Part shown: one piece after another, positions 1 through 64,000 of the stretch | How the letters are laid out: each line of letters begins with the position of its first letter | Position numbering within the stretch: position 1 is the first letter of the stretch | Assembly: GCA_017654855.1 (NCBI GenBank) | Contig: CM030335.1 | Location: forward strand, 3,596,001-3,660,000 | Direction: 5' to 3' | Length of the DNA stretch: 64,000 nucleotides | From: Podospora anserina | Taxonomy: Eukaryota | Program-made: the position numbers and the translations under genes | The notes under the pieces: generated by a model | The model's database searches: none | Told to the model about the DNA's origin: nothing | What the model saw: only the letters and a program-made list of their open reading frames with translations

Positions 1-638
1 GACAGTCGCAGCCGGCTACCGCGCCCAGATGCTCTCCTACGCCTCCGCCCTCAGCAACAACAACACAGCCTTCTACAACCTCGTCCTCCAAGGCGGCTCC
101 GCCAGCGGCCTGCTCGTCGACCTCCACCCCTTGAGCAGGGGAACGGTCAATGTCAACCCGGCCAACCCGCACAACACCGAGCCGCAGGTGGACTACCGCG
201 CCCTGGCCAACCCCCTGGACGCGACCATCATGGGTGACATTGTCCGCTTCACGAGGAAGTACTACCTTGATAACCCCAAGACCAAAGACTGGGGCGGAAG
301 GGAGGTCTCCCCCGGCGCGAGCGTGACGACGGACGAGCAGCTGGCGACGTTTTTGAGCAGCTCCCTGAGCCCGAGCGTGTATCACCCCGCGGGGACGTGT
401 GCGATGATGCCGTTGGAGCTAGGTGGTGTGGTGGACGAGGAGCTCAAGGTGTACGGCGTCAAGAACTTGAGGGTCGTGGATGCGAGTGTCATCCCGACAC
501 TGCCGGGGGCAAACACTTGCCAGACGGTGTATGCTGTTGCCGAAAAGGTATGTGTTATCCAAACAAAGATGGTAAACTCGCGACTGACATTTATCACAGG
601 CGGCGGACCTCATCCGATATGGCGCACCAAAGGTCTAA
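1..638 (+). CDS. GMC oxidoreductase (AA3-type), C-terminal part; 5' end lies outside the window
   Basis: Motifs LHPLSRGTV, VYHPAGTCAMM (catalytic His), GGVVDEELKVYGVKNLRVVDASVIP and GANT (His/Asn pair). Intron 548-599 (GTATGT..CTGAC..CAG) joins to last exon AADLIRYGAPKV*, stop at 636-638. Confidence 0.9.
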
Positions 639-835
639 GTAAGCGGCGGCAGTAGGTCGTATGAATATTTCGAATGCGACGAATAATATGCAAATTTGAA
701 AAGCCTTTTCATGTTGTGATTGTACATATTATTTCTCTAATTCGCCGATGTATCAGTAAACCACTGGTGCCTGTCCCAAAAAGCAAATCAGACTCCTGAA
801 CTCCAGTCCATGCGTGTTCTACCTATACGTTGCCT

Positions 836-2003
836 TTACTTTGTCTCCTGTTGCTGTACTTCCGGCTCTGGTGGTTGCGTCTGTTGCATTTCGGCGCCCT
901 GACCATGCTCTTCTTTCCATAGCCTCTTCTCCTCCCTCAAATCCCGTCTCACCCACTCAACCGAGATCCAAGTCCAGACGATGGTGAAGACCAGCGGGGT
1001 AGCCCATCCTATTACACATCGTTAGCACATTCCCCCTAAGGGGTATCTCAGACTCCCACCCCTTAGACAGAAACTTACCAATACCATAGGCAATATAATA
1101 ATGCACACACCAGATCGTCACCAGTGTCCCAACCCCAAACACCAACGATCCCACGGCCCAAAACCAATTCTGAACCGCAATCATCCTCCTAAACCTCTTA
1201 CTCGCCGCATACCTCGCAAAGACAGCCCGTCTATACTCCACCCCAGCCCCGCCATCGACCCCAACGATATCCTCAATAATCGTCAGCACCAACGGCGGCA
1301 CCCTCTCCCCTTTGCTCACGCTCGAAATCTTGAACGGCGCCTTCCTTCCCGTGGCATTCATCCACCCCGCCCACGTAAGCTGAACCCCCATCTGGATCAA
1401 AAACAAACTAACCGGGATGGCCAGCACCTTCACCGGCGGGTTATGCGGAATCGAACCCCCTATCAAAATCCCAGACATGACTGTGTACCCAAAACTGAGC
1501 GTGTGATGTGTAAAATCAAAACTCCACTTTGTTGCCCCCGGTGGACGGTATTGATCGCCCTTCAGGATGAGCTTCAACATCCGGAGACCAAACTCGATGC
1601 CGGTAACAATGCCGAAAAACGACGTCACGATGGCGAAGACGAGGCCTGGACGGAGCGAGGTGCTCGCCGAGATTCCATAGTAGAGGATGATGGGTAACAA
1701 GGAGGACTCGATGACGAGGAGGGCGACGATGATGGAGAGCTTGAGCTTGTAGTCGAGGATGCGGTAGTTGAGCCGAGGCAGGCCGGGGTATTCCTCGAAC
1801 GAGGCGACGGGGAGGCCGCGGGGGTCTTCGGGGTGGGCGCCGACGCCGTGGTGGGTTTCGGTCATGGCTGTTACCGCGCCCTCACAGACCGTGGTCGAGG
1901 TGGAGGATGAGTTTAGCCCTGTTGGCGGGTCATTCTTCAGGTTGCTCGTGGCTGTCGATGCGGTGGTGGTGGTTGGGTAGGGCAGATGGGTGTCTTCTGC
2001 CAT
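836..2003 (-). CDS. Multi-pass membrane protein of unknown function
   Basis: Long ORF with about 6 hydrophobic segments. Intron 1078-1009 (GTAAGT..GCTAAC..TAG) joins to GWATPLVFTIVWTWISVEW...KEEHG...ETK*. Confidence 0.75.
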
Positions 2004-2617
2004 GCTGGGTGTTTTGTGTTGGTTTTTTTTTTTTCGTCGTGAGTATCAAATATGCTTCAAATCTGAAGAGTTGTAAAAAGCAGACAATAGAGAAGACAGT
2101 GGGAATAGATCAGGGGAAACCATGGCCATGATGATGGTAGGCCGGAGCAGGAGGAAGAAAAAAGGGACGACTCGCTGTGGTGACGCCGCAGGACGATCTG
2201 CAGGAAAGAAAGACCAGGCGGCTCATCATAGCCAGAGGCTTTTGGCATTGTTGGGTCTATGCAAACAGGCCGAATGACGTCCATTTGGCGGTGCAACGAC
2301 CATTTGTTTTGGTAGGAACAGTCTCGGCAGACGTCGTGGACTTGCGTCAGGCTATGATGTCATTGTCAGCCCGCCGCCCCACCTGCCGAACTCAATCGGA
2401 CCCTTGCATGTCGATCAATGCAGCTCTAACCCCAACCCTCAAACTGCACCATCGGGATTAGATGACCCCCAGACTCCCGCAGAGACAAGAAAGAAACTGA
2501 CCACAGTCGACCACTCGGACAAAAAACGGCAACCCCGGGTGTTTTTGGAAGAAAATGAGTAATTGGTTTCCTATGATGAATGGCGAGCATCACGCATGGT
2601 CAAAAATGACAAAAGAA

Positions 2618-2699
2618 CGACGCGAGCCGGATTTGAACCGACGCCTCCGAAGAGATGAGATTTCGAGTCTCACGCATTAGACCACTCTGCCATCGCGCC
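2618..2699 (-). tRNA. tRNA-Ser(CGA)
   Basis: Reverse complement GGCGCGATGGCAGAGTGGTCTAATGCGTGAGACTCGAAATCTCATCTCTTCGGAGGCGTCGGTTCAAATCCGGCTCGCGTCG. Acceptor stem, D-loop GG, anticodon loop CT-CGA-AA, long variable arm, GGTTCAAATCC T-loop, G discriminator, downstream T-run. Confidence 0.95.
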
Positions 2700-3112
2700 T
2701 TAACCTTGGTTGAATTTTCTTGACGATCTTGTGCTCATGACGCGATGTCGTCTGTTGACGAGCGAAACATCTAAGAAACCGAAGACTTCACCTCCTTCAC
2801 TTCGTCTCATTCAGTGCCTCATTCCCAAGAAAATAACACTGGGTCTCAATCTGGCAGCATCAAGAATTGCAAAAAGGGTATAAACTGTTCGAGGATACAA
2901 CATTCTGGTATCAAGAGCTATTAACCCATTTCCTCCACACGCAAAGGTCTACCCTCTATGTACTCCCCGCCATCTCGCAGTCCAAACAAAAGAAACTCGA
3001 CCAAAAAACAGGGCTAAACAGAGTTGGTATCATGAAAAAAGATATGCTAGAATGAAACCCCTTTTCCACCCTCATCCAGTTCCCACAAGAACGGCTGTGC
3101 TAAAACACAGAA

Positions 3113-5857
3113 TTATATCTCATCCTCAAAGAACTTGATCAAAGTTCTCGTCCCACTGACACCCAGCCCCATAAAGGGATAGCAAATATACACCAAGTCG
3201 TTCTTCGTACCAAACTTTTCTCTGAACTCGCTCTTCTGCACCAGTCTCAGCTGCTGCGCAACCGTCCTGTAAGTCTTGCTCAGGATCTTGGCCCGGATGC
3301 CATCCAGGTTTCCGCCCGTGACCATCTCGGGCAGGGCTCCCGCGCCAAACGTGACATGCTGAATGCCGGCCTTGGCCAACATTTGGATCGAGGCCGAGAT
3401 GAGCGCCTCGATCGTGCCGTTGGGGGAGTCGGGGAAGTCCAGAGCAAACTTGATCTGGTACCCGTTCTGCGGCGACAGCTTATGGAGCACGCAGAAGGCT
3501 GCAATCTCCCCTTCTTTGGTCTCGGCCCAGAGATAGCGCCTGTGCTCCATGTCGACCCAGGGTCTGACCTCGGTGATGTGAACCTGTCTACCCGTACGGC
3601 CGGCCTTCCAGTCTTCAATCCTCTTGTCGATCCTCTTGCGCAGCTCCTCGGGGACGGGCTCGTCGATGGGCTGCTCCTTGATGATGACACCGGCGTCTTC
3701 TGCCTGGCGCTCCTTCTTGGCCACCTTCTTCGCATCGGCGATGGTGACACGCTCTTCGGCCACGCAGCTCAACGTGCGCCAGCCGAGCTTCGACCCAAGG
3801 ATCTCTTCAATTTCCGCAGAAACCAATAGCCACAGGGGTCGAAGGTCCTTTTGCGAGCGCATGTGCTTCAAAAAGTCACGAATGACAATGTTGTACTGAT
3901 GTGGGTCACACAGGGGATTACCCATCACGAGAGCGTAGCCGTTCTCTTCAGCGTAGCCAATTGCGGCTCCCGTGGGCTCGTGCCGCCAGACGTGGTACCG
4001 ATCATCAAGCCAGGACGTGTTCGTGGCATCACCATAATTGGCAATAAGCTTCTCAACCGTGGGCATCTCGAGGTTGGGGTAGCCGTGCTCGAAGTCGTAA
4101 GCGTAGCGGATCGTGTCGGCTTCGGGGTGAGGAAGGCGCACAACTTCAGCCTTTTGCTCAGGAAGTGACTTGGGATCGCGGGGGAAGAGCGAGGCGTTGC
4201 GGATGTCGCCCAGGCTGAGCATCAGGAAGATGATGCGCTCAAGACCGATACCGCAGCCTGCGTGAGGGAGCACGCCATACTCGAAGCCCTGGAGGTACTC
4301 CTGCATGCCAAATGGCTCAATGCCCGCCTTCTTCATGCGCTCGACGAGGACATCCGGCTTGTGGATGCGCTGTCCACCGGTCGTAATCTCCTGACCGCGC
4401 AGGAATATGTCGAATGAGTTGGTGAACCGCGGGTCCTCTTCGTCGGGATGGGTGTAAAAGGGGCGGACAGAAGCAGGGAACTTGTCGATGATGTAATAGT
4501 CGGTATTATACTTCTTCTTGATGACCTCGCCAAGACGGATCTCAGCGCGCGTGCTGAGGTCTTCAAGCTCGGAAGCCGGCTTTCCATGGTCGTCGGTCCA
4601 GCCGGACTCGTTCAACAAAGCGATGGCCTCCTTGAAGGTAAAAACTGGGGTCTTCTCCAGCCAGACGAGATCCTCATGGGGGAACCTAGTCTTGATGATC
4701 TCGATCTCTCTGCGGAAACGCGTGTAGATACCCTTGAAGATGCTCTTCATCATGTCGTCGATAATGTTCAAGGCTTCGTGGTAGTCACTGTTGATGGCCA
4801 TCTCCAAATCCAACCCAGTGTACTCCGTCAGATGGCGATGCGTGTTGCTGTCTTCGGCACGGAACACGGGGCCAATCTCAAACACGCGGCCAAAGTCTGC
4901 CGAGATGCTCAGCTGCTTGGAGAGCTGCGGGCTCTGGGCCAGGAAGGCAGTGCGTCCAAAATAGTTAACCTTGAAGACCTCAGCGCCCGACTCTGTGGCG
5001 GCAGGCATGAGCTTGGGTGTGTGAATCTCAATGAAGCCATGGCCCTCGAGCACCGAACGGAAGATGCTGCAGATGCCGCTGTTGATGCGGAAGATGGACT
5101 GGGCGGTAGGTGTTCTGAGGTAGGCGAGACGGTTGGCTACTCTGACTCTGGTGGAGGCCAAGGATTCGAGCTGGTGAGACTCCTCGTCCATCTCAACAAG
5201 GTCGATGGAGAAGACATCGACTGGCAAGTGTTCCTTCACAGGAACAACCAGGTGCATGCTCTCAACAAGCACCTCGAGGTCGTGAATGGAGCACCCCTTG
5301 ACCTCCTCTGGTGGCCTCTGCAGTGTGCCCTTGACGTGGACATGACTCTCAGTCATCAGATGCTCGGCCCATCGAACAAAGTTTTCGGTGATGTGGCCCT
5401 CCTTGTAGGCTACCACACCTTGTATCGTCTCAATCTGTTCGCGGAACACAATGAAGGCTAGCTTGGAGCTGAGGGAACGTGTGTGGTGTATTCTCGCGAT
5501 GAACTCGATCTGTTTGCCGGCATTATCGGGGTTGGCGGCAAGGCGCTGCACGGAGTCGGTTTCCACCAGAACATCGCTAGTCTTGGTGCCATATCGCGCC
5601 GCAATCTCAGGGGGGTCGGTAGAAAGGGCGCGTTCTTCCTCCTCTTTGCGGCGCTGTTGAAAAGACCGTCGCTCCTCCTCCTTTTCGTCTTGCTTGACGC
5701 GTTGCTCAAGGGCCTTCTTCAATTTCTTCTCCTCGCGTTCACTGTCGAGAGCAGCAATGTTGCCAATTTTGGGCTTGGTCATGTGATTCTTTGCCGACTG
5801 GTGGCCGATGATGCGATTCAGAGCCAAGAGAGGCTTTTTGAAGCTGCCTGGCGACAT
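3113..5857 (-). CDS. erdS: Aspartyl-tRNA synthetase fused to a C-terminal DUF2156 (aminoacyl-tRNA transferase) domain; ergosteryl-3beta-O-aspartate synthase-like
   Basis: OB-fold anticodon-binding domain (ARIHHTR..LAFIVFRE), LAQSPQ, motif 2 FRAEDSNTHRHLTE and motif 3 GCGIGLER. About 330 extra residues follow (LIANYGDATNTSW, LVMGNPLC, GYQIKFALDF, GTIEALI, TFGAG, FREKFG), typical of the Fem/GNAT-like DUF2156 fold. First ATG at 5857; the ORF track starts at an upstream GTG. Confidence 0.9.
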   Translation of the reverse strand: MSPGSFKKPLLALNRIIGHQSAKNHMTKPKIGNIAALDSEREEKKLKKALEQRVKQDEKEEERRSFQQRRKEEEERALSTDPPEIAARYGTKTSDVLVETDSVQRLAANPDNAGKQIEFIARIHHTRSLSSKLAFIVFREQIETIQGVVAYKEGHITENFVRWAEHLMTESHVHVKGTLQRPPEEVKGCSIHDLEVLVESMHLVVPVKEHLPVDVFSIDLVEMDEESHQLESLASTRVRVANRLAYLRTPTAQSIFRINSGICSIFRSVLEGHGFIEIHTPKLMPAATESGAEVFKVNYFGRTAFLAQSPQLSKQLSISADFGRVFEIGPVFRAEDSNTHRHLTEYTGLDLEMAINSDYHEALNIIDDMMKSIFKGIYTRFRREIEIIKTRFPHEDLVWLEKTPVFTFKEAIALLNESGWTDDHGKPASELEDLSTRAEIRLGEVIKKKYNTDYYIIDKFPASVRPFYTHPDEEDPRFTNSFDIFLRGQEITTGGQRIHKPDVLVERMKKAGIEPFGMQEYLQGFEYGVLPHAGCGIGLERIIFLMLSLGDIRNASLFPRDPKSLPEQKAEVVRLPHPEADTIRYAYDFEHGYPNLEMPTVEKLIANYGDATNTSWLDDRYHVWRHEPTGAAIGYAEENGYALVMGNPLCDPHQYNIVIRDFLKHMRSQKDLRPLWLLVSAEIEEILGSKLGWRTLSCVAEERVTIADAKKVAKKERQAEDAGVIIKEQPIDEPVPEELRKRIDKRIEDWKAGRTGRQVHITEVRPWVDMEHRRYLWAETKEGEIAAFCVLHKLSPQNGYQIKFALDFPDSPNGTIEALISASIQMLAKAGIQHVTFGAGALPEMVTGGNLDGIRAKILSKTYRTVAQQLRLVQKSEFREKFGTKNDLVYICYPFMGLGVSGTRTLIKFFEDEI

Positions 5858-6982
5858 GTTGGACGGCCAAGGCGGGTGATTGTCGAGATCTTCAGACGCG
5901 CGCGGGGTAGATGCAGCTGGGTTGGGTATGCTCCGGAGAAGTGAGAAATGGGGGATGAGGTTGGGTTCCACAAGATGGGGATGTGATGTGCTTTTGTCAA
6001 GCCTAACAGCTTGACGTCAGCGGTGCAAGCTGCTCTTGATGGTCAAGCACTAGTATAGGTAGCGTACTTTTGTCAAGTAGGCAGTAGGTGGAGAAAGTCA
6101 AAACGAAAAGAGACCAACAATCGAGGATTAAATACGGATCGGGGTGGTTGTGGTTGTGGTGGTCGTGCGTGTTGTGTACCTGCTTTTAGGTACGAAGGTT
6201 CCTGAAGCTGCCAGGGCGGGAATACCTGTTTAAGCACTAAGAATAGGGATGGTTTATTCCCATCAAGCTTTTCGGACGGAGTTCGGCACGCTTTGTCTTT
6301 CCCAGTTCGTGCCTGGACCGCTGTTTGTTTCGCGAAAACAATCAGCATGCCTTTCTCTTGGGCACGACAGCCACTCTCCTTCCTTATTTCTGCGGGCTAT
6401 GTGTCATCGATTCCCCGCCGACGCCAAACACCACGATTTGAGTGGGTGAGTGGCTTCCTGGGTACCACCAGCGGAGCAAGTTGCCCGGTGTTCATGCACT
6501 CTTCCATGTGAAGATGAGGCCCAGGGGCTAGCACCGATGACATCATCTATTCAGTGACGTCAGAGCGCAGTTTAGCATTTGTTTTTTGAGCTGAAACACA
6601 ACAGCAATCCGAGTCACATGATTTGCCAAGGCTGGAGGCTGGGAGGTGTCAACGGTGCCCCGCCATTTGCACAGAAGGCCCAGCCAATTATGGATATGCA
6701 TTTACATGGACCCCGGATTTCTGGAATGACATCAACAGCTCTTGGCTAGGCAGCTAGCTGTTGTCAGTGCTGTTTGAGGCTTGATAGCTGACGCCCTTCA
6801 GCGGCACTGCTTTTTGCTACTCCCATAATTTATCATCGAGCTGTCATTGACTGTTTTCTCCCATTGTTTCAGTAATTAGCAACTGATGAAACCCACACTT
6901 GTGCTATCCAGCGCGCCAAGAGCTGTCAAAGCTGTCCCGAACCATTGACCCCTGTCATCCATATCAACGACATCCATCCACC

Positions 6983-8101
6983 ATGTCCAAGATCCCCACC
7001 GTCGACGGCATTCCCATCCCCAACATCAACCTCATCGGCACACCGGCCCAGACACCCCAACCGACCGAGGAGGACAAAAAACCGTTAGAAACCGCCAAAG
7101 ATGCCGTTGGATCGCCCCCGTCCCGCACCTGGCTCAAAATATCGGCTAATTGGTGGAGGTCGCTGCAGTACATTGGCATGTCACTGCACTTCCTGGCCAA
7201 CCCGAAGCCTCCAAGCCCGGCCTTTACACATACCATTCCCTCTACCATCTCCGACAAGAAGGGCAACTTGACCCTTCATTTTTACACCCCTGAAGGGTAT
7301 GACAAGCGAAAAAAGACCAACCAGCTCTTCCCCGCCGTTATCAATTTCCACGGCGGAGGCTTCACCATCGGCGCCCCCACCGACGACGCCCGCTTCGCCC
7401 GCTTTGTCCTCGAAGAATGCAAGGCTGTCTATGTATCAGTCGAGTATCGTCTCAGCCCAGAGTACCCCTTCCCGGTAGCAGTCCAAGACGGCGCCGACGC
7501 CCTTCTCTACCTCATCCGTCACGGCCCAGAGCTATACATTGACCCTCACAAGCTCGCCACATCTGGCTTCTCGGCCGGTGGAAACATCGCCATAACATCT
7601 ACCATTTGCTTGTCTGAGCACCTCAAGACTCTGTCCGCGCCAGTCCCGCCGCATAACATCCGCGCCATCGCGACCTGGTACCCCATCTGCGATTACACCG
7701 AGTCCCGCGAGGTCAAGCGCGCGAGATGTGTGCGGCCGGACCAAACCCTTCCTGCGAACCTCACGTCGCTGTTTGACGCCTCGTATCTCTACCCTTCTGG
7801 AGTTAGCCTCGCCAGTCCGATATTATCGCCTACCAAGGCTTCCGACACACTGTTGAAGGAGGCGATTCCCGAAACGGTTATTTTCTACACGTGCGAGTGG
7901 GATATGCTCCAGTATGAAGGGGAGGAATTGGCCAAGAGACTGGGGAGAGCGCCGATAAACAAGACGGTCAAGCACAAGATGATCCCTGGGGTGCCGCATG
8001 CGTGGGATAAATCGCCTGACCCGACCAAGCCGGCGGCGGGCTCGGAGGAATTGTACAAGGAGTGCTGTGTGTATCTGAAGGAGGTGTTCAAGGGGAACTG
8101 A
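6983..8101 (+). CDS. erdH: Alpha/beta hydrolase (HSL-like, Abhydrolase_3); ergosteryl-aspartate hydrolase-like
   Basis: HGGGF oxyanion motif, YRLSPEYPFP, GFSAGG nucleophile, CEWD and PHAWD (Asp/His). Transcribed divergently from the AspRS-DUF2156 gene. The symbol rests on this synteny. Confidence 0.8.
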   Translation: MSKIPTVDGIPIPNINLIGTPAQTPQPTEEDKKPLETAKDAVGSPPSRTWLKISANWWRSLQYIGMSLHFLANPKPPSPAFTHTIPSTISDKKGNLTLHFYTPEGYDKRKKTNQLFPAVINFHGGGFTIGAPTDDARFARFVLEECKAVYVSVEYRLSPEYPFPVAVQDGADALLYLIRHGPELYIDPHKLATSGFSAGGNIAITSTICLSEHLKTLSAPVPPHNIRAIATWYPICDYTESREVKRARCVRPDQTLPANLTSLFDASYLYPSGVSLASPILSPTKASDTLLKEAIPETVIFYTCEWDMLQYEGEELAKRLGRAPINKTVKHKMIPGVPHAWDKSPDPTKPAAGSEELYKECCVYLKEVFKGN

Positions 8102-8280
8102 CTACGCTACACGAGGAGTTGTAGGATAATAGTACATACTAGATAGATGGCGTTAGGGGAGGGGGTTGGCATGACAGGTGATGAATTGATGAGGGAGGTC
8201 CCATTCTTTTTGTAACTATAAACGAGTCTAACAGTTTTACCAAACCATGTAATAACCACCATCCACCCAACCAAGCTCAC

Positions 8281-8721
8281 TTAGTACGGATCAATCGTCC
8301 CACACCACTTTGCATTCACGTCATCGAACCCCCACGTCTTCTCGTACTGCTGCTCGTAGGTGAAGCCTGCCCTGCCGAATCCACAATTTACTCCGATGTC
8401 GACCCAGGCGTCATAGACTTGGTCCCAGAGGCAGCCCTGGGGGCGCCGCTGGTCTGAATCACAGATGTAAGCGCGGGTGTTGTTGTAGACCCACGACACT
8501 TTGGTCCAGGGGGTCACGATGCCGCGGCAGTAGCCTATTAGGGAGCGGGCGGCGACTATCATGGAGGGGATGTCGAGGATGGTGTCCTTGCAGCCGATTT
8601 CGTAGCGGAGGGGGCGGGGGATGGGCGTGGTGTTTGGGGTGGAGGTGGGAGTTGGGGGGAAGGTGCTGGCGGTGGAGAGGGCAACTGTCGCGGGGATGAG
8701 AAGGAGCAGGAGGAGGTTCAT
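8281..8721 (-). CDS. Small secreted Cys-containing protein
   Basis: 146 aa, hydrophobic signal peptide MNLLLLLLIPATVALS, Pro/Thr linker, 6 Cys in the mature part. Confidence 0.7.
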   Translation of the reverse strand: MNLLLLLLIPATVALSTASTFPPTPTSTPNTTPIPRPLRYEIGCKDTILDIPSMIVAARSLIGYCRGIVTPWTKVSWVYNNTRAYICDSDQRRPQGCLWDQVYDAWVDIGVNCGFGRAGFTYEQQYEKTWGFDDVNAKWCGTIDPY

Positions 8722-9344
8722 GGTTGGCGGTTTGTCTTGTCTGGTGGGACAAGGTAGAATGTCCGATGTTTGGTGGTTTTCAGAATTCGGGCGGAATTAT
8801 TAATGTAGGTGCTAGGAGTTGAAGGTAACAGGATTGGGGAAAGATGTTGAATGCGGGCTCGCCACGATGTGCGAGGTTACCCATTGCCACGCCCGCATAG
8901 CTACTCAAGCCCGAAACGGGTGTACTTTCCTTCATGATGGACACAAGACTGCACAATGTGACTTTAGCGCCAGAAAAACAAGGGAGAGCGCAACAACTGC
9001 CTCAAATGATCGCTGTTTATACTTCCCAAGCTACTCGCTAACTGCTCCATACTGGATATCCTGCCTCCCTATTAGCCATGCTAGGGACAGTTTAGAGATA
9101 TCAAACATTCATTATATACCTATCCTAAAGGATAAATTGGAAAGCCTTGAGATATAGTTTTAAGGGTTTGAAAGATAAGGTGGTTAGGACCCCTCAAATG
9201 ATGGGTTTAGTGCATACCTTACCTATGATTTTATTTAAGACGCACCTGAGTATTGGTTGAATCAAAACAAGACATAAATTTTCAACGCTATCGGCTCAGT
9301 AAAGCATGCATCATACGGTACAAAAAAAGCGAAATACAAAACCC

Positions 9345-12300
9345 TCAAACTATGGCAACCGCTGCTACCCTCTCCACAACATCCTCCATAACCTCATCGT
9401 CTTCCTCATCGTCGTAATCCTCATATTCCCTTCCATTGTACCATCCGCCGTGCTCCTCCGACATGTGGTTGTAAATCTCATGGCGATCCACCTCCTCGCC
9501 ACACTTGAAGCACCAATGCGTGTTGCAACCACTGACAATACACGTCATGTGATCACATCCAGAAGTCTTTTGTGTTCCTACACCACACCCTGGACATGGC
9601 TTGAAGTCAAACACTTCGGCTGTGAGTGTGCAGTCCTCGCACTTCCAGTTCTCGACGTCGACTGGTGCTCCGGCGGCACAAACCCTTTCCATGTACCTCT
9701 TGGCTGAGCTGCAGGAGGAACACCAGGCGAAGATCCAGCTGCCGGCCTCCTCGACTGCATTCTTTAGCCCCTCCAAGTATCTCACACCCTCCGGCAACTT
9801 GACCTTCGTCGAAGGCTGTCTGCGGCAGAACGGGCAGCTGAGAGCAGCGACGTTGATGATCTTGCCGACTCGATTGATGCCGTACCACGAGTCAGCACAA
9901 TCGCCGCAGATCAGCTCGCCACATCCCTTCCGACCACAGGCCAAACGGAGATCCTTCTTCCTGTGGTCGCTGAAGCAGAGAGAGCAAGTTCCAGCCTGGA
10001 CCCGGCGCGAGTCGACCCATCCCTTCACGGCCTTGACAAGCTCATCAACATTGTGCACCTTCTTGCCTCGGGCCTTCAAAGCCACCTTGTCAGAAGCGGG
10101 TAAGACCTGCACCTTGTCCGCAAAGTGCTCTCTTCCGTGGGCCAAATTGGAAACGATAAAGAACACCGACCTGCCGCCGAAGACGACGTTTGCCGGGATC
10201 ATATCGTCGTCATTCTTGACGAGCCAATCCTTGCCGTTCTCGTTGGCGAGCGTCCGAATGCTGAGCTCCTCCTCCTCGATACGATTCTTCTTGCCACCTT
10301 CGCAGGGAGCGCAGATGAATGAGCTCTCATCGAAGCCTTCAGGCCGGTACTCGGCAGGCCATATCACCCTGTTGGCACAAATCGAACAGCTGACGCACGG
10401 CGCAGTGGTCAGTTGGTCGTACTTGGAATCTGACTTCGAGACAAAGCTCCTCTGCCGACAGAACCAGCATTTAGGCCGTACGTTGAGCTGGTTGGGGAAG
10501 TAGACCACATACTGAGCCCGGCAGTCGTTCATGGAACACTCCACCCAGCTGATCTCGGTGGCGCCATTGTCGTCCTTGGAGATGTTATCGTGTACCATTC
10601 GATGGGCGCGTCCCCTGTCGGTATCTTCCCTGGCGCTGTGGCACAGACCACAGATTCCCTCGTTGCCCATGATGGTGACGGAGCGAGGAAACTGGCAAGA
10701 CTTGCAGACAGCCACAGGGCCCATGTGAGCGCGTGCCTTCTCGGGCGTCCATCCTATTTTGGTAGGAACGATGGTGTCGAGATTCATCTCCAGAAGCTTG
10801 TAGCTCACCAAACCCTCAAAGAGTTCGGCATCCTCCTTGCTGAGGACTGCACCTGGGCGCTTCTTGTTGGCCTCGAGCAAAAGGTTAAGACAGTTGGAGT
10901 TCCACGTCTCGGGAATATCAAGAGTGTTCCAGTTGTCCTTCATGAGGGAGAGCTCAGTAAATGCTGCGTCTTCCAGTGCCTTGATCCCCATCCTCAATGT
11001 GAGAGCAGCGACCAGGGCGGCCGGACGGAGGGCCAGCATGGTACCAGGCAGCACAGTATGCAGCAAAATTCTCCAAAACATCCTCTTGCGCTCCGCCTTG
11101 GCCAAAGCGAGCGGAATCCGGGGGGGCTCAGCTTCGCCCAGATCTTGAACATGGGCTGGGAGGTCGTCTTTGGAAGCCACAAACGTGAGCCGGGTCAGGA
11201 CCTTTCCAAGTCGGCGCAGAATCCTGTAATCGCAAGATCGACCAATCTCGAGTAGCTCGTCCCGAGTAAAGACCATATCTCGGCTGTCGTCGTCGTTCTC
11301 GTTCTTGCCAGCGAACCTGAGCGTTGGATCGAGAAACACGCAGGGGTACTTTTCACCATCTCCAACTTCTCTGATGATGCTGACAATTTCGCCCTTCATG
11401 TCGTACGACTCCTCCAGCCAGTTCTTCATCCGCGACTTTTGCTCGGCGTCGGGTATCCTATCAACGTGGAACCCAAACTTGGTGATAAGTCCGTCTCTGA
11501 CGGGGTTGGACCGGTCGTTGCAGACTGATCTCCATAGAGTGCCGAACACAGGATTGAGGGCCATGACGGTCACATCTGTCTCGATGATCTCCCGCAGCTG
11601 AGCACACACCAGGGTCCGGTATTCTTCGTCATCCATGTATCTCTTTGCAAAGTCCTGGACCGCTCCACCGTTCCGGACATCGACAATCTTGGCGATGTCG
11701 CTCTCATTGACCCAGGCATTCGTGAGATTGCACCTGAGAGCCTCGGTAACGTCCTTGTTCGCGGAAACAGGAAGCCACCTGTTTCCGTTGATATCCGTCT
11801 CAGACTCCACCGTCTCGATGCCCTTCAGCGTCCCATACTGGTTCAAGTAGGCCAGCTTCCGATCACCCCCCTGCCCCTTCTTCTCCGTGACAGCACCCAG
11901 CCAACCAAGCAAAATTCCCACCGTCAGCTGCGAGATATCTTCCGCCCTGGGCGACAAAGTGTCAAAACTGAAGCACCTCCCACCCGTGACCTGCGACAAG
12001 AACGAATACATGGCCGCCACCCCCAGCCCAGCCCGGCTCTGATCCACCCTGCACTTGTTCTTGAACGTCCTCGCCGTCACACAAAACACCTGCGCCCCGC
12101 TACGCCTGAGTTGCTCACAAGCCGAGACCCAATCCTTGAACTTCTCCCCGCCCTCCACCTTCCCCAACGCCGCCTGCTCCAGCTCCCAAGCCTTGTTATC
12201 CAATATCCTCAAGTGGGGCGACTCATCCGCATACCAAATCACCACCGTCTCCCTCTTGACCCCTTCCTTGGCATCTCTCCCCATGACTTCGCACGCCCAG

Positions 12301-12707
12301 TGCGCCCCCGTCTTGCCCGCCTCCGGCGTGGAGTAGCCCCCTTGGACCTTTAGACGTTGAACCCACCCGAGGAGGTCTTTCTTGTCCTGGTCTTGGCCGA
12401 ACCACCCACTGAACTCGGTGACCCTCACGTGGTCGTTGACGTAGGCATGTTTCTCGGCCGACCACTCGACGCAGTCGTGGTCGCGGTAGGCGAGCACCCC
12501 GATGCGGGAGAAGGCGCCGGTGAGGGTGGAGATGCGGACGATGGACTGGAGGGAGGAGTGGAGGGAGACAAGGAAGGTGGTCATGGAGGCTGTGGCGTCG
12601 GTGATGATTAGGAGGTCATATTCGAGGCTGTTGGTGTTGTTGTTGTTGTTGTTGTCGGTGGCTGCCGCCGCCGCTGCAGGCGTGGCAGTGTTGTGGACGG
12701 TAGCCAT
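9345..12707 (-). CDS. vWA-domain, multi-zinc-finger, RBR/Ariadne-like ubiquitin ligase
   Basis: N-terminal LLIITDATASM (MIDAS-like), LAYRDH, GGYSTPEA, WYADESPH. Central CxxC clusters. C-terminal RING (CSLC..CGRKGC..ICGDC..CPFC) and RING2-like CPGC..SGCDHMTC..C..HWCFKC. Intronless ORF; ATG at 12707. Confidence 0.8.
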   Translation of the reverse strand: MATVHNTATPAAAAAATDNNNNNNTNSLEYDLLIITDATASMTTFLVSLHSSLQSIVRISTLTGAFSRIGVLAYRDHDCVEWSAEKHAYVNDHVRVTEFSGWFGQDQDKKDLLGWVQRLKVQGGYSTPEAGKTGAHWACEVMGRDAKEGVKRETVVIWYADESPHLRILDNKAWELEQAALGKVEGGEKFKDWVSACEQLRRSGAQVFCVTARTFKNKCRVDQSRAGLGVAAMYSFLSQVTGGRCFSFDTLSPRAEDISQLTVGILLGWLGAVTEKKGQGGDRKLAYLNQYGTLKGIETVESETDINGNRWLPVSANKDVTEALRCNLTNAWVNESDIAKIVDVRNGGAVQDFAKRYMDDEEYRTLVCAQLREIIETDVTVMALNPVFGTLWRSVCNDRSNPVRDGLITKFGFHVDRIPDAEQKSRMKNWLEESYDMKGEIVSIIREVGDGEKYPCVFLDPTLRFAGKNENDDDSRDMVFTRDELLEIGRSCDYRILRRLGKVLTRLTFVASKDDLPAHVQDLGEAEPPRIPLALAKAERKRMFWRILLHTVLPGTMLALRPAALVAALTLRMGIKALEDAAFTELSLMKDNWNTLDIPETWNSNCLNLLLEANKKRPGAVLSKEDAELFEGLVSYKLLEMNLDTIVPTKIGWTPEKARAHMGPVAVCKSCQFPRSVTIMGNEGICGLCHSAREDTDRGRAHRMVHDNISKDDNGATEISWVECSMNDCRAQYVVYFPNQLNVRPKCWFCRQRSFVSKSDSKYDQLTTAPCVSCSICANRVIWPAEYRPEGFDESSFICAPCEGGKKNRIEEEELSIRTLANENGKDWLVKNDDDMIPANVVFGGRSVFFIVSNLAHGREHFADKVQVLPASDKVALKARGKKVHNVDELVKAVKGWVDSRRVQAGTCSLCFSDHRKKDLRLACGRKGCGELICGDCADSWYGINRVGKIINVAALSCPFCRRQPSTKVKLPEGVRYLEGLKNAVEEAGSWIFAWCSSCSSAKRYMERVCAAGAPVDVENWKCEDCTLTAEVFDFKPCPGCGVGTQKTSGCDHMTCIVSGCNTHWCFKCGEEVDRHEIYNHMSEEHGGWYNGREYEDYDDEEDDEVMEDVVERVAAVAIV

Positions 12708-13354
12708 TGTGGACGTTGGGATAAAACGAAGCAAGAGAAGAAAGAAGAAGGAGAGGAGGTGGGATTCTTATGATTTATCCATCTAGGACCTATCTACAGA
12801 GACGTGATGCGTGTGATGGGTGCCCCGACCCCGGGCCACCTCATTCGGCGAGGACAGTGAGGACGGCAGGCGCCAACAGGCCGGGTGAGTCAAAATAAGC
12901 GTTGCTCCCCGGCCACAGCAGCGCTGACAGTGCCGCCCGAGCACATCGCCAAGACCGCCGTGGTAGGGTGCTTCAGGGGCTTTAGCGCTTACACGCCAGG
13001 CTTGACACAAAGTCCATGAAGATCATAACCATGACTGGGCATCCAAGGTAGGTAGGCAATGTCGAGTGCACAGTGCGGCCATGGACGTAGAGGTTAGCAA
13101 CGCAACAGATGCGTTGGAAATATCTTGAATTAAGCTAAGATCATGTAGTAGGTGGCATGCATTGCGTCCGAACGCCCAGAATATGCCCCGGATGCAGGTA
13201 TGTACGTCTAGAAAGTAGTAAAATGGTATCTAAAGAGACAAAAGGAATGAAAAGAAAAAGAATCCAATGGAACTCGTTAACCAAAACTCGCTGAACAAAA
13301 CACTAGGTACTCTCCCAAATTTGCGGAATGCCCCGTTGCACCATCATGACGTGG

Positions 13355-14722
13355 TTAGTCTGCTGACTGCTTGAAGTCCGTGTGCACCCTGATTCCCTTC
13401 AAGGGAACCTCGTCTCCACTCATGCTCTCACTGTCCCCCTGTTTCCCTGGTCGGCTCGTTACCGTATAAGCATAGCCATGATCCGGCCGCAACCCAGTAT
13501 CGTCGCGGGTGAGCGTCGCCGTCCTTCCAGTATCGAGTGCCGTCTCGCTGATATTTGAGTCGTCGGGCAGACGGTAAAAGGCTCTGTCGCCGTCTTTTCG
13601 CAGCTCGCCACCAGACTCAGTCCGGTCGCTGACTGACCCCGTCGACTTCATGTTGCCTCCACCAGTGCCGCCGAAGTTGTTCTTGGAGGAAAAGCCGTTC
13701 TTGCTTCCGCTGCCGCTGCCGCCTGTGATGAGGGATCCCGAGATGCCCATCCTTGTCAAGATCAGGCTCATGATGGGGGCGAGGGTGGGCAGGTTTGCCG
13801 AGATGATGCCTGCAGACATTTCGATGGCGGTCCAGCCGACAGTCGGTGCGAGGGAGTACGATGGGTCGTCGTTGGTGTAGGTGAAAAGCACCGTGGTTCG
13901 GTACGCCGAGGCAAAAACGACGCTGGGTTTGAGATTGAGGTTAGGGAATGGCACGGGAAGCCTGGCAAGCGGAGGGCTGGAAAACTCACAAGAAACCCAA
14001 GCAGAAAGCCACCGTCACACCAATCTTTTCAGACTGCCGCAGCTGCAGCTTCCACACCTGAGGGATAGGCAGCACGAGAATGGCAATGTCAGACACGATG
14101 GTGGAGATGGCGTTGGCGATCCACGTCCCAACCTGGTTGATGCAGCGGCCTGGCAGGTGCGGATACCACAGCTTTTCGACAGGAACGCAGATGAAGATGA
14201 AGAGGAAGGTGATGGTGATGACCCAGGCGATAATGAAGGCGCTGATGCCCCAGGCCATCTTCTTGAAGAAAGGGAAGCGAAAGATGCGGTAGTACATGAA
14301 GAGAATGGCCATCTTGGTGAAGACGAGGTTGAAGGCGTATAAAATCTCGGCGACGACGAGGAACTTGGCCATGAGGACAATCTTTTCCATGGGCACTTTG
14401 TCGGCGTGAATGCCCATGCCGGCCGAATACATGGCAAAGATGAAGCCAACCGTGACAAAGTTCCATAACTGCCAGCCGGGCCTTGTTAGAAATTGTACAA
14501 GACATGAGCGGCGCTGGCACAAACCTGAGAAAATACAATCATCCAATCATCCCACCACAGCTTTTGGGCCTTGATATATCGAGCCCAGAGGCGCAGGAGG
14601 ACTGAGACGGTGGAAAGAACCGTGACCGACACGACGGTAGCGAGAGTCCATGGCTGCAGGTTGTCAGGGTCGTAACCCGGGATGCCGGGCAGGACGGACT
14701 TGGAATCATCGGAATCTGCCAT
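13355..14722 (-). CDS. PTH11-like (rhodopsin-domain) integral membrane protein, no CFEM domain
   Basis: Motifs LRLWARY..LWWDDW, TKMAILFMYYRIF, CVPVEKLW, DIAILVLPIPQVWKLQL and WTAIEMSAGIISANLP. Introns 14524-14469 and 13989-13923. Confidence 0.88.
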
Positions 14723-16779
14723 GACTGGGAAGTGGTGACGCGATTTCAGAAAACCTGGGGAAGAGAATAATGAGAGACTCCAGGTTTTGAGGATTCTGGG
14801 CGGCACAAAAACATGGTCGCGGCGTTTTTGAGTGTCAAGGGAAGTTTTGCTTTTTGGGGATGGGCAAGGGATTTGATGGGCATCGTGAGGTGCGCAGGTT
14901 GCATTGGACTCCTGTCGATCAACTGCATAAGAGGCTAGTTCCCATTCGTAACATATTTTCTTCTGCTTCAGTTTCCTCACCCCACGCTAATCCATTGTTC
15001 GCACCTTTTGATTTGATCATTCGTTTTTAGGGTGGACTCGACATCCCCAGGACCCTACCTAAAGCCGGGGGACGGGGCCGGGGGGGCAGCTCCCCGCAAG
15101 CCGGTTCGGTCTAGTCTCAGGTCTTGGTGTGGGAGGGAAGATAGGTGGAGAAACGCTAACAGAAATTCCTCTCAAGTTGTTCATTGCGCGCAGAAATGGG
15201 AGGATGGCTGTTATGCAACTTGCATTCGAGCTGGGTTCGGCCCATGCATATACCTAGGTAGGTATGGATGCATGTGCGGGAAATGCACCATGGCCACACT
15301 ACCTTGCAATTCTCTCATAGCCACGGAGTATCTAGGTACCTTAGGTGCTTAGGTAAATATTTCGTATATTTTGATGTCAGAATACCAGCATCCATTGAAG
15401 AAGCCGTCGTTTGTTTCGTGGGGTACCCAGCTAAGGCTTCATTGATGGGCCACTGATCGGCATCGGCCGACTGGTGGACTGAGGCGACTGGCGAAGGATT
15501 TGCTCACTTTACCTAGCCAGGCATAGTGTCAGTGTCAGAGAAAACAAAATCCGCATCAAAGGCGTGAAGATCTTGACACAATTGAAGATATTGTGTGACA
15601 TAACAACATTGGGCCCTCGATATCCTTTTACTGAAGTGATACCAGTGGTTCAATCTTGCTGTCTTGATGGGTAAGGAAGGTAAAGGTGGACATAAGACCC
15701 CTGTGGCGAACTCGGTAATTGTGTGATTCTGGACCGCATCCGCGCCGAGCAAAAAACCGAACCAACTGCCGACGTAAGTAACGAGTTGAGCAGATGGCGA
15801 AGGGATCATGAATCAACGCCGTGACCCTGAATCTGCCATTATCGGAGATCTATCCGCAAGTAAGGGGGTGAATCTCTTCAAATGATACCTACTGACACCC
15901 ATTTTCCTGCACCTTCACACTGCCCATCAAAGGTGTGCTGTATAATGTCCCTCTGCTGATATACCTTCTACCGTCTCAGCGCCTCGACCCCCAGCGACAG
16001 CTTTACCCCTATACCCAAGTTCGCCACTGGTAGGTGCCCTAGTGAAGGTATTAAGTGCGATTGCCACAGTCTCGGCAGGTACTCATTCTCGACCATGAGT
16101 TCGGCATCGAGCCGCCGAGCCTTCCAGACAGGCGTGCTAGGGAGAGTGATACAATAAGAAACATGCTTGATAAAACGCCAGTATCCAAGTGTTTGTTTGG
16201 ACGACGTCTAGGGATCTACGGCCACATACTTGTCGAGAAGTTGCCTGGTAGCCGCGGCTGCCCCAATATTCCACGCCTCGTCGCTCTCCGAGACTGTGAC
16301 CCAACACCCTGTCGTATCTCTTCCCGTAGCCACAATTTGTAACTTTCCATCAACACCGGCCAACCCAAAGGACTGCTCCGACATGGTGTATTTATCAAAC
16401 TATCCCATCTGGTCGTAGTATGCCATGCTACTCAACACTGTAATCAGGCTCTGCAGGCAGAAGCTCTTTGATCCACCCCCCTTCAAAGTTTCCTGAACTG
16501 AAAGTTGATTCTCTGCATCCCTTCCTTCACGGGGAAATGTGCCAAGCAAGTAAAAGGGACAGGCTCGTGACATCGAACCTCATTGTCCCCCATTCTCCGT
16601 CGCCCTTCTTGTCCACGTCCCACCCGTATCAACAAGCCGCGATATGATCCTCTCCAATGTAGACGGATCAGCCACCACCCCGTTACACTTCACCCCTACT
16701 CCTGAGCCGATATTCGGTTCAAAATCTTCACAGTTCGCTCTCCGTATCGGATCCTGAAACTGAAACGAAGTGTCCATCT

Positions 16780-18276
16780 TCCTCATCAGCCCAAGTATCA
16801 TGCACGAATTCGTATGCATCTCTATCGACATAGACAAACTTGGTGTCAATACCTTGTCGACTAGCCAAGCTCTTGAGCTCCCATCCCATCTGTGTTGACT
16901 CGGATCAAGCATCATCGAAGGGAAGATCTTCCGGTGTTTCGGAGTGCCCCAAATGGAGGAGAAGCTTTCGGAATTTTGGTTGGGTTTCTGACACTGTTGA
17001 CAGCCAACGAATAATGATGCGCATGAGGGCTCTCTGGTCCCAGGACATCCCCGGCCAGTGATCGTATACACCGCCCTAGCCCACCAATAGATCACCCCCC
17101 CGGCGCCAACGTTTCGAGATTGAATGGGAGACAGGTACCCAAGATTTCGGCTCCTTTGGCAATCTCGGGTGCTTTCAACCCAAACCAAAAACGCGAGTGG
17201 AATGGCAAGAGTCTTGAGTTGGTCGAAGGCCCCAAGCGCCATTGCACCCACGACCTTGGTTGGGACCGGGCCAGTGCCAGGCCATCCGTCCACGCTACCG
17301 TTGGAAGCCCCAATGTTGAGCTCGGTCAATTTATCTCTGACTTGCAGTAGGGCATTCATCGCGATATTCAGGTCAAAAACAGGCGTGTTGTGCTCAGCCT
17401 CCCTTGGCCACTCATCATGAAGGTACGGGTCGAATTCCCATTCACACCAGAGTGTTTTCAGGCGAGGTGTGGCGGCAAGCAACTCGGGTAGGTGAAGCTC
17501 TCTGAATGACCGTATTTTGAGACAGGTGATCGGTGTTGATGGCGGTGCGACCGTGGGCCATACCAGATGCGGACTTGGGTTTGCTCCTCTGGTGGGGTTG
17601 TCCAGGTAAACCTCGAGGCTTGTCAGCGACGGGAGGTAAAAGAATGGGAGGACGTCCTCAGTGTGCCGCACGTGAGGTTCATCATGGACATGTAGGAGAG
17701 TAACGGTCTTGAGATGTTGCAATATCTTTTCGTCGGCTTGGACCAGTTCTGGACTGCAGAGCACAGTTTGCACAAGGCTTATGCATACGCTGTCCCTCTC
17801 AAAGTTATTGTAGAGGCTTAGATGCTCGAGGCGCGGTAGAAGCGTGAGAAGGAGGGCCAGATGGGCATCCGTCAACCCATCGGGCTCCTTTTGAATCCAC
17901 TCCCTGTACCAAGGCATATGCCTCCAACGGCTTTGCACAAAATCGAGTATGACCTCAAGAGGTCCCTCACCGATCCACCCGTCGAAACGCTCATAGTCGA
18001 GGGAGCGTATGTAGAGGGCAAGATCCGGTCTTGACACCACAGTCCGTAAGAGTAAGACGGTGCGGGCGGCTTGTCTTCCCCAAACCTTGCTATCTTTTCC
18101 CTGTCATCAAGGCGTATTTTGGCGTACAGATAGGACTGTGCCAGACCAAGCAGGCGCGGATGTGTGAGGCAGACCGCATGCAAGTCACATCGGTCAAGAT
18201 AGTCGAGAACCGGATGCAAAATGTCGTCGCAGCATGTGAGAAAAGGACTGAAAGGTGGTGGGTTATTCGACTCCAT
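16780..18276 (-). pseudogene. Degenerate F-box/LRR-like gene
   Basis: F-box-like start (FLTCCDDILHPVLDYLDRCDLHAVCLT). The coding sense changes frame near 18059 (KPPAP / VLLLRTVVSRPDLA), near 17184 (IPLAFLV / GLKAPE..LPFNLETL) and near 17100. In-frame TAG at 17078-17076 and TGA at 16907-16905. No room for introns at the shifts. 3' boundary approximate. Confidence 0.65.
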
Positions 18277-18465
18277 AGTAACTTTTCAAGCTTTTGGGAC
18301 AGAAGATGATGGCTTGCAGAACTTAGTCGATACCTACGTGGGTGTTTTTGTCACATCAATAGTGGGGTCATCCCGATAAGACAAGGTATATTATATGTAT
18401 GATCTGTCTTGAATTCATGGCGATGAACACGAGGATTCTACATCATATCAACACCCCTTCAGACC

Positions 18466-19416
18466 TCAGATAATATTCTTCAACTCCTGACCTCCCAAGA
18501 ATTTCCTCAGGTTCTCCACAATCAACTCCTCAGCACCCTGTGGCCGCCCACCAGCAGCATGTGGCGACAGAATCAAATTCTTGGCACCATACAATTTGTT
18601 GCCCTCTGGTAACGGTTCAGTCTCAAACACATCCAACGCCGCTCCCCCAATCTGTTCCCCTTCCAAAGCCTCGAACAACGCATCCTCGTCAATCGACGTT
18701 CCTCTCCCCACATTCACCACCCACGCATGGTTTGGCAAGTACCCCAGCCTCTCCCTGTTCAAAGCATGTTTCGTCGAGGCATCCCCCGGCAGAATCATCA
18801 CCAATGCATCCGTCTCTTTCAAGATGTCCTCCAACGAGTCCTCACCAAACACCTCAATCCCATCCCTCACTCCCTTGCTCCTCGCCAGCCCCTTGACAGT
18901 CGCGCCCAAAGCCACAAGATGCGGTGTCAGTGACTTGGCAATGTTGCCGAATCCCCAAATTGTTACTCTGGCATCTCTCAGTGTTCTGAAGGTACCCTTC
19001 TCCCGATCTGGCTGCGGACCACCAAGGTGACCAGGCCACTTCCCTTGCAGTTGGTAATCCCTCATCTCGTAGAACCTTCTCGCGGCATTGAGCAACAAGC
19101 CCAGGGCGTGTTCGGCAACCGTCTTGTCGTGCAGCCCAGAGCCGGTGGTGATCTTGACCTTGGAGGCGTCAAACCCGGCCGAGAGGACGTCATTGGGACC
19201 GGCGGCGAGGGACTGGATCCATTTCAGGTCCTTGAGGTTCTTGACCGCGTAGGTGAGATTGTCTTTGGAGTTGGCCCAGGTGACTAGGATCTCGGCGTCA
19301 TGGTGCTCGGAGGGGAGAGTGGGGGATTTGACATCGTAGGGGTGGAGGGTGAGGGTGGGGAAGCCGGTTATTTTGGCGGGGTCGAGGACCAAGGAAGTTG
19401 GATAGAGGAGCTTCAT
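18466..19416 (-). CDS. D-isomer-specific 2-hydroxyacid dehydrogenase (NAD-binding)
   Basis: Motifs WIQSLAAG, VAEHAL, IWGFGNIA (Rossmann), VNVGRG, GAALDVFETEPLP and SPHAAG. Intronless. Most likely start MKLLYP at 19416; in-frame upstream ATGs exist. Confidence 0.9.
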   Translation of the reverse strand: MKLLYPTSLVLDPAKITGFPTLTLHPYDVKSPTLPSEHHDAEILVTWANSKDNLTYAVKNLKDLKWIQSLAAGPNDVLSAGFDASKVKITTGSGLHDKTVAEHALGLLLNAARRFYEMRDYQLQGKWPGHLGGPQPDREKGTFRTLRDARVTIWGFGNIAKSLTPHLVALGATVKGLARSKGVRDGIEVFGEDSLEDILKETDALVMILPGDASTKHALNRERLGYLPNHAWVVNVGRGTSIDEDALFEALEGEQIGGAALDVFETEPLPEGNKLYGAKNLILSPHAAGGRPQGAEELIVENLRKFLGGQELKNII

Positions 19417-19716
19417 GTTTGCTGGGGTTGAGGGAGAGAAGGCTCTGGTTTTGGTTATAGATGCAAGTGATGGTTGGGCAAAGGATTTGAAGATGTAGAA
19501 GCTGGCACGAAGAGGCAGCTGGAGCATTAGGTAGACTGAAACTGGAAGTCGATGACTGAGCTTCCCAAATGTCGTGAGTGAGGGGTCGATGTTGCCAAAC
19601 AAATCATTGGCGGCCGTTGCCAGTGGGACGTGTGGAGCTTGCCGGCCGGTGTCGGAGCCGGAGCGGAGTCGGGATTTCGGCAGTGGAAGGGTTCTGGAAT
19701 CCGGGGAAAGTGGCAT

Positions 19717-20454
19717 CTACTGTTCGTCAGGAGGTCGGCCCATGCTTTGCTGAGCCTGCTCCGCGTTGCCCTCCAGCCCCGCCAAAATTGCCTTATCTCC
19801 TCCAGGAATGACCATCTCAAAAGTCTTGTCCAAGACCACATAGTCGTAATAACCACACCGCGCGATGGGTTTCGTCTTGCCAATATCCAGCTTCCCCTCC
19901 TTCGACAAGGCCCAGTCCGCAATGTGCACCCCTTCGACCTTTCCAATCACCAAGTCCACACCCCCCATCACCGACGCTCCCGGCAGTCGCAATGTTGAGT
20001 GATAACTGCACTCAAATTTGACCGGACTTTCCCTCACCATCGGAACCGGGTTCTGGACATCACCCGGCAGACAAGAACTAAACTCCTTTTCCAAACCTAC
20101 GTGCTCAAACTCGTCCACTTCAAAAGGGAGCTGCTGAGCCGAAGCGTTGACCTTTTCCCTGAGATCCCATGTCGCCAGGTTCCACACAAACTTGGCCGTC
20201 GACTCCACGTTGCGCACAGTGTCTTTCTTGAAGCCTTCGGGCGTTTGGTTGGCAGAAAACATGACATATGGCGGGTCGAAGCTGAGGTTTGTGAACTGAC
20301 TGAAGGGTGCCAGGTTATGAGTTGGCTGTGTGGACGGGGAAGCCGGCGTGAGAGGGGAGGTGGTTGATATCCATCCTATAGGTCGAGGCACAACACATGC
20401 CTTGAAGGGATCGAAAGGCAGGTTGTGGTGGGTTTTTCCTGGTTGGTAAAACAT
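19717..20454 (-). CDS. Flavin reductase-like FMN-binding split-barrel protein
   Basis: Motifs PFKACVVPRPIGWIST, HNLAPFS, KKDTVRN, FVWNLAT, ESPVKFEC and PIARCGY. Confidence 0.88.
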   Translation of the reverse strand: MFYQPGKTHHNLPFDPFKACVVPRPIGWISTTSPLTPASPSTQPTHNLAPFSQFTNLSFDPPYVMFSANQTPEGFKKDTVRNVESTAKFVWNLATWDLREKVNASAQQLPFEVDEFEHVGLEKEFSSCLPGDVQNPVPMVRESPVKFECSYHSTLRLPGASVMGGVDLVIGKVEGVHIADWALSKEGKLDIGKTKPIARCGYYDYVVLDKTFEMVIPGGDKAILAGLEGNAEQAQQSMGRPPDEQ

Positions 20455-23400
20455 GTTGCTACGTAGTTGGGTGGTGCAAGAAAGACTCTGATGATAACTG
20501 AAGCTTGGAAATGTCCGGAGTTAGCTAGGTGCTACAGGAAGCTGCACAAAAAGGCATAGGGTGGGGAAGCGAAAACGATCAGTCCGGCGCACATTTTCCG
20601 GGCCATGTCCACGTTCTCCAATGGAGGGGGAATCATGCTTCAAAGCTGCCCCAAGGCACCCTCAACTGGAAAATGCAGTTTATTCATGCTATTTCAATAC
20701 CAAGAACGCCAAATCTGTATACCTACTAGACGCAGTTAGGTAGGTACTGAACCAGAGCATCCCAGTCTAAGGTACGTAATCAAAACTTCTAGGCCTGGAA
20801 ATTCTCTTCAAAGTTATCTGTGGACTCGAAAGAAGCCTTGATCCAAATGCAAGACTACTCGATAGAGCTTGGAATGACGACTGCAGAGGTAGTCGAGCTG
20901 ATTTGCGATATGCTTGGGTATGGTTGTGGTGCGTCTGAAGAAGTAGAGGAAGACTGGTGAGACCAGTTGACAGATGATAGTTACAAAATAAGCCTGAAAT
21001 CCATGGTGATGTGAACTTTTGGACTTCAGCTTCATTTATGTTCTTCTGAAATGGGGGTGCTTCTATCCCGGCCTACCCGTGAATAACGACTTCATACACT
21101 TTAAAAGATAATTAACACACCTTTAAGAAAGCCAGCATGCCTCGAAAGATTGTTAATAGGCCCTGAATACCTAATACCTAGTGAACTGACCTATTCTTGT
21201 TTGAAAAAATGTAAAATTCACGTTGGAGTGTTTTGTGTGCCTTACCAGGTAGTTAAGGTACCTACCCACCTAGGTATGATTATTTTGATCAGGGTGCGTT
21301 TAAACATACAGCTGTTAGACGGGCACCCATGAGTTATCTACCTTAGGTGCCCAGGTACCCAGATTGCTGCTACCGAATCCCTAGTGTCTGAAGTTATTTT
21401 CGGGTTGTTTCAGCATTCGTGAACTGTTGATCAGAGACGTAAATTCCACGGTGAACTGCGTAAAGGGGCCATTTGACACTGTACTGGCAGTAGGCCACGT
21501 CTTAGTATGTGCCTCTGATTGGACGTAGGCTTGAAGTGACTGCGGGGGCGGGAAGAGTGATAAATGGACCTGTGGCCTGTGTCGCCTTCTATTTCGGTTG
21601 TCTAGACTTTTGGCCTGAACACCTAACCCTGCCGGCCCACCCACCTCAGGGCAGCGCCGCTTTCTCAATGCCAACGATAGCCATACCTATCTTCAATCAC
21701 GAGCATATTACTTTCACCTGCACTCCCGAGAAGCACTCTCAGCTCTTCTTGGCTGCAAGCAAGACAAACCCGCAATCCACAACCCAAACCTTTGGTCAGG
21801 GGCGGTTGCGCAAGCCAGATCAAACCCTCGTTCATCACCAATGTACGAAGACCAAGATACCTTGAACGGCACTTTTACAAATCATCACCACCGCAACAAA
21901 TGCCCACCGATAGAGCTCTCCGAGTCAAGCTTGCTAAACGCACTGTGGAATCGAAGCATAACCGCGAACCTGAATGGGATCTCCATGGGGCGACGCATGG
22001 CGTAAATACTTGGAAGTTTCAGCCGCCGGCTGGAGAGCTCTAGAGATTCGAATTCCGCTTTTGATATCCGACGCTGGCCCAATCACTTCTGGTTGAGACA
22101 TGAAAGCCCTCTTGGGTTTGGAATCACCACCTCCCATTATGAGCGGCACATTGAGCTCCATCGCGAATATATGGGAGGCTCAAGACGAAAGTGAGGATTC
22201 TGGTTGCAGTACGTGCGAGGTACAGCTATGCATGCTTCTTTTGGAAGATGTGCAGCTCCTGAAGGACCTCACAGAGCACAACAAAGGGGTCTTATGTTGT
22301 TTTAATGTTGCTTCAGACAACAGATTGCAGGCACATCCGAAACCCGAAGTAAAGCAAACACGCAGACTTCTCAAGGTCGAAAAGGTCTTGGACCAGCCGA
22401 ATGGCAGCCATCCAGATGGTTCACCCCGCCCTCTTTCTGTCTGGCATGCTGGAAACCACGACACCAGGGCGGTGGGAGCCACCTCGACGCCATGTTCCTA
22501 TTCTCATATCTGATGACGGTCCAATTATATCGGCTAAGCAGTTGCGGTCGTGGGTACGCGGGATGGAGTCAAAGGCCACTGCGGTCGAGGTAGTGAAGAA
22601 GCGGTACCATATTCAGGAGACTGGCGATGAAACTGAGCTTGATAGAGTACAAGTCTGTCTCGTCACTCAAAGAGACATGGATAAACTTGGCACCGTCGCT
22701 GTATGCAGAGAGACGGTGGACGAAGGCGTTTGGCTTGATGGCGCGATCTGCCCCTTGGTGATAGTGAAGGAAAGAAAGGAGGAGGTCGAATAAGTAGCAC
22801 CAAGGTAAGAAGCGACCTTAAAGCCATGCAGCAGTTCCCGGGGAGTAGTTGTGGTTAATTTGGATGCGATCTGTGTCCTACCTCTGCGGAAAGATGTCTG
22901 AGTATACCTACCCGCACAAACGAGGTTGGCAGCGAGTATCAGACATGATGGAAATGTCGATTTCTAAGAGCAGTGAAAGGAAAACGGAGGAAGGCGGTTT
23001 GCTGCGACCCAGACAGAGCGCGATAGGGCTGACATATACTGACTGGAACGCCTTGGATACGGATACGCGTATAGCACTTCCGCGCGTCGAAGCATTCAAT
23101 GGTGCAGGGGGCTGCGCCCCTTTTTATGCCCCTTGACCCACTCAGGTTGAGCACGACACCAAATGAGCTGCGTCCAAGCAAGCATTCACCATGCGGCTGC
23201 ATCCGCAATCCAACGTCTGCAATGGAACTTTTTGCTAGATCCCGAGCTGTCGGTAAGCATCAAACCACCGGAAGGGGATCTCCTTTGATGGACCTACCCG
23301 ATAAAGTGGTCCCGTACCATGGTAGCTTACCCACGTCCCTATACGCGTATAGCGGCGGAACATGCCGAGCAGCGACACCACTACTTGAGAGCCGCCCAAC

Positions 23401-23749
23401 CTGGTAATGTCTTGTCGGCTATCAAATCTGCGCCTTGAGGGTGGATATGACGGAGGTTGTTTTGCATTGGATCTGGGAATACGTGGACACGTAATCCACA
23501 GGTTGGTTGGTTTCCTTCCTGCGAAGGCTGCCGAACCCTTGTACGAGTGAGGCATGGACGGAACCTGAGAATATATACGCTGGTCCACTCGACCTGTGTC
23601 GTTTCCCTTTTCCCCATATCCAAACAAACCGTTAGCTTTTCAAAGCATCCATCGCCCGTTGTTACCTAGATACCTACTCTTCTCAGGTGCCGGACTCGAC
23701 TCCTCATAGTTCCCATCCAGCTCTCTCTCTCAGCCACTCTACCTGAAGC

Positions 23750-24822
23750 ATGGCCGATGCAGGGGAACTTCCAGAGTACAGACTCTACGACTACGATCCC
23801 AACCTACCCGCCAATGTTGTGTTCACCGTCCTCTTTTCGATCGTCACCATCGGCCAGTTCTACTTTTTGATCCGCAAGCGAACATGGTACTTTCTCGCTT
23901 TTGCGATTGCCTGTCTGTGTAAGTGCTTCTTCATCGTACACTTACCAAGTTCTCCGGGACATGGTACCGTTGGTATATGCTAACATACCCAAAGTCGAAG
24001 CAGTAGGCTATGCCGCGCGTTGCGTTGCCGTTAAAGAAGCTCCGAACTTCACACTCACCCCGTTCCTGATACAAACCCTGCTCATCTTGCTCGCCCCAGC
24101 GCTGATGGCAGCGTCTATCTACATGGTGCTCGGGAGGTTGATCAGACTTCTAGACGCACACGAGTACGCAATTGTGCGGACAAACTGGCTGACCAAGATA
24201 TTTGTTGTGGGGGACGTGTTGAGTTTCATGACGCAGAGCGCTGGTATGTTTTGTTGCTGTGTTTTGCTTCCCACCTGGACTAACGAGTGGGTGATGTGTA
24301 GGTGGAGGATTGATGGCCCAAGCCAAGACGCCGGATGCCATGAAGCAAGCTGAAGGGATTGTGCTCGGTGGCCTTGCGATTCAGATTGTGTTCTTCGGCA
24401 TGTTCATCGTCACGACGATCATATTCCACAGACGAATTTTGAAGCGTCCAACCGAGAGAAGCCTCAGGGTGGAAGGGCCGTGGCGGCAGCTGATTCTAGC
24501 GCTGTACATCAGCTCGGTCTTGATCATGGTCAGGTCAATTTTCAGGATGATTGAGTTCGGGGCGGGAAAACAAAGCATCCTGATGCAAAAGGAAGTTTTC
24601 TTGTTGGCCCTGGATGGAGTGCTGATGTTCTTGGTCGGAGTGGTATTTCTGTGGAAGTTTCCGGGGGATGTTTTGGTGGGGTATAAGGAGGTGTGGCAGA
24701 CGACAGATGAAGAGACGCTGGGGAGTCGCGGAGAGGGGATTCCCATGGTGGCTGGAGGTAAAACCGCATATCAAGGGGTACGGAGCGGAGAACACGGGAG
24801 GTACTCCACCTCAGTCCGGTAA
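23750..24822 (+). CDS. RTA1-like lipid-translocating exporter family membrane protein
   Basis: Motifs LYDYDP, FEAVGYAAR, LLAPALMAASIYMVLGRLI, TKIFVVGDVLSF, GLAIQ and RSIFRMIEF. Introns 23919-23994 and 24244-24301. Confidence 0.92.
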
Positions 24823-25435
24823 AAAGACCGGAAGACACGTGTTGGCAGAGACATTTGTTCGGGCAACGGGACTAAAGGACAAGAAGCCTATGGCGTTAGA
24901 AGAGAGGTTGGGTTTATCAGTTTTGCATGTTTTTGGTAGAAGGCGTTATTGATGATTGATTTCCTCATCTCTAAATTGATGTCATGATACCCCGCGGGAG
25001 CATGTGAATCCACAGCTTCCTTCTGGAATAAGTTGCGACAAACTGCCTGAAGGAGAGTTGCGGAACGGGAAAGCGGTGAGGTGAAAAGGAGGGGCAGACA
25101 CAGAAAAAAAGGTTTGGACCCCTCTTTTGCGCGTGCCTGGGTGCCCCGCACTGAAATGCGCCCCACGCTAAGCAATCTCTTATCAGTTCCACCTCCACAC
25201 TGAAAATGGTAGAAAATCTGATTTTTTTTTTCTCATTCTCGTCGGTGGTGGCCCAGGACATTCCCTCCTCCTTCCCACAAACCCATCATCTCCCTCACTG
25301 CCCACCTTCCCAGGCGGAGACCGTCTCTTGACTTTTCTTTTTATTCCCCTTCCCCTTCGCCCTCCTTCTGTTTGTTGATACCCATTTCCATTGCATTTCT
25401 CTTTCTGTTTTTGTTTGTCATTGCCTGGCTGCACC

Positions 25436-28400
25436 ATGGACAAGCAAACGTTGGTGGGCCTCCTCGTGGACTCACAAGTCCGTAAGTTTCCCTTTCCTGA
25501 TAATCCCCATTCTTCATTTTTTATCTCCTGCTAACCTTTGTGCCCTGACAGCCGATACCCAGAGAGTCAAGGCCGTCACGGCTGAGCTCCAACAAAACTA
25601 CTTCAAAGACCCCCAGTCGCTCCTCCTCCTGATCGAGATTGTTGCGACACACGAGGACCCCAATGTTCGGCAGCTCGCCTCGGTCCAGGCCGCCCGCCTG
25701 GCCGTCAAGCACTGGGAAAAGGTCGCCGTAGAACAGAAGGGCCAGGTCCGCGAGGCTCTCGTCCAGGCTGTTATGAGAGAGCAGCTCGCCAGAGCCCGCC
25801 ATGCCGAGTCCCGTCTCGTCGCCGCCATCGCTGCCCTTGATCTGGAGGATGGCCAGTGGCCCGACCTGGTGCCTTCGCTGCTCAACTTGGGCGCCAATGC
25901 CGATGTCACACAGCGCGAGATTGGCTCCTTCATCATCATGAGTGTTCTCGAGGAAAACCCAGTCGCGTTTGCCGACGACATGATGAAGTTGCTCGAGCTT
26001 TTCAGCCATACCCTTCGTGACTCGGCCAGCGCAGAGGTTCGAATCAACAGCATGATGTCGGTTGGCGCCATGCTCATGCTCTTCGAGCCTCTCGAGGATG
26101 AGGAGAGCGTCGCCAAGCTCCAGACCCTCATCCCCGCCATGGTGGATGTGCTCAAGGATGCTGTCACGGCCCAGGACGATGAGAAGATAACCAACGCCTT
26201 CGAGGTCTTCCAGCAATTCCTGGCTTATGAGTCCGCGTTACTTGGCAATTATCTCAGGGACCTGGTCCAGTTCATGATCGATCTCGCGGCCAACAAGCAG
26301 GCGGACGATGACGTCCGCTCCCAGGCCATCTCCTTCCTGGTTCAGACTGTTCGCTACCGCCGCATGAAGATCCAAGGCATGAAGGGCATGGGCGAGCAGC
26401 TCACACAAAAGAGCTTGTTGATCCTCACCGAGATTGACGATGACGAGGATGAGGACGAGATGTCCCCTGCCCGCTCTGCTCTCTCCTTGTTGGACGCACT
26501 GTCGAGTGATCTCCCTCCTCGCCAGGTCATTGTCCCTCTGCTTGATGCGCTTCCACAGATGACCAGCCACGCCGAGCCAGGGTTCAGAAAGGCCGGTGTC
26601 CTTGCCCTCGGCAACGTGGTCGAGGGTTCCCCGGATTTCGTCGCCTCCCAGATCGAGTCCATCATGCCATCTGTCATCGCCCTCCTGAACGATAACGATG
26701 TCGGTGTTCGTCACACGGCCTTGATTGGTCTTGCCCACCTTGCCGACGAGATCGCCGAGGAGCTTATTCCCTTCAACGAGGCTATCATGACCGGTCTAGT
26801 CAAGAACCTCCAGGCTGCCACTGCCGAGACTCAGGACCAGTCTCTTGCCAAGAAGAATATCGAGATCATCCGCTCCGTTTGCGGTGCTCTTGACGCCATG
26901 TCTGACGCCCTCGAATCCGACTTCATGAAGCAATACTCTGGTGAGCTTATTGGCCTCATCGGCGGTCTTATCAACCACGACAATCACAAGGTCAAGATCG
27001 CTGCCTCTGGCGCCCTGGGTGCCATTGCCGAGTCTCTGGGCTCCGACTTCAAGCCTTCTTTCGAGACGATTGTCCGTGCTCTTGCCCCTTACCTCCAGAT
27101 CAAGAGCTCCGAGGATGACTTGGCTGTGCGCAGTGGTGTTTTGGATGCCATGGCTCGCATGGCGGTATCCGTCGGTGCCGAGGCTTTCCAACCATATGTG
27201 GTGGACATCATGCAGTCAAGCCACGAGGGACTCCACCTCGATAACACCCGCCTCAGGGAGTCCAGCTTCATTCTCTGGAGCAGCTTGGCCAAGGTCTACG
27301 GAAAGGAGTTTGCGCCCTTCTTGCCTGACGTTTTCCAGGCCCTTTTCAACAGTTTACAGTTGGAGGAGGAGGAAATGGTCCTCAAGCTGAGTGAGGAAGA
27401 GAAGGGAATTGTCGGCACCGATGACGACATCATCGCCGCTGGTAAGAAGATTAAGATCAAGGATCTCGAGGATGAGGAGAGCTTCATGGAGGAAGACGAT
27501 GATGACGATGAGTGGGACGAGATTGGTGTTTCTCTCGAGGCGCTGGAGAAGGAGGTTGCTCTTGAGATCCTCGGTGACCTGCTCACCCACGCTTGCGGCC
27601 CTGCCGAGATTGCCCAGTACCTCGAGAAGTCGATCGAGATGGTCGCCCCTCTCGCTGAGCACTCGTACGAGGGCTGCCGCAAGTGCGCTATTTCCACCTT
27701 GTGGCGTGCGTATGCGCGTGTCTGGCAGCTCATGGAGCAGGAGACTGGCAGCAGCTGGGAGCCCGGTCTTCCCCTCAAGCAGGCCCCCACCCAAACCATT
27801 GTCAAGCTTGGCGAGATTGTCACCAAGGCCACCAGCGCCATCTGGCAGCAAGAAGCCGACCGGTATGTACTTCCCAGCGTTCACCCTACTTTTCCCTTCC
27901 ATGATGACCACACTACGTTTAACCCAGCTCACTCAGACGCATTTAATGCGGATGCTGAGATGGCGTATTATCTACTCCTGATTCCTTTTCATCACTTCGT
28001 CCGTTTGGCAGTTTTGGTTGCAATCAGAGGCTAACATGTATGAACCAAGGTCTGTTGTTACCGACATCAACCGTAATGTTGCGGCCACTCTCAAGACCTG
28101 TGGACCGGCTATTATTGCCGACAACGTCTTCCTGACCGAGACCATCACTGCCGTTGGTGCCATCATCACTCGCTCCCACCCCTGCCAGCAGGATCTTGGC
28201 GATGACGACGAGGAGCAGGAGGTGCTGGGTTCATCCGAGTACGACTGGCTTGTTATTGACACGGCCCTTGACGTCGTGATTGGCCTTGCTATTGCCCTCG
28301 GCCCTGACTTCAACGAGCTCTGGAAGATCTTCGAGAAGCCCATCCTCAAGTTCGCCGGTTCCGAGGCCGAAAACATTGAGAGGTCCACCGGCGTCGGCGT

Positions 28401-28986
28401 CATTGCTGAGTGCGCTGCCAACATGGGCGAGACTGTTACCCCCTACACCGAGAAGCTTCTGAAGCTGCTTCTCAAGCGCTTGTCGGATACGGACCAGGAG
28501 ACCAAGAGTAATGCTGCGTATGCTGTTGGACAGCTCATCTTCAGTTCCACGGCTTCCAACATCTACCTTCCTCACTACCAGACCATCCTCCAAAAGCTTG
28601 AGCCCATGCTCCAGATCCCTGAGGCTCGCATCAAGGACAATGCTGCTGGCTGCCTCTGCCGCATGATCATGGCTCACGCTGACCAGGTTCCTCTTCCTCA
28701 CGTCCTCCCTGCTCTTGTCGGTCTCCTGCCGCTGAAGGAGGACTTTGAGGAGAACACGCCTGTCTACCAGTGCATCAGCAAGTTGTTTGAGCTGAACGAG
28801 CCTACCATCCAAGGCCTCGCCCCCCAGCTTATTCCCGTGTTTGAGGCTGTCCTCAGCCCTCCCGCGGATCAGCTCGACGACGAGACCCGCGAGATTGTTC
28901 GCCACATCGTCCAAGGACTGTTCAAGCTCAACCAGGGACTGTTTAACAACCACCCAACCGTCTTGCAGTTGGCTGGTCTCGCTTGA
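25436..28986 (+). CDS. KAP123: Importin beta-4 / karyopherin Kap123 orthologue (about 1097 aa)
   Basis: IBN_N-like start (VKAVTAELQQNY, VRQLASV), HEAT repeats, acidic loop, EYDWLVIDTALD, KDNAAGCLCRMI and LPLKEDFEEN. Introns 25482-25551 and 27863-28049 keep the frame. Confidence 0.9.
27899..27983 (+). ncRNA. Intronic box C/D snoRNA, probably snR71/SNORD29-like (LSU rRNA Am guide)
   Basis: Lies inside the 187-nt Kap123 intron. Box C ATGATGA 27901-27907; guide AACCCAGCTCAC 27921-27932, complementary to conserved LSU rRNA GUGAGCUGGGUU; D' CAGA 27934-27937; box D CTGA 27978-27981. Confidence 0.8.
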
Positions 28987-29441
28987 GCTGGTGATGCTAG
29001 GCAGCTGAGGTGTCCGGGCGTTTGATGCATAGCGTGGAATGGGTGGATGTTTTTTTTGATGGTTTCCATCGTCAGCACTTTGTGCTATGAGTTTTCTGAC
29101 TTGATGACATGGGACAAGGGAGGGTTATTAGGCGCACAGGTTCGGCGGAGGCTCTGGGTTTATATAAAAAGTTTTGGCCAAGCAGGCAATCCACTTGTTA
29201 GGAATCGATGTTATACTTTTGTACTCTGCTTTCAGACGAGGTTGTCTTGCCAGCCGAAGTTGGTAACGTAAAGCTGATCAGGCCTACTTCTTGATATTCC
29301 GTGTCTTTGAGTTCATGCTGGGGTTAGCTGGAGAGCAAAAGGAGGAACGCTCATGATGATGGCCAATCGTCCTCTTTCGACCCGAGACCTGTCAGCCAAA
29401 ACAAAGAGCAAAAGACATACTTGGAACATATGCTCCATGTT

Positions 29442-29526
29442 TGGACGAGCTGGGAATCGAACCCAGGACCTTTCGCATACAGGTGAGTATGCTAAGCGAA
29501 CGCTCTACCAACTGAGCCACACGCCC
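29442..29526 (-). tRNA. tRNA-Ala(AGC) with a short intron
   Basis: Reverse complement GGGCGTGTGGCTCAGTTGGTAGAGCGTTCGCTTAGCA-[about 12 nt intron]-TGCGAAAGGTCCTGGGTTCGATTCCCAGCTCGTCCA. G3:U70 alanine identity pair present. Confidence 0.93.
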
Positions 29527-29873
29527 TATCGTTTGTTGTTAGAAGATGTACTTGGGCCCTGTCCCTTTGATGGGAAGGCGCTTTGATTTGAGGTCGGGCT
29601 GAATGTAGGTGGCGTAAGGAGAAGCGCGATGATAAACGTTGGTGCTGTGTCAAGAAAGCAACAAAGAAACATCTTTTAACTGCGGTTTTGGCTTGGAGGT
29701 ATCTATTGTCCTGCTTCTTTGGGGGTTGGATAAGGGGCACCCACCCAAGCAACAATTCAGGGGGTGAACAAGCCGAGGAATGGTTAGGGTTCACCAAAAA
29801 CAGTCCTATTTGTCATTGCGTGCCTTCCTTCCTCTCCTCGCGTTTTCCAGGTGACTCGATCTGAAATGTTCTT

Positions 29874-32800
29874 TTAAAATCCCCATTCTTCCATCCACTT
29901 CCTCATCATCCGACCGTTGATCACACCCATCCCCGCCATCGCCTTGCTCTTCGCCACGGCGTGTCCCGTCGCGAACCTCACGTCGACCTGCTTGCCCTCC
30001 TCTCCGCCTGTGCTGGCAGCAGGTGCCTTGTTTAGTCCCTCGAAGAAGTCGAGGAGTTTCAACGCGGGCATCTGCTCGATCTGCTCATCGGTGGCTGTGG
30101 CGCTAACGCGCTTCAGCTCGTCGACCCAGTCGGTGTAGGGGATTATTTTGATGTTGCGGGTGGGGGAGTAGAACTCTTGGATTCCGGGGACGAGGAAGGA
30201 CCAGGAAACTGTGTGGGGGTTGACGAGGTTGAAGGTTTGGACGGTGGTGGTGGAGCGGTGGTAGGAGGAGAGGGAGAGGTCGACGACGGCGCGGGCGGCG
30301 AGGTCGGTGGGGACCCAGTCGATGGGGGAGGGGAGGGAGGAGGGGAGGTGGAGGGTTGCGGTGGAGGTTTTGAGGAGGGAGGGGAGCCATTCTTTTGGGC
30401 AAAGGTTAGGTGTCTACTCACGGAGGGGAGTAGGGGGAAAAGGGCGGCACACCTTGTCGGTTCCAGACACCGGACTTTTCGGCTGCTCCAGCGAGCTGGC
30501 CGACTCGGAGGACGGCGACCGAGTTGATGTGGCCTGCGTGGAGGGCGTTGGATAAGATGGATGCCGCGACGTGTTTTGACTCGCCATATCCCTGTTTGGC
30601 CGGGAGGCTGTTGTCCGGGTCCCAGTCTTCGCCGATGATGATCTCGCTGCCGTCTTCGGGGATGTGGCGAACGGCAGCCCAGTTGAGGATGCTTGCGACG
30701 GAGGAGATGAACACGATGTGAGGTTTGCGAGGGGAGCCTGAAGAAAAGTCGGCGCACTGCTTTGTGCCGGCGATGACGGGCTCAAAAGCCTCGAGTGGGC
30801 TGTTGAAGTTGACGGGCCAGGCATTGATGATGATCATGTCGGTTTGCTGCTGGAGAGAGGCGAAGTCATGAGGGAACTCGAGGCCAAAGTTGGGCGCCGA
30901 GGTTTCACCTGTGAAGTACTGGACTCGGGATGGGGAGATGGAACCAAGACCACGATCGTCAAAGGACTTTTGTTGACGCTCTCGGGCGCTCACAGAGCGA
31001 TTGAGGCAGAAGATCTGGGATATGTCCGGTGTGTCTAGGAGCTCTTTGAGAATGTAACTTCCCAACGATCCGGTCGAGCCGATGAGGAGGACGTTGAAGG
31101 TTGCGGGCGGTGACTTGGGAGGTGAGGGGGGTGATACCAACTTCGGGAAGCGCGAGTGGCGGTAGATCATGGCTGACATGCGCTCTTCGCGGGAGACCGC
31201 ATTCTCAGGGCTTTGGTCTTTTTTAGAAGCACTGACTGCCTTTGCTAACTGGACGACAGTCGGATTGTCATAGACTGTTTTGGCGTTGCATTTAAGGCGA
31301 GACGAAGTCAAGATACGGCTAAGCTGCAATGCCTGCAACGAGTCGGCGCCCAGTTGGAAAATATTGGCATCATCAGTCAGCCTTGCCGCCCGACTTCCGA
31401 GGACAGAGCGGACGGTTTTCCGAACAAGTTCTTGAACATCCTCATTGCTTTGGCCTGCTGCATCAGATTCCTCGACAGCCATTTCCTGCGTCTTGTAAAG
31501 CTGCTCGATCTCGGTTTCGTACAACTTACACGTCGCCTGTCTCATCATGGAGCCTTTGGAAGCTCGTTTGAACGGCTTCTCTGGCTTGGTCAACATAATT
31601 GTTGACCTCCACACTCTCGCATACGCAGGATACTCGGCGTTGGCCTCCTCGATCAACGGCCAGATCTTGTCGATAAACTCTTCCTTGTCATCACCCTGAT
31701 GATCCTTTGATGGCTCAATCAGTATCCCAGCTTGGAAATGTCCCGCGCCAAGCATCAAAGCCCCCTGAACCCACGGATGGCCATCAACAATCTTCTCAAA
31801 CGCCACCGGGTTGACCTTTTCTCCGTTACTCAAGACAATGATATCATCCAGCCTCCCGACGAACTTCCACAGCCCCTTCTTGGTGGGATGCTCCTCAAAC
31901 AGGTCATGAGTCCGCCATTCTTGCAATTCCGGAAAGTTCCAAAAGGCAAACTGGTACTTGCCATCTGGACGCCGCTTGATTACCGCCTCTGCCAAGTTGG
32001 GATTCTCCTCCGTCGGCTCCATCACCATGCCAGCCTCTAGGTTCCACTCGAAATACTGCCAGTCTTTGGGGTCTTTGAGCCGGAGCGTAGGCATGAAGAA
32101 GGCCTCGGTGGATCCGATGCCGTTGTAGAGGGAAGTCACCTCTGAGATTTGGTTCCCGCACGCTTCTGCCAGAGGGGCGCCACCGTAAAAGACAAAGTCC
32201 AGAGTGGAGAGGACGGAGAGGCCAGTCGGGAGGCGGCAGATGTCTTCTATCATAGAAGGGGCCGAGGCAAGGGCGCTGGGCTTGGTCTTGACGATACATT
32301 CCAGGATGAGCTCCGCTGTGGGTGGCTTGTCGGCTGGGAGGAGGACGATGGGCTTTTGGTAGTGGAGGGCACGGAGGAGGAAGTTTATGCCAAAGATGTG
32401 GAAAAAAGGAGTCACGGATAAGACGAGGCGGGTGAGGAGGAGAGAACAGTGGGTGCTGGTGCGGCCTGGCGGGGTGGGGATCGATGTGATCGTCTCAAAG
32501 GTGGAAAAGACGCCGGCCTTGATGTGGATGGGCTTGGGGAGGCCGGTTGTGCCGCTTGTGTGGAGGATTATGAGAGTCTCATGGTCTGAGTAGCTGGCCC
32601 GTCCCTTTGGAGTTGTCGAAGCGGGGGTGAACGGCATGAGAAGTTCGTCGACGGTTGGGATCTGGAGCATTTGGAGGCTCGGCATGGATGTCGACAGCTT
32701 GGCGATATGAGAAAAGAATTCCCCCGAGCAAAGAAACTTTGAGCATTTTGTTGTCTTGAGGAGCGCCAAGTTCCCCTCTTTTGAGTTACGGGGCGATGGT

Positions 32801-33075
32801 GAAAGGGTCCTGTAGCCTGCCTTGAGGGCGCCGAGAATGACAAAGGGGTACCGGATATCATTGATACCCATGTAAGCAAGCACCTCCTCAGTCTCTCCTG
32901 GTCCAAATTTCCGGACGATGAAATCAGACGTCGCGTCGACGGCATTTTTGAGGAGGGAAAAGGTGATGTCCTCCCAGCCGGCTTCTCCTTGGAATGAAGT
33001 CGCGGGGGTTTTGGCCCACACGTCGTTCGGTTTGTCTACGGCCAGACGGTCGACAAGGACGGTAGGGGACAACAT
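29874..33075 (-). CDS. NRPS-like A-T-R carboxylic acid reductase (about 1046 aa)
   Basis: A domain (ILHTSGTTGLPKPI, GSTE, GRLDDIIVLSNGEKVNP), carrier domain (FQLGADSL, Ppant Ser) and reductase domain (LIGSTGSLG, NAWPVNF, GYGESK, RVGQLAG). Intron 30452-30392 joins to EWLPSLL..IDWVP..WMEEWGF*. Confidence 0.92.
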
Positions 33076-33485
33076 GTTGAACGACGAGTTTCTTGAAGAC
33101 TTCTTGTGAAGATATGGAATTGCCCAGGTTATGGGGGTGTTTTATCCCGCGCTTGGAGGTCCGTGGCGACCGTGTTCAGACATTCATGACGTGCATTCAT
33201 GTCATGTCTCGGCCAGACCCTGAAGGCCGCTCACTCATCGATAGGTCAAAGTCATGCACGGCCCAAGGATGATCATCTGATATCGAACACATCATGATCC
33301 GAATCACGGTTTCGGGTAGTGGGCGTTCTCAGCTAGCACTTTCATGACAGACACGGCCTATGGCTGCTGCAGACAAGAGACATTTCATGCGGTGCTTACC
33401 GGCGTGGCGTTCTACCAACAAAACGTCTGTTGAGGTGGTTTGGAAACAAGCCTTTCTTCAGAGATATCTAGGTACACAGCAACAC

Positions 33486-35393
33486 TCAAGGCTTTTTGCA
33501 CAAGCGCCCGTTCTGAGTCGGCAGCCCCGGCAGCTGTCCTTCTACCTCCCAGTCCTCGCTTCCGACAGCTGTATGCGCGTAGAACAAGCCGGTCGGATCA
33601 TACTTCTTCTTCAGCTGGAGCAGTCTTGGATAGTGCGAGCCGTAGAAAGACTGTTGCCAGTTCGGCTCATTGATATCACCCTCGGACAGGTAGCTTCCCG
33701 CCCCTGGGCTCACCTGTCTCCACCTCGCCATCCAGTCATTCGTTAAAATGTTGCTCTGCGCTTGGATGACGGCAGGGCTGGCATCGGCAGGCCAGGCAGC
33801 TGCGAGAATGAAGAAGCCGGTTGTCTCTCTCCAGGCGGGGTTGACACTGTTGGTCTGGTTCACGGCTGAGTTGGGGGCAGCACGGATGTTGTAGCCAATC
33901 AAGATACCGCCTGCCTCGACGGCATACCGCACAGCAGCCATCGTTTCGTTCCTCTTGGTTGGGTTGATGAAGTTGTCTTTTGGGAAGAGCCGAGATGCGG
34001 CGCGGTTGTCAGCCCCTCCCACGTTCTCTGGGGGGAAAGTGCCAGAGTGTGCTTGGTATAAGCTGGGGTATTCGTTCCAGACAGGATCAATAGAAATTCC
34101 GAGATTGGCGAGGTCGTCCAAGAAGGGCTGGATAAGAGGTTGGAATTGAGCGAGCGTCATGTTGCCTCCCCACAGGGGGTTCATGCTGAAGAAGAACTGG
34201 CCCGGGCCAATATTCACAATGAGCCAGTACCCGTAGGCGCCGACCGCAGTGAAGGTGTCGAAATAGGTTGTGTATGCTTCCACACCAGCCCAGAAAGTGT
34301 CCGCTGTGACATTGGAGGAGGTGCCAAAGACGAAGCCGAGAGTCGAAACGGGGATCTGAGGGTAGGCCTTGACAGTCACCGAGGTGACCACGCCATAGGT
34401 GCTGCCACCGCCTCCTCGGAGAGCCCAGAACAGATCGGGGTACGAGCTTTGGCTGGCGGTGACGAAACGACCGTTGGGAAGTACGACGTCAAGCGAGAGA
34501 ACTTGGTCGGCACCCATACCTACAAGCGAAGACATGGGGGAGTGGCCACCTCCGGCGATATACCCGCCCGCCATGCCCACAGTTCTGCACTCACCGCCAA
34601 CGACGGTGACGTTGTGTGCCTCGGCAGCTTGGTAGACTTCCTCTGTCTCTACCCCGGAACCGAGCTTGAGAGCTGGCCCCGAGTGTCCGTTGCAGGTGTA
34701 ATCCGGAATGTACTGGATATCTTTGAGCTTGTGAGTCCAGACAGACAGCGAACCAGCACCCATAGACTTGTCGGCGAAATCATGACCCGTGTTCTTCACC
34801 ACCAGCCGGATGTTGGTTGCGCGAGCAAAGTTGAGTGCCAGCTGAATCTGGGATACCTTGGTAACGGCGACGGAATAGGAAGCATACCCTCCCAAGGTGC
34901 AGTTGTCGTAGATCTGGCTGGGATGATCCAAGGGCATACAGGTTTGCCCTTGCCAGAGCGGGAACATGGCCGAAGTTGGGTCCTCGACATGGAGCTGCGG
35001 TCTGTTCCAGTTTGTTTTGACGTATTCACACTGAGCGGCGTCGTACTGAGGCCAGTCGCTGTAGCATGGAGCGGCGAGGGGAACTGTCTTGATGAGCGCG
35101 CCCCCGAGCGTCAGGTTGAGGAGGTTCCACACCGAGTTGGATGGCCAGAGGGGATCTCCGGGGAAAGTTTTGCATCTCGGTCTTGGGATGCCACCGATGA
35201 TGTTGGAGCTCGCCGGCGTGCCCTCGACGGGACCAAAGTCAAAGAGCTCTGCGTTGTTGGTGCTGTTGACGGCCGCTTTGGTCAAGACATTGTTCTCCCA
35301 GGAGAAACGGGAGGGGCATGTTGCCGTCGTTTGGTCAGCTAGAACAGTTAGTACAGCTGCGACAGTTGTCGCCCGGAGGTTGACTGTGACCAT
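33486..35393 (-). CDS. Secreted FAD-linked oxidoreductase (berberine-bridge/VAO-type)
   Basis: Signal peptide from MVTVNLR. Motifs RLVVKNTGHDF (flavinylated His), GGECRTVG, GGGHSP, DLFWALRGGGG and the C-terminal BBE motif YPRLLQLKKKYDP. Confidence 0.92.
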   Translation of the reverse strand: MVTVNLRATTVAAVLTVLADQTTATCPSRFSWENNVLTKAAVNSTNNAELFDFGPVEGTPASSNIIGGIPRPRCKTFPGDPLWPSNSVWNLLNLTLGGALIKTVPLAAPCYSDWPQYDAAQCEYVKTNWNRPQLHVEDPTSAMFPLWQGQTCMPLDHPSQIYDNCTLGGYASYSVAVTKVSQIQLALNFARATNIRLVVKNTGHDFADKSMGAGSLSVWTHKLKDIQYIPDYTCNGHSGPALKLGSGVETEEVYQAAEAHNVTVVGGECRTVGMAGGYIAGGGHSPMSSLVGMGADQVLSLDVVLPNGRFVTASQSSYPDLFWALRGGGGSTYGVVTSVTVKAYPQIPVSTLGFVFGTSSNVTADTFWAGVEAYTTYFDTFTAVGAYGYWLIVNIGPGQFFFSMNPLWGGNMTLAQFQPLIQPFLDDLANLGISIDPVWNEYPSLYQAHSGTFPPENVGGADNRAASRLFPKDNFINPTKRNETMAAVRYAVEAGGILIGYNIRAAPNSAVNQTNSVNPAWRETTGFFILAAAWPADASPAVIQAQSNILTNDWMARWRQVSPGAGSYLSEGDINEPNWQQSFYGSHYPRLLQLKKKYDPTGLFYAHTAVGSEDWEVEGQLPGLPTQNGRLCKKP

Positions 35394-36259
35394 GTTGAGG
35401 CCGCTGAGAGGATTATGAGTGAAGCTATTAGGGGGGGTTGAACTCACCGAACCAACGATGTCGGCCTTTATAGGAGTTGTCCCCCCTCCGCCCGAAGAAT
35501 CCCAGCCAAAGCACAACCTGCAGCACAATGGCATGGTGTTGAAGAACCAACCATACCGAAAATACTACCCAAGACTGGACTAACGCTGCCACAAGGCCCC
35601 GGACTGGCTACCGGCCCAGACAGGGACCCCTTTCCCCGCAGGTCACCCCCTTGCCGTTAACAGGGGCAGTCCACTGGGAACCAATTGGGAACGATGTCCG
35701 CTGCAGTCGTTCACCGCACGGCGGTGGCCGGAATTTCAATAGAGCTGCTGACTTGCATTCGCAGGTACAGCACAAGGCCTATAACGGCATTGGGCCAAAT
35801 TTCCACGTGAGATATCAGCCGGTGCCGGGTTACACGACAGAGCATTCTACGCCACTTTCCCGGGTCGCCGATAGGATGTTGGAGGGTGTAGGTTTTCCAA
35901 GCGAGGAAAATAATCACAAACCAACATCCCGTCTCGCCGGTCCTTTGTCAGCTGGAAAAGTGGTCCGAGTCGAATCTCCGGTTCTTGAGCGGCACCATGT
36001 GCATGCCTTATTGGATTCGCCCTCAATGGAATTAGAAGATAGGTGTATGACATATTCGAGGAAAGGTAAGAAAGAGTGTCTGATCGATTTACTAGAACGG
36101 AAACGAACATTGGAGACAGTACGGGCGGTGTACAGAAAATAGAAAATCTCCCTTTCCTCCGCAAAGCTTGGCCAAACTGCTCGTGTACTTGCTGACCCTC
36201 CAGATTGCCACACTTCCAATAGCTTCCTGCACTTCACCATGGCCTTTACATGACGGGAA

Positions 36260-36799
36260 TCAAGGGGCATTGACAACCTTGAGCTCCAACCCAGCCCGAT
36301 CACCACCCTCATCAGTGTTGTGCACCGTATTCTTGATCATCCCATCCGTGTTCTTGAAAACCCGACGCGAGCCCTCAATCTTCCCGTCGAGATCCTTGGT
36401 GCTGGTGCTGGTCCCCTCAAACAGCAGCATCTGGTAGTTGACAAGCACCGACAAGTCAGAAGGGCGAAGCGTCAGGGTCAAGTGCACCTCGACGCGGATC
36501 TCGCCGCCGACTCTGGCCTCGTAGGTGACTTTCTGGGTGTACCCGGTCTTGGTGCCGATGATGACGGGGGCGAGGGTGTGGGTGCGGGTGTATGTTCTGT
36601 GGTTGACCGGCCAGGGCTCGTCGTCGCGGATGACGAGGGTGGAGGAGAGGTTGATGGTGCGGGAGACGACCTTTTCTCGGGCGGAGAGGTCGGTGGGCGA
36701 GCGGAATTCGATGGCTGAGACCGGGGCCGGGACCGGGGCCGGAGCTGGGGAGGCTTGGATGGCCGTGAGGAGGCCGAGGAGAAGGAGTGAGAGCTTCAT
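36260..36799 (-). CDS. Small secreted Cys-free, beta-rich protein of unknown function
   Basis: 179-aa intronless ORF, signal peptide MKLSLLLLGLLTAIQA, PA-repeat propeptide, strong C-ending codon bias. Confidence 0.75.
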   Translation of the reverse strand: MKLSLLLLGLLTAIQASPAPAPVPAPVSAIEFRSPTDLSAREKVVSRTINLSSTLVIRDDEPWPVNHRTYTRTHTLAPVIIGTKTGYTQKVTYEARVGGEIRVEVHLTLTLRPSDLSVLVNYQMLLFEGTSTSTKDLDGKIEGSRRVFKNTDGMIKNTVHNTDEGGDRAGLELKVVNAP

Positions 36800-37711
36800 T
36801 TTGGGGTGAATAGATGGGGCGGTTCAACTATGAAGGTTGGCGATTCTGAAACTTGTGTTTAGTTCTTAGCTGTTGAGTTTGAGTTGATGGAGTGAGAGTC
36901 GACATGTCGTGAGGACGGGTGCTTGTACTTATAGACGAGAAAAGCTCCTGTCTTTGGGTCTTGTCCCTCCCAGGATGCCTCTTCTTTCAGTCATGAACCG
37001 CTCATGATCATCAGAGGCGTCTCATCATTTCAGCCAGGCAAAAATAATACTATCACGAGCAAGAAGTCAACAGCCTTCGGCATGCTTCGCAAACCCGACG
37101 GACGTCTTGGCGTACATCCGCGCAAGCATTGGTTCAACAACAGGCGTCTTGTTATGAGTTCGGCGTTGATGATATTCTATGTCTCTCCCCCCTGGCTTAA
37201 CACCGCCCGACAAAAGCATGCGCATCTAGGATGAATACCATTTCCATCTCATTGAACGTTTTGGGCAAGCCATCTATCTGACGGTGGCTGTGGTGTGGCA
37301 GCTGTTGGTGGTGTAACAAACTCAGGGTGGTTTTCGAAAAGACAATTGGTGAACACCATCAGCCGCAAATCCGAAAATCATTTCCAGAAACACATGAGAC
37401 TTCGAGGCTGATTCTTGTAGCTGCGGCTGGTTAGATAATGATGAAAGGGGCATAACACCGAGTTATCATTACAGATCCCAAAAGCAGGGAATCGATGCTG
37501 GGCAGTCAGCCGCAGCTCTCCTTAATCTTGGCGACACAATGGTTGATGATGAGGACTGTCTTCGACTGGCTGCATCCGTGAATTTATCTATGAACTAGAA
37601 ATAAAAGCACTTGAATGTTCAGTCCGACAACCTTGATGTCTGCCCCAACTGAGCCTTATATACTATGGTTGGCAGCTGCTATCTCACAAGTGTGCTCAGG
37701 TTTCAACCCAT

Positions 37712-38824
37712 TCAACGGGGAGTGAGCTTGAGAAGTCTTCCACCGGCACCATCCTCCAGCACCCACAATGCGCCATCAGACCCCTGTCGGACACAGCGAA
37801 TGCGTCGTCCGAGTGAGATGCGCTGAGCCTCCCGCGCCGTGTTACCGGTAATCTCCACGCGCACCAAGCCCTGAGCTCCGAGGGCACTGATGATGGCATT
37901 GCCCCTCCAGTTGCGGAACAGGTCACCCTTGTAGATAATCACGCTGGATGGGGAGATGACGGGGTTCCAGAAGGCTTTGGGCGCAATGAACTCGGGGCGT
38001 GTATTGTGGTTCGGGATAGGCCGGCCGTCGTAGTGGTTGCCCTGGGACACAATCGGCCACCCATAGTTGCCGCCTCTCTCAATCAGGTTGAGCTCATCAC
38101 CGCCCATCGGTCCCATCTCAACCTCCCAAAGACGGCCCTGTTCGTCGAAGTCGATGCCCAGGGGGTTGCGGACACCCAGTGCCCAGATTTGGCTACCGAC
38201 TGTGCCAGTGAACGGGTTGCCGGCCGCGACCGTTCCGTCGTCGTTCAAGCGGATGATCTTGCCGAGGTTGGAAGTCATGGACTGAGCAGGGTCAAACTGC
38301 TGCCTCTCGCCGGATGAGATCCAGAGGGTAGAGTTGGAGTCGAAGAGGATGCGGTGGGCGAAGTGACCGTCGCCGTTGACCTTTTGCGACTGACGCCAGA
38401 TGACCTCGACGTTTTGCAGAGCGCCGCCGCCGCTGGTGTTGAGCACCAGCCTGGCCCGCGCAACCGCAGCGCCAGACCCTCCGGTGCCGGCTTCGGCATA
38501 GCTGATGTATACCAGGTTGTTCTCAGAGAAGCGGGGGTGCAGGGCGACGTCTCCGAATCCACCCTGGCCTCCGTAGCGGACTGAAGGCACACCGGTGATG
38601 GTGCCCTTGGCCTTGGTGTTTGGATCAACAAGACGCAGCTGGCCCCTCTTCTCGGTCACGAGGATGCGGTTATCGGGCAGGAAAGCAAGAGCCCATGGTT
38701 CGGCAAAGTCGGTGATCGCTGCCGTGTTGAATGGGGAGTTCTGACGAGCTGTCACGGTCGATGGTGCTGCCCAAGCACCGGTTACCAACGCCAGGGCGTA
38801 GGCGGTAGAAAGTCCGAATCTCAT
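37712..38824 (-). CDS. Secreted glucose/sorbosone dehydrogenase-family beta-propeller (PQQ-dependent soluble aldose dehydrogenase-like)
   Basis: Signal peptide, then motifs EPWALAFLPD, GQGGFGDVALHPRF, HFAHRILF, SSGER, LGKIIRLNDDG, GVRNPLG, EMGPMGGDELN, GGNYGWP and GRRIR. Intronless. Confidence 0.9.
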   Translation of the reverse strand: MRFGLSTAYALALVTGAWAAPSTVTARQNSPFNTAAITDFAEPWALAFLPDNRILVTEKRGQLRLVDPNTKAKGTITGVPSVRYGGQGGFGDVALHPRFSENNLVYISYAEAGTGGSGAAVARARLVLNTSGGGALQNVEVIWRQSQKVNGDGHFAHRILFDSNSTLWISSGERQQFDPAQSMTSNLGKIIRLNDDGTVAAGNPFTGTVGSQIWALGVRNPLGIDFDEQGRLWEVEMGPMGGDELNLIERGGNYGWPIVSQGNHYDGRPIPNHNTRPEFIAPKAFWNPVISPSSVIIYKGDLFRNWRGNAIISALGAQGLVRVEITGNTAREAQRISLGRRIRCVRQGSDGALWVLEDGAGGRLLKLTPR

Positions 38825-39639
38825 GGTTGCTGGCTCTTTGCTATTCAGTGCCTGGCCAGAAAAGAGGTGACAGCCTCTTCAGAGTGGTTGGGCAGATGGG
38901 TCGAATTATATAGAAGCTGTTGTTACTCAGTGCTTGTTATGGGAATTAGGTCGGTTGGTGCTGCGGCAATAGCCTATTCAAGAAACCAAGGGATCAACAA
39001 CTCCTAACCTTGTTCAGGCTCTTCGCACGTATTGGTGGACTTATAGCCGATAAACAAACAGGTAGAGAATACCACTCCGCAGTTCTTGTCCCGGGTCTTG
39101 GCTGGTCGGTGGTGTATGAAAGAGGCAAGTGACCTCTCACCTCCAGGGGCGCCGGGATTATCAACATATATATGCTATAGCTGTGACTTCTTGGCGGGTT
39201 GGCACCTTTCTTGGCAGGCTTTTGCCATGCGTAGACCGGCACTTGTGGCGATCGATCTCTTGTCCCAGGTCATACGGCCGGAAGGATTGTCGAATACGCC
39301 CAGTTGTGCTGCGTACCGTGGGACCTTGGGGAATGCAATGACGTCGTTGCAAGGAATGAAGAGGGTGGTGGTTAAGTGAGACAGAGCTGAAGGGATCTGG
39401 TATCAGGGGCTTGCTCCTATTATAGGTGTCTGACCGAACCGATGACGTTTGCTATAAAGTAGTAATCATGCCGGTGACAATGCGCATGGACTTGGAAGGC
39501 CAGGGTAGGCACTGGTTGACCTGCCTGTCTCGAACTTTCACTTTCTTCACTTTCTTCGATAAGAGTGCATGCAGTCTGATACCCAACCGTTGACAAATCT
39601 CCAATTCTTTCATCATAGATACACGCGCGCCGACAGTCT

Positions 39640-40277
39640 TTACAGTGCCGTCACACTCCCCGCTCCAATCGTAACATCAACTGGCGCGCATTTGATCTCG
39701 CGAGCGCTGTATATTTGTCCAGGCGTCCAGCTAGGATTCTCCGTTGTCACGTCGGTGCATGACAGGGTTAAGGTGGTCGCTCCGCTTACAGAAAACAGCC
39801 TGCTCATGTATGTCAGTGAGCTGGCTACCAGGTATACATAATGCATTGGGTAACCTACTTGTCACTGCAGTCAATAGTCTCACTGATCTCCAACGTGCCA
39901 GCAGGTCTGCTGAATTTGAATCCAACCTTCGCCCCAGCCGGCACACCAGTTCCCGCCGGTGTGCACGCATACTCGACGGTCCCATAGAAGAAGTCGGACA
40001 GCTGGCTGCTAGAGGCACTGCACGAAGCGGTGTAGGGCACGACATCGTTGGAAACGTTAAAGTTGACATAACCCCACGAGTTCTGGTGAGCCGGGTTGGT
40101 GAAGACGTAAGAGGCATGGAAGTCGAAGTCGTCGACTGTCCATTTCAAGGCCTCGAGCGTCTTTGTGCACGTTTTGATTGGATCTGGATGCCCCCCGCAT
40201 TTGCCATCTCTTCGTTTGTGTGGGGTGGCGGTCGAGAAGCTCAGGAGCGTTATAAGGGTGACGACGGAGGCTTTCAT
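39640..40277 (-). CDS. Secreted Alt a 1 (AA1)-like domain protein
   Basis: Signal peptide; WTVDDFDFHASYVFTNPAHQNSWGYVNF and FFYGTVEYAC. Intron 39858-39800 joins to KLFSVSG..PGQIYSAREIKC..TAL*. Confidence 0.82.
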
Positions 40278-40761
40278 TTTGATGTTGCGTAGAGTACGAC
40301 GAGATGGGAACCTGGGAAGACTCTTGGGGGAACGTCAAAAGAGTGCCAAGGACTCCGCACCAGCTTTTTAATACCCGAGGATTGACGCGCCTGGGGAAGT
40401 TTGGTAATCTCCAAAAGAATCCGATTCGGCTTTCAGCTTCTCACCTCACGAGTCACGCCACCCACACCCCTGTTTACTTTCCTAGTGGCATTGCGGCCTA
40501 TCAAAGCCCTAGTGGCTGCACACGTCTGCCAACAGTGTTCTCCGCCCTTACAACGTGGCATGATTGTGGTAACCTTCGGTGTGGCTGACTGAAGGCGTAA
40601 CCTGTGCTCAAAGAACACGCTCTCTCGATATGTAAGCATCGAGACTGTCTACGAACACGAAATACATAGGTCCTATATGTTTCAAGCCCATTGCTCTGTC
40701 GCTTCCCACCTCAACATCCTACTGGCTTCAAGCCTCCTCACTCCCCCCCGGCATAAAACCC

Positions 40762-41289
40762 TCACAGCTTCTCATTAACCCACTCGCTCTCATACTTGAC
40801 ACCACTCAACTTGAACAACTGTGTAATCGGGCATCTCCTCTCCACCTCAGAAACAAACTTGTCAAACTTGTCCCCCTCCACATCCGTCTGCACCCGCACA
40901 CTCAGCTTCAGACTCTCCCAGTTCGGGTTCCCCTGCTCCCCGTTGACCAGCACAGCCGTTGGAAGCTACGCTTCGACGCTCACGTCCCACTTTCCAAGCT
41001 TGATCCCATGATTACTCGCGACAACAGAGCCAGTGACTTGGTTGCATGCGCTCAGACTGGCAAGGGAATAGACAACCGGTGAGGGGGCCGAGTCAGCGCC
41101 GCCGAGAACGGGATATGTGTCCGCCGTGAAGGTGTATGGCTTCCCTGGAACGGAAACTTTTTGAAGGGTACCAGTGCCGGTGCCGGTGACTTTTACAGGG
41201 AGTATCTGGAGGCGGGCGGGGGTGGTTGAGAATCGGCGCCGGGCGGCTTGGCGTGCGGTTGTGGTGAGGCGGGTGGTGAACTTGAACAT
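40762..41289 (-). CDS. OsmC/Ohr-like peroxiredoxin with a probable mitochondrial presequence; contains one in-frame TAG (40968-40966)
   Basis: Arg/Thr-rich N-terminus, GGADSAPSP..SLSAC (first Cys) and VERRCPI (second Cys). The two ORF-track fragments are in one frame: SVEA*LPTAVLVNGEQGNPNW. May be a pseudogene. Confidence 0.8.
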
Positions 41290-41751
41290 TGTGATGCCGG
41301 CAATGCTCAAGAGAAATATTTTGTAGTATGCAGGTGAGGTTACAGCGAGGTGTTGAAGTTCAGATGTCTACCAGCCTCTCTGTAATTGTATGTAAGTGAA
41401 TAGGTGTTGCCATTTTGGCGTGATACAACTCCAGAATGACGAAAACGAACTATTACGTACTGTTTCTGGGCGTTTGTCCTAGTGTGTAACAGTTCGTGAG
41501 CCTCCATAGGGTTGAAATAAAGCTTTACAATTGTGATGATTGGTAAGGGACTTGTCTGGATACAGTGTGGAAACCAGCTGCGGGTTAACCTACCTTTAAT
41601 CACGTTCACGTACCAGAAGATATCGCACAAGCTTGGGAGGGTTCGCAAGGAAACATGGAGGTGATGCGTCGCTTTGTTCTTGCTACCAGGGTCAAATACT
41701 TGGATGCCATCAACGATTGTCTCCACGCCTACCATTGCGGGAAAAAACATT

Positions 41752-43034
41752 TCAACTGTCCTTGGGCTTGATCAAGTGGCAGTCTGACCGAATGTCTGAG
41801 CCCGTGGTGCCACTGGACAGATACAGACCATTGCCACACTCCAGAATGTTCATCTTCCCCCGCCCTGACATGTACACTTCGTTGGTGACGGGGTTAATGC
41901 ACGCCTTCACTCTCTCGTGTGTGCCGGCCGCGACAGCAGCCTCAACAACAGACTTTATCCTGACCACCACTTGCACCGAGGGGCCGGTAGGGCTCTTGCT
42001 GACATACGCCTCCAGGGTCTCCGTGTTTCCGGTGGTGTACTTGAGTCCCAAGTAACCGTTGCTATCAGTGGTCCAGAGGGCAGTGTATGATGTCGAACTT
42101 GGACGACCGCCGGCAAAGCTCTGCCAGGCCACGATGTTGCTGTTGACGACGTTCATCCACCGGGTCGATCCGTCCCAAAATGGCGAAACAGAGGCCAGGA
42201 ATACCGTGCCCGTTGGCTTGCACGTGAGCGATACCACGCTCGTAGGGGTCGACGTTGTGAGGACAGTAGTCGTCTCGGAAGCAGTGACAGTGTCGGTAAC
42301 GGTTGCCAATTCTGTGGCGGAGACGATGTCCGTGACAGTGGCCGAGATAGTCTCCGTGACAGTGATGACGTCGGTCTGGGTGCTAGAGAGCGTGGCCACA
42401 GTCGTGCTGATGGCGTCGCCAGCTGTCACGGTGACAGTCTCGGTCGCTGCGGCTGCCGTGACGGTGGTGGGTTCAATGCCGACGCAACTGCAGGCCTTGA
42501 CATACTTCTCCCAGTCGGCACACACAGCCGTGACATACTCGGGGAGAGAAGACGCAACATCGCGAGCCGTCATCTGCTGTTGATAGACGAACGCAGTCGT
42601 GGTGACGGCCGAGGCCGATTCGACGACGGTGGTAGTAACGGGAACTGTGGTGGTTTCGAGGACGATACTCGTCTGTGTGGCAGCCGTGATTGTGGTCGTC
42701 TCAGTGAAGAGGACTGTTTCGGTCGATGCGGTTTCGGTTGACGTCTCAGTGAACAAAGCAGTTTCGACTGCGCTCTCGATCACCGTCAATGTCTCGGTCA
42801 AGGTGCTGCATTTGACTCGTCAGTACCTTTCGGTATAGTACACTCGCTGCGGTCCAGGGCAACTTACACAGCCGAGGGTGTCAAGGTAACGACCAGATTG
42901 GCCGAACAATCAGCAATTCCATCATCATTGGCCAAGACAACAGCTTTCAAACAGTTGTTGCTGCGACAGCAAGCAGCAGAAGCTACCTGCAGCAGGGCAG
43001 CACCAGTCAGAGCAACAGCCCCAAAGTTCTTCAT
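41752..43034 (-). CDS. Secreted Thr-rich (mucin-like) protein with Cys motifs
   Basis: Exon 1 MKNFGAVALTGAALLQVASAACCRSNNCL; intron 42867-42806; Thr/Val/Glu-rich tracts, PEYVTAVC..YVKACSC motif and a Cys-containing C-terminal domain. Confidence 0.8.
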
Positions 43035-43560
43035 GGCAAAAACGAGTGACAGAAATCAAAAGAGTGACACGGAGTTGGATTAGTGAAAGAACATGGGCAA
43101 CCTTTTGTTTTGATCGAGGGCCCAGACCCTTTTATTCCATACCTACTCTCATGGTCATCTGGAGTTTGCGGGCGGCAGAAACAGTGGCTGTTCGATAGTG
43201 TTGTTTTGGCGATCCAGACTCTCGGGAACGTTGAACTATTGAGGCGCTTGAGATTGCTTACTGGAAGCTGACCAACCACAGACGAAGAGGAATGGCAAGA
43301 TATTTGATATGATTGGTTGTGCTTGATAGAAAAGAAGAAACGGCCCAATTGGGCAATTATTTCATGCTTTCAACTCCCTACCTCGACCCAAATCAAGGTG
43401 TTCGCCTTGGGCCGCTGTCGAAGGCACAGACCATCATGCAGGGCGCATTTTTGGAACAAATCCTCCGGGGCTTGAAAAAAGAAAAAAAAAGGAGTCAAAT
43501 GCTTCTAGAAGCAATCTTGACCGCAGAGTGACACTGACGTGGTCACCTTCCAAGAAGCGA

Positions 43561-45873
43561 TCAGTCACCCAACCGCGAGCCCGGTCCTCCTGGGAGTGTC
43601 AGATCGATCAGGTCTCTTCCCGGCTTCAACCTGTTGCTCCCCGAGAACGTGGCCTCCAACAAGTGAAAGCCCCCAGATAGATTTCTGGGCAACTCAAACG
43701 TCACTCGTCCCTCGTCCTTTTCCGTCAACACATACTCCAGCTCAACTTGCTCTCCAACTAACCTCACCACACCTTCCACCACCTCTCCCGGTCCTGGTGT
43801 CACCGAGACCGATATAAACATCCCATCATCCGAACTCCCATTTCCTGGCGCAAACATGGCCCTCACCAACGTCGGTCCAGTAGGCGGCTCCTGCCATCCA
43901 TGCTTCGTCATCCCCCACTCCGGTTTATGTTGATAGCAAGGCACACACCCGGGCCAGTACGATCCGTTCTCCGGCACCCCTCCACTGACTGGATTTCTAT
44001 ACCCAAACCACATTCTCTGAATTTCTGGCCAAGAAACATACCTTTCCCTCCCTCCCATAAACCCAACTTCTCTTTCCCCTTCCATCTCATTCAGCCAGAG
44101 ATCCGGCGGGTACTGCCTAACCAAGTCTCTGGGAGGAGGCTGATCCGGCGCGTCCTTGTCTCTCACCTCCACACCTCCCCAGCCTTCTTTCCAGCTATTC
44201 ATTGTCCAGTAAAACTCATCAATCGTCAAACTCCACAGCTTCCAGCTCCCATTCTCATCTAGCACCATTTGGTCATGGTACATGCCCCCTCTGATCGTCC
44301 CTGCAGTCTTGTCGGTGGCTGGTTGCAATAGCCTCGCTCTCAAACTCGCTGAACGCCCGTCTTGGGAAACGTGAATCACCGGCTGCGGCCTCCAGTGAAA
44401 GGATATAGCAGATCGGGTGGGACGAGCGGACGTGCCGTATGCTTGTGTGCATGCCTCCAGGACTCTCTGACGGGTGTGGTAGAATCCGGCAAACGGTGAC
44501 TCTTTGTTGGCATATGGGTGGTGGATGGCGGCCATGAGCGAGCAGGCGGCACCGTCGATAAAGTCGATATAGAAGCCATAGGCGTTGGAGATGGATTCTG
44601 TGCCTTCGTAGCCATATGACCTTGAAAGGCGACGGGATAGCTCTTCGAGGGAGTCTGCCGTCGCTGTCTGAGCGATAGGCTTGTTGGTACCCCTCGTGGT
44701 GTAATCCAGCAACACTGGATCAACAGTACTCGCTGGCATAACTCCCCCGTGCCCCCAACCATCAGAGTAATTCGCCACAACCAACGGTGCGATCGTGACA
44801 TTGAGAAACTGCCAGATCCCATTCCGCCTGACAAATGAGCTTTGGAAGAAGCTAAACCGCCACGATGCCGTGCCCTTCTCCTGGTCCCCAACCAACCCAA
44901 TCTCGATCCCTCTCGCATCCGCCATCCTCTCCGCATCCGGCACGTTTTCGTCAACCTCCTGCCGGATCTTGACCACCGTATCAAAAATGAGATGCTCGTT
45001 CAGAACCCCCTGCTTCAACCCCTCACCCCCCATCCACCTCTCCAACCCCTCCTTTATCCCCCCGGGCCCCTCAAAAACTCCCACATTATCCACCCTCAAC
45101 ACCCCCCAACTATGACTCCCAAACAGCTCCCCCACCTCCCCCCACAGCCTCCGATCGACATAATACCCCCAAGCATGCTGCAAGTTCCTCACCTCATCCT
45201 CATCGTTCAAATCCTCTATTCTCCTCCCCAACCCGACACCCTCCGGTCCCTCCCCAACCACACCCGCAACCCCCCTCGGAATCGGCACCCCCGCCTCCTC
45301 GGCACTATAATGAAACTCAGGCACCAACCCGAAATCCCTCCCCCCAACATTCCTCCACCCACCCTCATAACCCCCCTCGTAAAGCTCATGATACCTCATC
45401 ACCCCTATCTCCCACCTGCCCTCCTGCGTGACAGAGTACTCATTCTCCCATATCCCCCCCCTCATCCTCGTGGCCCCCTTCCCGTCCCCCTGAAACCTCC
45501 ACCCGTTCCACCTCCCTTCCGCCGTCTTGCCATCCACAGCTAGGTTCACCAGCGGTGTGGCGAGAACCATCGTGTCGAGTGATCCAGGCAGGCGGCCGTT
45601 CATGTCCCCCGCGTCCGCCTCAAGCCATGTCTTGATCGCCTCGGGACCCTGGATGGAGGTGTTGCCCCAGAGTAGAGTACCCTCAGGAGCGAACAGCGCC
45701 GCCATGTCAGCGTAGCGGCCGAACTGGGCTAGCTGCGCAAACGTTGAAGTTACATCCTTGATCTCGCGGAGGGACTCGATGCGAGAGACATTGTGGGCTA
45801 GTTCCTCGACTGTCACCGCGTCACACACGCCAGCCCCGGCGGCCGTCCACAAAAGCAGTCGTGATAGCCTCAT
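43561..45873 (-). CDS. Secreted protein with three tandem SnoaL/NTF2-like domains and a possible C-terminal Ig-like domain
   Basis: Signal peptide MRLSRLLLWTAAGAGVCDA. Three repeats start ESLREIKDVTSTFAQL, DEDEVRNLQHAWGYYVD and GYEGTESISNAYGFYID, each ending in a GxW-type strand. Intronless. Confidence 0.8.
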   Translation of the reverse strand: MRLSRLLLWTAAGAGVCDAVTVEELAHNVSRIESLREIKDVTSTFAQLAQFGRYADMAALFAPEGTLLWGNTSIQGPEAIKTWLEADAGDMNGRLPGSLDTMVLATPLVNLAVDGKTAEGRWNGWRFQGDGKGATRMRGGIWENEYSVTQEGRWEIGVMRYHELYEGGYEGGWRNVGGRDFGLVPEFHYSAEEAGVPIPRGVAGVVGEGPEGVGLGRRIEDLNDEDEVRNLQHAWGYYVDRRLWGEVGELFGSHSWGVLRVDNVGVFEGPGGIKEGLERWMGGEGLKQGVLNEHLIFDTVVKIRQEVDENVPDAERMADARGIEIGLVGDQEKGTASWRFSFFQSSFVRRNGIWQFLNVTIAPLVVANYSDGWGHGGVMPASTVDPVLLDYTTRGTNKPIAQTATADSLEELSRRLSRSYGYEGTESISNAYGFYIDFIDGAACSLMAAIHHPYANKESPFAGFYHTRQRVLEACTQAYGTSARPTRSAISFHWRPQPVIHVSQDGRSASLRARLLQPATDKTAGTIRGGMYHDQMVLDENGSWKLWSLTIDEFYWTMNSWKEGWGGVEVRDKDAPDQPPPRDLVRQYPPDLWLNEMEGEREVGFMGGRERYVSWPEIQRMWFGYRNPVSGGVPENGSYWPGCVPCYQHKPEWGMTKHGWQEPPTGPTLVRAMFAPGNGSSDDGMFISVSVTPGPGEVVEGVVRLVGEQVELEYVLTEKDEGRVTFELPRNLSGGFHLLEATFSGSNRLKPGRDLIDLTLPGGPGSRLGD

Positions 45874-46273
45874 GTTTTGGTGGGAATAGGATTGTTCGAG
45901 GCGCGGGGTACCCTGGAGGGCCCCCAAGGTGCTCTCGGTCACAATGTCATGTTAAATGGTCGTTCTCAACAACACCTTGATCAAACACTGGATTCATCTG
46001 CCGAGGACAACCCCGCTACCTGGGCCTCTTTATCCCAGAGGACGTCTAAAGCTATATTATGCCTGTATGCTTTTCTCCGCTTGTGCCTATTGGCTAAATA
46101 ATGTCCTTGATTCCGACCACCCTCATATCCCCGTCCGCTTCCACCATGGAATCCGTGCAGGTAAGCTTCATGTTGAAATGCGCCTACTAAAGAGTAGCCA
46201 TGTGTTTTATCAAAGCAATGTCGATCCTCCCCAAGCCGTTCCCATCTACTCTTCACATCGAAACCCCCTCATT

Positions 46274-49200
46274 TCATACATATGTTACACACGGCCCAAA
46301 GAAATCCACAATCTCCCTATTGGAGTCGACCTTCACCCAGTCGGGCAAGCCGTCCGGCCACGAGGGCCTGCCAGACCGAACCTCCTCCTTCATTTGCTTT
46401 TCGCGAGTGACCGCCATAGTTTCGTTCGTCGACATATTCGAGCTTGCTGGCGATTCTTGGTCCACAAACATTGGCGAACTGCTAGGGTAGGGTGTATCAC
46501 CCTCATCAGAGTTCAAGTCCTTGCAGGTGTTTGAAATTTCAAACTTTTTGGCAATGCCTTCAAACAACACCACGTCAGAGGCGCCAGGTCTGAAGGCCGT
46601 TGGATTTGTGGAAGGCATTTGAAACCGCGGCCAGGCCGCACCGGGCGTTTTCCGTATGGCTGAAGTGTTCGCTGCACAAAGCTCGTCCAGACTGGGCAAG
46701 TCGGCCTCATCGTCCGTCTCTGAATGGTGAGGAGGTTGTGCGGCTGTACGGACTTCATTTGCTCGTTTGGGCTTGGACTTTGTTATTACATTCTGCTCCG
46801 ACTTGGTGGTAGCCGGATCGCCTTCATCATCGGTATAGGATGAAAGATCGATACACTCCAGATCCTCCTCTGTGAACCCGTACGCATTCCAGTCTACTAC
46901 GACAGACCGAACAGGCGGGCGGATGCCTGGTGCCTGTTGAGTGGCACCGGGCCGTGATACCGACTCAATCTTGGGCCGCTTCCTATCGCCCGAAGCTTGA
47001 GGGGAATTCTTAGAACCATCCCAGGCCTCCTCGGCCGTGCGCTTGACCTTTGGTTTGGGCGGTGCCCGCTTTCGTGGCTTGTCAAGTCCCTCTTTGCAAC
47101 ATCTGTGAGTGCATGGCTTGCCCGTCTTTGTGAGAGTCCCACCCGCACAGTTATGATTACACTGCCACTTTCCGCTTGGAAGCTGGACTGGGGGGGATGT
47201 ATCGGACTCGGGTTGAGAGGAACCCTCTTCCTGTGCCATCTCGACCAACTCATGGATTCCTGGATACTGTTCCGCCTGAGCGTCTTTTTGGCCCTCCATC
47301 ATAAACCTGGGTGCTTGGATAGATGGCGTGGTGAATGATGACTGTGGGCGCAGTGCTAACCGAGCGGCCGCCTGCTCAGCGGCGAGAATGAAGTCAGAGT
47401 CGTCAATACCACCATCGTCCAGCTCGTCCATTTTATCAGCATCATTGCTGCCATCAATCGTCCGTGGTTGAGTGAACTTGGCTGTCGCTGGCGGAGCCCA
47501 GCTCGGGGGCACGGTGGAGAAAGCGGCTTGCTTGGGAAATGCTGAGGCAGGAATGTTGTGTTTCAGTGTCTTGGATATCATCGTCCCAACAATCTCCTCG
47601 CAAGTAAAGTGACACACAATGTCGTCATCAACATTTTGGAGACCAACCCAGAACTTCAATTCGTACCCTGTCTCTTTGCTGACCTCCAGCTTCCTCATGC
47701 TGCCTCGCCAAAAGAACGAAAGAGTCCCGCTGGTAGTTTCGGCCAGGAAGTTGATGTCAGGTGTCTTCTTCTTCCAATACGGTGGACCGAGTCGATTCAA
47801 ATACCGTAGGTTAGCCCTAATTTCCACCCCAACGGTGGCGCCTGTTGGATTAGGTTGAGACTTGTGGCTGACTAGCTCCAGATCGAAGCTCAACCGGGGA
47901 AACTTTTCAAGAGAGCTCTTGATAGTCATTCCGAAGGGGGTCTGCCGAGCCATCAATCTCTCAATGTCGACGCTGTCCATGTCGGCGAGTTCCAACACTG
48001 TCCGGATGCCTTTGCTGGCAAGCTTACGCATCCCAACGGGCCCAATGCTGGGTACCTGGGTCAGTTGTGTCACCCGACCTTCCCATGACTCTGCAGCGAG
48101 GGCTCTCGCAAGCTCGAGGGCATTCTTCATGCCAATCGCATCATAGTCGTTTCCTTTGCAGTCAATCACGGCGTGGACAAGGCGGTTGAGTCGCTCAAAC
48201 ACGATTTTGCGCTCCAAGACCAGTTGACGTCGAGCCTTGGCTGCATCGGCCGAGTCGGGGTATTGAACGCTTCCCAAATGGGCCTGAACCATCAAGGAGA
48301 TCTTGTGCCATGTTTGCGTGACCGCTTCCTTGATTGGATAGACGATGAGGGGGGACTGGTTCATCTCGCGAAACAAAGGCCTCTCGGCGGGCTTGAAACG
48401 AAACTCTTTGAACTCGCTGGCTTGTGAAAGGATGGTGAGCTGTGGCCATGGGGTCAGCGCGCCGTGGTCAACATAATTCTGTGAAGCCATGTGGGATCTA
48501 TACCAGTGCGCCCATCTTGACAGCCTTGGGAATCTGCAACAGCATCTTCATTGTGGAAAACTCAACCATATACTTGGACATGGCGCGGCCGTAGTAGGTT
48601 GACTTGAATGTCTCGTTGTCGGTAACACACTGGGCATCTTGCAGTTGCTTAATGTCGCGCTCGCATATCTCTTCCAGCTTGGCGTCGATCTGGCTGGGAT
48701 TGCAATTACTGCCAGTCAAGTGGTAAAAGCTTGGGTTGCGTCGAAGCCGGACGCTCAAGAACGTGCCGCTAAGCCACTTCTTTGCAGACGCGAGATCGTG
48801 GATGGTGCCCAGGCCTATCTCGGAGTTGAGGTGTTCGATCAGGTTGAGATGAAGCGTACTCTCGAGAATTTCTTGTCCGGACACCATCTTTTCGTACCGT
48901 GCCTTGTTGCCGGCCTTGGTCAGGATGATGGCAGTGGCGCTGTCATCAAATTGGGGGCGTCCCGCTCGACCTAGCATTTGCATCACCTCGAGATCAGAGT
49001 ACTCCTGAAGCTTGTCATCCGCGTAGCCCATTGTTCCTTTCAACACAACCGTGTGGCATGGCAGGTTAATGCCAACGGCCAATGTCGACGTGCAACATAT
49101 GACACCTAGTTCTCCCTTGAGAAATGACTGCTCAACAGCACCTCGATCTTGAACATCGAGACCGGCATGGTGAAATGCCACACCCAATTTGACAATCTCC

Positions 49201-50883
49201 TGCAGCTCTCGGCTGATGACGGGGATCCGGCCTTTGGGGGCAGGCCACAGCTTCGTATTTGGCCTGGCAGCAGCATATTCGGCCAGCAGACTGGCCGTTG
49301 ACTCGCAGGATTTCCGTGTGAAGCAAAACACCAGTATGGGCTTCTGTTGAGAGTGCCTGGCAATCAGGTTGGGGAGTTTGGAGTCAAGCAGCTTATCAAG
49401 GATGAACTCGTTGCCGTTGCACTCGTATCCATAAACGAACTTTTGCAGTTTGACAGGCCTGAACTCTTCACCAAATGTCTCTCGCAGTGCCGGCAGGTGC
49501 TGGTTGGTATGGTCCCGGCCAAGCCATTGGGCAATATCATCCGAGTTGGGAACGGTGGCGCTCAAAGCGATAAATCGAACATTGGTTCCAATGGTCTTCA
49601 TGCGGGAAACGACTGCTTCCAACGTGGCGCCGCGGACATCCTTGAGAATATGAACCTCGTCGATGAGGAATAGCTCGACCAGCTGCAGAAGCCTGCGATG
49701 GTCTTGCCATTTTCGTGTAATCGAATCCCACTTCTCTGGGGTGGTAACAATGATCGAAGCATCGCCAACGCGCCGCATCTCGGCCTGGGAAGTGTCCCCG
49801 GTGAGCTCAGCGCACTTGAGCTTCATGTGGCCAAACTTCTTTTCCCAATCGCGGGCCTTTTCGGCACACAAGGCCTTGGTGGGTGCTTGGTACACAATCT
49901 TGAAGTTTTCGTGGCCGCGATCGAGAGCAAGTTTGCAAATTGCCAACTCGAGGATGGCAGTCTTTCCACTACCGGTGGGTGCCGAGACCACCACATTGTT
50001 GTTGGTCTTGTACACTGCCTCGAAGCACTTGGACTGTACTGCGTTGAAAAATTCAAAGGGGAACAGGGCGCGGAACTTGTCTGGCAGGGCCTCTCGTAAG
50101 TTGACGAGGCGTATACCGTGAACAACAGGCGCAGTACCCTGTCGTTGAGAGGGAACGTGCTCTCGCGTAGTACTGGGAGTTGGAAGGGGTTGAAGGTGTG
50201 TAATGTCCGGTTGGGTAGCTGTTGTAGTTGCAAACGACGTGTGATACGGTTGCGTGTGGGTAGTTGACCCTGGGGGCGGGCTGTAGTTCGCATGCGACCA
50301 ACTGCGGGCGGAAGGCTCGAGGACGGGAGAGACTGGACAGAATTAGCAGAGTTCCGTATTAACACCTCCACCATGCTGACCTGAATATGAAGCCAATGGT
50401 TGTCGTTGCGATAGGTGGTGGCGAGGCTGCGAGATGTTGTGGGCTGGGTGGTGTTGCGATTGAAAGGAGCCAGGAGTGTTTGCGTTTTGGTATGGAGGAC
50501 TAACATGTCTCTCTGTCATGTGTGGGGCGGTGTGTCTCGATAAACCGGCAATGATTTGTTGGTATTCGGGGTCTTGTTCAATGGCTTTAAAAGATTAATT
50601 AATCAGGGGAGGTCAAACTCAACCGCGTCAAGTAACGGCTAGAACGACAAGAATAAGCTAGCTTACCGTAGGCGTCTCCCAGTCGATCATCAAATTGCGT
50701 CGGCTGGTTCAAGTAGCGGAACTGGTCCGGGGTCCGGGGATCCATCTCCGAGGCGCAGCGGTGGTTGTGTGAGTGACGGGTGTCTCGGGAAGCGTCCCGG
50801 GAACGTACACTGTCGTCAGGTACTGGCACGACACGATTGCGTTTCGCAACATGGGGTCGGTTGGGCCTCCATGGCCGCGACAT
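46274..50883 (-). CDS. MER3: Meiotic DExH-box helicase MER3/HFM1 (about 1471 aa)
   Basis: Motifs SAPTGSGKT, DEVH, LSATVPN, CFTRK, TSTLAVGINLP and QMLGRAGRPQFD; Sec63 domain; C-terminal CNHNC..CTHRCC. Introns 50666-50585, 50380-50333 and 48503-48440 give one continuous frame. Confidence 0.92.
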
Positions 50884-51465
50884 GGTGTGCCAATTGCGCA
50901 AGGTACTGAAGTGCCCGGGTGGAAGGTATGACAGAGGCAGAAAGAATTGCAACACGTGTTGAGAGGCGTTTGCAGCTGGACTTGGGCTGTAGAATGCGGA
51001 TGCGGGATGCCCGAGTATCAAACGATAAAATGGAGATGAACTGGGCTGCCCGGGGATGAGGTGGAAGGAGAACCCCCCCAAGCCAGTTCGTCTGGGGGTG
51101 CTTGCCCATCACGACGGCTCCTTCCCTCACTCCAGGTCCTGCCTCAAGCACGCCCACGCAGGCGGGGAATCGACTCCACCATCCTACACCTTCCGTCACC
51201 CGGGAAATCTGCCTGGCTGCCTGAAATGAAAAGTCATGTATGGAAAGAACCTGGAAGGTGCCATACCAGATACCTAAGGGATGAATTCATGTCTATTCGT
51301 GCTGATGAGGTTAGGTAAATGGTCTTTCCAACAATGCTTGCAGCTACCTGTGGGTATCCAAATCCTGCTGCCTCTTTTCCAATCTTCCAAATGTCACGTT
51401 TGCCAGATGTTACTCCGGCGTAGTGCTAGGCATCCCTCCTGCTGGGCCATCCTACCCCACACCAT

Positions 51466-53190
51466 TCACTCTTCAGCCCGCTTCCCCCTCGAAGAAGGCG
51501 TGCGAGGGTGGAAATGCAGCGGCGAAGCGGGCCTGGACGAAGACAGAGCTGCACCGTGAGCAGAGTCCAAGGGGTTGACGCTCAGCCTGTCCTGATCCAG
51601 ATATCGCGGGGTGCCCTCCACTGTTGTCTTCTCGTAGCTGGCGATGCTGATGGGTGGTGGCCGCGCGCGTTTTCCTTCCGGGAGGGCGTACAAGTATGTG
51701 GCTCCCAGCACAAGAGCTGTGCCAAACAAGAACTGTAGGTATGAAAATGTCAGCAACCATCACTAAACTCGTGTCTCGAGCTGTCTGCACGTACCGATAC
51801 TGTAATCTCCAAGTCGAAGAAGAACACGCTGAAAAGGAAGCTGATGATGATGCTGATGCTGGTCGCAAAGTTCTTTGCAATGTTGTCTGCGTATTGAATG
51901 CAGATGCTCGACAAAATTCCGCCCACCGACTGAAGCACAATTGCTGTCCAGACAACCGCATTGTATCCGTCGAAGAAACCATGCCTGGCGATCTCCCGTC
52001 CGTCGCTGAAGACGACCCCAACAAACAGCGCGGGGAATAGCGAGTAAAATGACAACTGGATATTCCTCGTCCACACAGAGGCTGGTGTGGTAGAGTCCTT
52101 CAGCACCTTCTCGAAGTAAACCCCCGTCAGCCCCGAGACAAGTGCTGCGACCAAAACAGCCGTAACGCCCACCGAGTAGTTCATCGTCGACAACGTAGGT
52201 TCCTGGTCCTCTTTGATGCCTTCGTAGGTGGCCGATCGTCGAGTCAGCTCCCCAACCAGCCCAGTGACACCTCGTTTCGTCAATTCCCTCGCCGCCTCCA
52301 CAACACCACCAGCAAATTGGCCGAGTTCGTGGACTGACCGTGGGAAAAAGTGGTCGCTGAAATCGTGGATGTCAACCGAAAGATCCGGGGAACTGGCCGA
52401 CGGAAGCGATACAACTGACACCCCCATAGTCAGGATGACAAGGGATAGCCACCGCCTGGCCCCAAGCGTCCGGCCCAGCAGCACCACCATAAACACTGCT
52501 GTCGTGATGATCTAGCCATCCTTGTCAGCTTGCTATACTCTCCATGTTCCAACGGCCTCTGTGACCCAATCCCCCCCAGCGGTAGCACCGACCTTTAATT
52601 GGAACAAGACCTGGAAATGCACCGCATCCAGGTTCCCAAGCGCAACATATTGGAGCGTGTTCTCCAGCGTGTACAGCACAGCCGGAATGGCCAGCTTCCA
52701 CCCATCGCCTGAAAATACCGAATGGTACACTTGCTCAAGCAGGACTGTTGCCGGGGTCTGGGGCGCCAGGCTTCGGGATACTTCGTAAATGGCAAAGGTG
52801 AGGGACATAGCGAGTTTGAGAAGCTCATTGAGGAGCACGGCAGTCGAAGCAAAGTATCGGTGGTCACCTGGAGGTGCCATCACTCGAGAGTAATGCATAA
52901 TCTGGCATGGGAAGCGCCCGTCCGTTAGCATGAGATGAGGTTGTTGTGCCACACCAACGTCGGGGCTACCGGCGCGAGGAAGTTAACGTACAAGTATTAA
53001 TGCGGAATTTTGGAATGTTAACTATCCCAACCATCATGTCAGCCATCTTTTCCCAGCAGTCTTTTGCCATTTTCCTGTTGTCGAGTGTTGTGTTTTGTGA
53101 AAGCTGCGTACTGTGATCAGGGAGGCCTGCTTCATTGGCAGGCCCAGCAAGCTTGGCCCGCTCTGGGGCGCTGCGGTGGGGAGAGCCATG
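51466..53190 (-). CDS. Nucleotide-sugar (UDP-galactose-type, SLC35A) transporter
   Basis: Motifs LTFQNSALIL, YFASTAVLLNE, KLAIPAVLYTLENTLQY, FQLK, GVYFEKVLK, SVWTRNIQLS and YADNIAKNFATS. Introns 53111-53022, 52991-52902, 52592-52512 and 51794-51733. Confidence 0.92.
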
Positions 53191-54366
53191 ATGTTTTTCT
53201 TCTGAAGCCGCTGACGACGTGGGAAGGCCGGAGGCTTGTGTCAAAACAAACGGCAGGTTAGAGGAGATATGGAGGAGGAATGCCCGGATCGCGATTCGCA
53301 ATTGCTGTCCAGTTCTGGTGAATTCCGTGGGCAGTGCGCTCCGACGTCACTGTTGGAAAATCGAGGGTCTCAGGTCGCCAAAGGGGTTCGTGGGTGTTTC
53401 GCCCAACGCGCCAGCGGGCAGACAGAGACACAATGGAGCCCTCGTTCCAGTCCTCAATGCAACAAAGAAGAGGCTGTTGCGGGAGGAACGGGAGTAGCAC
53501 AGCTCTGGCAGGGCCGGAAGCTTGGATTTATTTCAGAATTTTTATCCTCCTGTGCCGTTTTCAGACTGGCTGCAGACGTTGGCCTGCTTTGCTGGACCTC
53601 TCTGCACAGCTCCCAAGCTGCCCACCCTCACCCCTGCAGTCGCAGATCGCCAAGCGGTGGTACCTCAGAGGGACCTGAACCGTTGCACCAGAATGGCGGG
53701 GAAGCGGGGTACAGGGCTGGTACCGCCAAGTCGATCTCTGGGTGTCCAAGGCCTACGCCGCACCGATCATGATCTCAGCGATCGACTGGACGGAAGAGAC
53801 GGGAACTTGAGCTCACTCCAGATCTCTGGCAATTATGACAACCTATGTAGAAGAGGCTCATTCATGAGAACCCAGGTGGCTGGGACGGATGACCCCGTCA
53901 CTTTCCATCAAAATCCCATCAAACACCACCTCGAGGCTCCCAGCTTCTTGGGGCGTCACACGGTCCACCTCTTCCCCGCATTTTAGTTGCATTAGCAGGT
54001 GATCCAGTGACACCACCTCGAAGACACTGGGAGCACATGTCCCACCATGGGACTTTTTGACAATGTCAAAGAAATGGCGAGCATAACGGCGACGGGAGGG
54101 ATGTCTCGAGTACTACTCTCCTACTACCCAGAAAGCCTAGAAAAAGAGTGCAACGTCAAGGGTTCATAAGCATGCAATGCGACAAGACAGTGAACTGGTA
54201 CTGGTACTCTCTTTTGAACGGGAAGCCCGCATGATTTGGAAACGATAACAGCACGATTAACTCGATAGTAATAAAAACAATGCCAAACCTACTCATTCGG
54301 ACGTCCACTTATTCCATTCCATAGCTTTTCATCCTACACTCCCGTCCCCCTTGTCAACCATCCCAC

Positions 54367-54699
54367 TCAAGCAGCTCGGTCAGCCGCGGCCGCAGCCGAA
54401 TTCCCGCTCTTCTTCTTGCCTCCAAACATGAAATATACGGCCCCGAGACCTAGCACGCCTGCTCCCAGATAACTGTCGCACCATCATCAGTATCAAGACC
54501 CTGAGGGCTCATCCTGGTCAAAAACTTACACGAAGTTCTTGTTGGGGTTCGTTCCATCCTTGTTGTACACCTTTGCTGTTCCTTTTTCACCCACATGGGG
54601 TCCCTGAGGCGGCAGATTGGAGTAGCATCTTTGTGTGAGCCTTCCCCGGGTCTGCTGCTGGACGGGACGAAGGAGGTTGCGCGTTCCGAAGCGGTTCAT
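54367..54699 (-). CDS. Small (about 91 aa) probable mitochondrial single-pass membrane protein
   Basis: Arg-rich, acid-free presequence ending RCYS. Intron 54529-54473 (GTAAGT..CTGAT..CAG) joins to TM segment VYLGAGVLGLGAVYFMF followed by GGKKK. Confidence 0.7.
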
Positions 54700-55750
54700 C
54701 TCGATGATATCGTGTTTTTTTTTCTTTTCGTCTTGTGAAGGGTGTCGACTATGATGCAGGCAATGTACCAAATAGACTTGAATATCCTCTGACAACGTTA
54801 AAGGGTCGGATGATGTTGAAGACGCAGTTCGAGGACGGATCCCTGAAGGAAAGGCTCGGTTGGTGGTAGTAGCGAAGTGATGACATCATGTTGACGAGTG
54901 GATATGTGCCCCGCCATCAACCGTTTGGATGAATGCTTTGTTTGCTCCCGCCGCGGCAGTCGGCTTTCAATTCCAGGAGGCTTCCAGACTTTAATCGGGC
55001 TGCTTGGCGCAGAGCCGCATTGCTTCCTTCAACATCAATTCCGACAAATGTCTCAATTATTAGGTAGCATCTACAATCATGGGTCCTCGTTGTCTTCATC
55101 TTCCATCCTTCGTCCTCCGTCTTCCATCCTCATCTCCCCCATTCTCTCTCACTAACAGCAGTGCTTATGGAATGAACACGATCCACCGCAACATGTAAAC
55201 CCAATGTTCATACCGCCGCCACGCATCGAAATCTCGTTATCCGCCTGTGGGAGTGGCTCGGCTTTCTGAGGCTCGTGTTAGTCTCGCCGTTCCACTGTCG
55301 GTCGATTGTCAAGAGGGTTTTGGCTTACTGGCTGCTCACAAATGACCTTCTTCACTACACTGCCGTCCTGGGGGATGGCTTCCATCCGCTCCTGTTGTGT
55401 TGGCTCTTGAACGGTGGGCATTGTGCTTGGATGTTTCTTTAGGTGAGGTATGTCAAAAATGAGAATTGAGGATGATGTTGTCGTCGCACGCTGGTGGCGT
55501 CGTCGTTGCTCACCGCTGAGAATTTATCAGCTCCGACAACGACCGAGGCCTCCCTGGTGCTGGGGCCTGTGCGTAGCTGACTTCTGATTGGCCAGAAAGA
55601 GTCAACAAAAGCGACGCCAAGATCTCACGATAGCGTCGTTTTGGCGCCCTCAAATCACATCAACGGATTTATTTTGAGGTGTTTCTACTCCTAGCTTGGG
55701 TTCTGAAGCCACAGGAACTCATGTGATCTTATTTACACTATCTTCGGCGC

Positions 55751-56542
55751 TCACGCGCATCCCACACGGGTCGACGAGACGACGATATCATCATACCAGA
55801 AGGTGTTGGTGTCCCCGCCATAAGACTCCCAGCCGAAATTGATGGCCGTGACCTTTGGCTTGATTGAGCTTCTCTGCCACTGCGCGGCATTGGGGTTGGC
55901 AGTGCCCGGCTTGCTTGTCAGCCCAGTGATGACCTTGTCATTCAGCCACGTCTCGATCGTGCCGTCAGGTCCCAGATGGTATTCAAAGCACTGCCAGCTG
56001 CCTGTAGGGAGAGCGGCCGAGGTGGCCACACCCTGTGGAGAGAGATCAGGGAGGGTGGCGTCGTCCGACTCGCGGTTGAACATGAGGATGCTGTTCTGGC
56101 CGCCGATACGAAGGTGCTTCTTGTTGCCCTGCGCCGAGTCGGGCATTGTGATGAAGGTGACGTGCGCCGCCGTGAGCGCCTTGGATGCTTTGCTGTTGTC
56201 AGAGGGTTGTTAGCAGGCTGGTTTTGGCCTCGCCTTCCGATGGGGGCTGCTTCGTATGCTATTCTGGACTCACATCCATGCCCTGACGTATACATCTCCA
56301 GTGGGCACCTTGGAAGTGCCGAAGAAGATATGACCACAGTAACCACCGCCGCCATCGACTCGCATGGAGTTCTTCCCGCTGTGTGCGTTGGCGGTGTCAA
56401 GAGTGACTTTGCCCCCCTGGCTGCAGTCCGGCGCGTATGTTGGCCATGCCGACTGGTCCCATCCGTTTTCGAACCCTTCCGAGACCTGGGCCAGGGATCC
56501 GGGGACGAGAGCAAGTGAGAGAAGAGCGAGTTGGCGCAACAT
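55751..56542 (-). CDS. cip1: Cip1-like secreted protein (cellulose-induced protein 1 core), no CBM1
   Basis: Motifs GWDQSAWPTYAPDC, GYCGHIFFGT, HLRIGGQ, NRESDDATLPDLSP and FGWESYGGD..TRVGC closely match Trichoderma Cip1 as I recall it. Intron 56273-56193. Confidence 0.88.
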
Positions 56543-57357
56543 CTTTGGCGGTAAGTTGGTAATTTCCGGGAGGTCAATAGTGATTCCAACTCAAATACGT
56601 CGCAGAGATTTATGGTATTTAAATACCGAGGTCCCATCTACAAAGCCGCGCCGTCAGTGCCGTGGCCCGTGGTCGGATATTGAGTGCTTGTATTGCCTCT
56701 CCACTTACGGAGAAACATGCCCCGGATTCCCCAGCCGTCCTTGCGATCCCGAATTCATCGAAACTCGTCATGCCCTTGATTCCGTCCAGGCAGGTGTATC
56801 TTCATCTGCTTCAAACTCAACGCCATATTTTGGCTACGGACGGAGAGCACCAGTCCGTTATCAGCTCTCATGCCCCATGAAAAAAGAAGCGCCACCTATC
56901 CCCATACTACTTCTCTACTAGTTTTCTTTTGGGCCCTATCTCCTTGGTATTCCCATAACAACTGGCCATAGAGATACCGGGAAGCCGCCACCAACCATTA
57001 TCTGAGTGACATTAGCCTGTATGAACAAAGCTTACCTGCCATGCATCTTCCCCGCGGAAGCCATAACTGCCACCAACCAAAGACATGATCGTCATTTATT
57101 CGTGCGCGTGATTTTCGGAACTTGAGCCTAAAGTTCCTGGCCGCGCTTTCCTGGCCGTGTTTGCCGAGCAGGTAGATCTGTAGATCTGGCTTGGGGGTTC
57201 TGCAATAAAGCTTGATTTTCTGGGGAGTTGCGTAGGTACGACCCTTTTCCCTGACGGCCTATCGTGTTCCTCGGCCCGGGGCGAATTTAGAGTAAAGATA
57301 CAGAGGAAAGTAAAGAGAAGAGAGATCCAAAGACAACAACACCAACTCCAACCATCT

Positions 57358-58470
57358 TCAAGAACCCCACTGCTTCGATCTGGGGCCCTCCCCCAAAACA
57401 TACCCTTCCTTCTTCAAAAACTCCTCCAAACTCACCAGCTCCCCCAACCCGCACTCCCTCACCAGCCTCTTCCCCTCCTCCACCAACGCCCCCGTCTCCT
57501 TCCCCGCGTGACCAAACTCCTCCAGCGCCGAATACCCCTCCACCAAAACATCCTTCAAACTCTCCGGAAACCCCTTCAATCCCGTCTCCCTAAACTCCTC
57601 CACCGTGACCTGCTCATACCTCACCCTCTGCCCCGTGTGCCGCGAGAAAACCTCGGCGATCCCATCCAAAGCGTACACCCCCTCCGCAGCCAGCACCGCC
57701 TCCCCGGTCCCATCCACCCCACGTTCCAAAATCGCCGCCACAAACTTCCCCGTGTCCCTCCCCGCGTCAACAAGCGGTATCCCCGTCCCCCCAGTAACAT
57801 GCAGCCTCATAACCCAACTGTCCGTGTCTTCATCATACCTCGGCGCCAAGAACCCCTGCGTCAGCCAGTTGCTCATGAAGAACCCAAGCGACAGAAACGC
57901 TGATTTGATTTGCGGGTGCAGCGAGCGAATGTAGGCTTCTGCGCGGGCCTTGTCGTCAAAGGGTGTGACGTGGGTGTATTTACCCGACGAGAGCTCGGTG
58001 ATGTTGGGGAGGGTGCTGAAGAGGACGGTGTCAACTTTTTGGGCGAGGGCGGCGGAGAGGATGTTTTGGACGGCGAGGAATTCTTTGCTGGAGTTGGGGT
58101 CGTCTGAGGTCACGGGGGTGAAGGAGGGCGTGGTCATGATGAAGGCTGTGTGGACGTCTTTGAGGGCGGGGAGGAGGGTGGAGGGGGTGTGGAAGTCGAC
58201 TTGGGGGGTGACTTGGATGGTGTTGGTGGTGTTGTTGGTGGTGTTGTTGTCGGTATCGGTATCAGGGGAACTGCCGATGAGGCGGTACCATTGCTCGAGT
58301 GGGATAGAAGAAGCTGAGGAAATGGGTAAGGAGCGGCTGGTGAGGGCGCGGAGGTGGAACTGTGAGATGTTTGGGAGGGAGGCCGCGGGTTCAGAGACGA
58401 GCTGGTTGATGACGGAGCCGCCTTGTTGGCCTGTTGCGCCAAACACGGCGAGGATCTTCTTTTCTGTCAT
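57358..58470 (-). CDS. NmrA-like NAD(P)-binding protein
   Basis: Motifs AVFGATGQQGGSV, FSTLP, PFDDKA, GFFMSNW and DTGKFVAAI. Confidence 0.9.
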   Translation of the reverse strand: MTEKKILAVFGATGQQGGSVINQLVSEPAASLPNISQFHLRALTSRSLPISSASSIPLEQWYRLIGSSPDTDTDNNTTNNTTNTIQVTPQVDFHTPSTLLPALKDVHTAFIMTTPSFTPVTSDDPNSSKEFLAVQNILSAALAQKVDTVLFSTLPNITELSSGKYTHVTPFDDKARAEAYIRSLHPQIKSAFLSLGFFMSNWLTQGFLAPRYDEDTDSWVMRLHVTGGTGIPLVDAGRDTGKFVAAILERGVDGTGEAVLAAEGVYALDGIAEVFSRHTGQRVRYEQVTVEEFRETGLKGFPESLKDVLVEGYSALEEFGHAGKETGALVEEGKRLVRECGLGELVSLEEFLKKEGYVLGEGPRSKQWGS

Positions 58471-58854
58471 GATGAAGTCCGGATGTCAAAAGTCTGGGAG
58501 TTCTGGGTCTGTAGAGAAAAAATAGAATAGGATAACTGGCACTGACGGCCCTTTTATATATAGATGGCAATGCCGCTCAACTTGTCCGCGGTGCACCGCG
58601 GGGGAACTTTTGTTGAGTTGGTGTCCTCGGACTTTTGGGATGACAAACCCGCGGCGATCCTTCACATTTGACTCTCACTGGCTCTTGAGCACAGAAATTG
58701 TACAGGTTATGAACAACATGCCAGAAACAGACAAAACAGTTGTGAATATCAAGGAAAAGTAGCTATCATTTAGAGGTAAGGTATGTAAATATGCCATATT
58801 GCTAGGCAAACAAGTGTATAAAAAGTATCCATATGTCTATGAAAAGAAAAGAAA

Positions 58855-61800
58855 CTAAAATGTAGGCGCGACTCTGAGGGGCATCCTATCTCCTCCCTGA
58901 CTTCCTAACCTGAATGACCGAAGCGAGGTCGTGGAGAGTCTGGGTGCGTGCGCTGGTGGCCGCGACTGCGAAACCGACCGCACGCTCATGCTGCGGCCAA
59001 CGCGGGTTCCTGTGCTTCCTACCGAGCCCGCCGGCGAGGGCGGGACGGACCGACCACGAGACCGAACATTTAGTTTGCCCATCATGGCCGTCATGGCCGT
59101 TGCGGCGTCGAGCGGTGGAGTAGGGGGTGATCTTATGGGATGAGGCGCCATGATGCCAAAGGCACCGTGCACCATGTGGCCGGCGGCAGAACCAGACACT
59201 TGTGATGTTCTAGAGTTCAGTGGTCTGCCGTTGTAGGACGCCATCATGCGCTCCAGCGACGTGGCGCGAGACGTGTTCCTCATGGGAGGTGACCGTGTGG
59301 AAATCATGGATGACGGGGTGGGTGGTCGATGCTGTTGCTCCATGGCGGCTTGGATCTGCTCAAAGGTCAATGAGGATGGCAGCTTGCTCAGCCGGCGGAT
59401 GGATCTCATGTTGGCATCGATGAAGCTGGACATGGCTTTGACTGCCGTGTTGTTTTCGTGCGTCGCCATGGCGCTCGTTTCTGGAGCCGTGCTCGCCCTG
59501 GCGAGGTGCATTGCGTTCAGTGTTTGTGGCGTCGGGCTGGCCTTCGGAGCGCCGCGGATGCTCGCCTGGATTCTGTTCATGACATTGTCAAAGTCAACGC
59601 CCAGCTTCTGCTGCTGGGCTGACACGTATGCCGGTGCAGCACCAAGCACAGTCTCTTGGGTCAGGACAAAGAAAGACCCATCCCGAATTCTCTGCCTCAC
59701 CAGATTCCAGCGAGTTCTTGCCGGGTTACGCTCGAGCACGGGGTTGTACACGCTGTGCTTGGCGAGCTTTGCGTAAAACACCTCCAATCTCCTGGCCATG
59801 CGCTCCAGGGCCTGCATGAGAAAAGTCGCCAGCACCATCAAGCGCTGGTCGTCGTCTTCGGCCTCCATAGCCATGACGCTGTCAAAGGCGTCCATGCCGT
59901 GACATGCTTCCTCGCGAATATCTTCCAGCAACTCGATGTCAAGCTCAACGCTCTTGGCGGCGTAGTTGAAGATGCCACGCTCAGCAAACCTGATGTTGCC
60001 ACTGCTCTGGCCGACAAACTGACCGACCAGAGCGACTTCCTGAGATGTTGCAATGGCGTCCGGAGATGTCTTTGCGCGCGCAATGATTCCCAGCACGTCG
60101 GGCAGCCGCACGTCGGATCCAGCACCAGCGCTATCAGCAAGGGTGAAGGACAGCTTGAGCACGAGTTCCTGAAGCTTGGGGCCAAACAGCGCAGAGAAAC
60201 CTCCCTGCAGCAGACGAGATTGGTAGTCGTAAAACACCCTAACCATTCCCACGGCCTTGGGACGCGTCCAAACGTCCTCAGACTCCCGGAGGTACCCATC
60301 CCTAGCGCTATCCACATCACCAGCGCCGATAATGTCATACATCTCAAACTGGTGAGCAACCAGGGTCTCAACAGTTGTGCGCAGGTAAGCAGCCCAAAGA
60401 TCATACAAATCTCCAAGCTCCAGGACCCCGTGGAAGTCTGGCTTTGGTGTGAGCTGGCCAACAAAGTACTTCGTTAACAGGCTGTTGACCTCGGGGTTGT
60501 TGGTGTGAGCAAGGTTGTCAAACGTCTTGGAGCAGTCAACTCCGGCGTTGGACTTGATGATCAAGGTGCCGCCAGGATGCATGGGGCAAAAGTCTGTCAC
60601 GTCGTAGACACTGCCGTGCACCCCAATCCACATGCGGCTGTCGGGTCGATGGCCGGTGTGACGGGCCAGCTGCGAGAGAGGAATGGTGGGGAGGTTGCAC
60701 GGCAAGGGCTTGGGGGTCATGAAGACATCCAACATGAAGCGCCGCTCGGCAAAAGCCTTGTTGATGATGGTGTCGGCAGCCTCCATGGTCGAGGTGCAGT
60801 AGTTGTAAAGAGCCTGGCGTATCCCCTTCATTACCGTGTCAAAAACAGCCACCGAGCCGCAGACGTAAAGATAGCCACCAAGGCCGCCCTGCTTTTTCGA
60901 CATGACCAACTCCGAGATGGTGGCACCCTGCTGCACTATGAGGGCATCAATATACCGTGGTGGCATCTCCTTCTCGACCAACTCGCGCGAGTGTCGGTCG
61001 TAAACCAGGCCACGGCTATCCCGGGAGAATGCAAGATGGACTTCCATCAGGCCGGCCTCGACGTAGTCACGCAGCTCCTCTTCATACGCAAATTTCTCTC
61101 GAGACTGAACTCCCAGATACAAGAGGTCTCGACCAGCCGCGTTGCTGTGGGAGGCCAGGCGGGCCTGCCAAAAGCTTCGCATCGGCGCGATGCCGGAGCC
61201 ACCAGCAAAGAGGCAAACCGGCGCCGCCCGGTCGATTGGCAACTGGAAGTTGAGCGGTCGGCTGACCCCAATGAGCACATCCTCCTCATCCTCGATGAGC
61301 TCATCACTGGCACCCACAAACGGATTAAGAAAGCCACTGCTAACACCTGCGCATGCAATCTTCTCTTCTCCCGCGAATGTCGAGCATAGGTTGTACTCAG
61401 CCCGGGAGATGGTCAACTCAACCACCGAAGGGAGAAGCTCCTGAGAGTAATTGGAGATGGAATATGTCCTGGGGACTTCCACTGCGATGAGATCACAGAG
61501 CCACGACAAGTCCCCGGTGAGGTCAAAAGCGCGATCCCAGATGTGCGGGTTGGTCTCACTCACAGCGGCCTGAAGCAGGTCGCCGAGAGAGCCCTTGACC
61601 GGCCACTCGGTTGTCGCCAGAACCTGAAGCACTGTGTTGGATGAGGCACGCAGCATGTCATGGACCTTGAGGGCAAGCTCCTTAGTGATGGGCGCTAGAT
61701 GGCCACGCCTCAGGATATCCTTGACTGTGAGGTGTGATGTGGAGGTATGTGAAACGGCGCCCAGGTGCTGCGCGAACCGCTGCCACTGGGTGTTGGGCGT

Positions 61801-63856
61801 GATCCGGTATTCGAGGTAGTCCCCCAGCCCCAGGGCTGCAGCAACTTTGGCACACTCGGCCCAGCTATTCAGCGGCATGACAGCCAGGCGATCACCTGGT
61901 TGGAAGGTGATTCCAGTGTTGTGTAGATCGATGGTAACCATGGCGATGGACCGGTTGGGGTCGTTGTCAACAAAGGACCGGCTCAAGATCCGGGACTTGT
62001 ACCGGCACTCCTCAAAAGTCCCGCGCATCTCATGGGGTTCGATGGTGATCTTGCCACGGAATGGCTCGAGGCGCTCTTTCATGGCCGCTGAGAATTGCTT
62101 GTGCGTCTCCTCCCATGGCTTGTCGTTGGAATCAGGGGCGCCCGACAGACCATTTGTCTCTGTCCTCCCTGTCTTGCTTGCAATCTCGAGAATGCCAAAG
62201 ACTTTGTACCGGCTGTGATGGACACGTTAGGTACTCCTTTATCTACTGCCGACCTTGTCTTCCAGAAAGTGCAAAGTAACTCACTGTGTGCCCATGAACC
62301 CCCTTTCACCCACATACGCCTCGATGATACCATCAAGGACACCCATGAGTCTTGGATCGCCCGACTGTTTAACAAATTCGGGGATGCGGTAGTGGTATTC
62401 GATGGCGGCAATAAAGGCCCGAAGATTGGAGGGAAGCCATGCACGAAGATGCAGACCCTCCTTGCCGAGAAAAGAGTCGTAACTGGTGCGGCCCAAGAAC
62501 GCATCCATGACGAGAAAAGGGGGGAACTGAAGACCGGATGAAGCAGGGCAACGTTTGCTCAGAGGCGCTGAGAACTTGCCCCAGCGAACCCATTGGTGGC
62601 CTGGAACGTAGTTTTCACCCGAGTTGGGATTCGTGTTGATGGTGTGAAAGGCATTGGGCATGCGTTCGAGGATTTCCTTGAGTCGTATCAGCTCTCGAAG
62701 GAGGCCCTCGACATTGCGGTTCATGACGTGCTCCTGGCAGGCTGCTATGGCATCGGGGCCATGTTGGAATGATGCCGACGTATCGGCACAGCCCTTCTGG
62801 AAGGCAATTTCTGTCCTCTCGCCAAAGACAGGCCATCGCATGTCCATGTTGTCGAATCTTCCCACGTATGGGTATGTGGCGGTCTTGTCACGCAACTTCA
62901 TGTTGAACTGTGGACGGATGTGCTGTTAGCAAGACTCAAAGATCAAAACAGAAAGAAGAGAAAGATAACACCCGGCCCACTTACGGATGATTGGTCAAAG
63001 AAGGTGAGATGGGGGATGGATCGACCGAGGCGCCTTGAAACCTGCCAGTATGGTAGCGCAATGCTTCGCGGAATTCCAACCAGCTCTTCTCCCAGATCGT
63101 CTCCCATTTCGCACTTGGGCCGCCATTTCGTAGGATTGACCGTTACTCCCTCGTTGCCGTCGTTATTATCCTCGTATCGATAGATGGAGCACAGCATACC
63201 GAGAGCTACCACCGCTGCCCACAATGCCCTGTCTGGAATGACTTCTGGTGTTCCCTCAACGATGGGGAGGGCGGCAACGGATTCCCGGACACGACCCCTG
63301 GCCACACATCCCGGCATTCGTTCACACAAATCTGACCATATCCGTCCCGGTGAGTTGGCGAGAGCACCAGGAGACTCGTCGTAATCTGGTGGACAAAACC
63401 CGTGCTCGACGCTGAGGTACCCATCTTTCCAGCCAGTCCTTGGTCCAATCTCCTCAGCTCTGATCATTACTTGACGCGCAGGGGCCCCTAGTGCAACAGC
63501 CAAAAGATCCTGTTCGGCCACATTGAGTGTATCGATGTTCTTCATTCCGCTGATCTCGTTGACTGTTGGAATATTGGCGTACAGCACCTCGTTGATCGAC
63601 TTGCGTTCCCTCATTCGCAGCCACTCTTCGGCATCCACCCCTCGGGGGATCTGTCTTGTGTCAGTCGACGTTATCCGACGATTATTTCCAGACTTCGGCT
63701 CACATCAAATGCTGCGTGAATGTCTCCCGGTTGGGTATAGCCAGAAAAGGAGCAGCCCCGAGGTCCCATGCGGCTGCTGGACCGGCTGCCAGCAACTGAA
63801 CCAGCAGGACACTGGCCGCCGGCCACGCCAGACACCGGACATGATTGCATAGACAT
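58855..63856 (-). CDS. About 1599-aa fusion: IDO/PrnB-like heme domain + FAD/NAD(P)H (CPR/NOS-reductase-type) domains + cytochrome b5
   Basis: Introns 63703-63651, 62984-62908 and 62284-62213 give 4800 coding nt. IDO-like motifs GYLSVEHGFCP, SSGLQ..DAFLG and MGTHRY. Reductase motifs FQPGDRLAVMP, PRTYSIS, GVSSGFL, AGGSGIAPMRSF, AFSR and YVCG. Cytochrome b5 motifs WIGVHGSVYDVT, HPGG and FDNLAH. Confidence 0.85.
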
Positions 63857-64000
63857 TATGTGGTATGTAAACAAAGGCTGGAACAAAACACGCCAAATAG
63901 CAAAAGCCACTGTTGAACAAGGTAAATATTAGACAAGAAGGGGTATCAAAAAAGGGGCCTCCAGGGCGATGAGAAGTAAACACAGCCAAACAGGCAAGCT

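Follow-up and report, generated by a model that had tools for sequence, protein, structure and literature searches.

The locus at positions 3113 to 8101 of the window, as we call the whole 64-kb stretch of DNA analysed, is most probably (with a probability of about 0.9) the erdS/erdH pair of the Podospora anserina species complex (Sordariales), orthologous to the pairs of A. fumigatus, A. oryzae, N. crassa and M. oryzae. An orthologous writer/eraser pair of this kind was the original prediction, and it is supported by the Pfam domains, a whole-length ErdS match and a divergent neighbour with an intact Ser-Asp-His triad. The ErdS/ErdH system was discovered in 2020, is described as conserved across Dikarya and was followed by cryo-EM in 2026 (PMC7334510, PMC13219428). 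With genetics and structures already published, the orthologue in the window is nothing new in kind, and the finding is correct but ordinary, since the two genes are the Podospora version of a fungal pair that has been characterised before.

Gene arrangement

The erdS coding sequence (3113..5857, minus strand; 914 codons plus a stop at 3113-3115) is a single exon for a putative ergosteryl-3beta-O-L-aspartate synthase, and erdH (6983..8101, plus strand; 372 codons plus stop) is likewise a single exon, for a putative ergosteryl-aspartate (Erg-Asp) hydrolase. According to the ORF list and Pfam, erdS is uninterrupted over its 914 aa and holds three Pfam domains inside one ORF. The ORF coordinates place the two genes on opposite strands, head-to-head, with start codons facing each other over a divergent intergenic region of 1125 bp (5858..6982, no strand assigned) that holds both 5' leaders, which matches the spacing of about 1.1 kb originally given. 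This region presumably serves as a shared promoter, by analogy with A. fumigatus, in which the natural erdH-erdS intergenic promoter is reported to drive both genes (PMC13219428). In both genes the annotated ATG is the earliest in-frame ATG downstream of the upstream stop, and the alignments of relatives, which begin at residue 1 or span 98-100% of the length, agree with the called starts. Four public sequencing runs from four studies covered each ORF collinearly by single contigs, without joints or indels and with a single substitution. In the same runs no contig bridged the intergenic region, and ~6408-6749 and the flanks beyond ~2883 and ~8278 were uncovered; these gaps were not taken as evidence for transcript boundaries, a promoter gap or expression. 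Searching the 64-kb window with both proteins by tblastn revealed no second copy of either gene (other matches, E >0.4).

Domain architecture and homology of ErdS

ErdS begins with an N-terminal extension (residues 1-110; 5528..5857, minus strand) containing a Lys/Glu-rich helix at ~37-80 with LKK at 46-48. This is followed by an anticodon-binding OB fold (residues 121-203; 5249..5497, minus strand; PF01336, E 1.3e-06, 28.6 bits vs a cut-off of 27) and a class II AspRS catalytic core (residues 237-561; 4175..5149, minus strand; PF00152, tRNA-synt_2, E 2e-74), which together make up a eukaryotic-type class II AspRS with the motifs QSPQ (308-311, invariant in 121/121 sequences of the ErdS alignment), FRAE (at 332) and GLER (at 538). 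Fused at the C-terminus of the same polypeptide is an aminoacyl-tRNA transferase domain (DUF2156/LPG_synthase_C, double GNAT; residues 611-893; 3179..4027, minus strand), which matches PF09924 with an E value of 3.8e-20 (72.6 bits vs a cut-off of 27.5) and aligns with the ATT domain of PDB 9w9f, in keeping with the expectation of such a domain in the C-terminal third. The claim of an AspRS with about 330 extra C-terminal residues holds for the complete enzyme and its tail, but the tail measures ~349 residues, with the AspRS part ending at ~561-565.

The best match of ErdS among solved structures extends over the whole length and is A. fumigatus ErdS (PDB 9w9f/9w9e/9w9g; residues 41-912, E 1.3e-296, 989.6 bits), which bears out the predicted ErdS-type AspRS-DUF2156 fusion; the chains, of 947 and 862 aa, are titled 'Aspartate--tRNA ligase, cytoplasmic'. 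The next-best chain, yeast AspRS 1eov, scored 421.6 bits over residues 112-565 only (E 6e-125), and canonical yeast and human AspRS structures cover only the N-terminal 565 residues, at less than half the ErdS score. The numbering of 9w9f fits the A. fumigatus (Afm) residues given in PMC13219428 (N677, E712, C728, E731, R749, K750, W785 and H795). A 915-aa AspRS-DUF2156 protein of N. crassa OR74A (P0362) is 76% identical to the window ErdS over its full length (696/915 columns), and since organism, length and architecture agree, we infer that P0362 is the NCU-numbered ErdS of PMC7334510.

As described in PMC7334510 and PMC13219428, A. fumigatus ErdS (AFUA_1g02570; 9w9e, 9w9f, 9w9g) has the same succession of N-terminal helix, AspRS and double-GNAT DUF2156. 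The two proteins also share QSPQ, the basic helix, the residues of the sterol pocket and the catalytic His and Arg. The A. fumigatus protein differs in length (947 aa against 914 aa here), its extra being mainly N-terminal (Afm 62 aligns with 41), and four features are changed in the window: K790 to T755, R753 to Q718, S642 to N613, and a partial SKxxLKK motif.

Functional residues of ErdS and a possible attenuation

Functional residues were mapped by hand from the 9w9f alignment, and column counts were taken from the 121-sequence alignments. Among the nine CCA-pocket and catalytic residues (Afm W785, R789, K790, G791, Q793, H795, F913, R914 and K916), eight are identical (W750, R754, G756, Q758, H760, F878, R879 and K881), among them H760, proposed as the general base, and the oxyanion-stabilising R879. 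In the sterol pocket, all five residues whose mutation has a reported effect (Afm S644, W645, D647, Q836 and K838) are kept, as S615, W616, D618, Q801 and K803. The alpha(+) helix between the GNAT halves (Afm R749, K750, R752 and R753) is basic at three of four positions (K714, K715 and R717), with the extra basic residues K710 and K711 nearby; the fourth, Q718, is likewise Gln in 114/121 aligned sequences. In A. fumigatus the N-terminal helix is described as a tRNA-elbow clamp, and its xSKxxLKKxx motif, reported as missing from M. oryzae (PMC13219428), is partly present here as EEKKLKK, with EE replacing SK; in the hand mapping K44 is the counterpart of Afm K65, but neither Afm R69 nor Afm S77 is preserved.

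The single CCA-pocket exception, Thr755 at Afm K790, raises the question of whether the pair is orthologous but carries an ErdS naturally attenuated or retuned by this clade-fixed residue, so that Podospora would contain no more than traces of Erg-Asp. The Thr stands in the window and in 12/12 full-length members of the Podospora/Triangularia/Apiosordaria 90% cluster, and Lys occupies the column in 106/121 aligned orthologues; N. crassa P0362, unlike the window ErdS, has Lys there and one additional residue just past it. The K790E change, the natural state in low-activity M. oryzae, is reported to cut A. fumigatus ErdS activity, lowering the Erg-Asp/PE ratio from 1.42 to 0.40 (PMC13219428), so the activity of the Thr755 enzyme may be reduced here. 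Thr is neutral and not acidic, however, a basic residue (R757) remains nearby and all other pocket residues are conserved, and we regard an attenuated enzyme as rather unlikely.

The putative ErdH hydrolase and its linkage to erdS

ErdH (372 aa) matches PF07859 (Abhydrolase_3, E 3.6e-40) and bears HGGG at 123-126, GFSAG at 195-199 and a Ser197/Asp307/His339 triad, as the description of an HGGG/GFSAG hydrolase had it. HGGG, S197, D307 and H339 are invariant in 121/121 aligned hydrolases, and the triad spacing is 110 (S-D) and 32 (D-H) residues vs 124 and 30 in A. fumigatus (PMC7334510). The term "divergent hydrolase" applies to orientation but not to sequence, as the protein is an ordinary family-IV/HSL-type esterase and not an aberrant one. 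The definition of ErdH in A. fumigatus, A. oryzae and N. crassa is that of a hydrolase encoded beside erdS in divergent orientation, and erdH is reported almost always to adjoin erdS divergently and to be missing wherever erdS is missing (PMC7334510). Adjacency is common to many Sordariomycetes: the two proteins carry consecutive GenBank accession numbers in nine close relatives and consecutive locus tags in at least four further species, and by hand count the ErdS and ErdH matches of at least 36 species lie on contigs identical in length, some of them 12.6-40 kb.

These data bear on whether the hydrolase could be a generic carboxylesterase merely located beside erdS and inactive on Erg-Asp. 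PF07859 is large, with many fungal paralogues, the best solved-structure matches of ErdH are ordinary esterases (E 1e-23 to 1e-20), and the characterised ErdH proteins of A. fumigatus, N. crassa and M. oryzae were absent from the best 120 of 968 hydrolase matches. Against this stand the adjacency kept in close and more distant relatives, the reported absence of erdH without erdS and, among the matches listed, a JGI protein (P0095; 56% identity over 99% of the query) labelled by its source 'putative ergosteryl-3beta-O-L-aspartate hydrolase', which together make a bystander esterase very unlikely. Still less credence is due to the idea that the window gene simply supplies the housekeeping AspRS of the cytosol and that its C-terminal extension is inert. 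Source names such as 'aspartate--tRNA ligase dps1' and 'Probable aspartate--tRNA ligase, cytoplasmic' would suit it, as would the reported complementation of a yeast dps1 deletion by A. fumigatus ErdS (PMC7334510), but the transferase domain is conserved throughout with the solved and mutationally dissected ErdS, the His and Arg proposed as catalytic are present in both, and a separate AspRS is described in all ErdS-containing fungi inspected in PMC7334510 and PMC13219428. By tblastn there was no canonical AspRS elsewhere in the 64-kb window, and no Podospora canonical AspRS was among the best 120 of 7952 matches to AspRS residues 100-565, which comprised ErdS-type proteins, either truncated or short, together with canonical AspRSs of mainly basidiomycete origin, at 48-51% identity. 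We infer that the Podospora genome encodes a second, translational AspRS.

Proposed mechanism and comparison with known systems

Under the preferred reading of an orthologous erdS/erdH pair, the enzymatic activities of both proteins in Podospora are predicted from sequence. By orthology, the AspRS half of ErdS would activate L-Asp with ATP and charge tRNA-Asp, and the N-terminal helix would keep the tRNA clamped while the CCA end moves over to the double-GNAT (DUF2156) domain at the C-terminus. There, His760 (Afm H795) would deprotonate the ergosterol 3beta-OH and Arg879 (Afm R914) would stabilise the transition state, yielding ergosteryl-3beta-O-L-aspartate. ErdH, as a Ser197/Asp307/His339 esterase, would cleave the ester to ergosterol and Asp, and erdH is probably transcribed divergently from the intergenic region common to erdS. 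The steady-state level of Erg-Asp would be set jointly by the two enzymes.

The N. crassa pair (NCU007082/NCU007081), also from the Sordariales and also divergently arranged, has been characterised genetically (PMC7334510). Wild-type strains of N. crassa and M. oryzae contain no detectable Erg-Asp, and, going by N. crassa, Podospora Erg-Asp can reasonably be expected to become visible only after erdH deletion.

Likening the system to bacterial MprF-type lipid aminoacylation is apt in part. The transferase fold (PF09924) is shared with MprF/aaPGS and the function is alike, aminoacyl-tRNA being diverted to a membrane lipid with a removal gene adjacent (PMC7334510), but ErdS falls outside the aaPGS group. 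MprF has an integral-membrane flippase domain, whereas the N-terminal 565 residues of the window ErdS are an AspRS, and Pfam and solved structures gave no membrane domain. The acceptor is the sterol 3beta-OH for ErdS vs phosphatidylglycerol for MprF, the aaRS is fused in cis in ErdS, and ErdH is described as lacking a secretion signal, unlike the MprF-neighbouring hydrolases (PMC7334510).

Annotation and biological role

The warning that the gene is easily mis-annotated as a plain AspRS proved apt, as the source names read aspartate--tRNA ligase; ErdS relatives are also named 'uncharacterized protein', and ErdH is 'esterases and lipases' or 'hypothetical protein'. The practical value of the finding is annotation: database labels hide a lipid-modifying function. 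In the literature we found no paper on Podospora erdS/erdH or an ergosteryl lipid, but Podospora may appear in the species tables that supplement PMC7334510 and PMC8913301. The physiological role had been called poorly understood, which is partly outdated: work published in 2026 describes, alongside cryo-EM structures, roles in the growth of hyphae, in sporulation and germination and in tolerance of stress (PMC13219428).

Published ErdS/ErdH phenotypes concern mostly conidiation and conidial germination. Podospora anserina is not known to form asexual conidia that germinate. The conservation of the pair in such a fungus would hint at a different primary role, for example in homeostasis of the hyphal membrane, in sexual development, in the germination of ascospores or in senescence, and the ErdS might then be a retuned enzyme of low flux, a suggestion that we put forward as speculative. 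Podospora offers a tractable genetic model for Erg-Asp roles outside conidiation and for a natural K-to-T change in the tRNA-CCA pocket.

A sterol-specific DUF2156 domain is also found in ErgS, the ergosteryl-glycine synthase, which is paralogous and likewise has an essential basic helix; ErgS is reported missing in N. crassa (PMC8913301). ErgS is freestanding, its Gly-tRNA being made in trans, whereas the window protein has a fused AspRS.

A divergent gene pair resembling erdS and erdH

Two uninterrupted open reading frames occupy opposite strands of the window, one of 914 aa on the minus strand (erdS, 3113-5857) and one of 372 aa on the plus strand (erdH, 6983-8101), and their ORF coordinates leave 1125 bp between the facing start codons (5858-6982). 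Each gene is annotated from the first in-frame ATG that follows an upstream stop. The head-to-head arrangement described in the original prediction was thus recovered at these positions. We consider it highly probable (about 90%) that this locus is an ErdS/ErdH pair, that is, an AspRS-DUF2156 fusion that synthesizes ergosteryl-3beta-O-L-aspartate (Erg-Asp) beside the neighbouring Erg-Asp hydrolase. The ErdS/ErdH system has already been published in detail, and the locus is an orthologue of it; source databases name the one simply as an AspRS and the other as a generic esterase. A literature search, with supplementary species tables outside its scope, found no paper on the Podospora erdS or erdH genes.

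Contigs from four public runs of four studies, whose library type is merely guessed, covered both genes, with one contig per run over erdS (spanning 2883-2940 to 6158-6407) and one over erdH (6750-6869 to 8181-8278). All were collinear with the window, with 0 joints and 0 indels, and the one substitution, T3116C, was carried by the contigs of all four runs (C against T in the window) and replaces the terminal Ile codon of erdS with a Met codon. The last residue is also the sole difference between the window ErdS and the P. anserina S mat+ entry. As Met914 occurs in 10 of the 12 full-length members of the 90% protein cluster holding the window ErdS and in N. crassa, Ile914 looks like a strain-level variant. 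The erdS leader (5858-6407, minus strand) contains upstream ATGs at 6407 (7 codons), 6348 (91 codons, ORF 6073-6348) and 6263 (8 codons), all out of frame with the erdS coding sequence, and the erdH leader contains one at 6886 on the plus strand (20 codons); some of these ATGs are covered by contigs from two of the public runs.

Domain architecture and functional residues of ErdS

Pfam placed a tRNA_anti-codon domain at ErdS residues 121-203 (28.6 bits against a cut-off of 27), tRNA-synt_2 at residues 237-561 (E 2e-74), and LPG_synthase_C, formerly DUF2156, at residues 611-893 (E 3.8e-20; 72.6 bits against a cut-off of 27.5), the last being the C-terminal domain that had been expected. The additional C-terminal tail noted earlier is present, and its length, given as about 330 residues, becomes about 349 when counted from the last residue aligned to AspRS. 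Of all solved structures, the top matches were 9w9f, 9w9e and 9w9g (862-947 residues; E 1.3e-296), aligned over window residues 41-912 with 990 bits, whereas yeast and human canonical AspRS structures covered residues 112-565 only, with about 420 bits. These three entries are taken to be A. fumigatus ErdS, since the printed chain numbering of 9w9f agrees with the ErdS residues named in PMC13219428. An N. crassa OR74A protein of 915 aa, itself drawn from a protein cluster, shares 76% identity with the window ErdS over its whole length with one gap; N. crassa is among the species whose genetics defined erdS and erdH (PMC7334510). The cluster that holds the window ErdS is named for Podospora anserina and sibling species.

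Functional residues of A. fumigatus ErdS (prefixed Afm below) were transferred to the window protein through pairwise alignment with the solved structure, and columns were counted over 121 sequences, comprising the window ErdS and 120 listed orthologues of 3433 matches. The AspRS signature QSPQ was present in every one of them. Of the nine CCA-pocket and catalytic residues, eight are unchanged (W750, R754, G756, Q758, H760, F878, R879 and K881), including H760, which corresponds to Afm H795, the proposed general base, and R879, which corresponds to the transition-state arginine Afm R914. The five sterol-pocket positions whose mutation reduced activity are all preserved (S615, W616, D618, Q801 and K803). 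The basic helix retains K714, K715 and R717, with Q718 at the position of Afm R753, a glutamine shared by 114 of the 121 aligned sequences. The N-terminal helix is present, and its xSKxxLKKxx motif is found in part only, as EEKKLKK.

The sole CCA-pocket or catalytic change is Thr755, at the position of Afm K790, where the same 121 sequences carry K (106), R (6), T (4), N (3), Q (1) and D (1). The 90% cluster, drawn from Podospora, Triangularia, Apiosordaria and Cercophora samala, has 13 members, and Thr755 stands in all 12 that are full-length; the other is a 407-aa fragment. In PMC13219428, the A. fumigatus K790E substitution brought the Erg-Asp/PE ratio down from 1.42 to 0.40, and its authors describe Glu at this position as the natural state of M. 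oryzae. This clade-fixed Thr755 is the sole mildly unusual feature of the locus.

The neighbouring hydrolase and its linkage to erdS

The predicted HGGG/GFSAG hydrolase was borne out by both motifs, at ErdH residues 123-126 and 195-199, respectively, together with an Abhydrolase_3 domain (PF07859, E 3.6e-40). Residues S197, D307 and H339 and the HGGG oxyanion motif were invariant in the window protein and its 120 listed relatives (of 968 matches), and these listed relatives span 98-100% of ErdH, including its N-terminal 100 residues. Because the nearest solved structures are common esterases of family IV (E 4.6e-23 or weaker), structure databases give the protein no name; one JGI match with 56% identity bears the label "putative ergosteryl-3beta-O-L-aspartate hydrolase". 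In PMC7334510, ErdH is defined by membership of the PF07859 hydrolases, by a Ser-Asp-His triad (Afm S153, D277 and H307) and by a gene that lies beside erdS and is transcribed divergently from it; the two genes are rarely found apart, and erdH is missing where erdS is missing. The window hydrolase agrees with this definition, and its relatives, motifs and linkage point to a putative ErdH.

Linkage recurred among relatives. ErdS and ErdH carry consecutive GenBank accession numbers in nine close relatives and consecutive locus tags in Thermocarpiscus australiensis, Thermothelomyces fergusii, Cercophora sp. LCS_1 and Anthostomella pinea. By hand count of the matches listed, 36 species have both on equal-sized contigs (some of 12.6-40 kb), equal size serving only as an indirect sign that the contig is shared. 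The architecture, residues and synteny of the pair are directly shown by this analysis.

Predicted activity and relationship to other AspRSs

From these sequence features we infer the enzymatic activities of the two proteins. By orthology, the AspRS half of ErdS would charge tRNA-Asp, the CCA end of the clamped tRNA would swing into the double-GNAT domain, and the ergosterol 3beta-OH, activated by His760, would accept the aspartyl group; ErdH would hydrolyse the ester, and the two enzymes together would set Erg-Asp levels. In wild-type N. crassa and M. oryzae, Erg-Asp is described as undetectable unless erdH is deleted (PMC7334510 and PMC13219428).

The same papers report a second AspRS in all ErdS-containing fungi inspected, which they explain by tRNA sequestration on ErdS. 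No canonical AspRS was found elsewhere within the 64-kb window, and no Podospora one was among the matches listed (120 of 7952) in an AspRS-domain search (residues 100-565) restricted by length. In this listed set, the non-fused AspRSs nearest to the ErdS domain were mostly basidiomycete (Cryptococcus, Kwoniella, Rhodotorula and relatives; 48-51% identity), not ascomycete. Short AspRS-DUF2156 proteins in the same set (about 780-816 aa; Fusarium, Coniochaeta, Cryphonectria and Coniella) were only 51-55% identical, which suggests that some Sordariomycetes carry a second lineage of ErdS type, more remotely related. ErgS, the freestanding DUF2156 ergosteryl-glycine synthase paralogous to the ErdS transferase domain, is reported missing from N. 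crassa (PMC8913301).

Other genes in the window

Three flanking genes, all on the minus strand, have no evident link to sterol aminoacylation: 957-2003 (348 aa, with hydrophobic stretches) and 8281-8721 (146 aa, with an N-terminal hydrophobic stretch resembling a signal peptide), both without a Pfam match, and 9345-12707 (1120 aa), with Pfam matches solely to C-terminal IBR and RING-like domains. Further along the same strand, an 885-aa protein with AMP-binding, PP-binding and NAD_binding_4 domains (30418-33075), an NRPS-like carboxylic-acid-reductase architecture, adjoins a 682-aa FAD_binding_4 and BBE oxidase (33486-35534), and the two may form a small secondary-metabolite gene pair. A 770-aa ORF (43561-45873, minus) contains three tandem SnoaL_4 domains (E 9.5e-55 over 3 stretches), an unusual repeat of a small fold, and a 1075-aa ORF (58855-62082, minus) combines FAD_binding_1, NAD_binding_1 and a cytochrome b5-like heme/steroid-binding domain in an atypical order. 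Two neighbouring ORFs at 46274-49826 (minus), with DEAD, Helicase_C, SNRNP200_wHTH and Sec63 domains, appear to be exons of a single Brr2/Ski2-like helicase gene.
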